A stretch of DNA of 64,000 nucleotides. Origin: an uncultured bacterium. Lineage in GTDB: Bacteria; Actinomycetota; Acidimicrobiia; Acidimicrobiales; VFJN01. Positions 1 to 64,000 of this stretch are shown here, in pieces. The notes under the pieces were generated by a model. The model had not been told where the DNA came from. It saw only the letters and a program-made list of their open reading frames with translations, and ran no database searches. Position numbers and translations under genes: made by a program. Position 1 is the stretch's first letter; the number at the start of each line of letters is the position of its first letter. The stretch lies in the NCBI GenBank assembly GCA_963813485.1, contig CAWEZE010000011.1, positions 96,178-160,177 of the forward strand, given 5' to 3'.

Positions 1-339
1 GCGTTGTGGGTGGCGAAGCAGAGGTGCGGCGCGCCCTTGCGGCACGCGCGGCATTGGCCGCACACCGCCCGCCAGTTGAGGACCACGAAGTCGCCCGGGG
101 CCACGTCGCTGACCCCGTCGCCGACGGCCTCGACCAGGCCGGCCGCCTCGTGGCCGAGGAGGAAGGGGAAGTCGTCGTTGATGCCGCCCTCGCGGTAATG
201 AAGGTCGGTGTGGCAGACGCCGCACGCCTGGACGGCGACCACCGCCTCGCCCGGCCCCGGGTCGGGGACGACCACGGTGGTCAGCTCGACCGGCTCGCCC
301 TTGTTCCGGGCGATCACCCCGCGTACCTCTTGTGCCATC
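1..339 (-). pseudogene. Zn-dependent alcohol dehydrogenase, class III / mycothiol-dependent formaldehyde dehydrogenase-like; N-terminal part only (runs off the window), with a 1-nt frameshift
   Basis: Reverse translation from the ATG at 339-337 gives [13 protein letters not shown]. After an apparent extra G/C in the run at about 297-301, the next frame reads [62 protein letters not shown]. These are the catalytic and structural Zn motifs of the ADH N-domain. It is absent from the ORF track because it is truncated and shifted. Confidence 0.75.
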
Positions 340-394
340 GCCAGCCCCTCGCTCGTGCCACTGATGTCGGCCAGTCTGGCCGATGGTGCACGGG

Positions 395-1987
395 TCAGCC
401 GTCGGGCAGGGATTGAACCTTGCGGCCGGGGAGCATCGCCCGGACGGCGTCGATGGTGTCCGCCTCGGCCGGCGACTTGTCGGCCCGGTAGCGCCGCACG
501 CGGGCGAACCGGAGCGCGACACCGCCGGCGTAGCGGGTCGAGGACTGGACCCCATCGAGTGCGATCTCGACCACCAGCTCGGGCCGGACGAACACCACGT
601 GGCCGCTCCGGTGGGTCTCCAGCTCGAGGAACCGCTCGGTCTGCCAGGTGAGCAGCTCGTCGGTGAGGCCCTTGAACGTCTTGCCCACCATCACGAACTC
701 GCCCGGGACCTCGGGGTCACGGGCACCGAGGTGCAGGTTGGAGAGCCAGCCCTGGCGCCGGCCGCTGCCCCACTCGACGGCCAGCACGACGAGGTCGAGC
801 GTGTGGACGGGCTTGACCTTCCGCCACGCCCCGCCGCGGCGCCCGGCCTCGTAGGCGGAGTCCGCATCCTTGACCATCACGCCCTCGTGCCCCGCCGTGA
901 GGGCCTCGTCGAGCACCCGCTGGGCCTCGGCGGGATCGGCAGTGATGATGCCCGGGATCCGCCACGGCCCGGCCAGGTTCTCCAGCGTCGTCAGCCGGTC
1001 CCGGAGCGGTCGATCGATCAGGTCGTCTCCGTCGAGGTGGAGGATGTCGAAGAACCTGGAGGCCAGGCCGGCGCCGGCACCGTCGGCCTGGCGGCCGAAC
1101 TGGCTCATGGTGTCCTGGAACATCTGCGGGAGCTCGTCCTCGCCCACGCCGATGGCCTCACCGTCGAGCAGGAAGCTCTCGGCCGGCAACGATCGCGCAA
1201 GCTCGACGATGCCGGGCAGTCGTGCAGTCACATCGTTCAGGTTGCGGGTGTAGATCCGGACCTCGTCCCCGACCCGGTGCACCTGGATGCGGGCGCCGTC
1301 GAGCTTCCACTCGACGGAGGCCTCGTGAGTCGAGCTTGCGTCGCCGCCCTCGCCTGCGGTCGCCAGCGCCAACGCCTCGGTCACGTCGGCGGCGGTCTGG
1401 GCGAGCATCGGCTGCACGGGGCGGAGCAGCGTCAGGCCGATGGCGTCGAGCCCGCCCTCGCCCTCGGTCAGTGCGATCGTGGCGACGCTGGGCAGATCCC
1501 CGGCCAACATCGCGGCGCGCCGCATCGTGGCCAGCGGTACCCCGGCTGCCTTGGCCAGCGCGTCGGTGACCAGGCCCTCCAGGGCGCCGTGGCGCAGTTC
1601 GCCCACGAGGAGCCGGCGGAGCAGGTCCTGCTCGGCCTCCGTGGCCCGGCCGAGCAACGACCGGAGCTCGGCCATCCGGGCCGCCTGGGAGCCGGTGCCA
1701 CGCAGGGAGTCGAGCCGGTCGAGCGTGGCGTCGATGTCGGCGACTTCGAGCTGGGGCGCAGGGGACGGTGGCACCTCGATCGCCGCGACGGTGCGCCAGC
1801 CGATGCCGATGCGGCCCTGTCGTGGGGCTCCGGTCAGGATGGCCGCCACGACCGGCACCTCGGCCCGGTCCAGGCGGGCGAACAACTCGGCGAGTGCCGC
1901 CACCTTGCGGGAGCGTGCCCGCGTGGCCGTGACCTCGGACGTCGTGGCTACGACATCGGCGAACCGCACACCGCCATCCTGGCGCAC
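395..1987 (-). CDS. ligB: ATP-dependent DNA ligase (LigB-type: DNA-binding domain + adenylation domain + OB fold)
   Basis: 530-aa ORF containing adenylation motif [13 protein letters not shown] (KxDG). Length and domain order fit three-domain ATP ligases. Confidence 0.9.
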
Positions 1988-2038
1988 GCCGAGGCCGCCG
2001 GACGCTCCAGCGGAGAGGCTGTGTGCGCGTGACGCCGG

Positions 2039-2179
2039 CTAAGGACCTGAGCGGATAGGGCGGTCCGCATGGCCTCATGCGTGGTCAGTGGTCCGGTGAC
2101 CGCCAGCTCGAAGAGCTCGCGCCGCGGCAGCGCTGACCACCGTGAGCCAGGACGGACTGCCTATCCGCTCGCTCCTTAG
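2039..2179. mobile_element. MITE-like element, copy 1 (141 bp, terminal inverted repeats, TA flanks)
   Basis: Left end is cTA-AGGACCTGAGCGGATAGG and right end is CCTATCCGCTCGCTCCT-TAg. The interior (cagcgctgaccaccgtga...) is shared with the copies at 17334, 31735 and 35925. It lies between the lgt 3' end and the region upstream of ligB. Confidence 0.8.
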
Positions 2180-3795
2180 TCGCAGCGTCCTCGTCGGCTG
2201 TTTCGGCGCCGGTCTCGGCGCCTGGTTCCGCATCCGTGGATTCGCTGGCGTCCGGGACCGTCGGTTGGGCGGCGGCCGGTTCGGCGCCGGTGGCCCCGTC
2301 GTATTCCGGGTTGGCGACCACTGGCTCGTCGCCCGTCGCCCCGTCGGCCTCCGGATCGTTTTCGCCCGGGTTCGTGGGTTGCTGCGACGCGTCGGCGGCG
2401 TCGGTGGACGTGTCGGCGCTGTCGGCCGACGCATCGGGAGGCTCGTCGGCGACGGCTTGCTCGGCGGCCGGTTCGGCGGCGGGCTCGGGCGGTCGGCGGC
2501 CGGTTCGGCAGAATCGGGCTCGTCGGCTGGCTCGGTGCTGGCTGCTCGTCCGCTGGCTGGGCGGCATCGGGCTCGTCGGCTGGCTTGGGGGTGTCGGCTT
2601 GCTCGGTGGGTTCGGCTGGCGCGGTGGTGTCGGCAGGCTCGCTGCTGCCGGGTGCATCGTCGGGCGGTTCGGCGGTGTCGGGTTGCTGGCCAGCGGCCGC
2701 TGTCTCGCTGGTGACCGACTTTTCGGTGCCTGCGTCGCCCTCGTCGGGCTGGTCTTCCGGCTCGGCAGCGTCGCTGGTGTCGGCTGTACCGGGGATGGCG
2801 GGCTCCTCGGCGGCGGGCTCCTCGGCGGCGGGTTCGGCGGCGGTGGGTTCGTCGGCGGTGGGTTCCTCGGCAGATTCGGCTGCCTCGGCGGCGGTGGGTT
2901 CGTCGGCCGCCGCGACGTCGGCTGTATCGGCGGTGGTGGTGTCGGCGGCGGCTTCGTCCGTGGCCGTGGCCGCCTCACTGGGCTCCCGCTCGGCCTCCCG
3001 GCGCCCCCGCCACGAATCGAAGACCAGCCAGCCAACTGCGGCGACGAAGGCGATGGCGCTCATCCAGATGTTCCAGCGCACGCCGAACAGCTGCGCCGCG
3101 GGGTCGATCCGCAGCGCCTCGACCCAGGCTCGTCCCACGGCGTAGCCCACGACGTAGAGCGCGAACAGGCGACCGGGGCGGCTATCGGGGTGGTGCCGTT
3201 CCCAGAGCACCAACCCACCCGCCAGCGCCAGGTTCCACAGAGCCTCGTAGAGGAACGTCGGATGGAACGTGGCCACCCCCAGGTAGCCCGCTGGCCGGTG
3301 CGCGGGGTCGATCTCCAGCCCCCAGGGCAGGTCGGTGGGCCGACCGAACAGTTCCTGGTTGAACCAGTTGCCCAGCCGCCCGATCGCCTGGGCGACCGGC
3401 AGCGCGGGAGCGACGACGTCGAGCAGCTGGGCCACGGGCAGGCCGCGACGATGCGCGATATAGGCGCCCGTCCCCACACCCGCGATCAGTCCGCCAGGGA
3501 TGCCGAGACCGCCCTCCCACACGGCGAACACATGGAGCCAGCGGCCCTCGAACCGGTCGAGGTCGGTGAGCACGTGGTAGAGCCGGGCCCCGATCAGCCC
3601 GGCGAGGACCGCCCACAGCGCGATCCGGCTGATGTCGTCGGGATCGCCGCCCCGTGCCGCCCATCGGCGGCGGGCGATCCACACCGCGGCGATGACACCG
3701 AGGGCGATGGCGAGGCCGTAGGCACGCAGCTCCAGCCCTCCGATTTTTATGGCGTTGTCGCTCGGACTGGGGATGGAGGCGAGGATCGGGAACAC
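2176..3795 (-). CDS. lgt: Prolipoprotein diacylglyceryl transferase with a long acidic Pro/Ala/Glu/Thr-rich C-terminal extension
   Basis: N-terminus reads FPILASIPSPS..GLELRAYGLAIALGV..GGLGIPGG..IGRLGNWFNQELFGRPT, a typical Lgt core. Candidate GTG starts at 3795 or 3804; the track start at 3909 adds an unlikely basic leader. The tail downstream of about 2520 changes frame (see findings). The stop codon lies in the MITE terminus. Confidence 0.85.
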   Translation of the reverse strand: MFPILASIPSPSDNAIKIGGLELRAYGLAIALGVIAAVWIARRRWAARGGDPDDISRIALWAVLAGLIGARLYHVLTDLDRFEGRWLHVFAVWEGGLGIPGGLIAGVGTGAYIAHRRGLPVAQLLDVVAPALPVAQAIGRLGNWFNQELFGRPTDLPWGLEIDPAHRPAGYLGVATFHPTFLYEALWNLALAGGLVLWERHHPDSRPGRLFALYVVGYAVGRAWVEALRIDPAAQLFGVRWNIWMSAIAFVAAVGWLVFDSWRGRREAEREPSEAATATDEAAADTTTADTADVAAADEPTAAEAAESAEEPTADEPTAAEPAAEEPAAEEPAIPGTADTSDAAEPEDQPDEGDAGTEKSVTSETAAAGQQPDTAEPPDDAPGSSEPADTTAPAEPTEQADTPKPADEPDAAQPADEQPAPSQPTSPILPNRPPTARARRRTGRRASRRRRASRCVGRQRRHVHRRRRRVAATHEPGRKRSGGRRGDGRRASGRQPGIRRGHRRRTGRRPTDGPGRQRIHGCGTRRRDRRRNSRRGRCD

Positions 3796-3824
3796 CGTAG
3801 GCACGGCCCGATGGTGTATCGCGT

Positions 3825-4718
3825 GTGATGGGGTCCGCGCCGCTCGCGGCGGGCCGGATGGATTGGGCCCCGTCCGACGACCCCGGTGAGCGGTTGGCAG
3901 CCCACACACGCCAGCGCCGAAACTCTGCCCCGGTGGACTTCGTGACGATGATGGCCCTCGAACCTCACGGCACGGACGTGTGGGTGGGCGCGGGACCCCG
4001 ATACCCGTGGGGCGGGCTGTTCGGCGGCCAGATCGTCGCCCAGGCGCTCCGGGCCGCGACCTTCACGGTCGACGCGCGCTACCCCGTTCATTCCCTGCAC
4101 GCCTACTTCATCCGATCCGGCGACCACACCGAACCGATCCGCTTCGAGGTCGACCGCGTGCGCAACGGCCGGTCCTTCTGCACGCGCCGGGTGACCGCGC
4201 GCCAGTCGGTGGGCGTGATCCTCAACCTGGCGGCGTCGTACCAGGCCGACGAACCCGGTCCGAAGGTGCAGACGGCAGCAATGCCGGAACTGGCCCCGCC
4301 CGGTGAGCTGAGCGATGACAGCTGGAGCGAGATCTTCGAGCGGCGGGTGGCGCCGCGGCAGCAGGGTGAGGTCCGGGCGTGGGCCCGGCTGGCCAAGCCG
4401 ATCGGTGACGATCCCGCACTACAGGCCTGCGCGCTCGCGTACATCTCCGACGACTTCCCGACGGAGGCCGTGGTTTCGCTCATGCCCGATTGGGACCGCG
4501 ATGCCCCGCCGGAACGGCAGTTCTTCTCGGCGAGCCTCGACCACGCCATCTGGTTCCACCGCGCGGTGGATGTCGACGGCTGGCACGTGCACGCCTCGAC
4601 CAGCCACGGTCTGATGAGCTCCCGCGGCGTGAGCGTCGGTCATGTGTTCACCGCGGACGGCGCCCACCTGGCGACGGTCAGCCAAGAGGTGCTGTTGCGC
4701 CCGGCACGCCCCGGCTGA
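3825..4718 (+). CDS. tesB: Acyl-CoA thioesterase II (double hotdog fold)
   Basis: 297-aa ORF with LEPHGTDVWVG..YPWGGLFGGQIVAQAL..VHSLHAYFIR.GD...PIRFEVDRVRNGRSF and a C-terminal SLDHAIWFH motif. Start is uncertain (3825 GTG up to about 3948). Confidence 0.85.
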   Translation: MMGSAPLAAGRMDWAPSDDPGERLAAHTRQRRNSAPVDFVTMMALEPHGTDVWVGAGPRYPWGGLFGGQIVAQALRAATFTVDARYPVHSLHAYFIRSGDHTEPIRFEVDRVRNGRSFCTRRVTARQSVGVILNLAASYQADEPGPKVQTAAMPELAPPGELSDDSWSEIFERRVAPRQQGEVRAWARLAKPIGDDPALQACALAYISDDFPTEAVVSLMPDWDRDAPPERQFFSASLDHAIWFHRAVDVDGWHVHASTSHGLMSSRGVSVGHVFTADGAHLATVSQEVLLRPARPG

Positions 4719-4746
4719 CGCGGGATCGTCCGCCCTGCGGTGGACG

Positions 4747-5256
4747 TCAGTCGCGTTTCTCGCTCACGCTGACCCCCTTCCCGGGCTTCCAGGTCTTCAC
4801 GTACATCACGTCGTCGGCCACTGAGACCGACGAGGCGCCCAGCAGGTCGATGTCGAACGCATCGAACGATCCGACCTCGAATCGGAAGCCCACCGACTCG
4901 AATATGTCATCGGAGAACCGCGCCAATGTGTCGTGATCGGTCACGGCGGTGGCGATGCCCCACAGCTTCACGTCGCCCTGGGTGACCTGCTTGTCGGCCG
5001 TGGCGGTGTGCAGGCTGCACCGGCCGTCGCGCTGGAGGTCGCGCGACTTGGTGGAGTCGACCATCATCCCGAGCCACAGCTTGCCGTCGTGCAGCACGAG
5101 CCGATCGCCGGCGAGGACCGGCTCCACGGGGCTGATCCGCGGGAACCCGTCGCGCCGCAAGGTCGCAAGCATCATCAGCCCCGTCGCCACCAATCGCCGC
5201 TCGGCCACCTCGGCGATCTCGGGTGCTTCCTGGGTGAACTCTGTCCACGTGGCCAT
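4747..5256 (-). CDS. Pyridoxamine 5'-phosphate oxidase family (PPOX/FMN- or F420-binding split barrel) protein
   Basis: 169-aa ORF with high third-position GC. The N-terminal pattern LATLRRDGFPRISPVEPV...DGKLWLGMM is typical of the PPOX-class split barrel. Confidence 0.65.
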   Translation of the reverse strand: MATWTEFTQEAPEIAEVAERRLVATGLMMLATLRRDGFPRISPVEPVLAGDRLVLHDGKLWLGMMVDSTKSRDLQRDGRCSLHTATADKQVTQGDVKLWGIATAVTDHDTLARFSDDIFESVGFRFEVGSFDAFDIDLLGASSVSVADDVMYVKTWKPGKGVSVSEKRD

Positions 5257-5312
5257 GGCTGGACCTTACGCAGGGGGTGTGACGGTCACGGTCTCGCGCC
5301 AGACTCGTCCGG

Positions 5313-6791
5313 GTGACCGATCACGCCGAGGAGCACGGCCAACAACGCCGCCCTATCCCCAGCGCATGGGACGCCGCGCTCGACGCCGCCGCGGACCATG
5401 CCAGGAACTACCTAGCGGGCTTGCCCGACCGGCCGGTTTCCGCGCAGGCCACGGTCGACGAGCTGCGCAAGGCGCTGGCGGTTCCCCTGCCCGACGAGCC
5501 CGTCGACCCAGCCAAGGTGGTGCACGAGCTGGCCGAAGGCGCCGAGCCCGGCCTCGTGGCCACCGGCTCGCCTCGATACTTCGGCTTCGTGATCGGCGGT
5601 GCCCTTCCGGCGGCCCTCGCCGCCGACTGGTTGGCCGCCACCTGGGATCAGAACGCCGGCCTCTACGCCTGCGGGCCGCCCGCGGCGGTGGTGGAAGAGG
5701 TCGCCGGGCGCTGGGTGCTCGACCTGTTGGGTCTACCGCCGTCGGCCTCGTTCGGCTTCGTCACCGGGGGCCAGATGGCCAACTTCACCGCTTTGGCCGC
5801 GGCCCGTCACGCCGTTCTCGCCCGGCGGGGCTGGGACGTCGAGGCGCGTGGACTGTCGGGGGCTCCGACGATCCGGGTGCTGACCAGCGACCTCCGGCAC
5901 GCCACCATCGACCGGGCGCTGCGGTACCTCGGCCTCGGAACTGACGCCGCCGTCGTCATCCCCACCGGGCCCGACGCTCGGCTGTCCGTCGATGCCCTTG
6001 CCGATGCGCTCGACGACCGCTCCGGTGGTGGTCCGACCCCCACCATCGTGTGCACGCAGGCGGGCGAAGTGAACACGGGTGCCATCGATCCGCTGGCCGA
6101 GATCTGCGAGGTCGCTCACGCCGCCGGCGCCTGGGTGCACGTGGACGGTGCGTTCGGGCTGTGGGCGGCTGCCAGCCCGTCGCTGCGGCCGACGCTGGCG
6201 GGCGTGGAACAGGCCGACTCCTGGGCCACCGACTTCCACAAATGGCTCAACGTGCCCTACGACTCCGGCTTCGTCGCCTGTGCGGACCCCGATGCGCATC
6301 GCGGGGCGATGGGCGTCCGCGCCGCCTACCTCGTGCATGCCGACGACGATCCCGCCGCCGCCCGTGACCAAGTCGACTGGAATCCCGAGTTCTCGCGGCG
6401 TGGGCGCGGGTTTGCCGTCTACGCGGCGCTCCAGTCGCTGGGTCGCACGGGGGTTGCCGAACTGGTGGAGGGCTGTTGTGCCCGCGCCCGCCAGTTCGCC
6501 GAGCGGCTGGGCCGGGTCGACCGGGCGGAGGTCCTCAACGACGTCGTCCTCGACCAGGTGCTCGTGCGGTTTCGTGCCGGCCCGGGAACCGGTGACGCCG
6601 ATCCTGCGGCGGACGACGCCGTCACCCGGCGGGTCGTCGAGGCGGTGCAGGCATCGGGCGAGTGCTGGATGAGCGGCACCACCTGGCGGGGCCACGCCGC
6701 GATGCGCATCTCCGTGGTCAACTGGCAGACGACGGAGGCAGACGTCGACCGCTCGGTGGCGGCCGTCGAGAGGGCGCTGACATCGGCCTGA
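5313..6791 (+). CDS. PLP-dependent (group II) amino-acid decarboxylase family protein
   Basis: 492-aa ORF with the PLP-lysine motif DFHKWLNVPYDSG and a fold-type I layout. GTG start at 5313. Confidence 0.8.
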   Translation: MTDHAEEHGQQRRPIPSAWDAALDAAADHARNYLAGLPDRPVSAQATVDELRKALAVPLPDEPVDPAKVVHELAEGAEPGLVATGSPRYFGFVIGGALPAALAADWLAATWDQNAGLYACGPPAAVVEEVAGRWVLDLLGLPPSASFGFVTGGQMANFTALAAARHAVLARRGWDVEARGLSGAPTIRVLTSDLRHATIDRALRYLGLGTDAAVVIPTGPDARLSVDALADALDDRSGGGPTPTIVCTQAGEVNTGAIDPLAEICEVAHAAGAWVHVDGAFGLWAAASPSLRPTLAGVEQADSWATDFHKWLNVPYDSGFVACADPDAHRGAMGVRAAYLVHADDDPAAARDQVDWNPEFSRRGRGFAVYAALQSLGRTGVAELVEGCCARARQFAERLGRVDRAEVLNDVVLDQVLVRFRAGPGTGDADPAADDAVTRRVVEAVQASGECWMSGTTWRGHAAMRISVVNWQTTEADVDRSVAAVERALTSA

Positions 6792-6850
6792 GGTCGGGCG
6801 CGGCTCGCGCCAGGGGGTGGGCGGGCCCGGACCCGTCCTAGAGTTTCGGC

Positions 6851-8149
6851 ATGAGCGCAACGGCCCCCGACGTCGATTCGATCGACCTGTCCGACCTGGA
6901 CTGGTGGACCCGCCCCCTGGACGAGCGCGAGGCCGCGTTCGCGGCGCTGCGGGCCGAACGGCCCCTGGCCCCGATGAAGCTGGAGGCGCTGCCACACCTG
7001 GGCTTCCCCGAAACGCCCTACTGGTCGATCACCCGCTACGCCGACATCGTGGAGGCCAGCAGGCATCCCGAGCTGTTCTGCTCCGGTCAGGGCACCAACA
7101 TCGCCGACCTCCCGCAGGAGTTCCTCGAGTTCTTCGGTTCGATGATCAACATGGACGACCCCCGCCACGCCCGGCTGCGCCGCATCGTGTCCCGGGGCTT
7201 CACGCCCCGACAGCTCGAGACGATGCGTGCTGATGTCGAAGGCGTGGCCGCCGGCATCGTCGACGAGATCATCGAGCAGGGCGAGTGCGACTTCGTGACC
7301 GAGGTCGCGGCCCGGCTCCCCCTGCGGATCATCGTCGACATGATGGGCATCCCCCGCAGCCAGGAGCAGTTCATCTTCGACCGCACCAACATCATCCTCG
7401 GCTTCAGCGACCCGGAGTATGTCGACAACGTCGACGATCCGCCGGCCGTGACCGCGGCCATCCTCACCGCTGGCACCGAGCTGGCGCAGATGGTGCAGGA
7501 GATGGGCGAGGCCCGGCAGCACGACCCGCGCAACGACCTCGTCACGGCGCTGGTCACCAGCGAGCTCGACGGCGAGCACCTGACGCCCCAGGAGCTGGCG
7601 TCGTTCTTCATCCTGCTGGTGGTCGCCGGCAACGAGACCACCCGCAACGCCATCGCCCACGGCCTGTGGACGGTGTCCGAGCACCCGGAGCAGAGGGCGC
7701 GCTGGTTGGCGGACATCGACGGCATGACCGGCACGGCCGTCGAGGAGATCGTCCGCTGGGCGTCTCCGGTCATCCACTTCCGGCGGACCGTTACCACGGA
7801 TGGGGCTCGGCTGGGCGAGCACGAGTTCTCCGAGGGTGAGAAGGTCGTGCTCTGGTACTGGTCGGGCAACCGGGACGAGGCGGTGTTCGACGATCCGCAC
7901 ACGTTCGACGTCGGCCGGACGCCCAACGATCACATCGGATTCGGCGGTCCGGGACCCCACTTCTGCCTCGGAGCTCATCTGGCGCGACGCGAGATCTCGG
8001 TGATGTTCCGTGAGCTGCTGCGCCGGATGCCGGACATCCATGCGGTCGGGGAGCCGGCCCGGCTGCGCTCGGGCTTCATCAACGGGATCAAGCACCTTCA
8101 CTGCGAATGGACCCCGAAACCGCAGGTCAGTGGTAGTGGCAGTGTCTAG
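6851..8149 (+). CDS. Cytochrome P450
   Basis: 432-aa ORF with the heme-thiolate loop FGGPGPHFCLGAHLAR, ExxR (EEIVRWASP) and I-helix VVAGNETT. The N-terminal region resembles sterol/fatty-acid omega-hydroxylase P450s of actinobacteria (CYP124/125/142-like). That resemblance is inference only. Confidence 0.9.
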   Translation: MSATAPDVDSIDLSDLDWWTRPLDEREAAFAALRAERPLAPMKLEALPHLGFPETPYWSITRYADIVEASRHPELFCSGQGTNIADLPQEFLEFFGSMINMDDPRHARLRRIVSRGFTPRQLETMRADVEGVAAGIVDEIIEQGECDFVTEVAARLPLRIIVDMMGIPRSQEQFIFDRTNIILGFSDPEYVDNVDDPPAVTAAILTAGTELAQMVQEMGEARQHDPRNDLVTALVTSELDGEHLTPQELASFFILLVVAGNETTRNAIAHGLWTVSEHPEQRARWLADIDGMTGTAVEEIVRWASPVIHFRRTVTTDGARLGEHEFSEGEKVVLWYWSGNRDEAVFDDPHTFDVGRTPNDHIGFGGPGPHFCLGAHLARREISVMFRELLRRMPDIHAVGEPARLRSGFINGIKHLHCEWTPKPQVSGSGSV

Positions 8150-8347
8150 TTTGTCGACGCCGGTGACACCGCCGTGACGCAAGGTGGTGTCCCGAGCGAA
8201 CGCCGCTTGCACCACCGACCGGGCACGCTCGTGGTCCGCTGGCAACAGGTGGGCGTACGTGTTCAGCAGCTCGTCCGGGCTATGCCCCAGGTACTCGGCA
8301 GCCCGTGCCGGGTCACGCCACCGCGGATAGCCTGTGTTGGATGGCGA
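8150..8347 (-). pseudogene. Tyrosine recombinase (phage-type integrase), C-terminal remnant
   Basis: The reverse frame after the stop at 8350-8348 reads ..RWRDPARAAEYLGHSPDELLNTYAHLLPADHERARSVV. This is the LGHS...Y(A/S)H box II with the catalytic Tyr. There is no upstream catalytic domain and no proper stop; the frame runs on antisense to the P450. Confidence 0.55.
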
Positions 8348-8899
8348 TCACTTGTCGATCGTCGCCATCGCAACCTCCTCGGCGGCCGCCGTCGTGCGGC
8401 CCCTCGTGCGTAGCCGGCCCAGATCCCCCGGGCGCTGGCGGAGCCCGTGGACACGTCGAGGTCGGCGACCTCGAGGACCAACGCCCACAAACCCGAGGCC
8501 CACACGTTGACCGGGCGAGTGCCGAGACCCACCCCCGGGGGGTGTTGTGTTTAGGAGCCTGACCGGGATGGCGACATGTTTGCGCTGGTCAGAGTGTATC
8601 TGACGGGTGTGCCCGGGCGGGACCTTCCGGGTGACCGACGTCACGGGGCGGGGCGAATGGGCGCCGCGCCGAGGACCGGCGTGTGGAAGATGACCAGGTG
8701 CCGCACCGGCCGTTCGCCATGGCCCTTGGTGGCCCCGTGCGCGTAGCCACCGGCGCTGGGGTCGACGTCCGCGCCGGGCCGGCGTTGAAGATCGTCGGGG
8801 GTGAGTGGGGCCATGTGTTGGATGGTGAGCCGCGCCGGCGTGGGCGTCTACGTCAAGCGACACACGGTCGGCGAGCTGCTTGCTGAGTGTCGAGGCGCT

Positions 8900-9557
8900 T
8901 GGAGACGGCTTTGACATATCCTGGCACGTGGTCGCCAGGTACGCGTTTAAGAACCGTGGCCTCGGGCACCGGTGTACTTCTCGCGGCCTACCCGGCCGAC
9001 GGCGGGCAGCCTCGGACGCCGAGTGGATGCCTGGCAGGCGTGTCGAAGGCACGCGGGAGCTCCTGCGAGTGCGTCGTCGGACCGAGAGATCCTGGGCAGC
9101 CTTCAACACGTCGCTGGGAACCGAGTCGGCGGAAGGTTGGTCGGGGCCTCGATCGAGCCGGTGCTCATGTGCTCCTCGTGGATCGCCGCCAAGCTCTTGG
9201 GTGGAATCGGTCGGCGACATCGAGCCAGCGATGGCCAGAGCCGGCGAGTGGACGAAAGTCACTTGCCGTCCACCGCCGCATCCTGACGATGTCGGGCGAT
9301 TCGGCGAGGGAGTTCAGCGCGTCGAAGATGGCATGACTCGAGGGATGGCCCCACCAGCTTCCGCGGATCGGTTCGCCAGCAACTATCTCGGCGACGCTCG
9401 GCAGCGGTCCACGAGCGGAGTCCAGGAGCACCCGTGTTCGACCAGAGTCCGCGAGCAACCCGTTCCCCGGTTGCGTCCCGGACGGGTGCCGCACACGGCT
9501 TGCCCGGAGCCACGGCTGAGACGACTGGCGACGAGCTGCCGGGATAGCCTCCGACAC
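8900..9557 (-). pseudogene. Conserved hypothetical protein, multiply frameshifted
   Basis: The track ORF at 9165-9557 encodes ..GPLPSVAEIVAGEPIRGSWWGHPSSHAIFDALNSLAESPDIVRMR. Coding-like text then hops between all three frames over about 9150-9260: VTFVH / RRLWPSLA / LDVADRFHP / KSLAAIHEEHMSTGS / VPSDVLKAAQDL. Confidence 0.45.
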
Positions 9558-9607
9558 GCTTATATGGACGATTGGCTGCGTTCAACCTGATGACATCGAT
9601 GGCCGTG

Positions 9608-10234
9608 CTACCGAGGGGCAGCCCGATGGGCCCAGACTGCGAAGAGGGGGTCGCCACGATGATGGCTCCGCGTACGCCGCTCGAGCATCGGCTCGTGCCA
9701 TCCCCCTGAAGCCCGGAAGTAGGTGGCCACGATCTCGGCGCGTCCTTCTTCGGAGGCGGCCATCCAGCCGCGAATCGCCTTGGTCGGGAACAGGCGGTTC
9801 GAGAACGTGCACACGAACCTCCCGCCGGGCCGGAGCACCCGCTGCACTTCGCTGAACACTTCGACTGGGCGCAGGAGGTAGTCGACCGACACGCAGCACA
9901 CGACTGCATCGAAGGCCTCGTCGTCGAAGGGCATGACCGGGTTGGCGTTGAGGTCGTGCACGATCGTGGCAGTGGCACTCGGGTTGGCGGCCAGCTCCTC
10001 CTCGTTCATCCCCAGGACCGTGAGGTGGGCCGGAGCCACCCGGAAGTGCGACACCCAGGACCCCATGAGATCGAGGACGTCACCGCGGATTCCCAGTTCC
10101 TCGTAGAGGGCACCAACCGCGGCGATGGCGTCGTCGTCGATGTGCGCCACGAGCCGGGGAACCGAATAGAAGTGAGCGTCAGGCCCGCCGTCGACACGGT
10201 CGAAGAAGCCCGGCGGGAACGGCTCGATGCCCAT
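9608..10234 (-). CDS. Class I SAM-dependent methyltransferase
   Basis: 208-aa ORF with VLDLMGSWVSH (motif I-like), FDAVVCCVSVDYL and VLRPGGRFVCTFSN (Methyltransf_11-type). Confidence 0.8.
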   Translation of the reverse strand: MGIEPFPPGFFDRVDGGPDAHFYSVPRLVAHIDDDAIAAVGALYEELGIRGDVLDLMGSWVSHFRVAPAHLTVLGMNEEELAANPSATATIVHDLNANPVMPFDDEAFDAVVCCVSVDYLLRPVEVFSEVQRVLRPGGRFVCTFSNRLFPTKAIRGWMAASEEGRAEIVATYFRASGGWHEPMLERRTRSHHRGDPLFAVWAHRAAPR

Positions 10235-10318
10235 CGCTAGGCGAGACTAGGTGAGGGCCGGTAGGGCATCGTTCCGGCGTTTGACGGCACCTCAGACACG
10301 CACCACTAGCGTCTCGCT

Positions 10319-10612
10319 GTGACTCCGTCCGGGCGGCTGGTCATCCTGAACGGTGCGTCGAGTTCCGGTAAGACCACGCTCGCTGAACGGCCTTCCGAGA
10401 GCAGCAAGCCGCCCTCGGTGAGTTCTGGCTGCTGATGCGGGATCGACGATATCCTCTCGAAGCCTGCCGCCGGAGTGGCTCGACCTGGGACTTGCCGCCG
10501 GACCGGCGCTCGGCGATCGAGGGCTCAGGTTCACCACCACCCCGACGGAGTCGGGCGCTGAAGCGCTTATTTGGCGGACCTCCGATTTCGCTATTGGCGG
10601 CTTCGATTGAAC
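10319..10612 (+). pseudogene. Chloramphenicol-phosphotransferase-like P-loop kinase, N-terminal remnant with several frameshifts
   Basis: GTG at 10319, then GRLVILNGASSSGKTTLAER (Walker A as in the CPT/AAA_33 family). The text continues in other frames: AFREQQAALGEFWLLM / IDDILSK / PPEWLDLGLAAGPALGDRGLRFTTTP. There is a premature stop in every frame. Confidence 0.5.
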
Positions 10613-11113
10613 ACCGGTGTGGCAGTGCGGCAAGCCGGCGGACAGGCTGCGTCGTTAAGAGCCTGTGGTCCTCGCGACGAACCAGCCAGCCCCGGATGAC
10701 TTCGGGCGGGGGTAGGGGCTTCAGCTCAACGTGGATGCCCGTCCGGGGTCTGGGTGACGGTACCAGGCCCTGCAGGCCGGTGACGTCGACCGGATGGTCT
10801 AGGTGCCAACACCTGCAACGACTGACTCCTGGCTGCATGCACGGGCTAGTGAACGGTGACAGGCCGGGCGGGTCCTCGGGGGGCAGGTAAGCAACCCAGC
10901 CTTCGGAGTCGAGGGTGACGGTGTTGATCCACTCGAGCCGATGATTCGCGAAGGCGAGCTCCGAGCGAAGCATCACGGGCCGGACATGCGCGGCCACCGT
11001 GCGTCCCACAGAAGCGCTGCAACTGAGGGACGCACGGTGGCCGAGAACGAGCCTGTCCTATCCGGGCTCAGGGGGTCCTTGCCGCCGCTCGCTTTCGAGG
11101 GCCTCGTCGGGCC

Positions 11114-11578
11114 TCACGCGGTGGCCGGCATGACGCGGATGGTTCCCTCGAACCTCAGCGTTGCCGCGTTGACCAGTTGTCCTGTCTCGTGGACCTGGGC
11201 GCCTTCGAGGAAGCCGTCGACCACCGTCCCGTTCATGATCGCCGTCCCCGTCTGGTTGTTGAGAGTCCCGCGGAGATGGGCGGTGAACGACTCTGCTCCG
11301 GCGTGGACGATCCAGTCGAACTCGACGTGCCAGATTCGCCCCGAGCAGGGGTTCGGCCCGGTACAGCCGGTGAGGACCGTCGTCAGATCCCCATCGACAT
11401 CTCCGGAGACGCTTCCCTCCCACACGCCGACCGCGACGGCCTCCTTCTCGAACGTCAGGCGAAGCGGCGCGGTTGCGCTCGCCGGAGACGCAAGAGCAGG
11501 GCCGAAAGACAGGAGACCCGCCGCCATGAGCCCGATGAGGACCGATACCCATAGTCGCTTCGAACTGCGCACGGACAT
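11114..11578 (-). CDS. Secreted hypothetical protein with a signal peptide
   Basis: From the ATG at 11578: MSVRSSKRLWVSVLIGLMAAGLLSFGPALASPASA, then a beta-rich 120-aa body. Local GC is lower than the window average. Confidence 0.55.
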   Translation of the reverse strand: MSVRSSKRLWVSVLIGLMAAGLLSFGPALASPASATAPLRLTFEKEAVAVGVWEGSVSGDVDGDLTTVLTGCTGPNPCSGRIWHVEFDWIVHAGAESFTAHLRGTLNNQTGTAIMNGTVVDGFLEGAQVHETGQLVNAATLRFEGTIRVMPATA

Positions 11579-11928
11579 GACACCCTCCATTCGTCGTTGC
11601 CGCGTCTCACCCCAAGGGGCGAGACCGGCGGTTCGTGTCGCGACGGTGCACACAACCGGGCTCGGGTGACATCCGTACTGGCACGGAGATCAGTACGGAT
11701 TGCGGTTGCTGACGTACGATCAGCCACGTCCATCGCCGAGCGGGGCCCGCATCATCTGTTGCTACCCGAATGGCCACGTCCCGCAGGATGGCCGGCAGGC
11801 GGCTCAGGTCAGGGTCACGAAACTGGACCGGTCGCAGACTTCCCGGGCCGTCGGTGTCCTTCATCCGCCATTCCACCGGGATGGGCCGCCGGCTGGGGCG
11901 GTGTTACGCACCGAGAGACGTTGTCGAA

Positions 11929-14900
11929 CTAGGTAGCGGCTTTCGGCGCGTCGGTCTCTGTTCGGCGCGCGGCGACGATTGCCTCTTTGACCAGGACATC
12001 TGCTGCGAGCCGCTCCCCTGCTGTCCAATTGGCCGAAAAGTCAACCGGGCTCAGCGAATCACGAAGCGTGTCCAGGTGCTGGTCGCGCCATGTGTTCCAT
12101 TGCGGCATGCTGCTAGCGCCGACGTCCGCGGCGATGGCGTCGGCGCCGGCGAACAGCCGCACCGCAGTCGTAAAGCCTCCGGCGCGAGTCAAGACGATAG
12201 CGATACCTTGGACAGCGTAAAAGACTCCACGCCGGTCTCCAGTCTCGGCCCAAAGCTCCAGTGCCTCTCTGTAGCACCGGGCTGCGCCCCTTCCGTTTTC
12301 CGCAAGGTCGTCGATCCAACCAAGGCCCCACCAGGCCGAACCGGTGCACCATCGATCGCCGATACCGATGACCTCGGTGAAGTTCTCTCGAGCCTGGTTG
12401 GGATCGGAACCGATCGACGTGTAGCCCAACGCACTTAGGGCCATACTCAGTGTTCGTTGGTCGTTCAATTGGCGCGCCAGCGCTACCGATTCAGTCGAAA
12501 TCGTTGCGGCTCGGCCCCTCTCACCCACGACGGCCAGATAGGATCCGTAGGCTGCAAGATCGTGCGCATACCTCCGTAACTGCCCGGTCTGCTTGAGCTC
12601 CTCTAGGCCTCGCTCACACAGCGCGATTCCCCCCGAAATGTCCCCGCCATCCAGCAGCTGCGACAGGCCCCGGATGATGTGAACCCGAGGGACCAGCGGA
12701 TCGTCGTCTGAGATCGAACAGCGCTCGCTCTCCGCGCACCAGGAGATCGACCTCTGAGTGCCGACCCTGGGACCATGCACTCCATGCTGCGTTCGCAAGC
12801 GCCTCGGAACGACCCGGCGCTCCGGATGCATCGCGTTGCAGTACCGCCTCGAGGGCACTCAGAATACCTCCGCCCCACCCCCATAGACACCATACGTCGA
12901 CCAATGCACCGGTCAGCCTGAATACTGACGATACGTCATTGGTGTCGACCGCGTGGTCGAGCGCGAGGCGTATGTTTGGTGCCTCGGCCGCCAGCTGCTC
13001 ACTCCGGGTGTCGACGTCGGCGACCACTGCTGGACCGGCAAGGTCGTCGGCCAGTCTCGTATAGAACTTGAGATGGCGACGCCTCGCGTCATCCGAGCAT
13101 TCCGCGTTCTCCCGCCGCCTTTTCGAGGGCATAGGCACGAACGGTTTCCAATAAGCGTAGCCGTGTCATTCCGTGCTTCGCTTCGGCGACGACCATTGAC
13201 TTGGCCACGAGAGCGGAAAGCACGTCCAGGCCATATCGTTCCTGTGGTGCTCCTGCAGTCAGAGCTTCCACAGCCGCAAGTGAGAAGCCAGGCGCAAATA
13301 GTGCCAGCTCGGCGAGAAGCGTTTGTTCATCGCTTTCGAGGAGATCGTAGCTCCAGTCGAGCGTCGCTCGCAGCGTGCGGTGATGATCTATGTGGTCCTG
13401 ACGACGACCGAGAACCTGAAATAGTTGATCCAAGCGGGATACGATCTCCACTGGAGTCATGGTCGGAACCCGAGCGGCCGCCAGCTCTATCGCGAGTGGT
13501 AGACCGTCTAGTGATCGGCACAGCTGAGCTATAGCCACCGAATTGCTGTCGTCGAGAGAGAAATCCGGCTTGTAACTTCTAGCCCGCTCGACGAAGAGCT
13601 TCACGGCATCGGCTGCGGCAATCGCCTCCGGGGTGTCTTCGCTCGGCGTTCTCAGTGCGGGTACTGAGAACAGCACCTCGCCAACGATTCCGAGGGGTTG
13701 CCGGCTGGTGGCGAGAATTCGGATGCTCGGAGCTACCTGGATAACTCTTTCGCATATTGCGGCCGCTTGTGCTTGGACATGCTCGCAGTTGTCAAGGACC
13801 AGTAGGCCGGTCCGGGGCGTCAAATGGCGAACGATCCGCTCCGATGCGTCAACTTCGGTGCTAGCCCGAACGCCGAGAGTCCCCAAGAGGACCTCCGCGA
13901 TGTTCCCGCCAGGGCTGACGCCTGCAAATTCGGCGTACCACGAATCGCGCAGGTCTGTCTCCATCGCCTTGGCGGCCAAGTGGGTCGCAAGACGGGTCTT
14001 GCCGGTTCCGCCTGCACCGACCAGCGTCACCAAGCTGTGCGCAGCAAGCAGCGACGAGATCGTGGACAACTCGCTCTCTCGACCAACGAGTGGGGTCACT
14101 GCGGTGGGGAATCGCTCGTGTTCGAATGCCGCAGGTGCTACCGGCTCGCCCGAGGGACCGAAGCTCCCAGGGGACCCTGCGGCGCGAACCAGTTCGTGGC
14201 GGTTCGCCACCTGGAACTTGCGGAGCAGCGACGATATGTGGCTCTCCACCGTGCGTTCCGACACGTACAGGCGGGACGCGATCTCGGCATTCGTCAGGTG
14301 CTCGCAGAGCGCGTCGAGCACCTCGGCCTCCTTTCGAGTCACCCCTCGCTCGGCCCACAGCCGCTCCCCGGGGGCGCGGCGATGGACCGGTCCCGCTCGC
14401 GGTTCAGGCAATCCCGGGCCTGTCAGGACGTAGGTGGGCTCGGGTCGGTCCAGGTCTCTCAGCCGGACCTCTCCGAGCTCCAGGAGGCGCACCCCCGCCG
14501 GCAGGCGATCGACTACCAGCCGGGCGGTGGACCCACTCACGAGCACATCACCCCCCTGAGCCGCTGCCCGGAGCCGAGCAGCCCGGTTCACCGCCGGGCC
14601 CAGGAAGTCGCCGCCACGCTCGACCGCCTCTCCGGTGTGCACCGCAAACCGCACCGCAAGGCGGGCGCCAGTTGGCCACTGCGCCGCGGCCAGCCCCACC
14701 TGGGCCGCGTACGCCGCTGCCAGCGCATCCGTGGCCAACGTGAACACGGAAAACGTCGAGTCGCCCTCGCCTCGGGCTTTCAACACGACGCCCTTGTGAG
14801 CCGCCACCGCCGCGGTGACGATCTCATCGTGGCGGGCTAGAGCCGTCTCCATCCGCGCGGGTGCGCTCTCCCACAATCGGGTCGAACCGACGATGTCGGA

Positions 14901-15002
14901 CAACACGAATGTGACCACCCCTGAGGGCAGCCGCTGCTCCGCCACGGCACGATCATCGCGCGAGATCCGCGCGGAGCCCGCCTCGAATGTGCCGGTGCCC
15001 AT
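11929..15002 (-). pseudogene. Class III adenylate/guanylate cyclase - LuxR HTH - NB-ARC/AAA (STAND) ATPase - TPR protein, split by two frameshifts
   Basis: Three track ORFs (13089-15002, 12614-13138, 11929-12858) read on from one another. The domains in order are: cyclase (VTFVLSDIVGSTRLWE..ARGEGDSTF..GPAVNRAARL), LuxR HTH (LTNAEIASRLYVSERTVESHISSLLRKF), P-loop (LVGAGGTGKTRLA), Walker B (LLVLDNCEH), GLPLAIEL, then TPR-like repeats. Frame changes at about 13095-13120 and 12730-12745. Confidence 0.8.
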
Positions 15003-15109
15003 TGCGACCCGAAGGTGCGGCTGGCCACAGATGGCGTCGGTCGTTCAAGGGGCTGGCGCAGGCCCCAACCCCGGTATGCGGCCATCGAGGGCCGGGTACA
15101 CGCACGGGC

Positions 15110-15358
15110 ATGGTAACAATCCTGTGGATCATCGCCGTCGTCCTCGTGATCGCCGGCATCGTCCAACTCGTCCAAGGCCAACTGGGGCTGGGCATCGTCC
15201 TGATCGTCGTCGGGCTTCTGATCGGGCCCGGTGGTGTTTCGATCTTCGCCACCAGCTCTCTTATGGGGGTCTCGGGGGGCTTCGTCACCTGGAGGTCCAG
15301 ATCTCGTCGGTGGCCAACAGTGCTTCCTCCGCGGTCGCGAACCTGCCCACCGTCGTGA
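15110..15358 (+). CDS. GPGG-motif small membrane protein
   Basis: ATG at 15110, then MVTILWIIAVVLVIAGIVQLVQGQLGLGIVLIVVGLLIGPGGVSIF (two TM helices plus GPGG). The 35-aa Arg-rich tail overlapping the convergent gene looks unnatural, so the true stop may be earlier or lost. Confidence 0.55.
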   Translation: MVTILWIIAVVLVIAGIVQLVQGQLGLGIVLIVVGLLIGPGGVSIFATSSLMGVSGGFVTWRSRSRRWPTVLPPRSRTCPPS

Positions 15359-15566
15359 TCGGCGACAGGCCAGGAGGCTCATCCAACCGCACGTAGGCAA
15401 GCCACAGGCCTGACGACTCGAGCATGACCGTCCCGCGGGGCTGGCTCCCCCAGGAGCCGGACCACTGGTTGCGGGCAGTCTCTCGCCACACCAGCCCCGG
15501 GCCCTCGGGCTCGGGGCTGGGTGCGCTGTGGGCGAACTCGAAGTCGTCTCGCCAGTTGCCGCCCAT
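15285..15566 (-). CDS. Hypothetical protein (93 aa)
   Basis: ATG at 15566. High third-position GC and acidic/aromatic-rich text: MGGNWRDDFEFAHS...WLAYVRLDEPPGLSPITTVGRFATAEEALLATDEIW. Confidence 0.45.
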   Translation of the reverse strand: MGGNWRDDFEFAHSAPSPEPEGPGLVWRETARNQWSGSWGSQPRGTVMLESSGLWLAYVRLDEPPGLSPITTVGRFATAEEALLATDEIWTSR

Positions 15567-15604
15567 GGTACGAACATACGTTTGGACCATGGGCGAGGGC
15601 AACC

Positions 15605-16285
15605 TCACGCCGAGTTGCCAGGGCTTCCTTCCGAATCGCTGGCCGTCCGACCGGGCTCGACGCCTACCTCGGGCGCCAGCGATTCGTGGGGTCCGGGGAC
15701 CTCGACCACCGGATCGTCGTGGTCGTCCCACTCGGTGCGCAGGGCGCGGCTCATCGTGGCGTGCATCTCGTAGAGGCACGTGATGTACGTCAGCTCGAGG
15801 ATCTGCTCATCCTCCAGGTGGGCCCGCAGCGTGGCGAAGACCCCATCCGGCACCCGGCCGCCGTCGAGCACGAGCGCATCGGTGTACGCCAGCACCGCCC
15901 GCTCCACCGGTGACCAGCAGTCGGCCACCGACCACGCGGGGATCGCGGCGATCTTCTCCTCGGCCATTCCCAGCGCCCGGCACGACTTGCAGTGCTGCGA
16001 GAACACGAACTGGCTGCCGCGCGCCCAGCCGGCGCGGATCTGTCCCAGCTCCCGCAGCTCGGCGGGCAATCGCCGTTGCGGTGACCGGTACAGCGCGAAT
16101 CCGCCGACGCAGTGCTCGAGCACATCGGGGACGAGGGCGAACGTGGTCCACCAGTCGCCGGGTGTGCCGGTGGCGGTGCCGGGATCGGCCACCGGGTCGC
16201 GGCCAGCGCCGAACATGAAGTCGTACATGGCCGTGACGATCGGTGCCGCCGCCTCGTCACGGGGAACCTGGCGCAATCGGGGCAT
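15605..16285 (-). CDS. Carboxymuconolactone decarboxylase (AhpD-like) family protein
   Basis: 226-aa ORF. CMD-family layout with FSQHCKSCRALG and a second CMD repeat. Confidence 0.7.
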   Translation of the reverse strand: MPRLRQVPRDEAAAPIVTAMYDFMFGAGRDPVADPGTATGTPGDWWTTFALVPDVLEHCVGGFALYRSPQRRLPAELRELGQIRAGWARGSQFVFSQHCKSCRALGMAEEKIAAIPAWSVADCWSPVERAVLAYTDALVLDGGRVPDGVFATLRAHLEDEQILELTYITCLYEMHATMSRALRTEWDDHDDPVVEVPGPHESLAPEVGVEPGRTASDSEGSPGNSA

Positions 16286-16332
16286 GGCCTCAAGGTAGAG
16301 GGCCGAGTCGGTCGTAGACCGACGCCGTCAGC

Positions 16333-16528
16333 GGTGGCGGGTGGGGGTGGGCTGGCGGTGCTCGGCCTGGTGCTCGATCGCCAGGGCGTGGTCGCACGGA
16401 TACGGCGTCAGCAACGGCGCCACCGCGTCGCCCAGCTGGCCCGGCGGTGGCTCGTCGGCGAGCTCGAGCGTGCGCAGGCGCTCGGCGGCGGCGAACCCAC
16501 AGCTCCAGCCCGACCCCCACCCGCCACC
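16333..16528. repeat. Inverted 23/24-nt G/C-rich repeat pair flanking a 149-bp spacer
   Basis: 16333-16355 is GGTGGCGGGTGGGGGTGGGCTGG. Its reverse complement matches 16505-16528, CCAGCCCGACCCCCACCCGCCACC, with one indel. The right-hand arm and about 30 nt beyond it recur at 25067-25123 inside xseA. Confidence 0.7.
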
Positions 16529-16565
16529 CCATAATGGCGTTGGTTTTCGACCGACTCGGGAGCCC

Positions 16566-16602
16566 GGCGGTACCGGCAACCCGCCTCACCAAAACCGGAG
16601 GT
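16566..16602 (+). promoter_or_regulatory. preQ1-I riboswitch (translational; SD in P2)
   Basis: GGCGG-UACCGGCAAC-CCGCC-UCACCAAAACCGGAGG. This has a 5-bp P1, a loop ending AAC, an A-rich tail, and a tail CCGG complementary to the loop CCGG. It aligns almost position-for-position with the classic 34-nt preQ1-I aptamer CUGGG-UCGCAGUAAC-CCCAG-UUAACAAAACAAGG. The GGAGG SD lies 6 nt before the yhhQ ATG. Confidence 0.7.
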
Positions 16603-16607
16603 CCCTC

Positions 16608-17333
16608 ATGCAGCCCGCTCCATCCATCGCGCCGGAGCAGACGATTCCCACCGACGGGGCCCGGCCCACGGCCGTAGCCACCGTTTCGCGCGTGGCCATC
16701 GCTGCCGTCGGTGCCTACGTCGGTGCCCAGGTGATCGCAGACATCACCAGCGTGAAGATCGGGTCGACGTTCGGTCGGGCCGTCGACATGGGCACTTTCG
16801 TCTATCCGATCACGTTCACCCTGCGCGACGTGGTCCACAAGGCCCTGGGAAGGCGGGCCGCCCGCACGCTGATCGTCACCGCCGCCGTGGTCAACCTGTT
16901 CATGGCGGTCTACCTGCAGTGGGTGGCGCGGGTGCCGAGCCACGAGAGCTACCCCCTGGGCGACGAGTTCCGCGCGGTGCTCGGCCCGCTGTGGCGCATC
17001 GTGGTGGCATCGATCATCGCCGAGGTGATCAGCGAGCTGCTCGACACCGAGGTGTACCACTGGTTCGTGCGGCGCGTGACCACTCGCTTCCAGTGGGCAC
17101 GGGTCGCCGTCAGCAATGCCGTGAGCATCCCCGTGGACAATGCGATCTTCGCCATCGGGGCATTCGGCTCGCTGCCGCTGTTGACCGACCACGCCCTGAC
17201 GCTGCCGTGGGCTGCGGTCTGGGACATCTTCGTCGTCAACCTGATGGTCAAGGGGTTGGTGTCGGCCGCGAGCCTGCCGCTGATCTACGTGTCGCCGGAC
17301 CGAGACTGGCGCAACGACCCCGACAATGCTTGA
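16608..17333 (+). CDS. yhhQ: Queuosine precursor transporter (YhhQ/DUF165, VUT family)
   Basis: From the ATG at 16608, a 241-aa polytopic membrane protein with YPITFTLRDVVHK...NAVSIPVDNAIF motifs typical of YhhQ. The upstream riboswitch supports this start; the track ORF starts too early (16341). Confidence 0.8.
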   Translation: MQPAPSIAPEQTIPTDGARPTAVATVSRVAIAAVGAYVGAQVIADITSVKIGSTFGRAVDMGTFVYPITFTLRDVVHKALGRRAARTLIVTAAVVNLFMAVYLQWVARVPSHESYPLGDEFRAVLGPLWRIVVASIIAEVISELLDTEVYHWFVRRVTTRFQWARVAVSNAVSIPVDNAIFAIGAFGSLPLLTDHALTLPWAAVWDIFVVNLMVKGLVSAASLPLIYVSPDRDWRNDPDNA

Positions 17334-17476
17334 GAGGCCCGGCGGATAGGCGGCTCCGAAGGGCACCCCGGCGTTGGAATTTGTCGCTGGGCCGCAGCTC
17401 AGCAGCTTGGCCTCCAGGCAACGCTGACCACCGCGAGCCCAGAGAACGTGCCCTATTTCGCCCACGCTCTGAGGCG
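17334..17476. mobile_element. MITE-like element, copy 5 (degenerate ends)
   Basis: It fills the whole gap between the yhhQ stop and the tetR stop. The interior aligns with copy 4 (..ggaatttg..cagctca.cagcttgg..cgctgaccaccg.ga..cagag.acgtgcc). The ends are decayed (GGCGGATAGG / CCTATTTCGCC). Confidence 0.6.
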
Positions 17477-17478
17477 GG

Positions 17479-18129
17479 CTACTCGTCGCGAACGACCCCG
17501 GCCAGGCAGATGCTGGCGTATTCGGCGACGAACGCCTCGCGGTCGGCCGGCCAGGGGAACTGGGGCTTTGCGATCAGCAGCGACGTCAAGCCGTGCACCC
17601 GCGCCCAGAACCCGATTGCCAGGCGGTAGGCATCGGTGAACCCGGGGCGGAAGCGCCCGGCGTCGATGCAATCCTGGGCGCAGCGCCGGACCTGGTCGAA
17701 CGCGGCGTTGTCGCGCAGCACCACGACCTGGTACTCCTCGGGGGTGTCGTCGGCCGGGGTCATGAACAGGATGCGGTAGGGCTCGGGGTTGTCGAGGCCG
17801 AAGCGCATGTACGCGAGACCCATCGCGCGGAGGCGTTCGACGGGGTCGTCGACACCCTCGCTCGCCCTCGCCAGGAACTCGTCGAGGGCTGCGAAGTGCC
17901 GGGCGCAGACCTCGAAGATGAGGTCGTTCTTGTCGGCGAAGTGCCGGTAGATCGACGGCGGGGTGACGCCGACGCGCTCGGCCACCGCACGGATCGAGAC
18001 CGCCTCGGCGGATCCCGTCTCGAGCAGCAGCCGCTCGGTGGCGGCCAGGATCTCGTCGCGCAGCGCCGCCCCCTCACCCTTGCGGGCGCGGGGACGGCGG
18101 GAAGCGGTCGGCGGGGAAGCGGCGGTCAT
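17479..18129 (-). CDS. TetR/AcrR family transcriptional regulator
   Basis: 216-aa ORF with an N-terminal HTH, EAVSIRAVAERVGVTPPSIYRHFADKNDL. It overlaps the upstream mmpL stop by 4 nt. Confidence 0.9.
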   Translation of the reverse strand: MTAASPPTASRRPRARKGEGAALRDEILAATERLLLETGSAEAVSIRAVAERVGVTPPSIYRHFADKNDLIFEVCARHFAALDEFLARASEGVDDPVERLRAMGLAYMRFGLDNPEPYRILFMTPADDTPEEYQVVVLRDNAAFDQVRRCAQDCIDAGRFRPGFTDAYRLAIGFWARVHGLTSLLIAKPQFPWPADREAFVAEYASICLAGVVRDE

Positions 18130-20456
18130 GGGCCGGACAGCGCGTGCGTGCTCACCTCTTCAGCATCGCGCTCGGGTGGGGTCGGGGCGTCGGCACCGTC
18201 CTCGTCGTCGAGGTCGACGTGCTCGCTGACGCCCCAGCGGTCGTGGAACCGGCGTAGGGGAGCGGGCGCCCACCAGTTCCAGTCGCCCGCCAGCCGCATG
18301 AACGCCGGCACCAGCGTGCCGCGGATCAGGAAGGCGTCGGTGAGGACCGCCAGGGTCAGGCCAACCCCGAACAGCTTGATGAAGCTGACCGGCTGGTGGC
18401 GAAGGCGATCATCACGACCGCGATGAGGACGGCGGCGGCGGTGACGATCCGGCCCGTGCGCTCCAGGCCCACGGCCACCGAGCGCACGCTGTCGGCGCCG
18501 TTGTCGTGCTCCTCCTTGATGCGGGAGAGCAGCATGACCTCGTAGTCCATCGACAAGCCGAAGGCGATGCAGAACATGAGGATGGGCACGGCGGCGTTGA
18601 GGCTGCCGGTGGCGGTGAAGTCCAACAGGCCGGACAGGTGGCCGTCCTGGAAGATCCACACCATGGCGCCGAAGGTGGCGGTGAGGCTCAGGACGTTGAG
18701 GACGATCGCCTTGGCGGGGATGACCACGCTGCCGAACATCATGAACAGCAGGACCGCGGTGATCGCGGCGACCAGCCCGAGCGCCCACGGCAGGCGGGCG
18801 AACAGCGACTGGTTGGTGTCGATGAGGCTGGCCGACTGGCCCGTGACCAGCACGTCCCAGGGGGCGTCGGCCTCGCGGATGGCGTGCACCAGGTCCTCGC
18901 CGGCCTCCGACACGGGCTCCACCGACGGGATCACCGACAGATAGGTGGCGCCGTCGGCGCTGAAGCCCGCGTAGCGGGGCGAGCTGTCCGGCGGCAGCAC
19001 GAGCTGGCCGGGCTGGCAGCCCAGCTGCTCGGCGAGGCCCACGCCGCAGTAGGTGCCGGTGGCCGCGTCGACGCGGGCGACGCTCGGCATCGTGGCCAGC
19101 TGCCTGGCGTAGGCGTCGATCTGGTTCCGCAGGCCGGGAACGGCGTTGGGTGCCTCGGGAGCCACGATCGGACAGCGCGCCGGCCTCCTCGGACGAGAAC
19201 TCCTCGCGCAGCACGTCGTGCACCTGGCGGACGTCGGCGGATTCGGGCAGCACCCGGTCGTCGGGTGACGACAGACGCAGGCTCAGGAACGGCGAGCCCA
19301 GCACCAGCAGGAACGCGACGACGGCGGTGGCGATGGGGATGGGCCGGCGCATCACCACGGTGGCGACGCGGTGCCAGAAGCCCTCTTCGGGCGGGGTCAC
19401 CGAGCGCCGCCACAGGGTGAGGGCGTTCACCCGGTGGCCGAGCAGGACGAGGATGGCCGGCAGCACGACGACCGAGAACAGCCCGGCCAGAAGCGCCACG
19501 GCGACCCCGGCGTAGGCGAAGCTCCGCAGGAAGGCGATCGGGAAAACCAGCGTGGCGCACAGCGAGGCCGCCACGGTCAGGGCGCTGAACGCCACGGTGC
19601 GGCCGGCCGTGCGGACCGTCCGGGTCACTGCCACCCGAGGCGCGTATCCCGCCCGCAGCTCCTCGCGGTAGCGGGACACCACGAACAGGCTGTAGTCGAT
19701 GGCGAGGCCCAGGCCGAGCGCCGTGGTGAGGTTGAGGGCGTAGATGGACACGTCGGTCAGTGCCGCCAGCACCCGCAGCACGAAGAAGGTCCCCACGATC
19801 GACATCACGCCGACGACCAACGGCAACGAGGCGGCCACCACGCTGCCGAAGACCAGGATCAGCAGCACCAGCGTGATCGGCAGGGCGATGGTTTCGGCCC
19901 GGACCAGGTCCTCCTCGATGGTGTCGCCCACCTCGTGGAACACCTCGGCAAAGCCGCCCAGCTCGACGTCGACGGCAGAGGAGGATCCGCTGCCGCTGCC
20001 GGTCCAGTGCTCGTAGCGCGGGGCCAACTCGGTGACCCGGTCCTCGACCTGGTCGTCATTGCCCTCGACCCGGGCGACCACCAGGGCCCGGCTGCCGTCG
20101 TCGTTGCGGAGCGGCGGCGCGTTCCCCTCCGACCAGTACGAGACCACGTCGGCGACACCGTCCTCGGCGGCCAGCTCGGCGGTGAGGGCCTGGCCCGCGG
20201 CCGCCACGGCGGGATCGTCGACGTCGCCGTCCCGAGCCGTGACCAGCAGCAACATGTTGGGCACGCCGGTGTCGAACTGCTCGGCCAGCGCGTCGTCGGC
20301 TCGCTCGGACTCGGAGGACGGGTCGTCGAATCCGCCGGATGTGAGGTGATCGGCAACGCCGCCGCCGAGGGCACCGGCGATAGCGAACATCATGACGGCG
20401 GCGATGACGACGGCCCGGGCGTGGTTCGTGGAGAGTCGGGCGAACCGGGTGAGCAT
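18126..20456 (-). pseudogene. MMPL family RND-type transporter, two frameshifts
   Basis: The N-terminal part is in the frame of 18126-20549 (from MLTRFARLSTNHARAVV at ATG 20456). The middle part is in the frame of 18356-19165 (APEAPNAVPGLRNQIDAY...GLSMDYEVMLLSRIKEE). The C-terminal part returns to the first frame (VSFIKLFGVGLTLAVLTDAFLIRGTLVPA). Shifts at about 19165-19172 and 18387-18392. Confidence 0.85.
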
Positions 20457-20478
20457 CGTACGGCCTCCCTCGGTCGAG

Positions 20479-20499
20479 GTTAACGGCGTTACGTTATCT
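20479..20499. promoter_or_regulatory. Palindromic AT-richer box upstream of mmpL-tetR (candidate TetR operator)
   Basis: GGTTAACGGCGTTACGTTATC contains the perfect dyad TAACG-G-CGTTA plus a third CGTTA half-site. It lies 25-45 nt upstream of the proposed mmpL ATG and its GGGAGG SD. Confidence 0.35.
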
Positions 20500-20672
20500 G
20501 TGGTATCGAACACCCGGCGTGCGGCCGTTGTCGAGGGGTCATCGGTCACAGGCGCGGGGCGGGTTGCTCAGTCCTTGACCTCCGGGTCAATCTCTCGACG
20601 TGACAGAGGCCGTAGATGTGACCGAGGGTCGACTCCGCCGATCATGCAGGCGTCGCGAACGAGGCCTTCGCT

Positions 20673-21611
20673 ATGGCTGAACAGGCGGGATCGACCATCG
20701 CCGAGGGGGTCGGATATCCGGGCGCCTGTGGCCCCGATCGCACGCGGGCCGTCGTCTCCCACGGCATCCGCCTGGCCGTCCACGAGTGGGGCGACCTCGA
20801 CGCCCCGCCCTTGGTGCTGGCCCACGGCGGGTTCGACTTCGCCCGAACCTTCGACGTCTTCGCTCCCATGCTGGCGCAGGCGGGCTGGCGTGTCGTGGCA
20901 TGGGACCAGCGCGGGCACGGCGACTCCCAGCACGCCGCGCTCTACTCCTGGGAGGCCGACCTGCGGGACGCCGTGGCGGTGGTCGACTCGGTATCGCGGG
21001 ACCCGCTGCCGATCGTCGGGCACTCCAAGGGCGGCGGGATCACCGTGCAGTTCGCGTCGGCCCTGCCCCATCGCGTCAGTCACCTGGTCAACCTCGACGG
21101 GCTGCCGTCGCGCCACAGCATGCCCGACGTCCCCGACCATGAGCGCACAAAGCTGATGGCCGGCGACCTGGGGAGCTGGCTGGACTTCCGCCGCAGCGCC
21201 CTCGGCCGGTCCCGCAGGCCCGGCACGATCGACGAGCTGGCGGAGCGGCGGGGCCGGATGAACCCGCGACTGTCCCGGGAGTGGCTCCGCTACCTGGTGA
21301 CCGTGGGCGGGCGGCAGGACGCTGACGGATGGCGCTGGAAGATCGACCCTGCATTGCGCATGGGCGGGTTCGGCCCGTGGCGGGCCCAATGGGCCATAGC
21401 GCGGCTGCCGGGGCTGAGCATGCCGCTGTTGGTGGTGCTGGGGCTGCAGCCCGAGACCATGGGATCGGGGACCCAACCCGCCGACATCGAACCCAACCTG
21501 CCCCCCGGCGCTCGGGTCGTGGGGCTGGGGGACACCGGTCACTTCGTGCACATCGAACAGCCGCGGCGGGTGGCGGACCTCGTGCTGGAGTTCCTCGGGG
21601 TACCGGCGTGA
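20673..21611 (+). CDS. Alpha/beta hydrolase
   Basis: 312-aa ORF with HGGFDF (oxyanion region), nucleophile elbow GHSKGG, and a C-terminal GHFVHIEQP. Confidence 0.85.
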   Translation: MAEQAGSTIAEGVGYPGACGPDRTRAVVSHGIRLAVHEWGDLDAPPLVLAHGGFDFARTFDVFAPMLAQAGWRVVAWDQRGHGDSQHAALYSWEADLRDAVAVVDSVSRDPLPIVGHSKGGGITVQFASALPHRVSHLVNLDGLPSRHSMPDVPDHERTKLMAGDLGSWLDFRRSALGRSRRPGTIDELAERRGRMNPRLSREWLRYLVTVGGRQDADGWRWKIDPALRMGGFGPWRAQWAIARLPGLSMPLLVVLGLQPETMGSGTQPADIEPNLPPGARVVGLGDTGHFVHIEQPRRVADLVLEFLGVPA

Positions 21612-22290
21612 GCCAACGGGACGCCACCGTCACCGTCCGGCACAGCCGGATCGAGCTGGCGCTGCACCGCGTGCGCGGACGGGGACGGGGGGCCGTTGCT
21701 CCACCTGCACGGGTTGGGTGAGCGCTCGCCGACGGCCGTGCCCGATCACCTGGCGGACTGGCCGGGGCCGGTCTGGGCCCTCGACTTCACCGGGCACGGC
21801 GCCTCCAGCGTGCCCGTCGGCGGCGGCTACTTCTGCGAGCTGCTCATGGCGGACGTCGACGCCGCCCTGGCCCACCTCGGCCCGACGACCCTCTACGGGC
21901 GGGGGCTTGGCGCGTACGTGGCGCTACTGACGGCCGGCGCCCGCCCCGAGCTCGTGCGTGGCGCGATCCTCGACGACGGACCCGGGCTCCGAGGTGGGGG
22001 CCCCGAGCCCACCACGCCCTACGTGCTGCCCGAATCACTGGAAACTCCGGGACCGCCCGATCCGTACGCCCTCTTCGAGCTGAGCCACGACGTTCGCCCC
22101 GCCGACTACGCAACCACCTACGCCCGACCAGGCCGCGACGCTGTCGGGGCTCGACGTGGCCGTCGCGGTCTGCGCCAGGGTGCGGCCGCCGTGGTTGGCG
22201 GCGGTCGCTGCGGAGCCCGGCGTCCGCGAGGTCGATCGCGCCGAGGCGGTGGCGCTCTTCGCCACCTCCTGGTGTCGCAGCCTGGACTGA
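21608..22290 (+). pseudogene. Alpha/beta-hydrolase-fold-like protein, two frameshifts
   Basis: The GTG at 21608 overlaps the upstream stop (GTGA). VSQRDATVTVRHSRIELALHRVRG runs into a G6 run at 21687-21692. The next frame reads PLLHLHGLGERSP..FTGHGAS..GRGLGAYVAL. At about 22125-22131 it shifts again to QAATLSGLDVAVAVCARVRPPWLAAV...SWCRSLD, ending at the TGA at 22288-22290. Confidence 0.6.
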
Positions 22291-22316
22291 TAACTCAATA
22301 AAACCGAGATTTCGCT

Positions 22317-22342
22317 GCGGAACGGGCTGACGAGACACTAGC
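22317..22342. repeat. 26-nt short dispersed repeat (copy 1 of 2)
   Basis: GCGGAACGGGCTGACGAGACACTAGC versus 39881-39906 GCGGAACGGGCTGACGGGACGCTAGG (23/26 identical). Both copies lie between convergent gene ends. Confidence 0.5.
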
Positions 22343-22362
22343 GGCATGGGGTTGCCGCCCGA

Positions 22363-23430
22363 TCAGGCGTCTCGCGAAGCCACGAAGCGGGCGAGGGCGA
22401 CCAACTCGGCGCGGGCGCGCGACGTGATGTCGGCGGCGCCGATGGCGTCGATCGCCCTGGCCGTGAGCCGCTCGATCAGCCCCTCGACCTCGTCGAGCGC
22501 GCCGCCGTCCGCCAGCAGCCGCTGGATCGCCATCACCTCGCCGTCGGACAGCCCCGGCTGGCCGACCCGATCCAGGAGGTCGGTGCGGCCGTCGTTGGCT
22601 CGTTCGACCGCCGCCGCCAGAAGCGGAGTCGGCTTGCCCTCGCGCAGGTCCTGCCCCACTGGCTTGCCGGTCACCGCGGGATCACCGAACGCGCCCAGTA
22701 CGTCGTCGCGAAGCTGGAAGGCCTCGCCCAGCGGATCGCCATAGGCCGAAAGCGAGGCCTGCAGGTCGCCGAGGCGTCCGGCGAGCGCCGCACCCACATG
22801 CAGCGGCCGTTCGATCGTGTACTTGCCCGACTTGTAGCGGGCGATGCGGTGGGCGACGACCCGATCTCGGTCGGCGCGGGCGGTGGCAAGCAGGTCGAGG
22901 TACTGGCCGACGTTGAGCTCCAAGCGGAGCTCGTGCCATACGCCGGCGGCGTCGGCGCAGACGTTCCCGAGCAGCATGTCGGCGTAGACGTGGGACAGGT
23001 CGCCTATGAGGATGGCGACGCCCTCGCCGTAGCGGCGGTCCTCGCCCCGCCAGTCGCAGGTCTGGTGCTCCCGAGCAAACTCGACGTGGGTCGTCGGGGC
23101 GCCGCGGCGCGTGTCGGATCCGTCCATGACGTCGTCGTGTACGAGGGCGAAGGCGTGGAGCAGCTCGAAGGCGGCGCCGGCGTCGATGATGCGGGGATCT
23201 TCCGGGTCGCCGCCGGCACCCACGAAGGCCCAGTAGCAGAACGCCGGCCGCAGGCGCTTCCCGCCGGCGTCGACCAGATCACGCAGGGCGCAGAGCGGCG
23301 CGGTGATCGCCGGGTCGACGGTCTCCCAGCGGGTGATCTCGGCGTCGAACAGTCGAGCGAGGCGCTCGTCCACGCGCACCGCGACGGCGCGCAGGCTGGG
23401 CGGCGAGGCGGCGGAGGAGCGGGAGCGCAT
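22363..23430 (-). CDS. Polyprenyl (geranylgeranyl/farnesyl) diphosphate synthase
   Basis: From the ATG at 23430 (355 aa). First and second Asp-rich motifs are LVHDDVMD and QLRDDVLG. The upstream 50 aa of the track ORF are Arg/Pro junk. Confidence 0.85.
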   Translation of the reverse strand: MRSRSSAASPPSLRAVAVRVDERLARLFDAEITRWETVDPAITAPLCALRDLVDAGGKRLRPAFCYWAFVGAGGDPEDPRIIDAGAAFELLHAFALVHDDVMDGSDTRRGAPTTHVEFAREHQTCDWRGEDRRYGEGVAILIGDLSHVYADMLLGNVCADAAGVWHELRLELNVGQYLDLLATARADRDRVVAHRIARYKSGKYTIERPLHVGAALAGRLGDLQASLSAYGDPLGEAFQLRDDVLGAFGDPAVTGKPVGQDLREGKPTPLLAAAVERANDGRTDLLDRVGQPGLSDGEVMAIQRLLADGGALDEVEGLIERLTARAIDAIGAADITSRARAELVALARFVASRDA

Positions 23431-23485
23431 GGCCGTCACCACGTTACGGTGAGGATGGCGAGGATGACGAGACCGCTGCCGGCGC

Positions 23486-23785
23486 CTACCTCGGGTTCCC
23501 TCGGCTCTGCGCCCCCTCGCCGGAGTCGGCGGCCGCTCCGGCCTCGTCTCCGGTCTCGTCGCGAGCGGGGGCGGGCACATCCGTCTCGGCCTCGAGCTCG
23601 GCCACTACCTGCTCGACGTCGAACCGGGCGCTCGCGATCCGATCGCGGCATAGGCGCAGCAGCTCGGCGGCCCGCCGCACACGGCTCCCCAGCACGTCGA
23701 CGTCGACCTCGTCGCCGTCGAGCTCGTCGAGGATGCCCTCCAGCTCGGCCAGCGCTTCGGCGTAACCGATCTCCCGGTCAGTCAT
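23486..23785 (-). CDS. xseB: Exodeoxyribonuclease VII small subunit
   Basis: MTDREIGYAEALAELEGILDELDGDEVDVDVL... is a typical XseB helical hairpin. It overlaps the xseA stop. The acidic C-terminal tail is longer than usual. Confidence 0.85.
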   Translation of the reverse strand: MTDREIGYAEALAELEGILDELDGDEVDVDVLGSRVRRAAELLRLCRDRIASARFDVEQVVAELEAETDVPAPARDETGDEAGAAADSGEGAQSRGNPR

Positions 23786-25331
23786 CAGCTGCTCCTCGCG
23801 CCTCCGTCACCGTGCTGCGGATGCCACCGTTGGCCAACGTCGTCGTGAGTACGTCGCCCTGCGCCACGTCTGTCGCCGAGCGCAGGACCCGGCCCTCGGC
23901 GTCGCGGGTGATCGACCAGCCCCGGGCCAGCGTGCGGGCCGGATCGAGCGCCCGCACCTGCGCCTCGAGCCGGTCGAGGTCGTGCGCGGCCGCCGCGACC
24001 AGCCGGGGCGGGCGATGCGCCAGGCGCTGACCGACGACCGCGAGCGCCAACTCGCGGCCGCGCAGGTGACCCCGTGCGCTCGACGATGTCCGGCCGGCCG
24101 AGCGCTCGAGCAGCCGAGCCGAGCGGTCGAGGGCGCCGGTCGCTGCCCGTCGTACCCGCTGGGGCCGGGCGGCGAGGTCGCGGTCGGCGGCGGCCAACCC
24201 CTGGCGGGTCGCAACCGCCACGTGGCGTCCACACGCGCTCAGCCGCGCGGCCTCGGCCCGCAGCCGGCGCCGCACCGCGGCCGCGATGTCCTGCCACACC
24301 TCGACCGTGCGGCGCTCGAAGGCCCGGACGTCGTCGACGACCGCCTGAGCGCAAGCGGTCGGCGTCTTGTAGGCCCCGTGCGCGACCTCGTCGGCGATCG
24401 TGCGGTCGATGTCGTGGCCGATGCCGGTCAGCACCGGCACATCGAGGCCGGCGATGGTTCGGGCGATGAGCTCGCTGTCGAAGGCCGCCAGGTCGGTGGT
24501 CGCGCCCCGACCCCGCACCAGCAGCACCGCGTCGACGCCCCGGGCGGCAACGGCCCCCAGCCCCCACGCCACCGACCGCGCCGCTTCGTACCCCTGCACG
24601 CGCACGTCGGCTCGGAACACCCTGAAGCCAATGCCCGAGCGACGCAGCTCGTCGAGCACGTCGTGCTCGGCGGCGCTGCCGGCGCTGGTGACCAGTCCCA
24701 ACCGCAGGGGCAGGAGCGGCGGTGGTAGCTCGGCCTGCCCCGCGAGCAGCCCCTCGGCATCTAGGCGCCGGAGCAGGCGCTCGCGATCGGCGGCCAGGCG
24801 CCCGAGCGTGAAGTCGGGATCGATGTCGGACATCTGGAGCTGCAGCCGCCCGCCCCGTGGCCAATACCCCGGCCGGCCCCGGACCCTGACCTCCGTACCG
24901 TCGACCATGCGCACGGCGTTGCCCCCGGCGCCCAGCCGGGCGTTGACCTGGCGCCGGGCGTCGTCGAACAAGACCACCGGCAGGGTGGCCAGCGGTGGCT
25001 TGGACAGGTCGCCGCCCGGTGCCGGCTCGATCAGGTCGAACCAGACGATCCGGCCCGACCCCCACCCTCCAGCCCGACCCCCACCCGCCGCCCCGTGGCG
25101 GCGTCGGCCTGCGGCCGACTCATCGGCCGTTGTCGGTGGGGTCGGGCTGTCGCCCGGCACGCCGCTTCCGCGGCCCCGGCTGAGGTTGCGGATCACGCCT
25201 CGGACCCACACCTCCTCGGGGAACGTTCGGCGCAGAGCCACCGCCACCGCCTCACCCACCTCGGCGACCGACCAGGTGGGCTCGTCGGGGTCGTCCCACA
25301 GGGTCTGGGGCGTCGGGCGGGCCTTCGGCAC
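23778..25331 (-). CDS. xseA: Exodeoxyribonuclease VII large subunit, with an insertion of about 45 aa in the N-terminal OB fold
   Basis: OB fold (VWVRGVIRNLSR ... IVWFDLIE), catalytic core (LGLVTSAGSAAEHDV..RVQGYEAA..LLVRGRGATTDLAAFD) and a coiled C-terminus. The insert GRGSGVPGDSPTPPTTADESAAGRRRHGAAGGGRAGGWGSG coincides with the repeat at 25052-25149. Confidence 0.85.
   Translation of the reverse strand: MPKARPTPQTLWDDPDEPTWSVAEVGEAVAVALRRTFPEEVWVRGVIRNLSRGRGSGVPGDSPTPPTTADESAAGRRRHGAAGGGRAGGWGSGRIVWFDLIEPAPGGDLSKPPLATLPVVLFDDARRQVNARLGAGGNAVRMVDGTEVRVRGRPGYWPRGGRLQLQMSDIDPDFTLGRLAADRERLLRRLDAEGLLAGQAELPPPLLPLRLGLVTSAGSAAEHDVLDELRRSGIGFRVFRADVRVQGYEAARSVAWGLGAVAARGVDAVLLVRGRGATTDLAAFDSELIARTIAGLDVPVLTGIGHDIDRTIADEVAHGAYKTPTACAQAVVDDVRAFERRTVEVWQDIAAAVRRRLRAEAARLSACGRHVAVATRQGLAAADRDLAARPQRVRRAATGALDRSARLLERSAGRTSSSARGHLRGRELALAVVGQRLAHRPPRLVAAAAHDLDRLEAQVRALDPARTLARGWSITRDAEGRVLRSATDVAQGDVLTTTLANGGIRSTVTEARGAADD
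25052..25149. repeat. G/C-rich palindromic repeat element embedded in-frame in xseA
   Basis: 25052-25068 and 25069-25089 are tandem GCCCGACCCCCACCC units. 25134-25149 (CGGTGGGGTCGGGCTG) is the inverted partner, with a spacer of about 45 nt. 25067-25123 resembles 16503-16557, including 23 consecutive identical nt. Confidence 0.65.
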
Positions 25332-25449
25332 AGCGCCGACGTTAGCGACCGGGTATGACGGTGTCGGTCGTCAGATCGAGGCCGCTAGGGGTGGCGGTCG
25401 GAGGTCGAGCGGGAGTGACAGTCGAAGCCGACCCGGGGTTAGGGTCGAG

Positions 25450-26424
25450 TTGGTGCATACGGAGATCGCTCCCGGCGTACTGCAGATCGACACCCTGCTC
25501 GGCGGGTGGCAGCAGGTCACTGCCGGCTACCTGATCACCGGCGAATCCCCGGTGCTGGTGGAGACCGGCAGCCAGACGTCGGTGCCCGCCCTGCTCGCCG
25601 GGCTAGGCGAGCTGGGGGTCGAGAGCAACGAGCTGTCGGGCGTCGCCGTGACGCACATCCACCTCGATCATGCCGGTGGCGTGGGCGACGTCGCCGCGGC
25701 GTTCCCCAACGCCACCATCTACGTCCACGAAAAGGGTGCCCGGCACCTCGTCGATCCCACCAGGCTGGTCAACAGCGCCGCCATGGTCTACGGCGAGCTC
25801 CTCGACTCTCTGTACGGCCGGCTCGCACCCACACCGGCCGAAAGGGTGCACGTCCTCGCGGACGGCGAGCAGATCAAGGTGTCGTCGAACCGCACACTCA
25901 CCACCGTCGACTCGCCGGGCCACGCCAAGCACCACCTGGCGCTGCACGACTCGGACTCGGGGATCCTGTTCGCCGGCGACGCAGTGGGCGTGCGGCTACC
26001 GGACGTGGGCATCCTCCGGCCGGCTACGCCGCCGCCGGACTTCGACCTGGACCAGGCGCTCACCTCGCTGCAGCGGTTCTCCGAGCGCCGGCCCGCCGGC
26101 ATCGCCCTCGCCCATTTCGGGCTTGTGCCCGACCCCGTCGAGATTCTGGACGAGGCCCAGGGCACGCTGCGCCGCTGGGCCGAGGTTGCCGAGGGTGCGT
26201 GGCGCGAGGGCCGCGACATCGCCGAGGCGCTGGCCGACGAGTTCGGCGCCGAGCTCGAGGGCACCGATCCCGCCAAGCGCGAGAAGCTCGAGACCCTCAA
26301 CGGGATCCATTCCAACGCCGCCGGCTTCCGCCGCTGGCTCGAGAAGCGTGCCGAAGCCGGCGGGCCCGGCACTGCACCGCCAAGCACCGTCCCCCATCAC
26401 CACCCAAGGAGCTCACATGCCTGA
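25450..26424 (+). CDS. MBL-fold metallo-hydrolase
   Basis: Start at TTG/GTG 25450/25453. Contains HxHxDH (VTHIHLDHAGG) and a downstream SPGHAKHH. The upstream 350 aa of the track ORF are antisense to xseA and not credible. Confidence 0.8.
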   Translation: MVHTEIAPGVLQIDTLLGGWQQVTAGYLITGESPVLVETGSQTSVPALLAGLGELGVESNELSGVAVTHIHLDHAGGVGDVAAAFPNATIYVHEKGARHLVDPTRLVNSAAMVYGELLDSLYGRLAPTPAERVHVLADGEQIKVSSNRTLTTVDSPGHAKHHLALHDSDSGILFAGDAVGVRLPDVGILRPATPPPDFDLDQALTSLQRFSERRPAGIALAHFGLVPDPVEILDEAQGTLRRWAEVAEGAWREGRDIAEALADEFGAELEGTDPAKREKLETLNGIHSNAAGFRRWLEKRAEAGGPGTAPPSTVPHHHPRSSHA

Positions 26425-27619
26425 AGCCGTGATCGTCTCGACGGCCCGGAGCCCCATCGGCCGCGCCATGAAGGGCTCGTTGGTGGAGTGCCGGCCCGAC
26501 GACCTCGCCGCCACCATCGTCAGGGCGGCGCTGGAAAACGTGCCCCAGCTCGAACCCCAGTCGGTCGACGACCTGATGATGGGCTGCGGCCAGCCAGGCG
26601 GCGAGTCGGGCTTCAACGTGGCCCGCGTCGCCGGCATCCTCGCCGGGATACCGGACGTGCCCGGCGTAACCGTCAACCGCTACTGCTCGTCGTCGCTCCA
26701 GACGATCCGCATGGCGGCGCACGCCATCAAGGCCGGTGAGGGCGACGTGTTCGTCAGCGCCGGGGTCGAGACCGTGAGCCGGTACGGCAATGGCATGGCC
26801 GACGACGGCCCGACCAACCCCGTGTTTGCCGACGCCCAGGCCCGCACCGCCGAGCGCGCCAACGGCGCAGACTCGTGGCAGCCGGTCGACGGCCTGCCTG
26901 ACATCTACATCGCCATGGGCCAGACCGCGGAGAACGTGCGGCTGGCCGAGAACGTGGGCCGCCGGGAGATGGACGAGTTCGCCGCGCTGTCGCAGCAGCG
27001 CGCCGTGGCCAACCAGGAGAACGGCTACTGGGACGGGGAGATCACGCCCGTCACCACGCCGTCGGGCGCCGTGGTCAGCAAGGACGACGGCCCCCGCGCC
27101 GGCACCACGGTCGAGAAGCTGGCGGAGCTGAAGCCCGTGTTCCGCCCCGACGGCGAGGTCACCGCCGGCAACGCCTGCCCGCTCAACGACGGCGCCGCGG
27201 CCGTGATCGTCATGAGCGACGCCAAGGCCGCCGAGCTGGGCATCGAGCCGCTGGCCCGCATCGTCTCGTCGGGCGTCACCGCCCTCAACCCGGAGATCAT
27301 GGGGCTCGGCCCCATCGAGGCGTCGCGCCAGGCGCTGTCCCGCGCCGGGATGACGATCGACGACGTCGACCTGGTGGAGATCAACGAGGCGTTCGCCGCC
27401 CAGGTGATCCCCTCCGCCAAACACCTCGGTATCCCCTGGGACAAGCTCAACGTCAAGGGCGGTGCGATCGCCCTCGGCCACCCCTTCGGCATGACCGGCG
27501 CCCGCATCATGACCACCCTCATCCATGCCCTACAGGACGAGGACAAGACCTTCGGCCTCGAGACCATGTGCGTCGGAGGCGGTCAGGGCATGGCGATGAT
27601 CATCGAGCGGCTGCGCTAG
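26417..27619 (+). CDS. Acetyl-CoA C-acetyltransferase (thiolase)
   Basis: From the ATG at 26417 (400 aa). Contains NRYCSSSLQ (active Cys), GNACPLNDGAA, GHPFGMTGAR and CVGGGQG. Confidence 0.92.
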   Translation: MPEAVIVSTARSPIGRAMKGSLVECRPDDLAATIVRAALENVPQLEPQSVDDLMMGCGQPGGESGFNVARVAGILAGIPDVPGVTVNRYCSSSLQTIRMAAHAIKAGEGDVFVSAGVETVSRYGNGMADDGPTNPVFADAQARTAERANGADSWQPVDGLPDIYIAMGQTAENVRLAENVGRREMDEFAALSQQRAVANQENGYWDGEITPVTTPSGAVVSKDDGPRAGTTVEKLAELKPVFRPDGEVTAGNACPLNDGAAAVIVMSDAKAAELGIEPLARIVSSGVTALNPEIMGLGPIEASRQALSRAGMTIDDVDLVEINEAFAAQVIPSAKHLGIPWDKLNVKGGAIALGHPFGMTGARIMTTLIHALQDEDKTFGLETMCVGGGQGMAMIIERLR

Positions 27620-27690
27620 ATCGCTCTTCGCCCCGTTGTGGCTGCTGCGCATCCAAGACGGCGCCCAGAACCGTCGACCGCGCCACCGTG

Positions 27691-28668
27691 TCAGGTCGGG
27701 CGGTCGCCGCCTTCCAGGTCGAGACGCCACATCTGGCCGACGAGGTCGTGGCCGAAGCTGTGGTGCGACTCCTCGTCGACCAGCTCGAAGCCCGCGGCTT
27801 CGTAGATGCGCCGTGCCGAAACCAGCACGTCGTTGGTCCACAGGACCAGGGACCGGTACCCGGCGGTGCGGGCGAACCGGATGCACTCCTCGACCAGCCG
27901 GGCGCCGATGCCGAGACCACGGGCTGCAGGGTCGACCAGCAGGATGCGCAGCTGGGCCGTCTCGTCGTCGCGCCGCACGCACAGCATGCAGCCCACCGGC
28001 TCGCCGTCCACATCCGCGATCCAGGCGCGTTCGCGGGCCGGGTCGTAGTGCTGGCCGAAGTCCGCCACGATCCGGGCCACGAGCGCCTCGTAACTCTGGT
28101 CCCAGCCGTACTCGGCCGCGTAGACCGCGCCATTGCGCTGGATCATCCAACCGAGGTCGCCGGGTCCTGGCTCGCGCAGCAGGTAGGCCCGGGGCGGCCC
28201 GCTGGGCCGCGGCGCGAGCGTGTCCTCGATCGTCGCCATCGCCGCCACCAGCCTGCGCCTCTCGGCGACCGGAACGCCTTCGAGCATGGCGGCGGTGGCC
28301 TCGGTCGACCTCAGGTCGAGCGTCCCGAACTCGGCCCGTCCCCGCTCGGTGAGCCGGATCACCTGCCGGCGCCCATCGTCCGGTGACCGCTCGGCGGTGA
28401 CCAGGCCGGCGTCCTTGAGCCGCCCGACGATGCGGGTGAGGTAGCCGGCGTCGAGCTGGAGCGCGCCGCGCAGGTCGGCCAAGTCGGTGGCATCGCGCTG
28501 GGCGAGCTCGAACAGTACGCGGGCATCGGTCAGCGAGTAGGGCGTGTCGACGAGCCCCGCCTGCAGCAGCCCGATCTGCTGCGTCCAGAACCGGTTGAAG
28601 GCCCGGATGGCCGGGACCTCGTCGCTGATGGGCGCCGTGGCAGTCGAAGCCATCTTTGCCTCCTGCAA
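27691..28668 (-). CDS. MarR-type HTH / GNAT N-acetyltransferase fusion protein
   Basis: The N-terminal winged helix (LTDARVLFELAQRD..LTRIVGRLKDAGLV) is followed by a GNAT core (LLVDPAARGLGIGARLVEECIRFAR). Confidence 0.8.
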   Translation of the reverse strand: MQEAKMASTATAPISDEVPAIRAFNRFWTQQIGLLQAGLVDTPYSLTDARVLFELAQRDATDLADLRGALQLDAGYLTRIVGRLKDAGLVTAERSPDDGRRQVIRLTERGRAEFGTLDLRSTEATAAMLEGVPVAERRRLVAAMATIEDTLAPRPSGPPRAYLLREPGPGDLGWMIQRNGAVYAAEYGWDQSYEALVARIVADFGQHYDPARERAWIADVDGEPVGCMLCVRRDDETAQLRILLVDPAARGLGIGARLVEECIRFARTAGYRSLVLWTNDVLVSARRIYEAAGFELVDEESHHSFGHDLVGQMWRLDLEGGDRPT

Positions 28669-28709
28669 GTAAATCCTTGACTAAGGCAAAGATTATCCGC
28701 CGGGTGACG

Positions 28710-29567
28710 CTAGGGCAACCCCGCGTGGGGGACCTCGACCGTGGTGGTGAGCAGCACCGCCTCTCGGGCGGTGGCGCGGTTGCTCTCGAAGAAGTCCGGG
28801 GCGGCACAGGCCAGCAGCGTGCGGCCGTCATCGCCGCCGAGCATGCAGGCGTAGATGCCGAGGCCGTCGGGACCTGGGATCTCGTCCACCACGCCCTCGC
28901 CCTCGGCCACCCGCACCAACCGGTTCCCGAGGGCATCGGCGGCCCAGACACGTCCTTCAGCATCGAGGGCGCACCCGTCGGGCGCCACGCCCTCGATCGT
29001 GGCCCACACCCGGCGGTCGGTCAGCGAACCGTCCTCGCCGACGGTGAAGGCGCTGTAGCGCCCGCCCATGGTCTCGCCGACGATCAGTGTCGACCCGTCG
29101 GGTGTTATGACGGAACCATTCGGGAAGGCGAGGTCGTCGGCGGCCCTGTCCACGGCGCCGTCGGGGGTCACGTGCACGAGCGTCGCGCTGCATGGTGGCG
29201 CGCCGGCCATGATGTCGAACCCGAAGTTGCCGACGTAGGCGTGGCCGCGGGCGTCGACCACGATGTCGTTGGCGTGGCCGCCGCAGTGGTCGCCGAGGTC
29301 GGCGTGGACGGTGACGGAGCCGTCCGGCCAGCGGCGAAGCAGGCGCCGGTCCTTCATCGACACCACTAACAGCGAGCCGTCGGGCATCCAGCCGAGTCCC
29401 GACGGTTGGGCCTCCACGGTGAGGATCTCCTCGTGGGCTCCGTCGGAGTCGATGGCGAACACCGTGTGCCGGTAGAAGTCGGAGACCCACCAGCGGTCGT
29501 CGTGCCAGCGAGGGCCCTCGAAGAACCCCCCGCCCTCGGCCAAGGTTGCGAACGAGCGGTCGCGCAT
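28710..29567 (-). CDS. SMP-30/gluconolactonase/LRE family protein
   Basis: From the ATG at 29567: MRDRSFATLAEGGGFFEGPRWHDDRWWVSDF..., with repeated propeller-blade motifs (PNGSVITPDGSTLIVGET, PDGCALDAEGRVW). Confidence 0.8.
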   Translation of the reverse strand: MRDRSFATLAEGGGFFEGPRWHDDRWWVSDFYRHTVFAIDSDGAHEEILTVEAQPSGLGWMPDGSLLVVSMKDRRLLRRWPDGSVTVHADLGDHCGGHANDIVVDARGHAYVGNFGFDIMAGAPPCSATLVHVTPDGAVDRAADDLAFPNGSVITPDGSTLIVGETMGGRYSAFTVGEDGSLTDRRVWATIEGVAPDGCALDAEGRVWAADALGNRLVRVAEGEGVVDEIPGPDGLGIYACMLGGDDGRTLLACAAPDFFESNRATAREAVLLTTTVEVPHAGLP

Positions 29568-29593
29568 GAGCCGGGACGGTAGTCCCGATCTCG

Positions 29594-30508
29594 TCACGCG
29601 GCCCCGTAGACAGGGGCCGGCGCCGGGGCCTTGGCCAGCAGGTCGTCGACCGCGGGGCCCAGCTCCGCGGGGTCCCAGCGCGCGCCCTTGTCGATGGGGA
29701 TTCCGTGCTGCCACCCGTCGGCCACCGCGACCTTGCCGGCCTCGACCTCGAAGACCCGGCCCGTCACGTGCGCCGACTGCGCCGAGCCGAGCCACACCAC
29801 CAGCGGCGCCACGTTCTCGGGGGCCATGGCGTCGAATGCCACGGGATCGTCCGGCGGCGCCATCGTGTCGGCGAAGACCGTCTCGGTCATGCGTGTGCGG
29901 GCCGAGGGGGCGATGGCGTTGGCGGTGACGCCGTAGCGGCTCAGCTCGGCGGCCTGGACGAGCGTGAGCGCGGCGATCCCTGCCTTGGCGGCGCTGTAGG
30001 CAGCCTGGCCCACCGAGCCGTGCAGGCCGGCGCCCGACGACGTGTTGACGATGCGCGCATCGACCGCCTCGCCCGCCTTGGAGCGCTCCCGCCAGTGCTC
30101 AGCAGCGAAGCGAGAGACGGCGAAGTGGCCCTTGAGGTGGACCCGGACGACCGCGTCCCACTCGTCCTCCCCGCAGGACACGAACATGCGGTCGCGCACG
30201 AAGCCGGCGTTGTTGACGACGACGTCGAGGCCGCCGAACGCCTCGAGCGCGGTGCGGACGAGGCGGCGGGCGCCCTCCCAGTCGGCCACGTCGTCGCCGT
30301 TGACCGTGACCTCGCCGCCGCCCGCGGCGATCTCGTCGGCCAGCTCCCGGATCGCCGTGGGCGAGCCGCCGGTGCCGTCGAGCTCGGCCCCGATGTCGTT
30401 GACCACGAGCTTGGCGCCCTGACGGGCGAATTCGAGCGCGTGTGCCCGGCCGATCCCTCGCGCCGCACCGGTGACGATGACGACTCGACCCTCGCAGATC
30501 CCCGTCAT
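29594..30508 (-). CDS. SDR family oxidoreductase (long, hydroxyacyl-CoA/steroid dehydrogenase-like)
   Basis: TGAARGIGRA (TGxxxGxG), NNAG and YSAAK catalytic motifs; 304 aa with a C-terminal extension. Confidence 0.88.
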   Translation of the reverse strand: MTGICEGRVVIVTGAARGIGRAHALEFARQGAKLVVNDIGAELDGTGGSPTAIRELADEIAAGGGEVTVNGDDVADWEGARRLVRTALEAFGGLDVVVNNAGFVRDRMFVSCGEDEWDAVVRVHLKGHFAVSRFAAEHWRERSKAGEAVDARIVNTSSGAGLHGSVGQAAYSAAKAGIAALTLVQAAELSRYGVTANAIAPSARTRMTETVFADTMAPPDDPVAFDAMAPENVAPLVVWLGSAQSAHVTGRVFEVEAGKVAVADGWQHGIPIDKGARWDPAELGPAVDDLLAKAPAPAPVYGAA

Positions 30509-30612
30509 GGGCGCATCGTGTCACACCATCCCAGGAGCGACCGCCACGAACCGTAGTTCAAAGCTGCCAGCCAGTGTCTCGCCCGCATGCTCGCCAAGGC
30601 TGGCCTGTGAAG

Positions 30613-31167
30613 TTATGGGCCGTGGGCCTGCTTGTCCGCCCCGCTCGTAACCTGTGCCGGCTGGGTCGTTGCGCTCGCCTTCACGATGGCCTCGATCCCG
30701 CTGATTCGGTCCTCTAGCTCGGCTCTTCTTCGATCGCTCAATAGCGACGCACCCGCGGCAATCAGCGCTGCGAGCACGACGCCTAGGAACGGCAGGAACG
30801 GAACCCACCAGGTGTCCTCCGACGGAGCGGTGACAGGCAGGATCTCGCCGTCGATTTTCACGAACTCAGGCGCGTCGTCGCCGGCGATGTCATAGACGGC
30901 GACCCCGGGGGGGCGGGCGCTCGCAGGAGGGTCTCGGTCGTCGTCGGTCTGGAAGGTCAAGATGCCGGCGATGAACGTTGCCACGAGAAGAGTCCCGGCG
31001 ATGATTCCGCCGACCAACCTCCGACGGTGCTGCCGCTTCCGCTCACGCTCGAGGCGTTCCTTCGCGTCCGCCAGGTAGTCGGTGAAGGGGGCGGAAATGC
31101 CCTGTACCAGAGCCGCCGTGGCCGCCGCCATCGCCCCAAGGTCCGTCACAGAGCCCACCGCCAACAC
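30613..31167 (-). CDS. Hypothetical membrane protein (2 TM)
   Basis: 184-aa ORF in a lower-GC patch. Two hydrophobic helices (LVGGIIAGTLLVATFIAGIL; WWVPFLPFLGVVLAALIAAGA) and a charged coiled segment. Confidence 0.45.
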   Translation of the reverse strand: MLAVGSVTDLGAMAAATAALVQGISAPFTDYLADAKERLERERKRQHRRRLVGGIIAGTLLVATFIAGILTFQTDDDRDPPASARPPGVAVYDIAGDDAPEFVKIDGEILPVTAPSEDTWWVPFLPFLGVVLAALIAAGASLLSDRRRAELEDRISGIEAIVKASATTQPAQVTSGADKQAHGP

Positions 31168-31224
31168 CCGTCCACCGGGGCGGCAGGTTAGCTGGGCGCT
31201 CGAGCCCCCAGTTCGTGTGAAAGC

Positions 31225-31300
31225 CTAAGGACCTGAGCGGATAGGCCACGTCCTCTCTCGGCTCATGGTGGGGGTTCACCACCTGACCTTCAGCTGTCAG
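31225..31300. mobile_element. MITE-like element, partial copy (one terminus only)
   Basis: cTA-AGGACCTGAGCGGATAGGCCACGTCCTCT... matches the alpha arm of copies 3 and 4. No second terminal repeat was found within 150 nt. Confidence 0.55.
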
Positions 31301-31460
31301 CAGGCCCGCCAACGGCTGTCCCGCACCCGGTGCTCGCTACATCACAGCTAATGGGACGGCGTTACCCCGTACGGGTCGGCGCCACGGCGGGCGGAGCCAC
31401 CTCCGCGCCTCGTAGGCCGAGGGGTGGACATAGCGTGCAGTCGGGACGGGGAGGTGCAGG

Positions 31461-31712
31461 GTGGTGGCGGAACCTGAGGCGGGCATGCAGCGACTTGTGA
31501 AACGCGTCGTGGGTTGGGTGATCTTGGCGGCTCTGGTCACGTGGGTGATCGTGTTGTTTTGGGCTGCCACCGGTGGATCCGCATTCGACTTCGGTCGGGT
31601 GTGGGTATGGACTGCGGTCGTGCTTCTGGGTGCTGCGGCCAGGATGACAATCGTGGCGTGGCTCGTCGACGTCACCGACCGGCGTGCGGACGAACCGACC
31701 TATCGGATCTGA
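31461..31712 (+). CDS. Hypothetical small membrane protein (2 TM)
   Basis: An 83-aa ORF between two MITE copies: VVGWVILAALVTWVIVLFWAA and VWVWTAVVLLGAAARMTIVAWLV. Start may be the internal ATG (MQRL, 31485). Confidence 0.35.
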   Translation: MVAEPEAGMQRLVKRVVGWVILAALVTWVIVLFWAATGGSAFDFGRVWVWTAVVLLGAAARMTIVAWLVDVTDRRADEPTYRI

Positions 31713-31734
31713 CCTACGCCCCGAGCTGCGTCCC

Positions 31735-31873
31735 CTAAGGACGTGAGCGGATAGGCACGTAGTCTTGACTCGCGGTGGTCAGCGCTGCCGGGGACCCGAG
31801 CTGTTGAGCTGGCGGTCGACCGCCAAATTCCACGCGTAGGCTGCACGAACCGCCCTATCCGCTCGGCTCCTAG
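31735..31873. mobile_element. MITE-like element, copy 3 (139 bp)
   Basis: cTA-AGGACGTGAGCGGATAGG ... CCCTATCCGCTCGGCTCC-TAg. It is near-identical in reverse orientation to copy 4. Confidence 0.85.
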
Positions 31874-32231
31874 CACGTCGATCGGCTGGCCGGAGCAGAC
31901 CTGGATCCGCGTCACCTGAGGCGACGCCGGTCCCAGGCGTCGCCGTCCCGCTGCTGGCTGGCTAACGGGCGTCCGGTTCACTGGCCGGCGATACAGCGAC
32001 GATGGCGGCGGGTCATCTCGCGGGCGGACATGAGAGGGCGGACATGACACAGGAACTCGCGCGATACGTACTGCTGGCGTCGGTCTCGGCGACGGTGGCC
32101 GGCGTGGTGTTCGAGGGGGTGCGGCGGCGGTTTGCGGGCACGCGGCTCGACCGGCAGTTCCGTGAACAGCACCCATAGCCGCCGCGGGACGAGGCCCGAT
32201 GCCACCGGCCGGTTCTACGCCGGCCCGAGTG

Positions 32232-32411
32232 TCAGAGCACGAACCCGGGGCCGAAGTGGTCGACGAGCGCGAGGACCAGGACACCTATGACGGCGACGCG
32301 CGCGACCACCGGCAGGCTCTTAACCAAGTCGGTGATCGTCGGCAGCCGCTTGCTGCGGACCGCCACGAACTCGTAGATCGCGGCGATGAGGCCGATGATG
32401 GCAACGGTCAC
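32232..32411 (-). CDS. Hypothetical small membrane protein (59 aa)
   Basis: Not in the track (under 60 aa). GTG at 32411, then TVAIIGLIAAIYEFVAVRSKRLPTITDLVKSLPVVARVAVIGVLVLALVDHFGPGFVL. High third-position GC. It lies immediately downstream of the Ddn-like gene. Confidence 0.4.
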   Translation of the reverse strand: MTVAIIGLIAAIYEFVAVRSKRLPTITDLVKSLPVVARVAVIGVLVLALVDHFGPGFVL

Positions 32412-32438
32412 CAGCGCCTCCCCGCTCAGCCCCGGACG

Positions 32439-32870
32439 TCAAGACACCGGCTCGAGCAGCACCAGCGGGATCTCGCGGTCGGTCTTGGTCTGATAGTCGC
32501 CGTAGCCCTTGTACCTGCCGACGACCTTCGGCCACAGCCGGGCCCGTTCGTCGGGATCGGCGATGCGCGCCCGCATCGGCCGCTTCGGTTCACGTCCGAT
32601 CGCCACGTCGACATCCGGGTTGTCGCGGAGGTTGAGGAACCAGGCCGGGTGGTGAGGGTCGCCGCCACGGGAGGCGACCACCACGATGGCGTCGCCGTCT
32701 TGCACGGGCGAGGTCAACAGCACCGTGTGGGGCCGGCCGCTCTTACGCCCCGTGGTTGTGAGCTCGATCACCGGCATGTTGGCGACGTCCCACCCGAACC
32801 GGCCCCCGCTGAGCTTCTGCATGGTCCGGTGGATGGTGTTGGCCCCCCTGAAGAACACGTCGCTCGGCAT
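32439..32870 (-). CDS. Nitroreductase-family deazaflavin (F420)-dependent oxidoreductase (Ddn-like)
   Basis: 143 aa with MPVIELTTTGRKSGRPHTVLL..VVASRGGDPHHPAWFLNLRDNP..RLWPKVV..Y..YQ.KTDREIPLVLLEP, the signature of the family. Confidence 0.85.
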   Translation of the reverse strand: MPSDVFFRGANTIHRTMQKLSGGRFGWDVANMPVIELTTTGRKSGRPHTVLLTSPVQDGDAIVVVASRGGDPHHPAWFLNLRDNPDVDVAIGREPKRPMRARIADPDERARLWPKVVGRYKGYGDYQTKTDREIPLVLLEPVS

Positions 32871-32910
32871 GGCCGGACATTAGGCGTCTCGCGCCACGCA
32901 AACTGGCGAC

Positions 32911-33714
32911 GTGACCGAACGCGACGACACCGTGCTCGAGGACTACCGGGCGCTCAACGATCCCGAGCGGCGGCGGGAGCTGGAACGACGGGGCGGGTTC
33001 TTCGTGGTGGAGGGCGCGCTGGCGCTGGAGGCGCTGCTCGATTCCGGCTTCCCCATCCGTTCGGTGCTCGCCGCGGCGCGCAAGGCGGAGCGGGTGCGTG
33101 CCCTGGTCGGCGGCCGGGCGCCGGTGGTGGTGCGGTCGGACGACGAGGTCGAAGCGATCGCCGGCTTCCCCTTCCACCGGGGCGTGCTGGCGGCCGCCGA
33201 CCGGCGACCGCTGCCTGGGGTCGCCGACGTGCTGGAGGGCGCCGACCTCATCGTCATCGCCGAGGGGCTGACCGACCATGAGAACGTCGGGGCGCTGTTC
33301 CGCAACGCCGCCGCATTCGGTGCGGACGCGGTGTTGCTCGATCCCGCAACCGCCGACCCGCTCTACCGGCGGAGCGTGCGGGTGTCGCTGGGCCATGTGC
33401 TACGGGTGCCTTGGACCCGGGTGCCCACCTGGCCGGGTGGACTCGGTGAGCTGCGGCAGCGCCGGTTCGAGCTCTTGGCCCTGACCCCAGCGCCCCACGC
33501 CGTGCCGATCGACGCCGTCGCGCTCGACGTCGCCGCCCGCAGGCCGAAGGTCGCGCTGCTCGTCGGCGCCGAAGGCGCCGGGCTCAGCGACGCCGCCCTC
33601 GCGGCATGCGACCGACGGGTACGCATCCCCATCGCCCCTGCGGTCGACTCGCTGAACGTGGCCACTGCCGCCGCCGTCGCCTTACACCGGCTCAGTAGAT
33701 TCGATCCGGCCTGA
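32911..33714 (+). CDS. TrmH/SpoU family RNA 2'-O-methyltransferase
   Basis: 267 aa with ENVGALFRNAAAFG, LLVGAEGAGLS and RIPIAPAVDSLNVATAAAVALH (SPOUT knot motifs). Confidence 0.85.
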   Translation: MTERDDTVLEDYRALNDPERRRELERRGGFFVVEGALALEALLDSGFPIRSVLAAARKAERVRALVGGRAPVVVRSDDEVEAIAGFPFHRGVLAAADRRPLPGVADVLEGADLIVIAEGLTDHENVGALFRNAAAFGADAVLLDPATADPLYRRSVRVSLGHVLRVPWTRVPTWPGGLGELRQRRFELLALTPAPHAVPIDAVALDVAARRPKVALLVGAEGAGLSDAALAACDRRVRIPIAPAVDSLNVATAAAVALHRLSRFDPA

Positions 33715-34235
33715 TGCCCGCCCTGACCGGACCCGCCCTCACCACCGCCCTCCTCCTCGCGTTCGCCGGGGCAACTAAGGCTGTCGACCCGGCGATGACG
33801 GTGGGGGCGCTGCGCGCGCTCGGGCTCCCGTCGTCGCGGACCCTGGTACGAGTGGGTGCCGCGGCCGAGCTGCTCGTCGGCCTCTTGGCGGCGACCGCCG
33901 GCTGGGCGTTGGTCTGGTGGCTCGTCGCCGCCAGCTACCTGGCGTTCGCTGCGTTCGTCCTGGCCGCTATGCGGGCGGGAACGATGGTGGGCTCGTGCGG
34001 CTGCTTCGGACGCAAGGACACCCCTCCCCATCCGATCCACGTCGTGGTCAACGTCGCCTCGGCGGCAACGGCTGCCGCCGCCGCAGTTCGGGATGTGGGT
34101 GCGCCGCTCGACGCAATCGCCGACGCCCCGGGACGCGGGTGGGTCGTCGCCGGGTTGAGCGTGCTGGCGGTTGTCCTCCTGTACGGCGTCCTCGTCGACC
34201 TTCCGAGGGCGCTGCGCCAACCTCGACGTTCCTGA
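33714..34235 (+). CDS. MauE/DoxX-family redox-associated membrane protein
   Basis: 173 aa, four TM helices, with the conserved GSCGCFG motif. Confidence 0.7.
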   Translation: MPALTGPALTTALLLAFAGATKAVDPAMTVGALRALGLPSSRTLVRVGAAAELLVGLLAATAGWALVWWLVAASYLAFAAFVLAAMRAGTMVGSCGCFGRKDTPPHPIHVVVNVASAATAAAAAVRDVGAPLDAIADAPGRGWVVAGLSVLAVVLLYGVLVDLPRALRQPRRS

Positions 34236-34272
34236 GGCGCCTTTTGCGTTGCCGGCGGGCACCATTGGGGAC

Positions 34273-36018
34273 ATGGCCGCCACCCATGAGGTCACCAATC
34301 AGCCGCCCCCGCTCGAGGGCTACGACGTCTTCGGCGCCGATGTCGCCCTGGTCGAGGCGGTCGAGCGGGAGGGCGCCGGCTGGGCCGTCGACGACCTGCA
34401 CGCACTCGGCCGCCTGGCCGGGTCGCCCGAAGCCATCGGCTGGGGCTTCGACGCCAACCGTCACCCGCCCGAGTTGCGCACCCACGACCGCTACGGGCAT
34501 CGCATCGACGAGGTCGCCTACCACCCCGCCTACCACGAGCTCATGCAGGTTGCGGTGTCCCACGGCCTGCACGGCGCGCCGTGGGCCGTCGACCAGCCGG
34601 GTGCCCACGTGGCACGGGCGGCCGGCTTCGTGACCTGGTCCCAGGTCGACACCGGGCACGGCTGCCCGATCTCCATGACCTACTCGATCGTGCCCGCACT
34701 CCGGACCCAGCCCGACCTGGCCGCCGAGTGGGAGCCCCGCCTGGTGGCACGGGCCTACGACCCACGCAACGTCGCGGCCCGCGAGAAGCCCGGCGTCCTC
34801 GCCGGCATGGGCATGACCGAGAAGCAGGGGGGATCCGACGTCCGGGCCAACACCACCCGCGCCCAGCGGGTCGCCGGGGGCGGCGACGTCGACGGCGACA
34901 CGTGGGGGCTGACCGGGCACAAGTGGTTCTGCTCGGCGCCGATGTCGGACGTGTTCCTGATGCTGGCGCAGGCCCCGGGCGGGCTGACGTGCTTCCTCGT
35001 GCCCCGCTGGCTCCCCGATGGCGGGCGCAACTCGGGGCTCCGGATCATGCGACTGAAGGACAAGCTCGGCAACCGGTCCAACGCGTCCAGCGAGATCGAG
35101 CTGGATGGGGCTGTCGCGTGGCGAGTCGGCGAGGAGGGCCGGGGCGTCCGCACCATCATCGACATGGTCGCCCACACCCGTCTGGACTGCGTGCTCGGGG
35201 CGACCGCCACCATGCGGCAGGCCACCGCCCAGGCGCTGCACCACGCGGCCCATCGCTCGGCCTTCGGCTCGACGTTGGTCGACCAGCCGCTCATGCGGGT
35301 GGTGCTCGCGGACCTGGCGGTGGAGTCCGAGGCCGCGACGGTGACGGCGCTGCGCCTGGCCCGTGCGTTCGACGAGGCCGCCCGCGGTGACGAGGACGCC
35401 GACGCGCTGAGGCGCATCGCCACCGCCGTGGGCAAGTACTGGACCTGCAAGCGCCAGCCCACCCACGTCGGCGAGTCGCTCGAATGCCTGGGCGGGAACG
35501 GCTACGTCGAGGAATCGATCATGCCCCGGCTGTTCCGCGAGAGCCCGCTCAACGGCATCTGGGAGGGCTCGGGCAACGTGATCTGCCTGGACGTGCTGCG
35601 GGCGATGGCCCGGGAGCCGGCGGCGCTGGAGGCGTTCCTCGCAGAGATCGACGCCGCCCGCGGTGCGGACCAGCGATTGGACGGCGCCGTGGCCCGCGTG
35701 CGCCACGAGCTCGGGGACCTGGTCGGCATCGAGTCCCGCGCCCGGCGGGTCGTGGAGGCCATGGCCCTGGCGCTCCAGGGCAGCCTGCTGGTGCGGTACG
35801 GGCATCCGGCCGTCGCCGAGGCCTTCTGCGCCTCGCGGCTGACCGGCGAGGAGGGGCTGGCCCTGGGCACGCTGCCGTCGGGGCTCGATCTCTCCACGAT
35901 CATCGAGCGCGCACCCGAAAGTGGCTTAGGAGCCGAGCGGATAGGGCGGTTGGTGCAGCCGACGTGGGAATTTGGCGGTCGACTACCAGCTCAACAGCTT
36001 GGCTCCCGGCAGCGCTGA
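34273..36018 (+). CDS. AidB-like acyl-CoA dehydrogenase; the last 31 codons are read from a MITE
   Basis: From the ATG at 34273: MAATHEVTNQPPPLEGYDVFGAD.., TEKQGGSDV, WFCSAPMSD and CLGGNGYVEES, which is the AidB/ACAD layout. From 35925 the frame continues into MITE copy 4 (..GLGAERIGRLVQPTWEFGG..) and stops at 36016-36018 inside it. Confidence 0.85.
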   Translation: MAATHEVTNQPPPLEGYDVFGADVALVEAVEREGAGWAVDDLHALGRLAGSPEAIGWGFDANRHPPELRTHDRYGHRIDEVAYHPAYHELMQVAVSHGLHGAPWAVDQPGAHVARAAGFVTWSQVDTGHGCPISMTYSIVPALRTQPDLAAEWEPRLVARAYDPRNVAAREKPGVLAGMGMTEKQGGSDVRANTTRAQRVAGGGDVDGDTWGLTGHKWFCSAPMSDVFLMLAQAPGGLTCFLVPRWLPDGGRNSGLRIMRLKDKLGNRSNASSEIELDGAVAWRVGEEGRGVRTIIDMVAHTRLDCVLGATATMRQATAQALHHAAHRSAFGSTLVDQPLMRVVLADLAVESEAATVTALRLARAFDEAARGDEDADALRRIATAVGKYWTCKRQPTHVGESLECLGGNGYVEESIMPRLFRESPLNGIWEGSGNVICLDVLRAMAREPAALEAFLAEIDAARGADQRLDGAVARVRHELGDLVGIESRARRVVEAMALALQGSLLVRYGHPAVAEAFCASRLTGEEGLALGTLPSGLDLSTIIERAPESGLGAERIGRLVQPTWEFGGRLPAQQLGSRQR

Positions 36019-36060
36019 CCACCGTGAACCAGAGGACGTGCCTATCCGCTCAGGTCCTAG
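35925..36060. mobile_element. MITE-like element, copy 4 (136 bp)
   Basis: tTA-GGAGCCGAGCGGATAGGG ... GCCTATCCGCTCAGGTCC-TAg. It overlaps the 3' end of the AidB-like CDS. Confidence 0.85.
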
Positions 36061-36095
36061 CCGTTTGGGGCACAAGGTGCGCTGGTCGGTCAGGC

Positions 36096-37244
36096 CTAGA
36101 GCCGCTCGATGATGGTCACGTTGGCCTGGCCCCCGCCCTCGCACATCGTCTGCAGACCCCAGCGCCCGCCGCGGCGCTCCAGCTCGTGGAGCAGGGTGGT
36201 CATCAGGCGGGCGCCGGTGGCGCCGAGCGGGTGGCCGAGGGCGATGGCGCCGCCGTTGACGTTGACCCTGGCCATGTCGGCGCCCGCCTCCTGTGCCCAG
36301 GCGATGACCACCGAGGCGAAGGCCTCGTTGATCTCGACCAGGTCGATGTCGTCGAGGCGCATGCCGGTCTTGGCCAGCGCGTGGGCGGTCGCGGGGATCG
36401 GCGCCGTCAGCATCCACACCGGGTCGTCCGCCCGCACCGAGAGGTGGTGGATCCGGGCCCGAGGCGAGAGCCCGTGGTCCGCCAGCCCCCGCTCGTTCAC
36501 GATCAGCAGCGCAGCCGAGGCGTCGGAGATCTGCGACGAGCACGCCGCGGTCACCCGTCCGCCCTCGGTCAGGACCGGCAGCGAGCGGATCTTGCCCCAG
36601 TCGGGCTCCCGGGGGCCCTCGTCGGTGGTGCACTCGCCCAGCGGCACGATCTCGGCGTCGAAGCGACCCTCGTCGCGAGCCCGGATGGCCCGGGTGTGCG
36701 ACTCGACGGCGAACGCCTCCATCTCGTCGCGCCCGATGTCCCACTTCCCGGCGATCAACTCCGCAGACCGGAACTGGCTCACCTCCTGCGTGCCGTAGCG
36801 GGCGACCCATCCCGGCGACCCGGTGAACGGGTCGTCGAACCCCAACGCCTGGCCGGCGGTCATGGCCGACGAGATGGGGATCTGCGACATCTGCTGCACG
36901 CCGCCGGCCACGACCACGTCCATCGTCCCGGACAGGACCGCCTGGGCGGCGAAGTGGATCGCCTGCTGCGACGATCCGCACTGGCGGTCGACGGTGGTGC
37001 CCGGCACGTGCTCGGGGAGCCCGGCCGCCAGCCAACAGGTGCGGGCGATGTCGCCGGCCTGGCCGCCGATGGTGTCGACGCAGCCGAACACCACGTCTTC
37101 CACCGCCGCCGGGTCGATGCCCGTGCGCTCGACCAGGGCCGTCAGGCTGTGCGCACCCAGGTCGGCGGGGTGGACCAGGGCCAGCCCACCCCCGCGCTTG
37201 CCGACCGGCGTGCGAACTGCGTCGACGATGTAGGCCTCGGTCAT
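36096..37244 (-). CDS. Thiolase (acetyl-CoA acyltransferase, FadA6-like)
   Basis: From the ATG at 37244 (383 aa): DRQCGSSQQ, GHPLGATGAR and CEGGGQA. It overlaps the upstream gene's stop by 4 nt. Confidence 0.9.
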   Translation of the reverse strand: MTEAYIVDAVRTPVGKRGGGLALVHPADLGAHSLTALVERTGIDPAAVEDVVFGCVDTIGGQAGDIARTCWLAAGLPEHVPGTTVDRQCGSSQQAIHFAAQAVLSGTMDVVVAGGVQQMSQIPISSAMTAGQALGFDDPFTGSPGWVARYGTQEVSQFRSAELIAGKWDIGRDEMEAFAVESHTRAIRARDEGRFDAEIVPLGECTTDEGPREPDWGKIRSLPVLTEGGRVTAACSSQISDASAALLIVNERGLADHGLSPRARIHHLSVRADDPVWMLTAPIPATAHALAKTGMRLDDIDLVEINEAFASVVIAWAQEAGADMARVNVNGGAIALGHPLGATGARLMTTLLHELERRGGRWGLQTMCEGGGQANVTIIERL

Positions 37245-38332
37245 GCGCCCTGCAGGCGCTCGAGGGTGGCGGTCGCCTCGGCGGCGACGCGCTCGAGCAG
37301 CTCGGCCACCGTGGGCAGCTCGTCGATCACCCCGGTGACCTGCCCCGTCGGCAGCACGCCGACCTCGGCCTTGCCGTCCACCAGCGCCGCCTTGATGAGC
37401 ATGGGCGCGTTGGCGGCCATGGCCACCTGCGACCACGACAGCCCCTGGTTCTTGCGCATGGCCACTCCCTCGCGGACCAGGTCTGGCAGCGGCGTACCGG
37501 TCAGCCGCCGAAAGGCGAGCGCCGCCCGCAGCGCCCGCGGCAGTCGGCTCAGCGGCGAGGCCCGCTCCAGCCGGTCGACCGTCTGGGTGCGGATCACCCG
37601 TTGCGGTGCCCCGTCGAGGGCGGTCGTGACCACCGTGTCGGTCACGGCCGCCTCCAGGTAGCGGCGCTTGATTGCATCGGGCACCCGGCTCTCCCGGGTG
37701 AGCAGGAACCGGGTGCCCATGGCCACCCCGTCGGCCCCCCAGGCCAGCGCGGCCACCAGGCCACGCCCGTCGTGGAAGCCCCCGGCCGCCAGGACCGGGA
37801 TCTCGGCCCCCACGGCGTCGACCACCTGCGGCAACAGCAGCGACGTCGGGACGACGCCGGTGTGCCCGCCGCCTTCCCCACCCTGAGCGATGACGGCGTC
37901 GACGTCCCACTCCAGCATCTTCTCGGCGTGGCGCCGGGCGCCCACCGTGGGCATGACCAACACGCCTGCGCCATGGAGCTCGGCGATCGCATCCTTGGTG
38001 GGTGCGCCGGCGAAGCTGACCAGCCGGACGCCCTCCCGGACGCACAGGTCGATGCGATCGGCCAGGTCCGGCTGGTCCGCCCGCAGATTGACCCCGAAAG
38101 CGTGGGCCGTCCGCTCCTTGACGGCGGTGATCGAGTCGGCCAGTTGGCCCTGCGTCATGGTGACGGCGGCGAGGATGCCGAACCCACCCGCGCAGCTGGT
38201 GGCGGCGGTCAGCGAGGCACCCGACACCCAACCCATCCCCGTCTGCACGATGGGATAGCGGCAGCCCACCAGGTCGCAGAACCGGGTGTGGAGCGCCGGG
38301 TGCAGCGGAGAACCTGACGCTGCGTCAGACAT
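37241..38332 (-). CDS. Nitronate monooxygenase-family flavoenzyme (IpdC-like enoyl reductase)
   Basis: From the ATG at 38332 (363 aa): YPIVQTGMGWVSG, QGGEGGGHTG and LAAGGFHDGRG (NMO/2-nitropropane dioxygenase TIM barrel). Confidence 0.85.
   Translation of the reverse strand: MSDAASGSPLHPALHTRFCDLVGCRYPIVQTGMGWVSGASLTAATSCAGGFGILAAVTMTQGQLADSITAVKERTAHAFGVNLRADQPDLADRIDLCVREGVRLVSFAGAPTKDAIAELHGAGVLVMPTVGARRHAEKMLEWDVDAVIAQGGEGGGHTGVVPTSLLLPQVVDAVGAEIPVLAAGGFHDGRGLVAALAWGADGVAMGTRFLLTRESRVPDAIKRRYLEAAVTDTVVTTALDGAPQRVIRTQTVDRLERASPLSRLPRALRAALAFRRLTGTPLPDLVREGVAMRKNQGLSWSQVAMAANAPMLIKAALVDGKAEVGVLPTGQVTGVIDELPTVAELLERVAAEATATLERLQGA
38314..38328. promoter_or_regulatory. Perfect palindrome CTGACG-CTG-CGTCAG (candidate operator, copy 2 of 3)
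   Basis: It overlaps codons 2-6 of the NMO/thiolase operon, directly after the ATG at 38332. Confidence 0.55.
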
Positions 38333-38440
38333 CCGGTTCAGACTACGAGCCGGTCCGGCGGACCCGCCACCGGCCGAGACACGCCCCCTTGTGTGCGGTC
38401 GTAGCCTGGAATAGGCGGGCGCCACTAGGAGGTGCTTCCC

Positions 38441-38917
38441 ATGAGGGGTGCAAGCCTCGTCAAGCTGACCATGGCCGCCGCCGTCGGCGCGACGCTCGCC
38501 TACGTCTTCGATCCGGTCCGCGGGCGCCGGCGCCGGGCCGAGCTGAAGGATCGGGGCCGGGCGACCGTGCGCCGCGAGATGCGGGCCGCCGAACGCCAGG
38601 CCAGCTACGGCAAGGGCCGGGCGGAGGGCGTGATCCACAAGTTCCGTCACCCCCGGCCCCATGTCCCCGAGGACGACATGACGCTGGCCGACAAGATCCG
38701 GAGCGAGGTGCTCGGCCGGGTCGACGGGCCTCACCTGACGATCGACGTCAACAACCGGGTGGTGACGCTGCGGGGCGAGGTGCCCGATGAGCAGGCGGCC
38801 CAGCACGTCGAGCGCGAGGTGCGGGCGACGCCGGGCGTCAGCGATGTCGTGAACCTGCTCCACCAGCCCGGGACGCCGGCGCCCAACAAGGCCGACGCGC
38901 TCCGGGCCGAGAGCTAG
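38441..38917 (+). CDS. BON domain-containing protein
   Basis: AGGAGG SD 8 nt before the ATG at 38441. N-terminal TM/YtxH-like segment, then DDMTLADKIRSEVLGR..IDVNNRVVTLRGEVPDEQ...V..TPGVSDVVNLL (BON). Confidence 0.75.
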   Translation: MRGASLVKLTMAAAVGATLAYVFDPVRGRRRRAELKDRGRATVRREMRAAERQASYGKGRAEGVIHKFRHPRPHVPEDDMTLADKIRSEVLGRVDGPHLTIDVNNRVVTLRGEVPDEQAAQHVEREVRATPGVSDVVNLLHQPGTPAPNKADALRAES

Positions 38918-39020
38918 TGTCCCGTCCCGCCCACTGGTAGGTCGGACGCGACCGGCGTCCGGCACTCGGCGCCACTAGCGTCACGGGTCGCAAAGGGTCA
39001 CCAATCCGGGGGGCAGCGAC

Positions 39021-39848
39021 ATGAAGCGACCTGTGTCATCCGTGCTCGTCGTGGCGGCCGCGGTCGCCGCGTTCCTGTTCGCCATCGCCGGCGCGGCCGG
39101 GGCGATCACCTTCGGTCAACCGGACGGTAACCGGCACCCCAACGTGGGGGCCTTGCTCGCCGACTACGACCCCGACAGCCCGGGTCCCGACCTCCTCTGC
39201 AGCGGCACGCTCATCGCCACCGACGTCTACCTCACCGCTGGCCATTGCACGGCATTCCTCGAAGACGAGGGCATCACCGACGTCTGGGTTACCTTCGCCT
39301 CGGAGTACGACGAGGATGCTGCCGCGCCGCCCGGGATCATCCACGGCTCCTACGTCACCAACCCGGACTTCGGGTTCTCCGGTCCCGGCGGCGCATCCGA
39401 TCCCCACGACCTCGCCGTGGTGCTGCTAGACACCGCCCCCGGCCTCACCCCCGCCGAGCTGCCGACCGAAGGCCTGCTCGACGAGCTGAAGGCGAGCCAC
39501 GAGCTGAAGAGCGCCGCGTTCACGCCCGTCGGCTACGGCACGGTCCGCGAGGACAAGACCGGCGGGCCGCACGCCCTGTTCTTCGACGGCGTCCGCCGGT
39601 TCGCCACCCAGACCTTCAAGTCGCTCCAGGGGGCGTGGCTCGGCCTGTCGCAACAGCCGTCGACCGGCGACGGTGGCACCTGCTTCGGCGACTCGGGCGG
39701 GCCGCACTTCCTCGGCGGCGCGGGCAGCAACCTGCTGGTCGCGACGACCGTGACGGGCGACTCGCAGTGCCGCGCGTTCGACAAGGCCTACCGGCTCGAC
39801 ACGGCGTCGGCCCGCGAGTTCCTGGGCCAGTTCGTCGATCTGCCCTGA
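39021..39848 (+). CDS. Secreted trypsin-like (S1 family) serine protease
   Basis: Signal peptide MKRPVSSVLVVAAAVAAFLFAIAGAAGA. Catalytic triad motifs TAGHC, DLAVVLL and GDSGGP. Confidence 0.88.
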   Translation: MKRPVSSVLVVAAAVAAFLFAIAGAAGAITFGQPDGNRHPNVGALLADYDPDSPGPDLLCSGTLIATDVYLTAGHCTAFLEDEGITDVWVTFASEYDEDAAAPPGIIHGSYVTNPDFGFSGPGGASDPHDLAVVLLDTAPGLTPAELPTEGLLDELKASHELKSAAFTPVGYGTVREDKTGGPHALFFDGVRRFATQTFKSLQGAWLGLSQQPSTGDGGTCFGDSGGPHFLGGAGSNLLVATTVTGDSQCRAFDKAYRLDTASAREFLGQFVDLP

Positions 39849-39880
39849 GCGCGACCGAACGGAAGGGCCGGCCCGCCCGG

Positions 39881-39906
39881 CGGAACGGGCTGACGGGACG
39901 CTAGGC
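39881..39906. repeat. 26-nt short dispersed repeat (copy 2 of 2)
   Basis: GCGGAACGGGCTGACGGGACGCTAGG; see 22317-22342. It includes the stop codon of the CoA-transferase B gene. Confidence 0.5.
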
Positions 39907-40665
39907 GGGGTCAGGCACCTCGCGCTCCCGGGCGCCCTCGGGATCGATGACCTCGCGGATCAGCACGAGCTCCTCCGGCGTCGGCGGCCGCGACTCGGGG
40001 ACGTCGGCAGGCACCACCAGCTCGAAGCCTGTGGCCGCCAGGACGTCGTCCACGCCCACACCGGGATGGATCGAGCACAGCCGCATACGGCGATCGGGGG
40101 TTTCGAAGTCGAACACGCCGAGGTTGGACACCACCCGGCGAATGTCGACGAAGCGCGCCGCCGGCCCCAGCTCCGCGGCCCGGTCCCAGCCGATGCCGGT
40201 GACGGTGTCGACCTTCTCGACGAAGACCTTGGGGCCGTGGCTGGGCACCCAGTAGCTGGTGGGGTCGTTGATGGTGTTACCAGGAGCGCCGCGATAGCCG
40301 AGCAGCTGCACCGTGGGCCGGTCGTAGTCCCCGATGGCGGCGAGGTTCTGGTTGCCGTAGCGGTCGACCTGCGAGGCGCCCATCATCACGTGGCGGCGAC
40401 CCGACCACACCCAGTCGAACATCGACCGGTACGGGTTCCAGTACTCGATCACACGCTCGTCGGGCGGGACCACTGCCCGGTCGTTGGCGACGAGCGTGGC
40501 TTCGCCGTCGGTCATGGCCAGGTCCGGCTCGAACGTGGCTCGCGCCAGACGCCCGCCGATCATGGGAATGGTGCCGATCGGGTTCGCGAGCAGCTCGCCG
40601 TCGCCACGAAAGCACTCGGCGACCGCCACCACGCACACCTCGGCTCGGGTGGCGTGCGGGCTCAT
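39901..40665 (-). CDS. CoA-transferase subunit B (IpdB-like)
   Basis: From the ATG at 40665 (254 aa), glutaconate-CoA-transferase B-subunit-like. It overlaps the subunit A stop by 4 nt. Confidence 0.8.
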   Translation of the reverse strand: MSPHATRAEVCVVAVAECFRGDGELLANPIGTIPMIGGRLARATFEPDLAMTDGEATLVANDRAVVPPDERVIEYWNPYRSMFDWVWSGRRHVMMGASQVDRYGNQNLAAIGDYDRPTVQLLGYRGAPGNTINDPTSYWVPSHGPKVFVEKVDTVTGIGWDRAAELGPAARFVDIRRVVSNLGVFDFETPDRRMRLCSIHPGVGVDDVLAATGFELVVPADVPESRPPTPEELVLIREVIDPEGAREREVPDPA

Positions 40666-41576
40666 GTCGCTTCTCCCCGGCTTCCGCGGCCGCTCGGGCT
40701 CCGACGCTCGCTGAGGTCCCCGACCTTGCGCTGGTAATCGGCCTCGGGGATGTCGATCCACTCGGCGCGGAACGCCGCCCATGCCTCGGGTGAGCGGGCC
40801 GACGCCGCGTAGGCCCTCTGCACCGCCTCGTCCCGGGGGTAGTCGGGTTCGCACAGGGTGAAGTGGGCGCCGCCCGGAGCGGACACGACGCCATCGACCA
40901 TCATCCGGCTGATCCGCAGCTGGTGGGTGCACCCCTCGTGGCGCAGGTCTGCGGTCTCGACGATGCGCTCGGCCGATATGAAGCGCCCGCCGGTGGGGGC
41001 GGCCTGGAGCATGAGATCGTCCCAGTACAGGTCGGGACCGAGGAACATGGCATTGCCGCGGCGGTCGGCCCGGTTGAGGTGGCAGATGCTGGCGTCGAGC
41101 CGAAAAGCCGGCATGGCCACCAGCTCCTCCCTCTCCCCGTCGTGCCCGGCGACCGGCGACGTGAACGTCCGCAGTTCGCCGTTGTCGCGCAGCAGGTCGG
41201 AACCCAGCCCCGCCCGGCTGGGCAGGAACGGCAATCGCCACGCCGCCGCCTGCAGTCCGAGGTGGAAAAGCCCCTCGTCGAGCGGCTCGTCCTCGATGGC
41301 GCCCGCCTGCCGGGCGGCGCGGAAGTGGGGCTCGAGGGGGATGGAGTCCAGCGAAACGAAGGCGTAGATCGCCTTTCGGACTTTGCCGGCGGCGCACAGC
41401 AGGCCGAGGTCGGGGCCGCCGTGGGTGACGATCACAAGGTCAGTGAGGTCGCTGCGCACCATGGCGCGAACGATCGACATCGGCTTGCGCCGGCTCGCCC
41501 ATCCGCCGATGGCGATCGTCATGCCCGAGCGCAGCCGGCCGACCACCTCCTCCTCGGTCATCAGCTTGTCTGCCAT
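40662..41576 (-). CDS. CoA-transferase subunit A (IpdA-like)
   Basis: 304 aa: MTIAIGGWASRRKPM..VTHGGPDLG..; family I CoA-transferase alpha subunit. Confidence 0.8.
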   Translation of the reverse strand: MADKLMTEEEVVGRLRSGMTIAIGGWASRRKPMSIVRAMVRSDLTDLVIVTHGGPDLGLLCAAGKVRKAIYAFVSLDSIPLEPHFRAARQAGAIEDEPLDEGLFHLGLQAAAWRLPFLPSRAGLGSDLLRDNGELRTFTSPVAGHDGEREELVAMPAFRLDASICHLNRADRRGNAMFLGPDLYWDDLMLQAAPTGGRFISAERIVETADLRHEGCTHQLRISRMMVDGVVSAPGGAHFTLCEPDYPRDEAVQRAYAASARSPEAWAAFRAEWIDIPEADYQRKVGDLSERRSPSGRGSRGEAT

Positions 41577-41583
41577 CTGCGCC

Positions 41584-42345
41584 TCAGCGGGAGGTGTCGG
41601 TGTCGCGGCCCTCGACGAAGGCGTCGCGGTGCTCGTCGGCCACCCCCGACAGGTTCAGCTCGAAGGTGAAACCCTGTTCGAAGCGGTAGCTACGCCGGAC
41701 GTCCCAGAGGTCTATGCCGTTGAGCGACTCCTTGGCGGCGCGGATCACGGTCGGCGACTTGGCGGCGATCGCCTCGGCCACCTCGAGTGCCGCCGCCCGC
41801 AGTTCGTCGCGGGGAACCACTCTGAGGACCGATCCGAACGCCGCCAGCTCGTCGGCGGTGGCGGTCGCCGCGGTGTAGACCATGGCGCGCATCTTGTGCT
41901 GGGGGACCAGCCGCGCCAGGTGGGTGGCGGCGCCCAGGGCACCGCGGTCGACCTCTGGCAGCCCGAATGTGGCGTCGTCGGACGCCACCACGATGTCGGC
42001 GTTGCCGACCAGGCCGATGCCGCCGCCGAGGCAGTAGCCGTGCACCGCCGCCAGGACCGGCACCTTGCACTCGTAGACCGCGGCGAACGCCTCGAAGCAG
42101 CCCCGGTTGGCGCCCACGAGGGCGTCGAAGCCCTCGCTCGCCTGCATCTCCTTGATGTCGACGCCGGCGTTGAATCCCCGTCCCTCGGCCCGCAGGACGA
42201 CCGCCCGCACCGCCGCGTCCTCGCCGAGCTCCCGCACGGCCGAAGCCAGCTCGAACCATCCGGCCACGGTCAGGGCGTTGACCGGCGGGTTCTCCATCAC
42301 GACCTCGGCGACCCCGGAGTCGTGGCGCTCGGTGGTGATCGGCAT
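41584..42345 (-). CDS. Enoyl-CoA hydratase/isomerase (crotonase; EchA20-like position)
   Basis: 253 aa: NPPVNAL..RGFNAGVDIKE..AAVHGYCLGGGIGL. Confidence 0.88.
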   Translation of the reverse strand: MPITTERHDSGVAEVVMENPPVNALTVAGWFELASAVRELGEDAAVRAVVLRAEGRGFNAGVDIKEMQASEGFDALVGANRGCFEAFAAVYECKVPVLAAVHGYCLGGGIGLVGNADIVVASDDATFGLPEVDRGALGAATHLARLVPQHKMRAMVYTAATATADELAAFGSVLRVVPRDELRAAALEVAEAIAAKSPTVIRAAKESLNGIDLWDVRRSYRFEQGFTFELNLSGVADEHRDAFVEGRDTDTSR

Positions 42346-42373
42346 CCGGCAGCAGCCCTCGGCTCGATGGAGT

Positions 42374-42388
42374 CTGACGCTTCGTCAG
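42374..42388. promoter_or_regulatory. Perfect palindrome CTGACG-CTT-CGTCAG (candidate operator, copy 1 of 3; extends to an 8+3+8 dyad at 42372-42390)
   Basis: 29-43 nt upstream of the crotonase/CoA-transferase operon ATG (42345). Confidence 0.55.
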
Positions 42389-42478
42389 ACGGCCGACGCA
42401 ACGTAGGTCGGCGCCCTCACCGCTAACAACCCGCCCGATTCCCTGACGGTGTAAGGCCACGTCTACTCTCTCGAAGCG

Positions 42479-42913
42479 ATGAAGCGTGCCACCGCGTCGC
42501 TCCTGGGCCTCGTGCTCGTCGCCGGCTCGTTCGCCGCGTGTGGCGGCGACGACGAAAGCGCCGGCGGCGACGGAGGGCTCTCCACGTCGGACAGCTCGTC
42601 CGACGGCTCGGTGCCCGAGGACGTCGTGGTCATCGACACCGATCCCGCCGAGGTCACCGCGCTCGACAACTCGTTTCGTCCGGAGAACATCGAGGTCGCG
42701 GCCGGCACCGAGGTCGTGTGGACCAACAAGGGTCGCAACGAGCACAACGTCCTCCACGTGGACGGCGACGACTGGGGCGTCGAGGTGGACGACTTCCAGC
42801 CCGGCGCCTCCTATTCGCACACCTTCGACGAGGCGGGCGTGTACCGCTACTACTGCTCGATCCACGGCACGACCGACGCTGGCATGATCGGGACGATCGT
42901 CGTCAGCGGCTGA
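42479..42913 (+). CDS. Cupredoxin (plastocyanin/amicyanin-like blue copper) lipoprotein
   Basis: Lipobox LVAGSFAAC-GGDDE. Type-1 Cu ligands: ..NEHNV.., YYCSIHG....M. Confidence 0.85.
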   Translation: MKRATASLLGLVLVAGSFAACGGDDESAGGDGGLSTSDSSSDGSVPEDVVVIDTDPAEVTALDNSFRPENIEVAAGTEVVWTNKGRNEHNVLHVDGDDWGVEVDDFQPGASYSHTFDEAGVYRYYCSIHGTTDAGMIGTIVVSG

Positions 42914-42928
42914 GCCCGGGAGAAGCGC

Positions 42929-44311
42929 ATGCCCACCATTCGACGCCTGTTCGCGGTGCTGCTTGCCGGCGCCTTGGCCCTCGCCGCCTGTGGCGGCGAC
43001 GACGATGACGGCGGATCGGCCGAGGGCGAGGGAGACAGCGGCGACGGCAGCACGATCAACGTCCCCGACGACCACGACACCATCCAGGCTGCGGTCGATG
43101 CGGCCGAGCCCGGCGACTTGATCCTCATCCAGCCGGGCACCTACGAGGAATCGGTCAGCGTCACCACCGACGAGCTGACGATCCGCGGCGTCGACCGCAA
43201 CGAGGTGATCCTCGACGGCGGCTTCGAGCTCGACAACGGCATCCGGGTGACGGGCGCCACCGGCGTAGCTATCGAGAACATGACGGCACGGAACTACACC
43301 GAGAACGGCTTCTTCTGGACGGGCGTCGAGGGCTACCGCGGGTCCTACCTCACGACGTATCGCATCGGCGACTACGGCATCTACGCATTCGACTCGGTCA
43401 AGGGACTCATCGAGCACAGCTTCACGTCGGGTAGCCCCGACGCCGGCGTCTACATCGGCCAGTGCTACCCGTGCGACGCCGTCATCGACGACGTCGTCTC
43501 CGAGCACAACGGGCTCGGCTACTCCGGGACCAACTCCGGAGGCAACCTGCTGATCGTCAACTCGACGTTCCGCTTCAACCGGGCGGGGATCGTGCCCAAC
43601 TCCGGCAGCTACGAGCTGTGCTACCCCGAGCGCGAGACCACGATCGTCGGCAACCTCGTGTACTCCAACAATCAGGCGGATTCGCCGGCCATCGACGTGG
43701 CCCTGCTCGGCATGGGCAACGGCATCCTGCCGGCCGGCGGCGTCGGCAACATCATCGAACGCAACCGCGTCTTCGACCACGACCTCACGGGGATCGGCCT
43801 GTTGCCGTTCCCCGAGGAGGATGCCAACGACGTCGTTCCGCCCGCGTCCGACGACGATCAGCCCTGCAGCGAGGCCAAGGGCGAGCCCACCGCCGATCCC
43901 GCCACGATCCCCGACACCGTGCTGTGGAACCCGCGGGACAACCGGGTCGTCGGCAACGTGATCGAGGACTCGGGCCTCGCCGACATCGGCCTCGGGTCGC
44001 TGGAGGACGTGTCGGGGCTCGGCAACTGCTTCGCCGACAACGAGCTCACCAGCACCGCGCCCACCGACCTCGAGGCACTTGCGCCGTGCGAGGGTGAGGG
44101 CAGTGGCGGCGACTGGACCGCCGGAGCGCTGAACCTGAGCCCGTTCCTGGCCGAGAAGCCGCCCTCCGGGGACTACAAGACGTCGCCGGTGCCCGACGAC
44201 CAGGAGAACATGCCCGACGCCGAGGACGCCCCTGCGCGTCCCGCCACCGACGTACCGGGCGACGTCGACGTCGACGCGATCGAGGTGCCGGCAAGGCCGA
44301 GCGACGCCTAG
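42929..44311 (+). CDS. Right-handed parallel beta-helix repeat (NosD/pectate-lyase-like) lipoprotein
   Basis: Lipobox LAGALALAAC-GGDDDD. The N-terminus DTIQAAVDAAEPGDLILIQPGTYEESV is typical of beta-helix proteins. Repeated N/G-rich coils and several conserved Cys pairs. Confidence 0.75.
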   Translation: MPTIRRLFAVLLAGALALAACGGDDDDGGSAEGEGDSGDGSTINVPDDHDTIQAAVDAAEPGDLILIQPGTYEESVSVTTDELTIRGVDRNEVILDGGFELDNGIRVTGATGVAIENMTARNYTENGFFWTGVEGYRGSYLTTYRIGDYGIYAFDSVKGLIEHSFTSGSPDAGVYIGQCYPCDAVIDDVVSEHNGLGYSGTNSGGNLLIVNSTFRFNRAGIVPNSGSYELCYPERETTIVGNLVYSNNQADSPAIDVALLGMGNGILPAGGVGNIIERNRVFDHDLTGIGLLPFPEEDANDVVPPASDDDQPCSEAKGEPTADPATIPDTVLWNPRDNRVVGNVIEDSGLADIGLGSLEDVSGLGNCFADNELTSTAPTDLEALAPCEGEGSGGDWTAGALNLSPFLAEKPPSGDYKTSPVPDDQENMPDAEDAPARPATDVPGDVDVDAIEVPARPSDA

Positions 44312-44515
44312 TCGTCAGCCTCCCCGGAATCGTCGGCCAGAATCGCCGCTGGTCAGCGTCCTCGGCCTCGAATTCGCTGGTGGATCCTCGGCCTGCGTCC
44401 TTGCCAGTGCGATTCTGACTCGTCGATCGGTCCGGGCTGCGACCGACTCGCGGTCGTCCTGGGAGCGTGTGGCGGGGACGAGGGCCGGTCGATCGATGCC
44501 GACCCGGCCGCCGCG

Positions 44516-45295
44516 GTGCGCGTGTCGCCGACGCAGGCCGGTCCGCAGGGGCGGGTCGCGCAGTTCGTCGTCGAATGTCGCTTCAGCCACGCCGGCCCCG
44601 ACGACCCGATCGTGCACTTCGGTCATCACGGTCGGTCACACCTGCACACGTTCTTCGGCAGCACCGTCACCGACGCATCGACCACGGCTGCCGACCTGGC
44701 CGCCGGCGGCACCACCTGCGCGCAGAAGCTCGACCGGGCGTCGTACTGGGCACCGGCGCTGCTCGAGCGCGGCCGGATGGTGGCCCCCACCGGTGCGGAC
44801 GCCTATTACCGCCCGGGAGTAGGTGTTGATCCCGACTCGGTCGAGCCCTACCCATTCGGCCTCAAGATGATCGGCGGCGACCAGGGTGCATCCCGCCCAC
44901 AGTCCCTCGACATCGTCGCCTGGGCATGCGGTACGGGATCCGAACGCCACACCACGCCGCCCGCCTGTCCCGAGGGTCGGCCCTTGCGGCTGTTGGTGAG
45001 CTTTCCTGACTGCTGGGACGGTCGGCACCTCGACAGTGACGACCACGTCAGTCACATGGCGCGCAGCGCGGACGGGGCGTGCCCGGAGTCACATCCCGTG
45101 GTCATGCCGCAGTTGCTGCTCTCGATCGGGTATCCGCTCACGGGTGGCGGCCACGAGCTGTCGCTGGCCTCGGGTTCGCTGCTCACCGGGCACGCCGACT
45201 TCTTCAACGGGTGGGACGAGCACAAGCTCGCAACCGAGGTTTCTTCGTGCATTCACCAGGATGTGACCTGCGGTGTCGTCAGTAGCCGGCCGTGA
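44516..45295 (+). CDS. DUF1996 domain protein (N-terminus unresolved)
   Basis: FVVECRFSHAGPDDPIVHFGHHGRSHLHTFFG...YWAPAL...SFPDCWDG..LDSDDHVSHMA...CP.SHPV.MPQL matches DUF1996 signatures. An in-frame lipobox LAVVLGAC-GGDEG lies at 44447-44482 without any in-frame start codon, so the 5' end may be frameshifted. Confidence 0.7.
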   Translation: MRVSPTQAGPQGRVAQFVVECRFSHAGPDDPIVHFGHHGRSHLHTFFGSTVTDASTTAADLAAGGTTCAQKLDRASYWAPALLERGRMVAPTGADAYYRPGVGVDPDSVEPYPFGLKMIGGDQGASRPQSLDIVAWACGTGSERHTTPPACPEGRPLRLLVSFPDCWDGRHLDSDDHVSHMARSADGACPESHPVVMPQLLLSIGYPLTGGGHELSLASGSLLTGHADFFNGWDEHKLATEVSSCIHQDVTCGVVSSRP

Positions 45296-45392
45296 GAGGC
45301 GCCGAAAACACCAGCAACGAGTGAGTTGAGTGGCGATGCCAGCGCGAAGCGCGCTTGCGTCGGATGGGAAGCTCTTTGCTCAGTGGGGTGAT

Positions 45393-45422
45393 CGTCCGCC
45401 AGCTGCCGGGGGTTGGCGGACG
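45393..45422. terminator. GC-rich hairpin between convergent genes (candidate bidirectional terminator)
   Basis: CGTCCGCCA-N12-TGGCGGACG, a 9-bp perfect stem with no U-tract. Confidence 0.35.
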
Positions 45423-45481
45423 GTTCCCTCCGTGCCTGGGAGCCCGCGGGTGGCCCGGAGTCGGTCGCCAAGCGGGCGCCG

Positions 45482-46492
45482 TCAGGGGGCCGAGGATGGG
45501 GTCTGGGCCGGCGTGTCGCGGTTGACCCAGCCCGGATCGGCGTACCGCGCGCCGACCGGCGTCAGGCGCTCGAGGCGGGCCACGTCGTCGGCGGACAGCT
45601 CGAGATCCAGAGCCGCCACGTTCTCTTCGAGGTACCTGCGGCGCTTCGTCCCGGGGATGGGAACGACGTCGTCGCCCTGGGCCTGCAGCCAGGCGAGCGC
45701 AACCTGCCCGGGTGTGGCGTCGTGGCTGGCTGCGATCTCCCGCACCACCGCCACCAGCTCGAGGTTGCGCTCGAGGTTCTCACCCTGGAATCGGGGCTGG
45801 GTGCGGCGGAAGTCGTCGCCCTGGAGCTCGTCGAGGCTGGACACCGCGCCGGTGAGCAGGCCCCGTCCCAACGGGCTGTAGGGCACCAGCGCGATGCCGA
45901 GCTCCCGGCAGGCGGGCACGATCTCGGCCTCGATGTCGCGCGAGAACAACGACCACTCGGTCTGTAGCGCGGCGATGGGGTGCACGGCCGCAGCCCTGCG
46001 GACCGTGTCGGCCGACGCCTCCGACAGCCCGAGGTGACGCACCTTGCCGGCGTCGACCAGCTCGGCCATCGCACCCACCGTCTCCTCGATCGGCACCTCG
46101 GTGTCGGGCCGGTGCTGGTAGTAGAGATCGATGTGGTCCACGCCCAGGCGTTCCAGCGAGGCGTCGCAGGCATGCCGTACGTATTCGGGGTCGCCGCGGA
46201 CGCTGCGGACGTCGAGGCCGTCGGGATCGATGAAGATCCCGAACTTGGTGGCCAGGACAACATCGTCCCGGCGGCCGGCGATGGCCCTTCCTACCAACTG
46301 CTCGTTCTCGCCGAAGCCGTAGATGTCGGCGGTGTCGAGCAGGGTGATGCCGAGCTCGAGGGCCCTGTCGATGGTGGCCGTGGCCTCCGCGGCATCAGGC
46401 GTGCCGTAGGCGAAGCTCATGCCCATGCAGCCGAGGCCCTGGGCCGACACGGTTGGTCCGGAGCGCCCGAGGGCGCGATGGGGTATTGCCAT
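45482..46492 (-). CDS. Aldo/keto reductase
   Basis: From the ATG at 46492 (337 aa): [36 protein letters not shown] (AKR catalytic tetrad context). Confidence 0.9.
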
Positions 46493-46530
46493 GGCCTGCT
46501 CCTTGGAGGTGAGGACGGGGACTGCGCGGG

Positions 46531-46995
46531 TCAGGGGTCGCACATGCCGCCGTAGGTGGCGATCTTGAAATCGATCACGTCGAGCGCCGCCTGGAGCTCG
46601 ACGAGCCGCTCGCTCACCTGGCTGCGGTGGCGCTCGAGCAAGGCGAGGCGCTCGGTTTCGTTGCCAGGTCCGGCGTCGACCAGCCGGAAGTACGCCTGGA
46701 CGTCGCGGATGGGCATGGCCGTGAGCCGAAGGCGCGTGATGAACACCACGCGCGCCAGCTCTGCGTCCGTGTACCAGCGCCGTCCGGCGTGGTCGCGGGG
46801 GACGTCCAGAAGGCCGATGCGCTCGTAGTAGCGCAACGTGTGCGCCGTGACGCCCGTCCGCTCGGCGGCCTCTGCGATCGGCAGGGACTGCGGCCCGTCG
46901 GGGGGCAGGGTCGGAGCCGGAGCAGTGCACGCGGTCGAGGCGGGGTCCTCCACTTCGACGACGTCGACGGATGGCTGGGCGAGCGCAACGGTCAT
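46531..46995 (-). CDS. MerR family transcriptional regulator
   Basis: [26 protein letters not shown], then a coiled-coil dimerisation helix and a C-terminal Cys. Confidence 0.88.
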
Positions 46996-47002
46996 CAGGT
47001 CG

Positions 47003-47033
47003 ACGGTAGGGCTTCGAGTGCGCTCTAAGTCAA
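47003..47033 (-). promoter_or_regulatory. MerR-type promoter: TTGACT - 19-nt spacer containing an imperfect dyad - TACCGT
   Basis: On the gene strand: TTGACT TAGAGCGCACTCGAAGCCC TACCGT, followed 7 nt later by the merR ATG (near-leaderless). The dyad CTTAGAGCGCACTCGAAG is 14/18 self-complementary. Confidence 0.45.
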
Positions 47034-47053
47034 GGGCAACTAGTGAGCGAGCT

Positions 47054-48512
47054 TCAGACCCCGATCTTGTGCCACGGCCCCCAGATCGCGAAGCTCATCC
47101 CGCGGCTTGCCTGGATGTTCACGAACAGCGTGTGCCCGTCGGGGTCGAAGGTTGCGCCCGCGAATTCGTCGTTGAACCGGTTGGCGCCAGTGGAGCTGAC
47201 CAGTCGGTTCAGGGCGATGTCCCACAGCTTCCCGTTGGCGGACAGGCCCCGCACGAAGTTGTCGTTGACGTTGTCCTCGCACAGGACGAGCGTGCCCCGC
47301 TTGCTGGTGGTGACGTTGTCGGGGAAGTCGAGCGTGTCCGGTCCCGGCGACTGGAAAACCAGCTTCAGCCGTTCCGACGAGATGTCGTAGGCCCAGATCT
47401 GCCCGGAACCGTTGCCCCAGCCCTGCACCGTGTCACTGGTGCCTGGCTCGGCCGGGCCGCCACCCTGGGTCGAACAGAAGTAGATGGTTCCGCGGTCGTA
47501 GACGGCGCCCTCGAGCCGCGAGAACCAGGCCGCGCCCTGCGCTCGGCCCTGGTTGCCGACATGGTTGAGGGCCTGGTCGTTGGTCGTGGGTGCCGTCTGG
47601 CCGGGCGTGAACGGGAACGTGGGGTCAGGGATCGTCGATATCGACCCACGTGACCCGGTAGCGGGCGTTCGCCGGGCTGCGTGCGCCGCCAGGTCGGCGC
47701 TGGGCGTGCCCTTGACGGCCAGCATCTGCAGCCGCCCCCGGTTGACCAGACGGCCGACGTCGAGCGGATGGCGGCGAGGGATGTAGCGGTACAGGCCCGA
47801 AGGGAACCCGAAGTTGTCCTCGGTCAGGTAGAGCACACCGTGCCGGGGATCGAAGGCCACGGCCTCGTGCGCGAAACGCCCGGCGGCCGTGATCGGCTCG
47901 CGATCGGACTCGCCGCTCGCGGGTACCTCGAAGATGAAGCCGTGCCGCTGGGTGAGCGGCACGTTCGAGACACCGGTGAAGTCGGGGCCGACGTCGGGCC
48001 CGTTGATCGTCTCCTCGCAGCTGATCCAGGAGCCCCACGGCATGCGCCCGCCCGAGCAGTTCATCTGCGTGCCGTTGAGGCTGGTGCGGGCGCCGACCAC
48101 CTCGCCGAACCGGGTCACCTCGGTGGTGGTGGTGCCGCCACCGGCCATGGTGTCGTAGGCCTTGGCTGGCGTCGCCAAACGGCCGGCGCCGGGTTGTTGA
48201 TCTCGTGGTTGCGGACGAGGAGGACGTTGCCCCGTCGCCGCGGAACGCGGCCATGCCGTCGTGGCGCCCGGGCAGCACGGTGCCGTCGTCGAGCAGCACG
48301 GTCTGCTCGGTGTCGTGGAACGAGCGGTACTGGAATCCCTCGGGCAGCCACAGTCGCACCTGTCCGTCCCGCAGGTCGGGAACGGGACCCAGCGTGGGGT
48401 TGGGCGACGCAGCGACAGGTCCGGCCACGAACCCGGCGAAGGGGCCGGCGAGGGCGGCGCCCCCGGCCACCGCCGTACCGGTCAGGAACGTGCGTCGATC
48501 GATGCGTGTCAT
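47054..48512 (-). pseudogene. PhoX/DUF839-family secreted phosphatase-like protein with a Tat signal; about four frameshifts
   Basis: Tat signal MTRIDRRTFLTGTAVAGGAALA. Text then runs ..HDGMAAFRGDG | GNVLLVRNHEINNPAP | AKAYDTMAGGGTTTTEV...CEETINGP...YLTEDN... | SPANARYRVTWVDIDDP | DPTFPFTPG...LCEDN..FVNIQ across three frames. Shifts at about 48230, 48170-48195, 47675-47682 and 47625-47630. Confidence 0.75.
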
Positions 48513-48632
48513 GCCGATCCCCTCGTGTGGTGTGTTCCCCGCGAGATGGTGGCACGTCCGCGGCGTTCGTGCCGCCGTCTATGATCCGCGGCTTGAGGGG
48601 CGCATCTGGGGTGCCCCAGGATCCGCCGTCCA

Positions 48633-48878
48633 ATGGAGGAGACGACCGTGGACGCTCGAACACGCAAACTCGCGGGCTGGGTTATCGCGGCGATCGGTGC
48701 GATCATCGCCTTCCTAGGGGTCTTCGCAGGCCCGATCGGCCTCGGTGACGACGACTTCGGTGGGCTACAGATTGCCGCCGTCATCATCGGGCTCGTCGTG
48801 GCTGGCATCGGCGTGGTTGTGGCGCGCTCGCGCCCCAGCGTCGTAGAGCAGACGACCGCCAGCCCGTCCGAGACCTGA
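48633..48878 (+). CDS. Hypothetical small membrane protein (2 TM)
   Basis: 81 aa: LAGWVIAAIGAIIAFLGVFAGPIGL and LQIAAVIIGLVVAGIGVVVA. Confidence 0.4.
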   Translation: MEETTVDARTRKLAGWVIAAIGAIIAFLGVFAGPIGLGDDDFGGLQIAAVIIGLVVAGIGVVVARSRPSVVEQTTASPSET

Positions 48879-48955
48879 ACCCGTTCCCGCGTCGTTTTCA
48901 CGCGGTCCTCGCGAGAAACGACGCCGGAGCTGGGCGCTACGGGTCGAGGTTGCCT

Positions 48956-51382
<2,427 letters not shown>

Positions 51383-51406
51383 CGTCGTACTTCCCTCTCC
51401 TCTGTG

Positions 51407-52243
51407 TTACTGGCTGTCCGCCGACCGGGCGTCGGCCGTGCGCCCGTCTGCCGGTCGTGCGCCGTTGACCCGCCGCCCGTCGTCGGGGTTGTTCCCCGCT
51501 CCTGCCGCCTGCGGCGGCGGGCCGCTCGGGCCACGGCCGAGCGTTCGCTCGGCCTCAGGAGGTATGCGCCTGGTCACGTACACCTGGCGAGCGACACGCT
51601 CGCCGATGGTGCGGGTCTGCCCGTCGACCTCGACCACGAGCGGCCCGTCGAACGGGTGCTTCTCGACGACCGTCACCTGCACGCCGGGCACCACCCCCAA
51701 CGTCCCGAGGAACGACAGGATCTCGGCGTCGGTCGACCCCGACACCGCCACCTCGGCCACGTCGCCGGGCTCGAGGTCGTAGAGCTCGGGCGTGTTGGGC
51801 ATCTCGTCGGCCTCGGCCCGGGGAATCGGGAACCCGTGGGGGCAGGTCTCCGGCCGGTGCAGGGCCACGTAGAGCCGGTCGATCACCTCGTCGGGCAGGT
51901 CGTGCTCGAACGCCACCGCGAGCGCGTCGGCCTCGTTCCAGGCGTAGCCGAGCATGTCGGCGAGGAAGCGCTCGACGATGCGGTGGACCCGGATGGCGGC
52001 GACGGCCGCCCGCCTGCCGTCGCTGGTGAACCGAACGCCCTGGTAGGGACGGTGGTCCACGAGCCCCCGGTCGGCCAGTCGCTTGACCAGCGTGGTGACC
52101 GTCCCGGGCGACAGCCCGAGCCGTTCGGCCAGGGTGCCCGTGTGCGCTTCCGAGCCGTCGCGGGTGAAGCGGTAGATCGCCTTGAGCGCCTCGCGCTCGG
52201 AGCGGGTGAAGTCGTTCTGCATGAAGGGGTTTGGCACCGTCAA
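51407..52243 (-). CDS. DtxR/IdeR/MntR-family metal-dependent transcriptional regulator with a FeoA/SH3-like C-domain and a low-complexity tail
   Basis: LAERLGLSPGTVTTLVKRLADRGLV.., HRIVERFL, CPHG, then the FeoA-like segment DLEPGDVAEV...VVPGVQVTVVEK. It ends 24 nt upstream of the hppA start. Confidence 0.85.
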   Translation of the reverse strand: MTVPNPFMQNDFTRSEREALKAIYRFTRDGSEAHTGTLAERLGLSPGTVTTLVKRLADRGLVDHRPYQGVRFTSDGRRAAVAAIRVHRIVERFLADMLGYAWNEADALAVAFEHDLPDEVIDRLYVALHRPETCPHGFPIPRAEADEMPNTPELYDLEPGDVAEVAVSGSTDAEILSFLGTLGVVPGVQVTVVEKHPFDGPLVVEVDGQTRTIGERVARQVYVTRRIPPEAERTLGRGPSGPPPQAAGAGNNPDDGRRVNGARPADGRTADARSADSQ

Positions 52244-52325
52244 AACTCAGGCTTCGGGCATTGCGATCCGCTTGCCTACCACGCCGCGAGACCCGTCCCC
52301 AAACCGGGGTACCCCCCTGCAGGGA

Positions 52326-52727
52326 CTAGGCGAGCCAGCGGCTGAGGGACTCGACCACGCAGGCGGGTTGGTCGGCGCCGTCGACTTCGACGGTGATGAG
52401 GATCGTCGTCTGCACGCCACCGGGGATCTCGTCACAGGCCACCAGTTCGGCCGTGCCGCGCACCCGGTTGCCCGCGAGCAGGGGCGCTGGGAACCGCACG
52501 TTGCCGACGCCGTAGTTGACGCCCAGCGACGCGCCGCGGACCTCCACGATCTGGGGCAGGAACAGGTTGGTGAGCGCCAGGGCGAGATAGCCGTGGTCGC
52601 GGTCACCGGTGGCGGTGGCGAAGCGATCGAGGCGATCCGAGGTGATCTCCAGCCAGTCGCTGGTGCCCAGCCGTCGGCCCGCCGCGGCCCGCACCTCGTC
52701 CAGCGACCTGAGCACCGTCTGCGCCAT
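52326..52727 (-). CDS. MaoC-like (R)-specific enoyl-CoA hydratase/dehydratase hotdog protein
   Basis: From the ATG at 52727 (133 aa): ..SDWLEITSDRLDRFATATGD...LGVNYGVGNVRFPAPLLAGNRVRG... Confidence 0.7.
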   Translation of the reverse strand: MAQTVLRSLDEVRAAAGRRLGTSDWLEITSDRLDRFATATGDRDHGYLALALTNLFLPQIVEVRGASLGVNYGVGNVRFPAPLLAGNRVRGTAELVACDEIPGGVQTTILITVEVDGADQPACVVESLSRWLA

Positions 52728-52738
52728 CGGACCTCGAG

Positions 52739-53563
52739 TCAGGGATGCTGGGAGCTGACGCTCACGACTTCGCCGGTCATGTAGCTGGAGTAGTCGCTGG
52801 CGAGGAACGCGATCACCGTCGCCACCTCCCACGGCTCCGCGGCGCGGCCGAACGCCTCGCGCCCGGCCAGCTCGTCGAGCAGCTCGTCGCTCGTGACCTT
52901 GGCCAGGAACGGGTGCATCGCCAGGCTGGGCGCCACCGCGTTGACGCGCACACCGAAGGGCGCCGCCTCGAGGGCGGCGCTGCGCGTGAGCGCCATGACC
53001 CCCGCCTTGGCGGCGGCGTAGTGCGCCTGCCCCGCCTGGGCCCGCCACCCCAGCACCGAGGCGTTGTTGACGATCACGCCCGAACCCTGGCCGCAGAGGA
53101 TCCGCAGGGCCGCGCGGGTGCAGCGGAACGTGCCGGTGAGGGTCACGTCGACGACCCTGTGCCAGTCATCGTCGGTCATCTCCACCAGGTCGGCCGTACC
53201 GCCGAGTCCGGCATTGTTGACCACCACGTCGATCCGTCCGTGCCGGTCGGCGGCAGCGGCGAACAGTTCCTGGACCTGCAGCTCGTCGGTCACGTCGCAG
53301 GGGACCGCCAGCGGTTGTTCGCCCGCCCTGGCGGAACCGATGGTCTCGGCCAGCTTGGCCAGTTCGGCGACCGTCTCGCCGAGCCGGCGTTGGTGTGCGT
53401 CGCTGATCACCACGGTGGCGCCCTCGAGCAGGAGGCGCCGGGCGGCGGCCGACCCGATACCCGTGCCGGCGGCGGCGGTGACGACCGCGACCTTGCCGGC
53501 CAGCAGGCCGTGCCCAGCCGGCTCGGCCGGCGGCGGGGGCACCGGCGGGCGCGGATCGCTCAT
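52739..53563 (-). CDS. SDR family oxidoreductase (3-oxoacyl/3-hydroxyacyl-CoA type)
   Basis: From the ATG at 53563 (274 aa): TAAAGTGIGSA, NNAG, YAAAKAG. Confidence 0.88.
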   Translation of the reverse strand: MSDPRPPVPPPPAEPAGHGLLAGKVAVVTAAAGTGIGSAAARRLLLEGATVVISDAHQRRLGETVAELAKLAETIGSARAGEQPLAVPCDVTDELQVQELFAAAADRHGRIDVVVNNAGLGGTADLVEMTDDDWHRVVDVTLTGTFRCTRAALRILCGQGSGVIVNNASVLGWRAQAGQAHYAAAKAGVMALTRSAALEAAPFGVRVNAVAPSLAMHPFLAKVTSDELLDELAGREAFGRAAEPWEVATVIAFLASDYSSYMTGEVVSVSSQHP

Positions 53564-53681
53564 GAGAAGACCCCGACTCGGTCGGAGGCCGGCAGGACCC
53601 GTGAGCGGAGGGGAGCGGGCGGGCGTCGCCGGGGCGCTTCGCGCCCAGGGCTGTGCCTCCTGGTTCGCTCGCTCCGTTCGC

Positions 53682-54854
53682 TCACCGGGGCTCCTTGGGT
53701 AGGCCAAGGGCCCGTTCGCCGATGATGTTGCGCTGGATCTGGTTGGACCCGGCATAGATGGTGTCCGCCCGACTGAACAGGAACAGCCGCTGCAGGGCCG
53801 AGTTCTCGGTCGCCATTGCGTCGGCGCCGAGGACGTCCATCGCGAGCTCGCCCAGCCCCCGGTGGAACGTCGCCCAGTAGAGCTTGCCGATCAGCGCCTC
53901 GGGACGCAGCGCGCCCGGCTCACTGCCCGCGAGGGTGCGGAGCGCATTGAGCCGCATGATCTCCAGCCCGATGTGCGCCCGCGCAACCCGTTCACGCACG
54001 ACGGGGTCGTCGACGGTGCCAGTCCGGCGCGCCGCGGCGACGATGGCGTCCAGTTCGTTGCGGAAGTTGAGCTGCTGGCCCAGCGTCGACGCGCCCCGCT
54101 CGAACGACAGTGTTCCCATGGCGACACCCCAACCGTCCCCCACGGCGCCCACCACGTTCTCCGCCGCCGTGCGAGCGCCGTCGAAGAACACCTCGTTGAA
54201 CTCGCTGTCGCCGGTGAGTTGCACGATCGGTCGGACCTCGACGCCGTCCTGACGCATGGGCACCAGCAGGTAGGAGATGCCCGCGTGACGTGCGGTGCCG
54301 TCCTGCGCCGGCGACGTGCGCGCCAGCACGAAGCACCAGTCCGCCCAATGGGCGAGCGATGTCCAGACCTTCTGACCGTGGATCACCCAGTCGTCGCCGT
54401 CGAGCGCCGCGCTGGTGGCGATGTTCGCGAGATCGCTGCCGGCGTTGGGCTCCGAGTAGCCCTGGCACCACAGCTCGGTGCCGGCCAGGATCGGTGGCAG
54501 GAAGCGCCGCTGCTGCTCGGGTGACCCGAAGGCGATGACGGTTGGCCCCAGCAGGCCCTCGCCGATATGGCCCACCCGTCCCGGGCCCCTGGCCCGGGCG
54601 TACTCCTCCAGGAAGACCACCTGTCGCCACAGCGACAGCCCCCGGCCGCCGTGCTCCTTGGGCCAGCCGACGCACGTCCAGCCGTGGGCGCCGAGGTGGC
54701 GCTCCCAGGCCAGCCGCTCCTCGAACAGTGCGTGCTCGTCGCCGGGACCGCCCCGGTCCCGGACGGCGGCGAACTCGCCGGCGAGGCTGTCCTCCAGGAA
54801 CGAACGGACCTCGTCGCGGAAGGACCGGTCGTCGGCGTTCTCCCGCAGCTCCAC
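53682..54854 (-). CDS. Acyl-CoA dehydrogenase
   Basis: 390 aa: WCQGYSEPNAGSDL, WTSLAHWADW, YAGSNQIQRNIIGERALGLP. Confidence 0.9.
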   Translation of the reverse strand: MELRENADDRSFRDEVRSFLEDSLAGEFAAVRDRGGPGDEHALFEERLAWERHLGAHGWTCVGWPKEHGGRGLSLWRQVVFLEEYARARGPGRVGHIGEGLLGPTVIAFGSPEQQRRFLPPILAGTELWCQGYSEPNAGSDLANIATSAALDGDDWVIHGQKVWTSLAHWADWCFVLARTSPAQDGTARHAGISYLLVPMRQDGVEVRPIVQLTGDSEFNEVFFDGARTAAENVVGAVGDGWGVAMGTLSFERGASTLGQQLNFRNELDAIVAAARRTGTVDDPVVRERVARAHIGLEIMRLNALRTLAGSEPGALRPEALIGKLYWATFHRGLGELAMDVLGADAMATENSALQRLFLFSRADTIYAGSNQIQRNIIGERALGLPKEPR

Positions 54855-54921
54855 GCCAGGACAGTACGGGTCGGTCGCAGACCGACGCCATCAAGGGGCG
54901 GCGGGCGGGGGTCGGGCTGGA

Positions 54922-54936
54922 CTGACGCCCCGTCAG
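54922..54936. promoter_or_regulatory. Perfect palindrome CTGACG-CCC-CGTCAG (candidate operator, copy 3 of 3)
   Basis: 68-82 nt upstream of the GTG start (54854) of the ACAD-SDR-MaoC gene string. A further 7-bp hairpin, GTCGGTC-GCA-GACCGAC, lies at 54869-54887. Confidence 0.55.
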
Positions 54937-54946
54937 GGCTCGAAGG

Positions 54947-57493
54947 TCACACGATGGAGGACGCGCGGGTGACCGGGACCGCGCCTTCACCGTCCGGGTG
55001 GACGCCGTCCCCCGCGGCGACGGGGCGCCCCTCCTCGGGGGTCCCCACCGACCGCTCGGCGGTCCGCCGCAGGCGCAGGAACGCCAGCACGGCCACGACG
55101 TAGATCGCGAGCGCCGCCGTCTGCACCGATCGGAACCCAAAGGTCATCGACAGGATGGTCGTGAGCACCGAGCCGATGACCGAGAAGAAGCCGTTCACCG
55201 CCCAGCCCCAGGCGCTGTACTCCTCGCCGTGCTCGGTGAGCCCGGACACCAGGCGCAAGCCGAAGGGCATGAACATCCCGAGGCACACGCCGAGGGGCGC
55301 GAGGACGAGCACGGTGACGAGCACTCGCACGCCGAGCGACGCCGACAGCAGCGCATCGGTGAGCGAGTCGAGTCCGAAACGGTAGAAGAGCGTGAGCCCG
55401 GCGAGCGCCACCAGGACCGCCGGCAGGGGCGTCCACGTCGGGAGTGCGGCCAGGCGCCGGCTCAAGAGGGCGCCGATGCCCGTGAACACGAGGATCGACG
55501 CCAACGTGACTGTGAGCGAGTAGGTGGGGTAGCCGAGGAAGAGCACCAGCCGCTGGATCATCGTGATCTCGAAGAACATGAAGCCGAGTCCGAGGGCGGC
55601 GAAGTACACCCCCGACATGCCCTTCGACGGCAGGGCCCTCCACGTCCGGCGAACGGCCACGAACGGCAACAGCAGGAACACCGCGGCGTAGACGATGGAT
55701 AGCGCCAGCAGCAGGAGCAGGACCCGCTCGCCGACCATGTCGCTCTCGCTGTCACGGATGTCGATGGACTTGGTGATGTCGCCGAGCACGTCGGGGAAGG
55801 CGCTGAAGTGCCAGAAGAAGGGCGCGTCGTCGGTGACCGCGTCGATGGCGCGGTCGTGCCCGGCCACCAGGTCGTCCACCTCCTCCTCGCTGGCTGCGCC
55901 CGCCAGCTGGTTGACCAGGTGGTCGCCGAGCGCCGCAGTGTCGTCGCGGTCGCCGGGCGCATAGATCGGCACGTTGTTCGGGACGTTGGCGACGCTCTCG
56001 GAGAAGGCGTCGACCTCGCCGGTCGTGAACGGGGTGCGCTTGACGATGATCGTCGACAGGGCACCCCCTTCGGGCGGGAGGTACGCCGCCACCATGATGT
56101 GCTGGCTGGGGTCGTCGACGCCGAAGCGGCGGAGTGCCTCCCGGGCCGTCACCACGTAGCGGCTGGTGCGGTTCGGGCGACCCTGGAAGTCGAGCTCGCC
56201 GAACTGCACGACCATGACGCCATCGTCGGTGAGATGGTCGAGCGTTTCCTCGATCATCTCGGCCGTGTAGAGGTAGCTCTCCGACAGCACGAAGGCACCC
56301 GAGGAGGCGGCGTTGTTGGCGGCGTAGCTGTCGGGCGCCACGTACCACACGAGGTCGTACGACCCGTCGCTCCGCGCCAGGTAGTTGCGGGCGTCGCCTT
56401 GGTGGAGGTCGACCTCGGGCCGTTCCGGCAGATGCCCGGTGTAATCCGCGAAGTGGTCGGTCAGCAGCGACACCGTGACGGGGTTCAGCTCGACCGCCTG
56501 GATGTCCGGGGCGCCGAAGTAGAGCGAGGCGAGGATCTCCTGGCCGCCCGCCGATCCGACGATCAGCTCGTGCTCGGGCGCGTCGCCGAGCACGCCGAAG
56601 GGGATCGAACGCGTATCGGTATCGAAGCGGCCGAGCGAGTCGACGTCGCCGTTGAACCGCCACAGTCCGGAGCCGAACAGCCCGTCATGGAGGAGGAGCC
56701 GGTTCTCGTCGGTGAACGTCTCCGAGACGTCGACGCGGAACACCGGCCCCCAGTCCGAGTAGACGACCCCGCGCTTGTCGGGCGCCAGGTGCTTGCTGGC
56801 CTCGGTCCGGACGTCGGGCAGGTCGTCCTGGACGACCACCGCCACCGCGAGCACGGCGGTGAGGACCGCGGCGCCGGCGCGGTAGATGGCCCGCGGCGGC
56901 ACCGTCAGGAGGCCCACCACGGCGAAGATAAGGGCAGAGACCATCACCACCCCCGGCGGGTCCAGCCGGATGATGAGCGGGATGGCCAGCAGGCAGCCGA
57001 GCCCAGCGCCCACGAGGTCGGAGAAGTAGAGCCGCCCGACACGGTCGCCGGCGCGGCCGAGCATCGTCGCCACGATCACGCCCAGGGCGACGAACGAGGC
57101 GAACAGGCAGAAGGAGATGAGGACGAGCCGACCCAGGTTGGCGAACGACGAGCCCGATCCGTAGTCCCAGATCGCGATGGTGTTCAGCGGCAGGCTGGCG
57201 ATAGCCCAGTAGCCGAGGGGGATGCTCACCGCACCGACCAGAGAGCACACGGCCACGACCCACTCGGTGCTGGCGCGGCGGATCGGGGTCCAGATGGCCA
57301 CAGCGATGCCGCCCGAGCCGATGCCGAGCAGGCTCAGCCCGATGACCAGGTAGGTGAAGTAGTAGAGGAGCTTGTAGGAGACGATGCGGGTGTAGGCCAC
57401 CTCCAGCAGGAGGCCGGCGAGGGAGACGAGCAGCAAGGCGAGCCACGGCGGCAGCCTGGTTCTGTCGGTCGTGTTTGTAGCCATGTCGGTCAC
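54947..57493 (-). CDS. Fused polytopic membrane / spermidine-synthase-like (class I methyltransferase-fold) protein
   Basis: 848 aa. About 7 N-terminal TM helices, then a central soluble domain with ELIVGSAGGQEILASLYFGAPDIQAVELNP..HQGDARNYL..YDLVWYVAPDS (aminopropyltransferase-like), then about 6 C-terminal TM helices. Confidence 0.75.
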   Translation of the reverse strand: MTDMATNTTDRTRLPPWLALLLVSLAGLLLEVAYTRIVSYKLLYYFTYLVIGLSLLGIGSGGIAVAIWTPIRRASTEWVVAVCSLVGAVSIPLGYWAIASLPLNTIAIWDYGSGSSFANLGRLVLISFCLFASFVALGVIVATMLGRAGDRVGRLYFSDLVGAGLGCLLAIPLIIRLDPPGVVMVSALIFAVVGLLTVPPRAIYRAGAAVLTAVLAVAVVVQDDLPDVRTEASKHLAPDKRGVVYSDWGPVFRVDVSETFTDENRLLLHDGLFGSGLWRFNGDVDSLGRFDTDTRSIPFGVLGDAPEHELIVGSAGGQEILASLYFGAPDIQAVELNPVTVSLLTDHFADYTGHLPERPEVDLHQGDARNYLARSDGSYDLVWYVAPDSYAANNAASSGAFVLSESYLYTAEMIEETLDHLTDDGVMVVQFGELDFQGRPNRTSRYVVTAREALRRFGVDDPSQHIMVAAYLPPEGGALSTIIVKRTPFTTGEVDAFSESVANVPNNVPIYAPGDRDDTAALGDHLVNQLAGAASEEEVDDLVAGHDRAIDAVTDDAPFFWHFSAFPDVLGDITKSIDIRDSESDMVGERVLLLLLALSIVYAAVFLLLPFVAVRRTWRALPSKGMSGVYFAALGLGFMFFEITMIQRLVLFLGYPTYSLTVTLASILVFTGIGALLSRRLAALPTWTPLPAVLVALAGLTLFYRFGLDSLTDALLSASLGVRVLVTVLVLAPLGVCLGMFMPFGLRLVSGLTEHGEEYSAWGWAVNGFFSVIGSVLTTILSMTFGFRSVQTAALAIYVVAVLAFLRLRRTAERSVGTPEEGRPVAAGDGVHPDGEGAVPVTRASSIV

Positions 57494-57576
57494 GATCCCC
57501 CAGCGGCCGTGGAACGTCTCCTAGGGCGGCGCCGACAGTACCGGGCCGCCCGCCGACACGGAAAGCGTTCGCCGAG

Positions 57577-57629
57577 GCCGAAGCCCGAGCGGCCGTGGAG
57601 CGGGAATGTGCGCCGAAGCCCGAGCGGCC
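57577..57629. repeat. Direct 18-nt repeat GCCGAAGCCCGAGCGGCC x2 in a divergent intergenic region
   Basis: Copies at 57577-57594 and 57612-57629. Flanking GAGCGGGAA (57598, 57649) and AGCGTTCG (57563, 57668) are also duplicated. Confidence 0.5.
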
Positions 57630-57706
57630 CGGCGCCGAAGGCGCGCAGAGCGGGAAGCACGCGTCGGAGCGTTCGGCTCGGCACAAACACCCGTACCCTG
57701 CACCCC

Positions 57707-59653
57707 ATGCGTGTCGGTGGTCGAGTCGGTGGTGGGAGCGTGGGCGCACACCCCATGTTGGGCGCCGACCCCAGCCAGCTCGCCGGCGCCAGCGTCGACC
57801 GGTCACTCGTGTGGCGGGTTTGGCGGTTCGCCCGGCCCTACCGCTGGATGCTCCTCGGCTACCTGGGGATCATCGTCGCCACTGCGCTCGTCCAGCTGGT
57901 GCCGCCGCTGCTGTTCCGCAGCATCATCGACTCGGCCATTCCCGACCATGACCGGGGTTACCTCAACCTCCTTGCCGGCCTGGCCGTGCTCGCGGCGCTC
58001 GTCGGCGCGCTCCTGGCTGTGGCCGACCGCTACGTCTCCTCCCGCATCGGCGAGGGTGTCATCTACGACCTGCGGGTGGCGTTGTTCGCCCACGTCCAGC
58101 GCATGCCCGTCGCCTTCTTCACCCGGACCCAGACCGGGGCGCTGACCAACCGCCTGAACACCGATGTCGTCGGCGCCCAGCGCGCCCTCACCGGCACGAT
58201 CGGGTCGGTTGTCTCCAACGTCGTCACGCTTGTGACCACGCTCGTCGCCATGGCCCTGCTGGAGTGGCAGCTCACGCTGCTGTCGCTGGTGGTGCTGCCG
58301 CTGTTCATCCTTCCGGCCAAGCGTGTCGGGCGCCGCCTGCAGGGGGTCACACGCCAGCAGATGGACCTCAACGCGTCGATGAACACCACCATGACCGAGC
58401 GCTTCAATGTGGCCGGCGCCCTGCTGGTGAAGTTGTTTGGTCGCGGCAACGACGAGGAGCGCAGCTTCGCGGCGCGGGCCGACGGCGTCCGGGTGGCGGG
58501 GATCAGGGCGGCGCTGCTCGGCCGTACCTTCTTCATCGCCCTCGGACTCGTAGGTGCGATCGGCACGGCCGCCATCTACTGGATCGGCGGGCTGCAGGTG
58601 ATCTCGGGCGGGCTGTCGATCGGGACGCTGGTCGCCATGGCTGCGTACGTCGGGCGGCTGTACGGGCCGCTGACGGCGCTGAGCAACGCGCCCGTCGATC
58701 TCATGAGCGCCTTCGTGTCGTTCGACCGGGTGTTCGAGGTGTTGGATGCCCCGGTGCCGCTCACCGACCGGCCCGGCGCCGTGGACCTCGTCGACGTTCG
58801 CGGCGAGGTCGAGATCGACGACGTGTGGTTCGCCTACCCGACCGACACGATCGTCCCCACCCTGGAGCTCGATCCCGCCGTCGCCAGCCCGTCCACCGAC
58901 GGCCGCGGGAATGGTGCACGAACCCCCGTGCGCAACGTGCTGCGTGGCGTCTCGGCCCGGATCGAGCCTGGCGAGCTCGTGGCACTGGTGGGGCCGTCGG
59001 GAGGGGGCAAGACGACCCTGTCGATGCTGATCCCCCGCATCTACGACGTGTCCGACGGGGTGGTGCGCATCGACGACCGTGACGTCCGGGATCTCACGCT
59101 GGAGTCGCTGCACAGTGCCATCGGCGTCGTCACCCAAGACCCGCACATGTTCCACGACAGCGTCGGCAACAACCTGCGCTACGCGCGGCCCGACGCCACG
59201 CAGGACGAGGTCGAGGCCGCTTGCCGCGCCGCCCAGATCCACGACGTCATCGCCCGCATGCCGGACGGCTACGACACGGTCGTGGGAGAGCGTGGCTATC
59301 GCCTGTCGGGGGGCGAGAAGCAGCGCCTGGCCCTCGCTCGCATGCTCCTTAAGGACCCGGCCATCGTCATCCTCGACGAGGCCACCAGCAATCTCGACAC
59401 CGAGAACGAGGCGCGGGTGCAGGAGGCGCTTGGAGTCGCGCTCGCGGGGCGCACCAGCTTCGTGATCGCCCACCGCCTGTCGACGATCGTGTCCGCCGAC
59501 CAGATCCTGGTGCTCGACAAGGGCCGCATCGTCGAGCGAGGCCGCCACGGCGAGTTGGTGGCCAGGGGCGGGCTGTACGCGGAGCTCTACCGGACGCTGG
59601 TGCGTGACGACGCCGACGCCGCCGACGAGACCACCGCGCTGGGACTTGCGTAG
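57707..59653 (+). CDS. ABC transporter, fused permease/ATP-binding exporter (MsbA/type IV-like)
   Basis: Start at ATG 57707 or 57755. Six-TM exporter domain, Walker A GPSGGGKTT, signature LSGGEKQR, Walker B ILDEATS. The first 630 aa of the 1281-aa track ORF are antisense to the neighbouring gene. Confidence 0.9.
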   Translation: MRVGGRVGGGSVGAHPMLGADPSQLAGASVDRSLVWRVWRFARPYRWMLLGYLGIIVATALVQLVPPLLFRSIIDSAIPDHDRGYLNLLAGLAVLAALVGALLAVADRYVSSRIGEGVIYDLRVALFAHVQRMPVAFFTRTQTGALTNRLNTDVVGAQRALTGTIGSVVSNVVTLVTTLVAMALLEWQLTLLSLVVLPLFILPAKRVGRRLQGVTRQQMDLNASMNTTMTERFNVAGALLVKLFGRGNDEERSFAARADGVRVAGIRAALLGRTFFIALGLVGAIGTAAIYWIGGLQVISGGLSIGTLVAMAAYVGRLYGPLTALSNAPVDLMSAFVSFDRVFEVLDAPVPLTDRPGAVDLVDVRGEVEIDDVWFAYPTDTIVPTLELDPAVASPSTDGRGNGARTPVRNVLRGVSARIEPGELVALVGPSGGGKTTLSMLIPRIYDVSDGVVRIDDRDVRDLTLESLHSAIGVVTQDPHMFHDSVGNNLRYARPDATQDEVEAACRAAQIHDVIARMPDGYDTVVGERGYRLSGGEKQRLALARMLLKDPAIVILDEATSNLDTENEARVQEALGVALAGRTSFVIAHRLSTIVSADQILVLDKGRIVERGRHGELVARGGLYAELYRTLVRDDADAADETTALGLA

Positions 59654-59722
59654 CGGCCCCCGTCGCCGGAGCCGGCTGCGAAGGCGACGGCGAGCCCACC
59701 CCGGGGCTGAAGGGTGCAGCGG

Positions 59723-60481
59723 CTAGGTGGACGTCCGGTCGCGCAGGAAGGCAACGTCGTCCTTGCGCCCCTCGGGGGCCGTCTCGCACACCACGGGTGC
59801 ACCGGCGGCTTCCACGACGGCCACGAGCAGCTCGGGATCGATGGTGCCGGTGCCGATGTTGGCGTGGCGATCGGCCCCCGACCCGGCGGCGTCCTTGGAG
59901 TCGTTGCAATGCACGAGGTCGATGCGCCCCGTAATCGCCTTGATGCGGTCGACGGCGCCGACCAGGGCCTCACCCGCCGCCCAGGCGTGGCAGGTGTCGA
60001 GGCAGAAGCCGATGTCCTTGTCGCCGATCGCCTCCCACAGGCCGGCGATGGTGTCGAAGTGGCGGGCCATGGCATGGTCGCCTCCCGCCGTGTTCTCGAG
60101 GTACACGGGCACATTCGTCTCGAGCTGATCCAGGCCCTTGCGCCAGCGGAGGAAGCCGGCTCCGGCCTCATCGTCCTCGGTGACGTGCCCGCCGTGGACG
60201 ATCACGGCGCGAGCGCCGATCTCGGCGGCGGCGTCGCAGGTGTTCTGCAGGATCTTGCGTGAGGGGATGCGGATGCGGTTGTTGGGCGACGCCAGGTTCA
60301 CCAGGTACGGCGCGTGCACGTAGACCGGCACCGGCGACGCCCGCAGCTCCTCGACGTCGTCGCGGGGTGGCGGCTTCTTCCAGCTCTGGGGATCGCCGAG
60401 GAAGATCTGCACGAGATCGGCGCCCTCGGCGGCGGCGATGGCGAGGGGGTCGGCCTGGTTGACGTGGGATCCGATGAGCAC
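59723..60481 (-). CDS. nfo: Deoxyribonuclease IV (endonuclease IV)
   Basis: 252 aa: [37 protein letters not shown] (Zn-ligand motifs of the TIM-barrel AP endonuclease). Confidence 0.9.
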
Positions 60482-60523
60482 CCCATCAGGCTACGCCCGC
60501 GATCGGCATGGCCGGATCGGCTG

Positions 60524-60540
60524 ATACCCCGTTAGGGTAT
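60524..60540. promoter_or_regulatory. CsoR-type operator ATACCC-CGTTA-GGGTAT
   Basis: A G/C-tract inverted repeat immediately upstream of csoR (4 nt before GTG 60545, 19 nt before ATG 60560). It resembles the known actinobacterial CsoR boxes (TACCC...GGGTA). Confidence 0.5.
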
Positions 60541-60544
60541 ACGT

Positions 60545-60826
60545 GTGCCCGGCTACAGCATGACCAAGGACGACTACCTCAAGCGCCTGCGCCGGATCGA
60601 GGGCCAGGTGCGGGGCCTGCAGCGCCTGGTGGAGTCCGACACCTACTGCATCGACGTGCTGACGCAGATCTCGGCGTGCACCAGCGCCCTGCAGAGCGTG
60701 GCCGTCGGCCTGCTCGACGAGCACCTGCACCACTGCGTCAGCGATGCCGTGGCGTCCGGCGCGCCCGACGCGGCCGACAAGGTCACGGAGGCGACCCGCG
60801 CCATCGAGCGCCTGGTCAAGAGCTGA
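60545..60826 (+). CDS. csoR: CsoR/RcnR-family metal-sensing transcriptional repressor
   Basis: YLKRLRRIEGQVRGLQRLVESDTYCIDVLTQISA...HLHHCV (the C-H-C copper ligand pattern). Start may be the ATG at 60560. Confidence 0.88.
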   Translation: MPGYSMTKDDYLKRLRRIEGQVRGLQRLVESDTYCIDVLTQISACTSALQSVAVGLLDEHLHHCVSDAVASGAPDAADKVTEATRAIERLVKS

Positions 60827-60999
60827 GCGCTCCCGCGCTGACAACACACCGCCCACGGCCAAGGCTGCCGCCCGCACGTACGGCGACCACGCCTACGACC
60901 AGGGTCCGTCGACGAACTGCTCGCTCTGCCCGCTCTTCGCCGGGGACCGCAGTCCAGAACTTCCTCGTGTCCGATCGCCGCATGGACTAGACGCGCAGC

Positions 61000-61645
61000 G
61001 TGGCGCTCGATCCCGCGACGGTGCGCGGCAGCTACGACCGGATAGCCCGGCAGTACGCCGAGGAGTTCGATGACGAGCTGTCCCACCGCCCGCTCGAGCG
61101 AGCGCTGCTCGGGGCGCTCCCGGAGCTCGCCGGGCTCGACGCGACGCCGGGCGTCGTAGCCGATCTCGGCGCCGGCCCGGCACACGTGGCCCGACACCTG
61201 CGCGGCGCGGGGGTGCCGACGGTGGCCGTCGATCTGGCGCCGGCGATGGCCACCGTCGCCCACCACCGCAACCGCGTTCCGTCCGCCGCCGGCACGCTGA
61301 CGGCGCTTCCGCTCGCCGACGGCTCGCTCGCCGCCGCCGTCGTCTTCTACGCCGTGATTCACCTCGACGACGCCGGGGTGGCCGCCGCCGCCGGCGAGTT
61401 GGCGCGGGTGCTCCGGCCCGGCGGGGTCGCCCTCGTCTCGATCCACATCGGCGACGAGGTGCGCCACGTCGACGAATGGCACGGCGAGCCAGTCGACCTG
61501 GACTTCAGGTTCCTGCTCCCCGGCTCGCTCCGCCGGGTGCTCAGCGGGCGTGGGCCTGGTCGTGGAGGCGATCCTCGAACGGGAGCCGATCCCCGACGTG
61601 GAGGCCCAGACCCGGCGCGCCTACCTCCTGGCACGACGGCGGTGA
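61000..61645 (+). pseudogene. Class I SAM-dependent methyltransferase, one frameshift near the C-terminus
   Basis: VADLGAGPAHVARHL (motif I), VVFYAVIHL, VLRPGGVALVS. At about 61535-61548 the frame changes to AGVGLVVEAILEREPIPDVEAQTRRAYLLARRR*, ending at the TGA at 61643-61645. Confidence 0.7.
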
Positions 61646-62009
61646 GGGGAGCAGCCGACGGCGCGAGGCCTCGAGGACGAGGTCAACCCACGAGTGCGAG
61701 ACGACTGGGGTCCTGATCTTCGGACTCTTCGCGCCGCTTGCGCGCCGCGACTGCCCGCAGGACGTCCGTCCACGTGCTGTCACTCCTCGCAGACAAGCGG
61801 TTGTCGGCCATGAAAATCACCCTACGACGACGGTAGCGGCGGCAACATCGGCCACCTGGACGAAATACAACTACTCCCTAAGCAGTACGACGGCGCCGTG
61901 ACTTCGGCTCGCCGGGTTCCCCGGAACGCTGCGAAAGCGGCGGCGAACGCGACCTGGAAGGTGAGGGCATCGTCGTCGGCGGGCCGGTCCCTATGGGACA
62001 TCGGTTTCT

Positions 62010-62022
62010 GCGGAAGGTGTGG
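62010..62022. repeat. 13-nt duplicate of the tRNA-Ser 3' end (att-like remnant)
   Basis: GCGGAAGGTGTGG at 62010-62022 repeats 62031-62043 (the tRNA 3' acceptor/T-stem), 8 nt beyond the tRNA 3' end. Confidence 0.45.
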
Positions 62023-62028
62023 AGACGA

Positions 62029-62118
62029 TGGCGGAAGGTGTGGGATTCGAACCCACGGTGACCCGGAGGCCACAACGGCTTTCGAGGCCGCCCCATTCGT
62101 CCGCTCTGGCAACCTTCC
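62029..62118 (-). tRNA. tRNA-Ser (anticodon CGA)
   Basis: 90 nt. Acceptor GGAAGGT/ACCTTCC, 3-bp D stem, anticodon stem GCGGC/GCCGT with loop CU-CGA-AA, long variable arm, T-arm GTGGG-TTCGAAT-CCCAC, and an encoded CCA. Confidence 0.92.
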
Positions 62119-62170
62119 GGGGCTGCAAACTACCAGTGAAACCTGCTGGCTCCGACGGGCTTGGCGGGCG

Positions 62171-63622
62171 TCACACGACGACCGTGCGCGGCCTCGTGCC
62201 CGCAGATTCGCTCGGGGCGTAGGCATCCCACGCCTGTGCCAGGCGTCGCACGGTCTCCTCGAGCACCGGCGGCTCGGCCGAGTACGGGAACCGGAGATAG
62301 CGCAGGTCCTCGCCGGTGGGCGACATGACGTCGCCCGGGATGACCTCGACGCCGTAACGCAACGCGACCTGGGCGAATGCCGATGCCGTTCCCGCCGGCA
62401 GGCGGACCCAGAGCGACGGGCCGCCCTTGGGACGGCGCCACTCCCAGGATGGGAGCACGTCGTCGAGCAGGCGGCCGAGCAGCTCGAGGTTGCGACGCAG
62501 CATGGCGCGGTGGTCGGCCCGGAGCTGATCGAGCTGGGGCGCCAACCGCGCGGCCACCGCCTGGTCGAACAGGGGCGACCCGAGGTCGTTCATCGCCTTG
62601 AGCTCGGCCAGGCGGGCGACCAGCGAGCGTGGTCCCCGCAGCCAGCCCATCCTGAGCCCGCCCCAGGCCGCCTTGCCGAGTGATCCGGCGGTGAGGACGG
62701 TGGCCTCGGGACCGGCGAACGCCGCTATCGAGGGCGGGCGGTCCTCGTCGAGCGGGCAGTTCTCGAGGGCGTTGTCCTCGATGATCGGCACGCCCGTCTC
62801 CGCGGCCAGCTCGGCCAGCTCCCGCCGGCGGTGCACCGCGAGCAGCGCCCCCGTCGGGTTGTGGAACGTGGGCATGAGGTACAGCGCGGCTGGCCGGGTG
62901 CCCGCCACCGCGGCGCGGACGCCGCGCACATCGACGCCGTCGTCGTCCACCCCCACCGGCGTCAGGCGCGCGCCGCGGCTGCGGAACACGTCGAGCGTGC
63001 CGGCGAAGCTGGGCGACTCCACCACCACGGCGTCGCCCGCCCTGACCAGCAGCTGCGTTGCCAGGTTCACCGCCTGCTGGGCACCGGTGGTCACCAACAC
63101 CTCGTCGGGCTCGGTCGGGGTGCCGTCGCGGGTCAGCATCGCCGCGAGGGCCACCCGCAGTTCGGGCAGCCCGGCCGGTGCGTAGCCGATCTGCGTGAGC
63201 AGCTTGGGCCCATCGGCGGTGACCACATCGACCATCGCCTCGGCCACCGCCGGATGGGCCGGGAAGATTGCGCACGCCAGCGAGATCACCTCGTCGTGCG
63301 TCTCGATCAGCGACCGATAGACCGGGCTGAGCGTCAGCCCGTCCGCCGGGACCGCCCTGCGGGTCGATCGCTGCCGTATGCGGGTTCCGCTGCCCTGTCG
63401 GCTCTCCAGCAGTCCCTCGGCCCGCAGGGTGTCGAAGGCGGCGACGACCGTCGACCGGCTCACGGCGAGGCGGGCCGCCAGCTCACGTTCGGCGGGCAGG
63501 CGCTCGCCGGCCGCCAGGAACCCCTGGTCGATCGCTCGCCGGACCGCGTCGCCGAGCTTGCGGTGCAGAGGACCGGGACCTTCCGACCAAGCGCCCAGCG
63601 TGGCCTCTATGGACTGGTTCAT
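62171..63622 (-). CDS. MocR/PdxR-type regulator (GntR HTH fused to a class I aminotransferase-like domain)
   Basis: 483 aa. N-terminus LPAERELAARLAVSRSTVVAAFDTLRAEGLL, then an aminotransferase fold with SLGKAAWGGLRMGW (PLP-Lys). Confidence 0.88.
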   Translation of the reverse strand: MNQSIEATLGAWSEGPGPLHRKLGDAVRRAIDQGFLAAGERLPAERELAARLAVSRSTVVAAFDTLRAEGLLESRQGSGTRIRQRSTRRAVPADGLTLSPVYRSLIETHDEVISLACAIFPAHPAVAEAMVDVVTADGPKLLTQIGYAPAGLPELRVALAAMLTRDGTPTEPDEVLVTTGAQQAVNLATQLLVRAGDAVVVESPSFAGTLDVFRSRGARLTPVGVDDDGVDVRGVRAAVAGTRPAALYLMPTFHNPTGALLAVHRRRELAELAAETGVPIIEDNALENCPLDEDRPPSIAAFAGPEATVLTAGSLGKAAWGGLRMGWLRGPRSLVARLAELKAMNDLGSPLFDQAVAARLAPQLDQLRADHRAMLRRNLELLGRLLDDVLPSWEWRRPKGGPSLWVRLPAGTASAFAQVALRYGVEVIPGDVMSPTGEDLRYLRFPYSAEPPVLEETVRRLAQAWDAYAPSESAGTRPRTVVV

Positions 63623-63623
63623 A

Positions 63624-63720
63624 CCAATACTTCCCGAATTGGCTATGGAGCAGCGGCCGATTGGGAGTCAAAATACATTCCAATCGCCAGTCCAGGCCAG
63701 AGCCAATGTGCCGAAATTGG
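63624..63720. promoter_or_regulatory. Array of six ATTGG/CCAAT pentamers in the mocR divergent promoter region (candidate MocR binding sites)
   Basis: CCAAT at 63624, 63680 and 63703; ATTGG at 63638, 63660 and 63716. The 145-nt AT-richer intergenic region has inner spacings of about 20-23 nt. Confidence 0.4.
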
Positions 63721-63914
63721 ACTGCGATCGCAGGCCAAAGAGCCGAACCGACCGAAAGGGCGCCAGATGGAACCGACGCTCTCGTTCCTGGTGGAGGAGC
63801 GAATGCACACCCTGTGGCATGACGGTGCGCTGGTGCGCCGATCGCGGCGGCGCGCCGGGCGGCGCCGGCTGGCGGACGCCCTGACGTCTCGTGTCGACGA
63901 CCGGAGCGCCCGCG

Positions 63915-64000
63915 ATGTTTGAGGTCTACTGCGCCGACCACCGGGCCCAGGTTCTGCTCGACACATCCCGCATCGAAGCGATCCACAACTCCGCAAAGGG
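63915..64000 (+). CDS. Hypothetical protein, 5' fragment (runs off the window)
   Basis: ATG at 63915, then MFEVYCADHRAQVLLDTSRIEAIHNSAKG with high third-position GC. It overlaps the stop of a possible 51-codon upstream ORF (63767-63922). Confidence 0.3.
   Translation, partial: MFEVYCADHRAQVLLDTSRIEAIHNSAK

Follow-up and report, generated by a model that had tools for sequence, protein, structure and literature searches.

Background

Short interspersed repeats of several kinds have been described in bacteria, and those that come closest to the sequence reported here are the REP, BIME and REPIN elements, the MIRUs, the MITEs and the Rickettsia palindromic elements (RPEs). REP families are usually species-specific, and MIRUs are reportedly intergenic units of 46-100 nt, oriented with the flanking genes and arranged in tandem arrays of variable copy number. 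The bacterial MITEs, for example Correia/NEMIS, ERIC, BOX and Nezha, can supply promoters or terminators and give rise to occasional in-frame fusions with open reading frames, and RPEs also occur in frame in housekeeping genes that are unrelated to one another, lengthening the protein by a peptide without destroying it (PMC10969869). That 2024 MITE review names no actinobacterial case (PMC10969869), and in the literature we found no description of such a repeat family in Acidimicrobiia, nor of RPE-like repeats in Actinobacteria.

We report the analysis of xseA, the gene for the large subunit of exodeoxyribonuclease VII, within a 64,000-nt stretch of DNA (the window) from an uncultured member of the Acidimicrobiales. 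The Gly/Pro/Arg-rich segment of this protein is, with good confidence, a translated copy of an interspersed repeat of the Acidimicrobiales that is probably tolerated as a loop predicted to be disordered, and we document empty and filled sites, family membership, an intact frame, purifying selection and recurrence in other genes. Repeat-driven gain of protein segments is best known from Rickettsia; here it is met in free-living high-GC Acidimicrobiales. Our searches turned up no earlier case of this in-frame repeat behaviour in a high-GC actinobacterial lineage.

The first-pass annotation of the window had likened the insert in XseA to the RPEs. The likeness holds in that both are short, hairpin-forming and multi-copy and lie between genes as well as in frame in unrelated ones: the present repeat occurs in xseA, in boxC, in the gene for an AraC-type regulator and, probably, in the linker of a GH3 enzyme, and the RPE trait of a fold-compatible surface site is matched by the xseA insert in an AlphaFold model. 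It does not extend to structure, since, instead of a plain palindrome bounded by terminal inverted repeats, the family has a modular, directional and promoter-proximal unit and occurs in tandem arrays. The hosts also differ (a high-GC actinobacterial lineage here, an AT-rich alphaproteobacterium there), as do the unit (about 55 nt, or 114 nt when composite, against about 100-150 bp) and the setting, about 4 of about 43 sites being coding here whereas RPEs are reported mostly within open reading frames. Given the host phylum and a base composition of 70% G+C, sequence homology to the RPEs is implausible, and we claim the likeness for behaviour alone.

With the REP, BIME and REPIN elements the family has in common that it is short, mostly extragenic, present in many copies and built on an imperfect palindrome, that copies lie between genes, including convergent gene ends, and that terminal inverted repeats are lacking; REP elements have no target-site duplication either, and at xseA none is discernible. 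The copies are, however, head-to-tail rather than in the inverted pairs of REPINs, a long C-rich box lies outside the palindrome, and the repeat is conserved across at least 11 species. The likeness to MIRUs as these are described consists in the actinobacterial host and in tandem intergenic units that are oriented with the gene and vary in number between close relatives (0-3 upstream of xseA); MIRUs are said to be intercistronic within operons, with small overlapping open reading frames, whereas many of the present copies directly precede a leaderless-type promoter or separate two divergent genes, others being in frame within genes. MITEs, too, are small non-autonomous repeats that occasionally fuse in frame to host open reading frames, but the terminal inverted repeats that define them are missing from the consensus of the Acidimicrobiales family.

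Results and discussion

Definition and census of the repeat family

The repeat unit of about 55 nt is made up of a 19-nt C-rich box (the C-box, itself repeatable), a weak hairpin (H1, consensus CGCCR..YGGCG), a strong hairpin (H2, GTCGGYC-N3-5-GRCCGAC) and a variable tail. The expectation that further copies would exist beyond chance was borne out: a profile search yielded five copies in the window, and about 45 full-length copies were found in 11 Acidimicrobiales/Actinomycetota MAGs, which were read as stretches of 8-20 kb at loci picked via an exact 20-mer. Within the window the 21-mer CCAGCCCGACCCCCACCCGCC, allowing up to 3 mismatches, occurs four times against 0.02 expected from shuffles.

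Pairing of the H2 stem is seen in 96% of cells over 56 copies and includes one covarying pair (U-A in 28 copies, C-G in 22), while across the family the H1 stem is weak, with 83% of cells paired. H1 was rejected as a covarying stem, its R-Y pair being statistically independent, and an assignment of the strand from wobble pairs proved uninformative, there being 3 U·G versus 3 C·A at the covarying pair of H2 (column 43-50). A canonical G-quadruplex (G4) motif is present on the antisense strand, which for the copy in xseA is the mRNA strand, in 51 of 57 copies; in the window, repeat copies account for three of 12 G4 motifs. Terminal inverted repeats were discarded as a family feature: in the other copies, composite or single, that place is taken by a linker and a second hairpin, so such repeats are particular to the xseA copy.

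Nearly all copies are intergenic (about 39 of about 43 independent sites). Most of these point to the next gene, often ending directly before a TANNNT box that lies 6-9 nt ahead of the start codon; some stand between divergent genes and some at convergent gene ends, and head-to-tail arrays occur at L007, L057, L075, L087 and L089. Some of the intergenic copies are flanked by GTCAC (left) and ACTGTCAC (right), with TGTCAC on both sides in only a subset; these flanks may represent a duplication, a target preference or an integral piece of the repeat. Identity between copies is 0.848 within one genome and 0.843 between genomes, for loci chosen via the exact 20-mer. Copies of the same genome thus resemble one another no more closely than those of different genomes, and the family gives no sign of recent bursts; constrained and possibly functional DNA is a better fit than a recent selfish expansion. 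No transposase could be linked to the family, Rfam gave no match at the gathering score in the window except a tRNA and, around copies B and C (see below), none even with the limit relaxed to E = 1, and a scan of viral contigs for the C-box found nothing.

The xseA gene and its insert

The features of the xseA locus are as follows.

23,486-23,785: xseB, overlapping xseA by 8 nt
23,778-25,331, minus strand: xseA (exodeoxyribonuclease VII large subunit), a listed open reading frame of 517 aa with a GTG start
25,050-25,169, plus strand: insert block of 120 nt, delimited by alignment with empty (L087-L090) and short-allele (L083-L086) orthologues
25,049-25,086, plus strand: two tandem 19-nt C-boxes, TCCGGCCCGACCCCCACCC and TCCAGCCCGACCCCCACCC, read from the sequence
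25,086-25,103, plus strand: hairpin H1, CGCCGCC-CCGT-GGCGGCG, read from the sequence
25,103-25,119, plus strand: hairpin H2, GTCGGCC-TGC-GGCCGAC, identified by pairing across copies as the palindromic stem that the family conserves
25,120-25,169, plus strand: linker, degenerate second hairpin module (CGGGC-TGTC-GCCCG, 25,143-25,156) and tail
25,332-25,360, minus strand: promoter-like segment of xseA, CGTCATAC, 8 nt, TAACGT, 7 nt and the GTG start, from the sequence
25,362-25,410, minus strand: degenerate repeat copy in the intergenic region between xseA and an MBL-hydrolase gene, in the same direction as xseA (nhmmer E 6e-4)

The product matches Pfam Exonuc_VII_L (2.4e-63) and PDB entry 8txr (E 6e-30), and its OB fold (tRNA_anti_2) is matched only from residue 96, because the fold is split by the insert, which lies between strands β1 and β2. 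The 120-nt block stands where the empty orthologues have 6 nt (CCCGCC on the plus strand), so the net gain is 114 nt or 38 aa, rather less than the 45 or so amino acids first proposed. The repeat copy runs antisense to the gene and encodes residues about 55-94 (..SGVPGDSPTPPTTADESAAGRRRHGAAGGGRAGGWGSGR). There is no stop codon in the frame of the insert and the reading frame therefore runs on; both the frame and the coding signal of xseA persist on either side.

The first-pass annotation had described the insert as a hairpin-capable element with tandem units, an inverted partner and a second occurrence near position 16,503, and most of this description stands. The tandem units are two 15-nt stretches, GCCCGACCCCCACCC, at 25,053-25,067 and 25,072-25,086, 19 nt apart; the fold of the copy is more stable than that of shuffles on both strands (z = -3.7 and -3.3); and positions 25,067-25,123 align ungapped to 16,503-16,559 with 45 of 57 nt identical, the first 23 without exception. 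The inverted partner was rightly seen, in that 25,070-25,081 pairs perfectly over 12 nt with 25,138-25,149, but it is no feature of the family and is particular to the xseA copy; this G-rich stretch (25,134-25,149) pairs with the second C-box in a predicted outer stem that encloses H1 and H2. On the sense strand of xseA the C-boxes are G-runs that fit the canonical G-quadruplex motif (25,054-25,094, minus strand). The core of the copy has its best matches in other genomes, at L051 (53/55), which lies upstream of an unrelated gene, and L036 (53/56), and the architecture of doubled C-box and linker is common to the composite copies L036, L051, L068 and L075.

In an AlphaFold model of XseA residues 50-93 have a pLDDT below 50 and no secondary structure, and lie between strands 41-48 and 94-102. 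Modelling had been proposed in the first-pass annotation as a check for a surface loop; in the model the segment is a low-pLDDT loop between strands of the OB fold, and the insert is predicted to be a disordered surface loop, the confidence of the OB fold itself being moderate (pLDDT 60-69) and the disorder a prediction. Comparison of xseA with its relatives gives a dN/dS of 0.12-0.17 in all pairs, including those in which both members have the insert; for the OB domain alone the ratio is 0.08-0.23 (0.09-0.23 when both have the insert). With a dN/dS of about 0.13, xseA is judged to be under purifying selection; xseB still follows it, and the enzyme remains in use. We infer that the inserted segment is actually translated and is a tolerated passenger rather than a useful addition.

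Empty, short and long alleles of xseA

In the closest XseA orthologues, of 479 aa and 83-86% identical, the site is empty and reads GRGG-IVWF, with the nucleotide sequence ...GGTCGC GGCGGG ATCGTG.... Of the 60 best homologues of XseA, 56 lack the insert and read NLSRGRGG-IVWFDL, many of them being 83-86% identical; two (P0001 and P0002) have a version of 18-19 aa at the same site, and the last two, which are truncated at the N-terminus, do not extend to it. The alignment of orthologues that had been proposed as a check accordingly finds the insert to be lineage-specific, and conservation at the protein level in distant relatives was not seen.

Three other lineages have a shortened insert, in frame, at the same site, and at least four lineages keep an insert with an intact frame. 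The short alleles agree with the xseA of the window at both ends of the insert, and an insert with the same ends is found at the same codon in independent assemblies from several samples (L083-L086, L091). As protein the inserts measure 38, 19 and 18 aa, and the 5' part is about 20% diverged. The part comprising C-box and H1 (30 nt) is identical between the window and the short alleles, in genes whose synonymous divergence is about 0.34; the short alleles have persisted despite the loss of H2 and of one C-box. A scan of metagenomes for the junction between xseA and insert gave one contig, L091, with the short and not the long allele. The long allele was found in no other assembly, nor was there an exact-product record for the XseA of the window.

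On the gene tree the insert-bearing alleles are patchy and not monophyletic, and in the closest pair a divergence of only 7.2% separates an empty site (L078) from a short allele (L091). One insertion followed by simple vertical descent was therefore rejected, and recombination, repeated loss or repeated gain is needed. With its empty, long and shortened alleles cleanly contrasted at a single codon, this well-understood enzyme offers a natural experiment in the tolerance of an OB fold.

In-frame copies in other genes

The copy in the BoxC lyase is an exact 18-aa insertion relative to PDB entry 2w3p and splits the Pfam domain ECH_1. In the AraC-type regulator, for which there was no PDB sequence match, the domain HTH_18 is split into two stretches, and this is seen in two MAGs; between the two the element differs at 2 of 57 nt as against 13.5% in the flanks (dS 0.13 vs 0.41). 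An interdomain linker of a GH3 enzyme probably holds a further in-frame copy. Eight other apparent in-gene copies (L013, L033, L035, L038, L047, L067, L076 and L078) were rejected: their upstream flanks have no coding signal, and the gene caller had over-extended the N-termini. For annotators, the repeat is thus a sequence that inflates N-terminal open reading frame calls and makes low-complexity 'domains'. A search with the 42-aa insert peptide against 1.84 billion representative proteins returned an unrelated repeat protein (P0121) as its sole match, and was uninformative because the query is too short and too low in complexity.

Origin and fate of the insert

Our best guess at the route is the general copy-and-insert process of the family, by which the Gly codons of the β1-β2 loop would have received, in the orientation opposite to the gene, a composite unit (two C-boxes, both hairpins, linker and second degenerate hairpin) whose source was a distant composite copy; later in-frame deletions of 57 or 54 nt would then have given the shorter alleles of the relatives. 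A local origin, in which the insert was copied from the upstream array of xseA itself, 100-350 nt away and in the opposite orientation, by a replication template switch or intramolecular recombination and not by arrival from elsewhere, is possible though we doubt it. The intragenic copy is indeed inverted relative to that array; empty-site relatives have 2-3 good upstream copies and the insert-bearing lineages 0-1; the CCGG variant of the first C-box is also found in upstream arrays; and the insert shows neither terminal inverted repeats nor a target-site duplication (none is unambiguous in the alignment of empty and filled sites). Judged by eye, about 13 of 15 positions of the empty target, GGGGTCGCGGCGGG, agree with an inverted C-box. 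The core of the insert is nevertheless slightly closer to the distant composite copies than to the upstream xseA copies (50-51/55), and the upstream arrays of the relatives consist of simple tandem units without the linker and second hairpin that the insert has in common with L036, L051 and L068. Moreover, the boxC, AraC-type and GH3 copies have no other copy within the several kb that could be read around them, so a non-local route must exist.

As to why the copy persists, its passive tolerance as a disordered loop has to be set against two kinds of usefulness. The 30-nt identity of C-box and H1 despite the synonymous divergence of the genes, the near-identity of the AraC-type element within diverged flanks and the frequency of the antisense-strand G4 motif would all suit an element kept for a role in DNA or RNA, either as an antisense or internal regulatory element or as a G-quadruplex that throttles translation of the xseA mRNA; we think this unlikely, in view of the loss of H2 and one C-box from short alleles that persist and of the many relatives that manage without any insert, and gene conversion among copies could equally explain the conservation. 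Domestication of the insert as an Arg/Gly-rich extension of the OB fold that improves binding of single-stranded DNA would agree with its place in the β1-β2 loop, with the Arg- and Gly-rich peptide and with its retention in frame in at least four lineages, but neither the length nor the sequence of the protein segment is conserved, close relatives lack it, it is predicted to be disordered and such conservation as there is lies at the nucleotide level, so that we hold this reading to be quite improbable. That the whole is an artefact, through chance resemblance of G/C tracts or mis-assembly of the metagenome across a repeat, is scarcely credible: repeats do cause assembly errors and the exact long allele is known from this assembly only, but chance is excluded by the number of 21-mer matches and by the 53/55 identity to copies of other genomes, inserts with the same ends recur at the same codon in independent assemblies, and the frame and coding signal of xseA go on at both sides.

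Copies in the window and their promoter-proximal setting

The number of copies upstream of xseA varies from none (L086, L091) through one (the window) and two (L087) to three (L089), all in the direction of xseA, and the tandem units are spaced 54-56 nt apart. The adjoining promoter-like segment resembles the RecA-NDp (PafBC) motif, tTGTCRgtg-8nt-TannnT (PMC5656591), and as a putative promoter it would imply a leaderless transcript. One could go further and regard the repeat as a conserved, mobile promoter-proximal module of the Acidimicrobiales that is bound by a host factor and rewires transcription on moving, its copy in xseA modulating the mRNA of a damage-inducible nuclease. The module would comprise the C-rich box, as an i-motif opposite a G-quadruplex, together with the hairpin, at a fixed distance from a leaderless -10 box; several of its targets would be DNA repair genes with RecA-NDp/PafBC-like boxes (xseA, uvrB-like, radA-like), and the xseA copy would place a G-quadruplex and a strong stem-loop in the mRNA. 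We consider this proposal speculative and give it little credence, although the repeat family, if functional, would give access to the promoter architecture of a class that has been little studied.

The remaining copies in the window are these.

16,305-16,354, minus strand: copy B1 (nhmmer E 1.5e-8)
16,504-16,557, plus strand: copy B2 (nhmmer E 5e-13)
54,869-54,921, minus strand: copy C (nhmmer E 8e-14)

Copy B1 lies 19 nt upstream of a CMD-family gene (start 16,285), with TACCTT, 6 nt and the ATG after the copy. Copy B2 precedes by about 50 nt a Vut_1 transporter gene (Pfam; ATG at 16,608, after GGAGG). The two copies form the one inverted pair of the window, 150 nt apart on either side of a gene remnant; the remnant is that of a hydrolase gene which is intact in a relative with 88-91% nucleotide identity, and both copies are absent from the syntenic relative L091. 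Copy C stands between the stop codon of the upstream gene and TACTGT, 6 nt and the GTG start (54,854) of an acyl-CoA dehydrogenase gene, and includes an occurrence of the 21-mer (54,900-54,920, minus strand) that the first-pass annotation had missed.

An in-frame repeat in the OB fold of XseA

In this uncultured member of the Acidimicrobiales (VFJN01), XseA carries within its OB fold an in-frame copy of a multi-copy structured repeat, and the same repeat family has inserted in-frame into further genes too. A profile built from 36 repeat copies gives 74 matches, five of them within the window.

Genes and repeat copies of the window
23778-25331, minus: xseA (Pfam Exonuc_VII_L, 2.4e-63; PDB 8txr match, 6e-30)
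directly after xseA, with an 8-nt overlap: xseB
16354-16305, minus: repeat copy B1, profile match
16504-16557, plus: repeat copy B2, profile match
25068-25121, plus: repeat copy inside xseA, profile match
25410-25362, minus: repeat copy, weak profile match
54921-54869, minus: repeat copy C, profile match

The first-pass annotation had described the insert as a hairpin-capable element with tandem units, an inverted partner and a second occurrence, and all three features are present: the tandem GCCCGACCCCCACCC units occupy 25053-25067 and 25072-25086, a perfect 12-nt inverted match pairs 25070-25081 with 25138-25149, and 16503-16559 aligns to the insert without gaps over 57 nt with 45 identities, the initial 23 consecutive. 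This similarity is beyond chance, with four occurrences of the 21-mer core (at most three mismatches) in the window where 0.02 are expected; the match at 54900-54920 (minus strand) had gone unseen.

We collected 1352 XseA homologues at E <= 1e-10. The closest (83-86% identity, 479 aa) read NLSRGRGG-IVWFDLIE without an insert; the insert is lineage-specific. The window's XseA has 38 additional residues between GRGG and IVWF, and the homologues P0001 and P0002 have 19 and 18, respectively, at the same site. When the xseA DNA of the window and of relatives with empty (insert-free) and short (18-19-aa insert) alleles is aligned, the window's 120 bases (25050-25169) correspond to just six in the empty alleles (GGCGGG or GGTGGG). 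Both ends of the insert are common to the short alleles and the window's long allele; the short alleles lack one 19-nt C-rich box (C-box) and 38 nt spanning the main hairpin and linker. The length differences, of 114, 57 and 54 nt, are all multiples of three.

AlphaFold, run with 48 sequences, gives residues 50-93 a pLDDT below 50 and assigns them no secondary structure; in the model this segment falls between the strands at 41-48 and 94-102. Confidence in the OB fold itself is only moderate (pLDDT 60-69), and the match to Pfam's OB-fold model starts only at residue 96. The dN/dS of xseA is 0.12-0.17 for all pairs, and 0.08-0.23 for the OB-fold region alone (0.09-0.23 where both members of a pair carry an insert). 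Since these values are low even among insert-bearing pairs, purifying selection has been maintained since insertion.

Members and structure of the repeat family

A search with the 20-mer CAGCCCGACCCCCRCCCGCC over one genome per species returned 82 loci, approximately 45 of which continue with the same ~35 nt as the window, bearing out the expectation of further genomic copies. These full copies all come from 11 MAGs of Acidimicrobiales or unclassified Actinomycetota; the other matches (Streptomyces, Nocardia, Methylobacterium and others) have the 20-mer alone in common. Copies share the consensus TCCAGCCCGACCCCCRCCCGCCRCCCCGTGATGGCGTCGGYCTNCGRCCGAC, after which the tail is variable. Pairing in the second hairpin reaches 96% over 56 distinct copies, with one covarying pair (U-A in 28 copies, C-G in 22), while the first is a conserved 4-bp stem only, whose R-Y pair shows no covariation in the same copies. 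The C-box is multiplied in some copies, to a maximum of four (locus L075), and whole units form head-to-tail arrays (L007, L057, L087, L089). In xseA the copy is composite: it has a doubled C-box, both hairpins, a linker and then a second hairpin module. Composite copies of this kind are found in other genomes too, ahead of unrelated genes (L036, L051, L068, L075); the core of the xseA copy is identical to that of L051 at 53/55 positions and to that of L036 at 53/56. A canonical G-quadruplex motif occurs on the antisense strand of 51/57 copies. The window, 64 kb at 70% G+C, has only 12 of these motifs, and three are repeat copies.

By sequence, the repeat is a member of none of the families tested. 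An Rfam search gave no matching family, the viral contigs searched contained no copies, and a literature search found no description of this Acidimicrobiales repeat. In genomic habit it is similar to REP and MIRU elements. The nearest known system by behaviour is the Rickettsia palindromic elements, a likeness drawn in the first-pass annotation and strengthened by in-frame copies in BoxC and AraC-type genes. The BoxC benzoyl-CoA-dihydrodiol lyase of L062 (E 2.6e-189 to PDB 2w3p) is extended by exactly 18 residues, ..EEVSAGDRRHHGAAGGGRAG.., inserted ahead of its VFCSGAN motif, and in orthologous AraC-type regulators of two MAGs (L042, L074) LQPDPHPPPRDGVGLRPTQ separates the HTH_18 halves. Less certain is the two-domain GH3 enzyme of L017, with a repeat-encoded VQPDPHPPPCDGVGLTTDS at the domain boundary. 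Both antisense insertions are read in one frame and both sense insertions in another.

Genomic placement and promoter context

Placement was assessed with a simple GC3-based gene caller and manual inspection. Independent sites number approximately 43. At 22 or more of them the repeat precedes a gene and shares its direction, at about six it adjoins the end of a convergent gene, at four it is located within coding sequence, and the remaining sites are unassigned. In 16 copies, at no fewer than 13 sites, C(C)GTAYNNT directly follows the hairpin, with a start codon 6-9 nt on; this is the layout of leaderless promoters in actinobacteria, as seen in mycobacterial TSS maps. Copies B1 (16305-16354) and C (54869-54921) have it. 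Directly upstream of copy C is an 848-aa ORF (54947-57493, minus) with a strong coding signal and no Pfam match at E <= 1e-5.

At six further sites the tail reads ACTGTCAY, then 8 nt, TANNNT, 7-9 nt and a start codon; these include xseA and, in related MAGs, uvrB-like and radA-like genes. Ahead of xseA (25332-25360, minus) and its orthologues stands (T/C)GTCAYAS, 8 nt, TAACGT, 7 nt and a GTG start, and the (T/C)GTCAYAS-8nt-TA-box layout also occurs in L036/L080, L037, L078 and L086-L091. The mycobacterial RecA-NDp/PafBC motif is tTGTCRgtg-8nt-TannnT (PMC5656591). The putative promoters of the xseA, uvrB-like and radA-like genes fit this motif, and their likeness to it suggests that these Acidimicrobiales may have a DNA-damage regulon of the PafBC type whose transcripts are leaderless. 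L038 encodes a PafB/PafC-like WYL + WCX regulator (6487-7410, minus; Pfam 1.6e-17, 1.3e-15); the repeat copy directly upstream of it has a TACTCT box.

History and mobility of the repeat

The four insert-bearing xseA alleles are not monophyletic, and the closest pair, at 7.2% nucleotide distance (all others 10.6-15.9%), joins an empty allele (L078) to a short one (L091). Because their deletion structure is the same, the short alleles clearly have a single origin; the pattern therefore calls for recombination across lineages, a long-lived polymorphism or exact loss. Repeat copies are no more similar within a genome (0.848) than between species (0.843), and the elements are conserved in excess of their surroundings: the short alleles match the window's C-box at every position despite a synonymous divergence of ~0.34, and the AraC-type copy differs at 2/57 nt against 13.5% in its flanks. 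Taken together, these observations point to constraint on the sequence, or to gene conversion, rather than to a purely selfish element spreading in recent bursts. At the loci examined we found no terminal inverted repeats, clear target duplication or linked transposase.

Copy number directly upstream of xseA varies among relatives.

Repeat units directly upstream of xseA
L086, L091: 0
L083 (P0001 lineage): 0; unrelated ~14-nt tandem repeat in their place
window: 1, degenerate
L087: 2
L089: 3

The tandem repeat of L083 (~2860-2990) comprises about seven units (GGCGGTTGTCAGA / GGCGGTTGGCTGA). L091, a syntenic metagenome contig with 88-91% nucleotide identity to the window, has an intact α/β-hydrolase gene (10972-11862) between CMD-family and Vut_1 genes. 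The window retains a 140-nt remnant of it (16353-16492, 78% identity), flanked by two outward-facing repeat copies, which replace 449 nt at the 5' end of the gene and 336 nt at its 3' end.

Elsewhere, L083 has an IS3-type transposase (HTH_Tnp_1; 4920-5887) after xseB, where other relatives have a polyprenyl synthase gene, and L090 has an rve_3 fragment close to its end. The sole RNA gene detected in the window is a tRNA-Ser (CGA) at 62029-62118 (minus).

Follow-up and report, generated by a model that had tools for sequence, protein, structure and literature searches.

The window analysed here is a 64,000-nt stretch of DNA with a G+C content of ~70%, and the homologues of its proteins are source-labelled Acidimicrobiales. 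We identified in it four complete copies (129–136 bp) and one truncated end of a family of short repeats, which lie between genes or at gene 3' ends as the initial annotation had stated. The family is real: the 11-mer GAGCGGATAGG has seven exact occurrences in the window versus 1.0 expected, the 18-mer AGGASCYGAGCGGATAGG has six at up to three mismatches versus 0.2 expected, and a search profile made from 16 copies and run on the window matched at 31870–31739 (− strand, E 6e-35), 35929–36057 (+ strand, E 5e-33), 2044–2172 (+ strand, E 2e-22), 17337–17456 (+ strand, E 3e-16), and 31271–31229 (− strand, E 9e-4), the last being a 43-nt end fragment that covers model positions 94–133.

One type 1 copy (35929–36057, + strand, 129 bp) is located between the convergent genes of an AidB-like acyl-CoA dehydrogenase and a thiolase (Pfam) and has the left end GGAGCCGAGCGGATAGG and the right end CCTATCCGCTCAGGTCC, with TA flanks at 35927–35928 and 36058–36059 as delimited by empty-site comparison. 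The other type 1 copy (31739–31870, − strand, 132 bp) is inverted relative to it and is flanked by TAA (31736–31738) and TAG (31871–31873). A divergent copy (2043–2175, + strand, 133 bp) sits between the 3' end of an Lgt-like gene and the 5' end of an ATP-dependent DNA ligase gene (Pfam LGT, DNA_ligase_A). Its ends are GGACCTGAGCGGATAGG and CCTATCCGCTCG-CTCC, the second with a 1-nt deletion, and its flanks are TAA (2040–2042) and TTA (2176–2178). The fourth copy (17334–17469, + strand, 136 bp) is from a separate subfamily, has the degenerate ends GAGGCCCGGCGGATAGG and CCTATTTCGCCCACGCTC, and is neighboured by genes for Vut_1, a queuosine precursor transporter, and TetR (Pfam). The left TGA of its target duplication (17331–17333, + strand) is the stop codon of Vut_1, as the empty site shows, and the right TGA is at 17470–17472. 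The truncated copy (31229–31271, − strand) comprises a GGACCT-type terminal repeat and ~25 nt of neighbouring interior, is preceded by TAA (31226–31228), and otherwise adjoins unrelated sequence. A weak right-end-like sequence, CCTATCGGATCTGACC, is present at ~31699–31714 and could pair with the 31229 end into an element of ~486 bp.

All four full copies that had been annotated thus stand, but with the revised boundaries given above, which exclude the flanks, and a half copy proposed at 31225–31300 is a real end that is confined to the 43 nt from 31229 to 31271. The clustering of three ends within 31.2–36.1 kb holds as well. A proposed solo end at 11056–11082 was rejected, as it has one CGGATAGG 8-mer, of which ~1.1 chance matches are expected, and no profile match. 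The terminal inverted repeat, given before as 20 nt, is 17 nt long (GGASCYGAGCGGATAGG). The three well-preserved copies show no variation in the inner 11 nt of this repeat, and the outer 6 nt are poorly complementary between the two ends. The interior blocks GGAATTTGG, CAGCTCAACAGCT, and CAGCGCTGACCACCGTG are conserved in the window copies, as had been noted, and also in the copies of other genomes. No transposase is encoded in the window (best E 0.47 in tblastn with the partner transposase described below), in agreement with the earlier view of the repeats as non-autonomous MITEs, for which a length below ~300 bp is a further mark that the copies share.

Three of the four complete copies are absent from the orthologous sites in relatives with 89–94% protein identity. 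Vut_1 and TetR genes are spaced by 3–9 bp, with no insert, in five relatives' loci (L115–L119; Vut_1 92–94% identical). L119 reads GCC TGA GGGCTACGCG, and the window reads GCT TGA, the 136-bp element, and TGA GGCGGGCTACTCG, by which a 3-bp TGA duplication is proven for copy 17334. At the site of copy 35929, loci L111–L114 (AidB-like protein 91–93% identical) have no insert, and their sequence between the genes of the acyl-CoA dehydrogenase and the thiolase is ...GTCGGC TAG CCG...; the window reads GTGGCT TA, the element, and TA GCCG. This is read most simply as a 2-bp duplication of TA within CTTAG, or alternatively as a TTA duplication that is missing one base. The TA and the first G of this copy make a TAG that aligns with the stop codon of the AidB-like genes of relatives. 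At the third site, the acidic tail of the Lgt-like protein ends at ...GCGAC(C/T) TAG in L120–L125 and L127 (metagenome; ligase 89–93% identical), followed by the ligase upstream region, and the window reads, on the Lgt-like gene strand, GCGAC TAA, the element, and TTA GCCGG. A duplicated TTA in CTTAG that later acquired one substitution would account for this. The substitution removed the rebuilt stop codon, so that ORF 2075–2434 (− strand) runs ~34 codons into copy 2043. No empty site was obtained for copy 31739, where synteny with the relatives breaks left of 32223. In total, 460 kb of relatives' loci were fetched by protein homology, and these contained no MITE copy and no transposase.

Two ORFs near the copies deviate from their expected frames. 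The AidB-like ORF leaves the frame of its orthologues at 'gcacccgaaa' (~35905–35915) by a 1-nt frameshift and extends 30 codons into the MITE, and in the Lgt-like ORF the acidic tail gives way to an Arg-rich frame at ~2440–2460. Both are probable frameshifts, which could be long-read homopolymer errors or real mutations. The segment 30000–32223, which carries the truncated end 31229 and copy 31739, is missing from the syntenic loci of relatives, none of its ORFs matches Pfam, and it may have been acquired or belong to a variable part of the genome.

A scan with the 18-mer terminal repeat in one genome per species yielded at least 110 loci, which among the matches listed were mostly from Acidimicrobiia MAGs and, viewed in register, fell into three classes: short elements, transposase-bearing loci, and chance matches. 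Short elements of 48–167 bp with identical ends and several unrelated interiors were found in ~30 loci among the matches listed; many of these are alignable to the window copies, and almost all derive from Acidimicrobiia MAGs. In the second class, a conserved coding region on the other strand adjoins the same terminus. About 25 of the at least 110 loci are chance 18-mer matches (TGT[GA]CTTCATCGTGCAGGAGCCGAGCGGATAGG) in a conserved protein-coding gene of unrelated phyla, presumably the glycine-cleavage P-protein gene, and were set aside.

The terminal repeat bounds insertion sequences (ISs) of 958–975 bp in other Acidimicrobiia genomes. One such IS (L010, 4763–5734, 972 bp) has the structure TTA-GGACCCGAGCGGATAGG...CCTATCCGCGCGAGTCC-TTA and holds a single ORF of 285 aa that matches Pfam DDE_Tnp_1 PF01609 (3e-14) and DUF4096 PF13340 (3e-11) and scores 142.5 bits against NCBIfam NF033580 'IS5 family transposase' (cutoff 110). 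The motifs ALDGS, LDRGYD, and WIVEAT at residues 113, 189, and 233 are, we assume, the D, D, and E regions of the transposase. This transposase is encoded in at least 32 of the at least 110 loci. Five loci in one MAG, CAWFWE (MFD04944.bin.2.69), have transposase copies that are 99.6–100% identical, an indication that the IS has been active recently. Among annotated plasmid homologues, the closest are 'IS5 family transposases' of Pseudonocardia, Streptomyces, and Corynebacterium with at most 46% identity, so that this is a distinct IS. Among the matches listed, the terminal repeat was found on IS5-family transposase genes only, and no IS630-type gene carried it. On this basis we conclude that the repeats are, with high probability, non-autonomous MITEs of an IS5-family insertion sequence. 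MITE DNA had no match in the plasmid collection, and none of the papers listed in literature searches on MITEs in Acidimicrobiia or on CTNAG-targeting elements was relevant. The MITE/IS pair thus appears undescribed, as the initial annotation had proposed for the repeats, while elements of this kind, and the mechanism that they probably use, are well known.

Local alignments of MITE and IS interiors were at shuffle level, with L023 as a marginal case (31 versus a null maximum of 25). As the interiors are without significant similarity, the MITEs are not simple deletion derivatives of the sampled IS, and this origin was rejected for type 1. The left ends GGAGCC and GAGGCC differ from most IS ends in the outer 6 nt. 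A short motif, TGACCA..CCACCG, is common to MITE and IS interiors and is a lead only. All sampled IS copies (L010, L019, L023, L046, L050, L069, and L086) have a conserved subterminal GACCATCCACCGG near one terminal repeat, which the best-conserved MITE interior block, TGACCACCG, resembles by eye with a 3–4-nt gap. The resemblance could reflect a shared binding site or a chance match.

Pairing of the ends in the listed loci and tabulation of their flanks gave 48 complete elements. Perfect 3-bp duplications are present in 25 of these 48 elements among the matches listed, and all 25 are TNA (TAA 12, TTA 9, and TGA 4 with all elements read on the + strand; in element orientation, the TGA class consists of TGA/TGA and TCA/TCA). 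The duplications are preceded by C in 20 and followed by G in 19 of the 25 cases, which defines the target as the palindrome C|TNA|G. Among the remaining listed elements, five of the 48 have flanks that differ at the central base only and three fit a 2-bp TA only. The full-length IS copies among the matches listed have a perfect TTA or TAA duplication in 11 of 16 cases. The three well-preserved window copies lack a perfect 3-bp duplication and have the flanks TTA/TA-, TAA/TAG, and TAA/TTA. Pristine full-length IS copies in L024, L083, and L088 have TAA on one side and TTA, its reverse complement, on the other, a flank pattern also seen at copy 2043. An IS-mediated inversion between two copies would give such flanks.

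The window holds at least three subfamilies. The type 1 copies 35929 and 31739 are 86% identical to each other, and copy 2043 is divergent from them. Copy 17334, formerly regarded as decayed, is closest to a separate subfamily in other genomes (71–72% identity to L039b, L055, and L048b) and has 60% identity to the type 1 copies. Copy 31739 is 94% identical to a copy from a different species-level MAG (L077) versus 86% to its window neighbour 35929, which points to several lineages in one genome, interspecies transfer, or both. Among the matches listed, the same termini enclose different interiors of 48, 81, 113, 147, and 160 bp. Unlike interiors between the same ends are predicted if a transposase recognises the ends, and are not expected of an RNA gene. 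Two MITE copies of different subfamilies almost abut in L048 (3422–3555 and 3560–3689) and lie within 3 kb in L039 (791–923 and 3711–3835), which suggests local hopping or nested insertion.

In all three window copies for which this was testable, the element entered at the stop codon of the gene upstream. Across the listed loci, with crude GC3-supported ORFs as gene calls, 14 of 34 short elements have their junction on a stop codon, and inclusion of the two window copies placed there by empty sites raises this to 16 of 34. This proportion (~40%) compares with 38 of 530 free CTNAG sites (7%; Fisher p 2e-7 to 3e-9); none of the 16 full-length IS copies is on a stop codon. The pentamer CTNAG contains TAA, TGA, or TAG on one or both strands. 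In the mechanism that we propose, the transposase would bind the MITE terminal repeats in trans and insert the element at CTNAG with a 3-nt staggered cut, and the duplication, or TTA and the first G of the element, would recreate a stop codon. The upstream gene would then stay intact and the insertion would survive selection, which would explain the pile-up of copies at gene 3' ends. Target choice and purifying selection would together confine surviving MITEs to harmless stop-codon sites, and the enrichment could be due to survivorship alone, with no property of the element involved. Because the window has no transposase, mobilisation would have to be in trans, by a transposase encoded elsewhere in the genome or since lost. 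The copies are most probably neutral passengers, for which no host function needs to be invoked. At two gene ends, secondary changes would let the reading frames continue into copies 35929 and 2043, namely a 1-nt frameshift shortly before the AidB-like stop and a TTA-to-TAA change in the duplication beside copy 2043.

Rfam searches of the whole window at gathering thresholds gave nothing but one tRNA gene (62032–62118, − strand, 87 nt), and a search of 31150–36150 at E up to 1 gave no match. RNAalifold of 21 copies predicted terminus-terminus pairing on one strand and a terminus-internal helix on the other, with covariation terms of -0.3 and -0.4 kcal/mol. Folds of single sequences had z-scores of -1.1, -4.0 (one strand of copy 35929), -2.5, and -1.6, and a scan for promoter and terminator consensus sequences inside the copies found none. 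Complementarity also links the left terminus, over its outer 10 nt, with an internal site (columns 3–12 versus 76–86 of alignment A3; 35929–35938 versus ~36000–36009 in the window), and two pairs covary between subfamilies (GGAGCC/GGCTCC versus GAGGCC/GGCCTC). Across the alignment, 92% of cells are paired and none of 500 shuffles reaches the observed value, although the relatedness of the sequences makes this control overstate the significance. Between the two true termini, by contrast, most of the outer 6 nt do not pair. By eye, the internal site matches the terminal repeat at 13 of 17 positions and looks like a degenerate right end, so the element may be a composite that retains a fossil end or a second one for binding. 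The terminus/internal complementarity may reflect either such a composite element or a selected single-strand structure, and the IS5-MITE model does not require this pairing.

The initial annotation had assigned the repeats to IS630/Tc1-mariner transposases, with insertion at TA within CTAG and duplication of TA. Copy 35929 is exactly of the form TA-element-TA where relatives have GGC TAG CCG, 3 of the 48 listed elements are compatible with a 2-bp TA duplication only, and some relatives have CCTAG at the site of copy 2043, all of which would suit this assignment. Copy 35929 is the only window copy that fits a clean 2-bp TA, and TA does not bracket every intact copy as had been claimed, since copy 17334 is bracketed by TGA/TGA and its empty site confirms a duplication without TA. 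For this copy at least, the empty-site result is thus the one that the initial annotation had itself named as refuting its reading. As a general signature the TA-only model is ruled out by the TGA and TCA duplications, which are among the 25 perfect duplications in the listed matches that are, without exception, 3-bp TNA. Every transposase beside the terminal repeat in the listed matches is of the IS5 family (DDE_Tnp_1 and DUF4096, NF033580), and the IS630-type transposase with the same terminal repeats that had been anticipated was not among them. Moreover, 2-bp duplications also occur in the IS5 family, in the IS427 group (PMC3281130), so that TA alone does not point to IS630. The IS630 reading is therefore largely refuted already, and we consider it very improbable. 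Slightly less improbable, yet still very unlikely, is that the ~130-nt unit is a structured RNA gene or a cis-regulatory RNA such as a 3'-UTR stabiliser or terminator, conserved for its structure and not transposed, an alternative also named in the initial annotation. Such an RNA would agree with interior blocks that are conserved across species, the location of all copies at gene ends, the better-than-shuffled fold of one strand of copy 35929, and the complementarity of the left terminus with the internal site, including its covarying pairs. It is contradicted by presence and absence at orthologous sites with target duplications, copies that face either way with respect to adjacent genes, subfamilies that have the terminal repeats in common but not their interiors, which are unrelated, and the same termini on transposase-encoding ISs. 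The structural evidence also speaks against it: Rfam gave no match at either threshold, RNAalifold found terminal pairing only on either strand with minimal covariation terms, the remaining z-scores are weak (-1.1 to -2.5), the copies have no promoter-like or terminator-like site, and the covariation is a two-state character among related subfamilies, in which relatedness can yield such a signal without structure.

Repeats that are short, have palindromic ends, and lie between genes, often convergent ones, also recall REP-like or host-maintained palindromic sequences spread by a RAYT/IS200-type enzyme or by recombination without a DDE transposase. The clear terminal inverted repeats and target duplications oppose this origin, since REPs are not known to make terminal inverted repeats with target duplications, as do termini identical to those of an IS5-family element; a Y1 or RAYT gene was not seen nearby in a non-exhaustive look. 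We regard it as the least probable of the explanations considered. The stop-codon association and the internal complementarity would both find a place in a further, unlikely but less remote reading, in which the element seeks stop codons and its conserved interior is either a selected 3'-UTR RNA or DNA structure or a second, internal transposase-binding end. The CTNAG target and the terminal G could then rebuild the stop, and the element could colonise ORF ends across Acidimicrobiia. The interior, with its terminus/internal complementarity and invariant GCTGACCACCGTG, could act as a stabiliser, terminator, or protein-binding site.

Elements of the IS1031 and IS427 groups are typically ~0.8–1.0 kb long, and those of the IS427 group have two frameshifted ORFs. 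These groups, with ISLxx6 and IS1237 of Leifsonia (PMC2516522) and the Paracoccus elements (PMC3281130) as examples, are the closest known systems to the IS5-family MITE/IS pair. They resemble the partner IS in its small size (958–975 bp), its terminal repeats of ~17 bp, and its DDE_Tnp_1 and DUF4096 transposase. Within the IS5 family, the IS1031 group typically has a single ORF and a 3-nt target, traits that were also reported for the actinobacterial ISLxx6 (PMC2516522) and that the partner IS shares. The IS427-group elements captured in Paracoccus make 2-bp duplications (PMC3281130), as occasionally seen in the present family. In its length and single 285-aa ORF the partner IS fits the IS1031-like pattern, and it may belong to either group. 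Unlike IS1031/IS427 elements, the elements in the window are non-autonomous derivatives and not an IS itself. Tourist-like MITEs of eukaryotes, which make 3-bp T-N-A type duplications, are likewise short, non-autonomous, and mobilised in trans by an IS5-related transposase, that of PIF/Harbinger. Harbinger elements share one phylogeny with the IS5 family and duplicate 3 bp, with 0, 2, or 3 bp in their relatives (PMC12730594). The present family differs from Tourist/Harbinger in its bacterial hosts, its single transposase protein without a Myb-like partner, and its unrelated terminal sequences. Bacterial MITEs derived from IS630 include Nezha of cyanobacteria and RUP of Streptococcus pneumoniae, and Correia elements are known from Neisseria. 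All three are of similar size, have terminal inverted repeats, lie between genes, and lack a transposase; in contrast to their TA duplication and, where known, IS630-type partner, the present family has an IS5 partner and mainly TNA duplications.

Reassignment from IS630 to IS5 changes where the partner transposase is to be sought and which target signature is to be expected. The pair appears to be the first described MITE and IS that are widespread in uncultured Acidimicrobiia, a class with few cultured members and little mobile-element annotation. In the window, the copies explain three apparent gene-end anomalies in which ORFs run past the stop codons of their orthologues. More generally, they are useful as markers for strain-level comparison and for assembly breaks in MAGs, and the stop-codon association would be an example of how target choice and selection confine a transposon to harmless sites.

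The IS or MITE was also found on contigs of MAGs labelled Bifidobacterium breve, Rhodobacterales, Solirubrobacterales, Streptosporangiaceae, Geodermatophilaceae, Chloroflexi, and Limnocylindrales (L022, L031, L077, L079, L083, L097, and L109), through either horizontal transfer or mis-binning of Acidimicrobiia contigs. A second, unrelated intergenic repeat family is present in the window at 16303–16347, 16504–16559, 25056–25121, and 54867–54921. Its consensus is roughly CCGAGTCGGTCGYAGACCGACGCC..GGCGGGYGGGGGTCGGGCTGGA and includes the hairpin GTCGGTC-NNN-GACCGAC, and two of its arms, separated by 167 nt, lie in inverted orientation to each other directly upstream of Vut_1.

Follow-up and report, generated by a model that had tools for sequence, protein, structure and literature searches.

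The closest described counterpart of the locus reported here is the regulon of KstR2 (Rv3557c; Mycobacterium, Rhodococcus and Nocardioides), a TetR-type repressor that acts through a short palindromic operator. KstR2 is the HIP-CoA repressor and FadD3 the HIP-CoA synthetase (PMC5380842), its targets comprise echA20, ipdAB, ipdC, fadA6, an SDR gene, fadE30 and fadD3, and in mycobacteria its boxes (AnCAAGnnCTTGnT) lie in the divergent SDR/echA20 and fadE30/fadD3 (ACAD/fadD3) intergenic regions (PMC3068626). KstR2 is also autoregulated, and its effector is a CoA thioester produced by a ligase encoded within the regulon (PMC3068626, PMC5380842). Other TetR-fold proteins of related function include KstR (Rv3574; operator TnnAACnnGTTnnA), which represses steroid and lipid catabolic genes, and the acyl-CoA-responsive regulators of fatty-acid metabolism genes FadR (TetR-type; Bacillus, Thermus) and FasR (M. 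tuberculosis). EthR (Rv3855) of M. tuberculosis binds a long operator upstream of ethA as a multimer.

The locus that we describe parallels the KstR2 regulon in its target genes and in the intergenic positions of its sites, and we also count as likenesses the autoregulation and the ligase-derived effector proposed below. Its sites, on the other hand, carry a different palindrome, CTGACG-N3-CGTCAG (CTGACGNNNCGTCAG), which spans 15-19 bp as opposed to the 14 bp and 2-nt centre of AnCAAGnnCTTGnT. The KstR2 box is absent from the dyad sites, in agreement with the preliminary description of this DNA, according to which the mycobacterial box differs, and no KstR2 orthologue is adjacent to them. The KstR operator motif differs as well, and KstR boxes were not found at the sites in the window (the whole 64 kb stretch of DNA analysed, from an uncultured member of the Acidimicrobiales). 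In Ilumatobacter, where one locus (L032) encodes a KstR orthologue together with matching KstR boxes, the loci with KstR lack the CTGACG dyad.

The window holds three exact copies of the dyad, whereas 0.01 would be expected from 100 dinucleotide-preserving shuffles (0/100 gave three), and an exact-match scan found no fourth copy anywhere in it. The count, the three positions and the placement of every copy at the head of a minus-strand lipid-catabolic unit had all been given in the preliminary description and are borne out: the copies lie at the 5' ends of acyl-CoA catabolic units that are echA20-ipdAB-like, ipdC-fadA6-like and ACAD-SDR-MaoC, respectively. Site 1 (42374-42388; CTGACG ctt CGTCAG; PWM score 26.1) lies 29-43 nt upstream of the crotonase ATG (42345), behind which the CoA-transferase A and B genes follow, and extends to a perfect 8+3+8 palindrome at 42372-42390 (GTCTGACG ctt CGTCAGAC), both features as first described. 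Site 2 (38314-38328; CTGACG ctg CGTCAG) is separated by a single base from the ATG (38332-38330) of the nitronate-monooxygenase (NMO) gene and reaches from base 2 of codon 2 to base 1 of codon 7, so that its initial assignment to codons 2-6 was essentially right and falls short only at the far end. Site 3 (54922-54936; CTGACG ccc CGTCAG; PWM score 15.7) does precede ACAD-SDR-MaoC as claimed, with the ACAD GTG (54854) 67 nt downstream, and begins 10 nt past the stop codon of a co-directional 848-aa ORF.

The genes behind the sites, all on the minus strand, match the HIP-like content first ascribed to them. Site 1 is followed by an EchA20-like crotonase (41584-42345, 253 aa; Pfam ECH_1) that passes the NCBIfam equivalog NF005925/PRK07938 with 432 bits (cut-off 260), and then by the two subunits of a COCHEA-CoA-hydrolase-type enzyme. 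The IpdA-like alpha subunit (40662-41576, 304 aa) matches the solved IpdA structures 6CO6 (E = 2e-96) and 6CON (2e-91), compared with about 1e-20 for glutaconate CoA-transferase, and the IpdB-like beta subunit (39901-40665, 254 aa) matches 6CO6_B (E = 8e-84) and 6CON_B (3e-79) and has TDGEA, as IpdB does, in place of the VESG of the transferase. Site 2 heads an IpdC-like NMO/FabK-type flavoenzyme (37241-38332, 363 aa; Pfam NMO, 1.4e-75), whose closest NCBIfam model is FabK with a score below its cut-off, IpdC itself having been described as FabK-like (PMC5380842). The NMO gene overlaps by 4 nt a FadA6-like thiolase gene (36096-37244, 382 aa; Pfam Thiolase_N and Thiolase_C; NF005865/PRK07801, 681 bits, cut-off 591). 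Behind site 3, the unit at 52326-54854 consists, by Pfam, of an ACAD (53682-54854), an SDR (52739-53563) that passes NF005880/PRK07831 with 436 bits (cut-off 336), and a MaoC-like gene (52326-52727).

About 45 Acidimicrobiia genomes have kept the dyad at the corresponding promoters. Allowing at most one mismatch, we found it before the crotonase (ECH) gene and over the beginning of the NMO gene in almost every Acidimicrobiia locus, at IpdA identities from 96 down to 67%, and 37 distinct loci have it conserved ahead of the ECH orthologue; loss from the promoters of relatives, which the preliminary description had named as evidence against an operator, is thus not what is seen. Half-site positions are 86-100% conserved and the 3-nt spacer is near-random, giving an extended consensus of wT-CTGACG-N3-CGTCAG-Aw. 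Proteobacterial ipdAB loci lack the dyad.

Conservation extends to the surrounding promoter, although a scan for E. coli-type promoters detected no elements at the sites. A putative -10 element of the ECH promoter (TACGTT, 42400-42405, minus strand), assigned by the TAnnnT rule for actinobacteria, precedes site 1 by exactly 11 nt, and a TAnnnT hexamer occurs at exactly this distance in 29 of 37 orthologous ECH promoters. A tentative -35 element (TTGTTA, 42424-42429, minus strand) would lie 18 nt further upstream, where relatives conserve TTGT(T/C)C. At the NMO gene the putative -10 (TAGTCT, 38340-38345, minus strand) stands 7 nt upstream of the ATG, with TAG(T/G)CT preceding the dyad by 10-12 nt in 26/28 orthologous loci and 'ATGT' directly against the dyad, likewise in 26/28. 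Such a placement would imply a leaderless transcript in which the dyad occupies about +4 to +18. NMO codons 2 and 6 are invariably TCT and TCA, which account for only 1.7% and 2.3% of Ser codons, and to judge from the sequence it is the dyad that forces these two rare codons upon the start of the gene. Read together, the fixed -10 spacing, the leaderless ATG and the rare codons are the hallmarks of a repressor operator that spans about +4 to +19.

The geometry of site 3 is unlike that of sites 1 and 2; it is operator-like, with an atypical position and weaker flanks. No -10 element is present at the 11-nt spacing, and because the site also lies 67 nt from the gene start, simple occlusion is an inadequate account there. 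In the ACAD orthologues of more distant genomes (L039, L044, L163) the dyad is found 8-43 nt from the start.

A metagenome scan returned 120 dyad matches, 83 of them in contigs with a GC content of 60% or more. Among the high-GC sites 74/85 (87%) were intergenic versus 12% expected (p = 7e-56), at a median of 36 nt to the gene start, which speaks, for these contigs, against a motif equally common in unrelated coding regions, another outcome that the preliminary description had held to be damaging. The low-GC matches were chance-like, with 31/38 inside ORFs. Genes following the high-GC dyads encode ACAD, SDR, amidohydrolase, DUF35, CoA-transferase, AMP-ligase and P450 proteins, a coherent acyl-CoA catabolic set, and by this census the regulon is a broad acyl-CoA catabolic one, wider than HIP catabolism and present in more than one phylum. 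Of the original idea of an operator for a HIP-type gene set, the HIP-like genes therefore stand and a HIP-specific regulon does not, since other acyl-CoA operons are also preceded by the dyad. That the dyad is an operator, as first proposed, is supported by orthologous conservation, the 11-nt spacing to the -10, the forced rare codons and the intergenic bias.

A strong candidate for the cognate regulator, which the preliminary description had left unidentified, now comes from other genomes, its statement that none is encoded next to any of the three sites being upheld, and the window as a whole encoding none either. The candidates (family A) are TetR proteins with TetR_N and TetR_C_38 (PF19352) domains and the recognition helix GTSPATFYQYF. 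Such a protein is encoded at 5 dyad loci, in 4/5 cases inside the dyad-preceded operon, and when loci were retrieved by TetR homology alone (L196, L198, L199, L201, L203/L204 and L205) a dyad of PWM score >= 24.7 was found directly upstream of the TetR operon in 6/6. The recognition helix is invariant across dyad-linked members and differs in unrelated TetRs, and in the cultured Sphingomonas paeninsulae a homologue and a CoA-ligase/ECH operon diverge from either side of CTGACGatgTGTCAG. A homologue on a Streptomyces plasmid shares the recognition helix exactly, yet no dyad lies within 7 kb of it, and homologues from Novosphingobium and Azospirillum, whose recognition helices have diverged, lack the dyad. 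The gene is absent from the window and from all 72 ipdA loci, six-frame search included, and could not be placed on any contig of the genome that the window comes from; its presence in the source organism is inferred from other Acidimicrobiales, in which family A does occur (MCU0310179.1).

A confident structure model of the candidate (pLDDT 89) predicts a TetR fold nearest to EthR, followed by the acyl-CoA-binding FadR and FasR. EthR is the closest solved relative (E about 3e-10, TM 0.72-0.82), with an identity of about 20% and a different target gene and operator, while FadR and FasR share 13-20% identity with the candidate and have unrelated operators and other C-terminal domain families. 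KstR2, too, has a C-terminal domain other than TetR_C_38 and matches only at the generic TetR level, and the dyad regulon is much broader than that of KstR2, reaching beyond Actinomycetota.

We consider it probable, on balance, that the dyad is a repressor operator whose cognate protein is most likely a family-A TetR with its gene in another part of the genome, one that controls its own expression via this dyad and governs a broad regulon in place of KstR2. A dimeric helix-turn-helix repressor would bind the dyad, and at the echA20-ipdAB-like and ipdC-fadA6-like promoters, where the dyad begins 11 nt past the -10, a repressor bound at about +4 to +19 would block RNA polymerase; at ACAD-SDR-MaoC the third copy is placed further upstream. 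Judging by HIP-CoA in the case of KstR2 and by acyl-CoA in that of TetR-type FadR, a CoA thioester, produced by the often co-transcribed AMP-ligase, would probably release the repressor. The regulon would then take in many paralogous CoA-dependent catabolic operons beyond the HIP-type ring-cleavage genes, and if this is true, the dyad system functionally replaces KstR2 in these Acidimicrobiia.

Much less likely, though the most serious of the alternatives, is that the dyad serves a different protein, be it a diverged KstR2 orthologue whose specificity has changed, a second dyad-linked pair of TetRs (family B; L161, L177) or some other unlinked helix-turn-helix regulator. Target genes and site positions do mirror the KstR2 regulon, and the failure to find a family-A gene in the window's own genome is in favour of such a protein, but a KstR2-like gene occurs in none of the loci, the TetRs there resembling KstR (L032) or generic TetRs. 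Family B is encoded in a dyad-preceded thiolase operon (L161) and beside a dyad-preceded ACAD (L177), yet it rests on these two loci, one with the gene outside the dyad operon, compared with the 6/6 reverse-retrieval matches and invariant recognition helix of family A.

Nearer at hand, the window encodes a TetR (17479-18129) about 20 kb away and a MerR-family regulator (46531-46995) about 4 kb from site 1, in keeping with the earlier observation that no cognate regulator adjoins any site. It is very improbable that this MerR protein binds the dyad to activate or repress the lipid operons, even though several genera (L004, L011, L017, L023, L029, L035) have a MerR-AKR pair no more than about 4-8 kb from the ipdAB cluster. 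MerR operators lie between the -35 and -10 of promoters with a long spacer, whereas the dyad is downstream of the -10; in addition the MerR promoter is without a dyad, the protein resembles NmlR and has an aldo-keto reductase as its partner, and the dyad persists without a neighbouring MerR in distant genomes (L037, L043, L044) and in metagenome loci.

We give even less credence to a palindrome working as RNA (hairpin, terminator or processing site) or as a REP-like repeat instead of as protein-binding DNA. Pairing of the two arms could give a stem of 6 bp around a 3-nt loop, and site 3 does sit just past a stop codon, but no terminator-like structure was detected there, nor a T-run or any Rfam match. 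The arms, moreover, keep their sequence over deep divergence with zero compensatory changes while the loop varies, they hold a fixed position relative to the -10, in part at or before the transcription start, and one TetR family accompanies the dyad.

Chance or compositional coincidence, to which the 9 copies with up to two mismatches (8.0 expected) would conform, has a negligible probability and is refuted by the three exact copies against 0.01 in shuffles, the dyads that dozens of genomes keep at the orthologous promoters and the metagenome intergenic bias. A one-mismatch copy (12925-12939; CTGACG ata CGTCAT, CTGACGataCGTCAT; PWM score 12.6) lies between a LuxR/AAA ORF and a TPR ORF, in a lower-GC stretch.

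The palindrome CTGACG-N3-CGTCAG (hereafter the dyad) had been described as occurring exactly three times in the 64-kb window, and a search with CTGACGNNNCGTCAG returned just three exact matches, at 38314-38328, 42374-42388 and 54922-54936, where dinucleotide-preserving shuffles of the window gave a mean of 0.01 and 0 out of 100 shuffles reached three. With two mismatches permitted there were 9 matches versus 8.0 expected. On gene models that combine a GC3-based gene call with Pfam and NCBIfam, we found that the dyads head three units, all on the minus strand. Site 1 (42374-42388) is a perfect 8+3+8 palindrome located 29-43 nt upstream of the ATG of an EchA20-like crotonase gene (ECH, 41584-42345), which is followed by the genes of CoA-transferase-like subunits A (40662-41576) and B (39901-40665). 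Site 2 (38314-38328) begins one base past the ATG of an IpdC-like, NMO-family flavoenzyme gene (NMO, 37241-38332) paired with a FadA6-like thiolase gene (36096-37244). Site 3 (54922-54936) lies 67 nt upstream of the GTG of an ACAD gene (53682-54854), ahead of SDR (52739-53563) and MaoC-like (52326-52727) genes, and 10 nt past the stop of an 848-aa ORF (54947-57493, minus strand) whose coding signal is very strong (GC3 0.94) and which matches no Pfam family. A database look-up found neither the exact ACAD nor the exact MaoC product of the window on record on further contigs. The single near-copy with one mismatch, at 12925, sits between a TPR ORF (11929-12858) and a LuxR/AAA/cyclase-like ORF (13089-15002), within a stretch (8100-15300) of weak coding signal and lower GC (0.65-0.67; the window as a whole has a G+C of ~70%).

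The genes behind these sites had been proposed to form a steroid ring-C/D (HIP)-like catabolic set, and three lines of evidence support this reading. CoA-transferase-like subunits A and B match the solved IpdA and IpdB (6CO6, 6CON) with E = 2e-96 and 8e-84, respectively, versus only ~1e-20 for both against glutaconate CoA-transferase. The beta subunit of the window carries the motif TDGEAT, which reads TDGEAL in RHA1 and TDGEAQ in Mtb, and where glutaconate CoA-transferase has VESG; the HMMER alignment is ambiguous around the beta-subunit gap, and the lack of the catalytic-Glu context rests on motif identity with IpdB. IpdB itself is without this transferase context, with Gly57 at the position in the RHA1 protein (PMC5380842). 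The two subunits are assigned here to the predicted IpdAB (COCHEA-CoA hydrolase) type rather than to the CoA-transferases. In addition, the crotonase, the thiolase and the SDR of the three units each passed an equivalog model of NCBIfam (PRK07938, PRK07801 and PRK07831), and these models we take to cover the mycobacterial EchA20, FadA6 and Rv3548c, respectively.

Metagenome contigs, the longest of 1.28 Mb, carry the same locus, and its closest named homologues come from Acidimicrobiales and Acidimicrobiia MAGs. Across 72 loci collected around IpdA homologues in species-representative genomes, the dyad (at most 1 mismatch) was found upstream of the crotonase gene and on the NMO start in nearly all Acidimicrobiia loci (IpdA identity of 96-67%), while the proteobacterial loci of this set had no dyad. 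At the NMO start it takes the form ATGT CTGAC[G/A] nnn CGTCAG in relatives. Many genomes have an SDR gene divergent from the crotonase gene, with the SDR start fixed at 41 nt from the dyad centre, and genomes at a greater distance have the dyad upstream of ACAD orthologues, of FadD3-like AMP-ligases (loci L039 and L043) and of a ChsH2-type gene as well. A matrix built from 65 distinct sites has the twelve half-site positions conserved at 86-100% and a near-random spacer, with T/A preferred at the next outward positions, extending the arms to wT...Aw. Orthologous promoters keep the dyad even though the intergenic DNA around it has diverged. A lone CTGACG half-site was also seen on the plus strand at 42444-42449, ~55 nt beyond site 1 toward a divergent cupredoxin gene, and is kept in the window's own clade (L004, L005, L007, L009, L028 and L047).

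Actinobacterial promoters follow a TAnnnT rule for the -10 element, and we assigned putative promoters from this rule together with conservation. When the ECH loci are aligned on the dyad, the layout reads TTGT(T/C)C, 18 nt, TAC(C/G)TT, 11 nt, dyad, and the TAnnnT hexamer is exactly 11 nt from the dyad in 29 of 37 loci. NMO genes instead have a conserved TAG(T/G)CT 6-8 nt before the ATG, and in 26 of 28 loci the ATG and the dyad abut. This layout looks like that of the usual leaderless actinobacterial mRNA and would place the dyad at roughly +4 to +18. Here codons 2 and 6 are invariably TCT and TCA, which account for 1.7% and 2.3% of the Ser codons in the window's genes, and the invariance of such rare codons indicates that the coding sequence is constrained at the level of DNA. 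An operator that lies within the opening codons of a leaderless gene and forces two rare ones would be a clear case of regulation constraining a protein-coding sequence. At sites 1 and 2 the conserved TAnnnT is found 11 nt upstream of the dyad, a geometry unlike that of site 3, which is 67 nt out from a gene with its own TACTGT 6 nt before the GTG. A scan with the E. coli promoter consensus found no promoter at the sites.

An intrinsic terminator would show a GC-rich stem with a T-run behind it, and a structured RNA a covarying stem or an Rfam match; there is no Rfam match and no terminator-like structure at the dyad, and both arms stay unchanged in place of acquiring compensatory changes, which together argue for recognition of the DNA by a protein. 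The dyad is therefore best described as a conserved site, predicted to be the operator of a repressor, at promoters of HIP-type and other acyl-CoA catabolic genes, in agreement with its original proposal as an operator distinct from the box of KstR2, the mycobacterial HIP-CoA-responsive TetR repressor. That box is AnCAAGnnCTTGnT, found at Rv3549c-Rv3550 (SDR/echA20), kstR2 and Rv3560c-Rv3561 (fadE30/fadD3) (PMC3068626), and a similar one is reported in Nocardioides (PMC7593942). The putative targets of the dyad match the KstR2 regulon (echA20, ipdAB, ipdC, fadA6, SDR, ACAD and fadD3), and the Acidimicrobiia dyad occupies equivalent intergenic positions, yet it differs in sequence from the KstR2 box. 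The sole CAAGnnCTTG of the window, at 9190, is unrelated to the dyad sites, and none occurs at those sites or at the ECH and NMO promoters of related loci. Among the loci examined there was no KstR2 orthologue adjoining fadA6 and no TetR gene next to the thiolase gene, and the TetRs that are present are not KstR2-like; both KstR2 and KstR boxes are ruled out at the dyad sites, where they are absent. Steroid ring C/D genes could thus have come under a regulator that is not KstR2, through non-orthologous displacement of the regulator with operator positions preserved. The Ilumatobacter loci L032 and L034 are without the dyad; the first of them has a gene for a KstR orthologue (E = 2e-31) as well as TAGAACnnGTTC boxes. 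Loci of the Ilumatobacter type share an AT-rich element (~ATCTAAAAGATTA) that replaces the dyad just upstream of the crotonase gene (L032:9190-9235, L034:9205-9235 and L041:9960-10000).

As the preliminary description had stated, no regulator is encoded next to a dyad site in the window; the Pfam-detected MerR, DtxR, CsoR, GntR-aminotransferase, MarR-GNAT, LuxR/AAA and TetR proteins all lie elsewhere. MerR (46531-46995) is NmlR-like but under the NCBIfam cut-off, and is followed by an aldo-keto reductase gene (the pair spanning 45482-46995, minus strand); in several Acidimicrobiales genera this pair is syntenic with the ipdAB cluster. MerR operators are dyads centred between the -35 and -10 of a long-spacer promoter. 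The dyad studied here is downstream of the conserved -10 and is not positioned as a MerR operator, and the promoter of the MerR gene itself carries no CTGACG dyad. We likewise rejected the TetR at 17479-18129, which carries a TetR_C_33 domain, differs in its recognition helix, has no dyad in its vicinity and neighbours an MMPL fragment. Unlabelled ORFs of ~200 aa near the cluster in relatives proved to be PNPOx, TauE, nitroreductase and MiaE-like proteins rather than regulators. The operator of the Myxococcus regulator AibR is another one, its half-sites being 2 nt apart.

The dyad reaches well beyond this locus. Scanning metagenome contigs with TCTGACGNNNCGTCAGA gave at least 120 matches. Among the matches listed, 83 loci have a G+C of at least 60%, and in these 74 of 85 sites are intergenic on DNA that is 88% coding (p = 7e-56), with a median of 36 nt from site to gene start; 37 low-GC loci, also among the matches listed, appear chance-like (31 of 38 sites inside ORFs). 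The genes adjacent to the listed sites include ChsH2/DUF35 OB-fold (10 sites), Amidohydro_2 (9), SDR (9), ACAD (8), family III CoA-transferases (5), AMP-ligases (4), ECH (4), Amidohydro_3 (3), aldehyde dehydrogenases (2) and luciferase-like monooxygenases (2), as well as a P450, a thiolase and a TauD-type dioxygenase. From this mixture the predicted regulon is a broad CoA-dependent catabolic one and not HIP-specific. The earlier view of a HIP-type regulon holds insofar as HIP-type promoters carry the dyad, but its reach is wider and takes in other acyl-CoA catabolic genes. A TetR/operator pair is a kind of system already well known; it is this reach that exceeds what was first proposed.

Five dyad loci encode members of one TetR family (40-75% full-length identity; TetR_N plus PF19352 TetR_C_38; HTH GTSPATFYQYF), and in 4 of the 5 the TetR gene belongs to a dyad-preceded operon: dyad-AMP ligase-SDR-TetR in L095 and L102, dyad-isochorismatase-TetR in L190, and an operon ending ACAD-TetR in L082, where two overlapping dyads 12 nt apart are seen upstream (L082:9832-9858). 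Beyond its first round, an iterative HMM search for further TetR genes began to pick up MerR HTHs, and only first-round hits were used. When loci were fetched by TetR homology alone, a dyad of high score immediately preceded the TetR operon in all 6 that had enough upstream sequence (L196:7374; L198:7405; L199:7406 and 7500; L201:6216; L203:8571, equal to L204:8015; L205:7459). Altogether a gene of this family is linked to the dyad in 10 other loci, and neither the window nor any of the 72 ipdA loci was found to encode one. Dyad-linked members of the family all share one recognition helix, which differs from the helix of the TetR at 17479-18129 and from that of a second TetR pair linked to the dyad. 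This second pair (L161:503-1147 and L177:516-1187; 41% mutual identity; HTH ALHYHFGSR) is encoded beside dyad-preceded thiolase and ACAD genes. The TetR_C_38 family is very large, and includes the Acidimicrobiales-labelled MCU0310179.1 and one Myxococcota-labelled protein, MAG labels being the depositors' own. A homologue with the similar helix VSAATFYVYF is encoded on a plasmid of the cultured Sphingomonas paeninsulae YZ-8, divergent from a CoA-transferase/AMP-ligase/ECH/SDR operon, and the promoter region between the two contains CTGACGatgTGTCAG; this makes the hypothesis directly testable. A Streptomyces plasmid homologue with an identical helix had no dyad within 7 kb, and Novosphingobium and Azospirillum plasmid homologues with diverged helices had no canonical dyad.

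The regulator of the dyad is probably an uncharacterised, autoregulated TetR of this TetR_C_38 type that is encoded elsewhere, its presence in this organism being deduced from the other loci. A literature search returned only primer matches for the dyad and nothing on TetR_C_38/PF19352. The family is confidently modelled with a TetR fold (pLDDT 89, pTM 0.81) whose nearest solved folds are EthR (TM 0.72-0.82) and then the acyl-CoA-binding FadR and FasR; by sequence too the nearest is EthR, at only E ~3e-10. We propose that the effector of the repressor may be a CoA thioester, because an AMP-ligase is co-transcribed with the TetR and by analogy with KstR2 and HIP-CoA (PMC5380842).

It is conceivable, with the balance of probability somewhat against it, that the TetR_C_38 repressor and CTGACG-N3-CGTCAG make up a cross-phylum master switch (Acidimicrobiia, Myxococcota-labelled MAGs and some Sphingomonadales) over tens of paralogous CoA-dependent operons per genome (ACAD, SDR, Amidohydro_2, DUF35/ChsH2, CaiB-type CoA-transferases, AMP-ligases, P450s and ipdAB), displacing KstR2, and perhaps KstR, in uncultured Acidimicrobiia. 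If so, the range of substrates open to these bacteria, which abound in soil and water, would be set by this regulon. To our knowledge regulation in Acidimicrobiia is essentially unstudied, because nearly all members are uncultured, and a conserved operator offers a sequence-only handle by which dozens of paralogues with poor annotation, among the amidohydrolases, DUF35 proteins, family III CoA-transferases, ACADs and SDRs, may be grouped into one co-regulated catabolic network.

Elsewhere in the window, the H+-pyrophosphatase is split into two overlapping ORFs and is intact (773-807 aa) on the sister contigs L002 and L003, and PhoX and another stretch also look fragmented (48765-51382, 47054-48178 and 30521-32284 for the three together, all on the minus strand), which suggests frameshift errors in this assembly. 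The only Rfam gathering-level match in the window is a tRNA gene at 62032-62118 on the minus strand.
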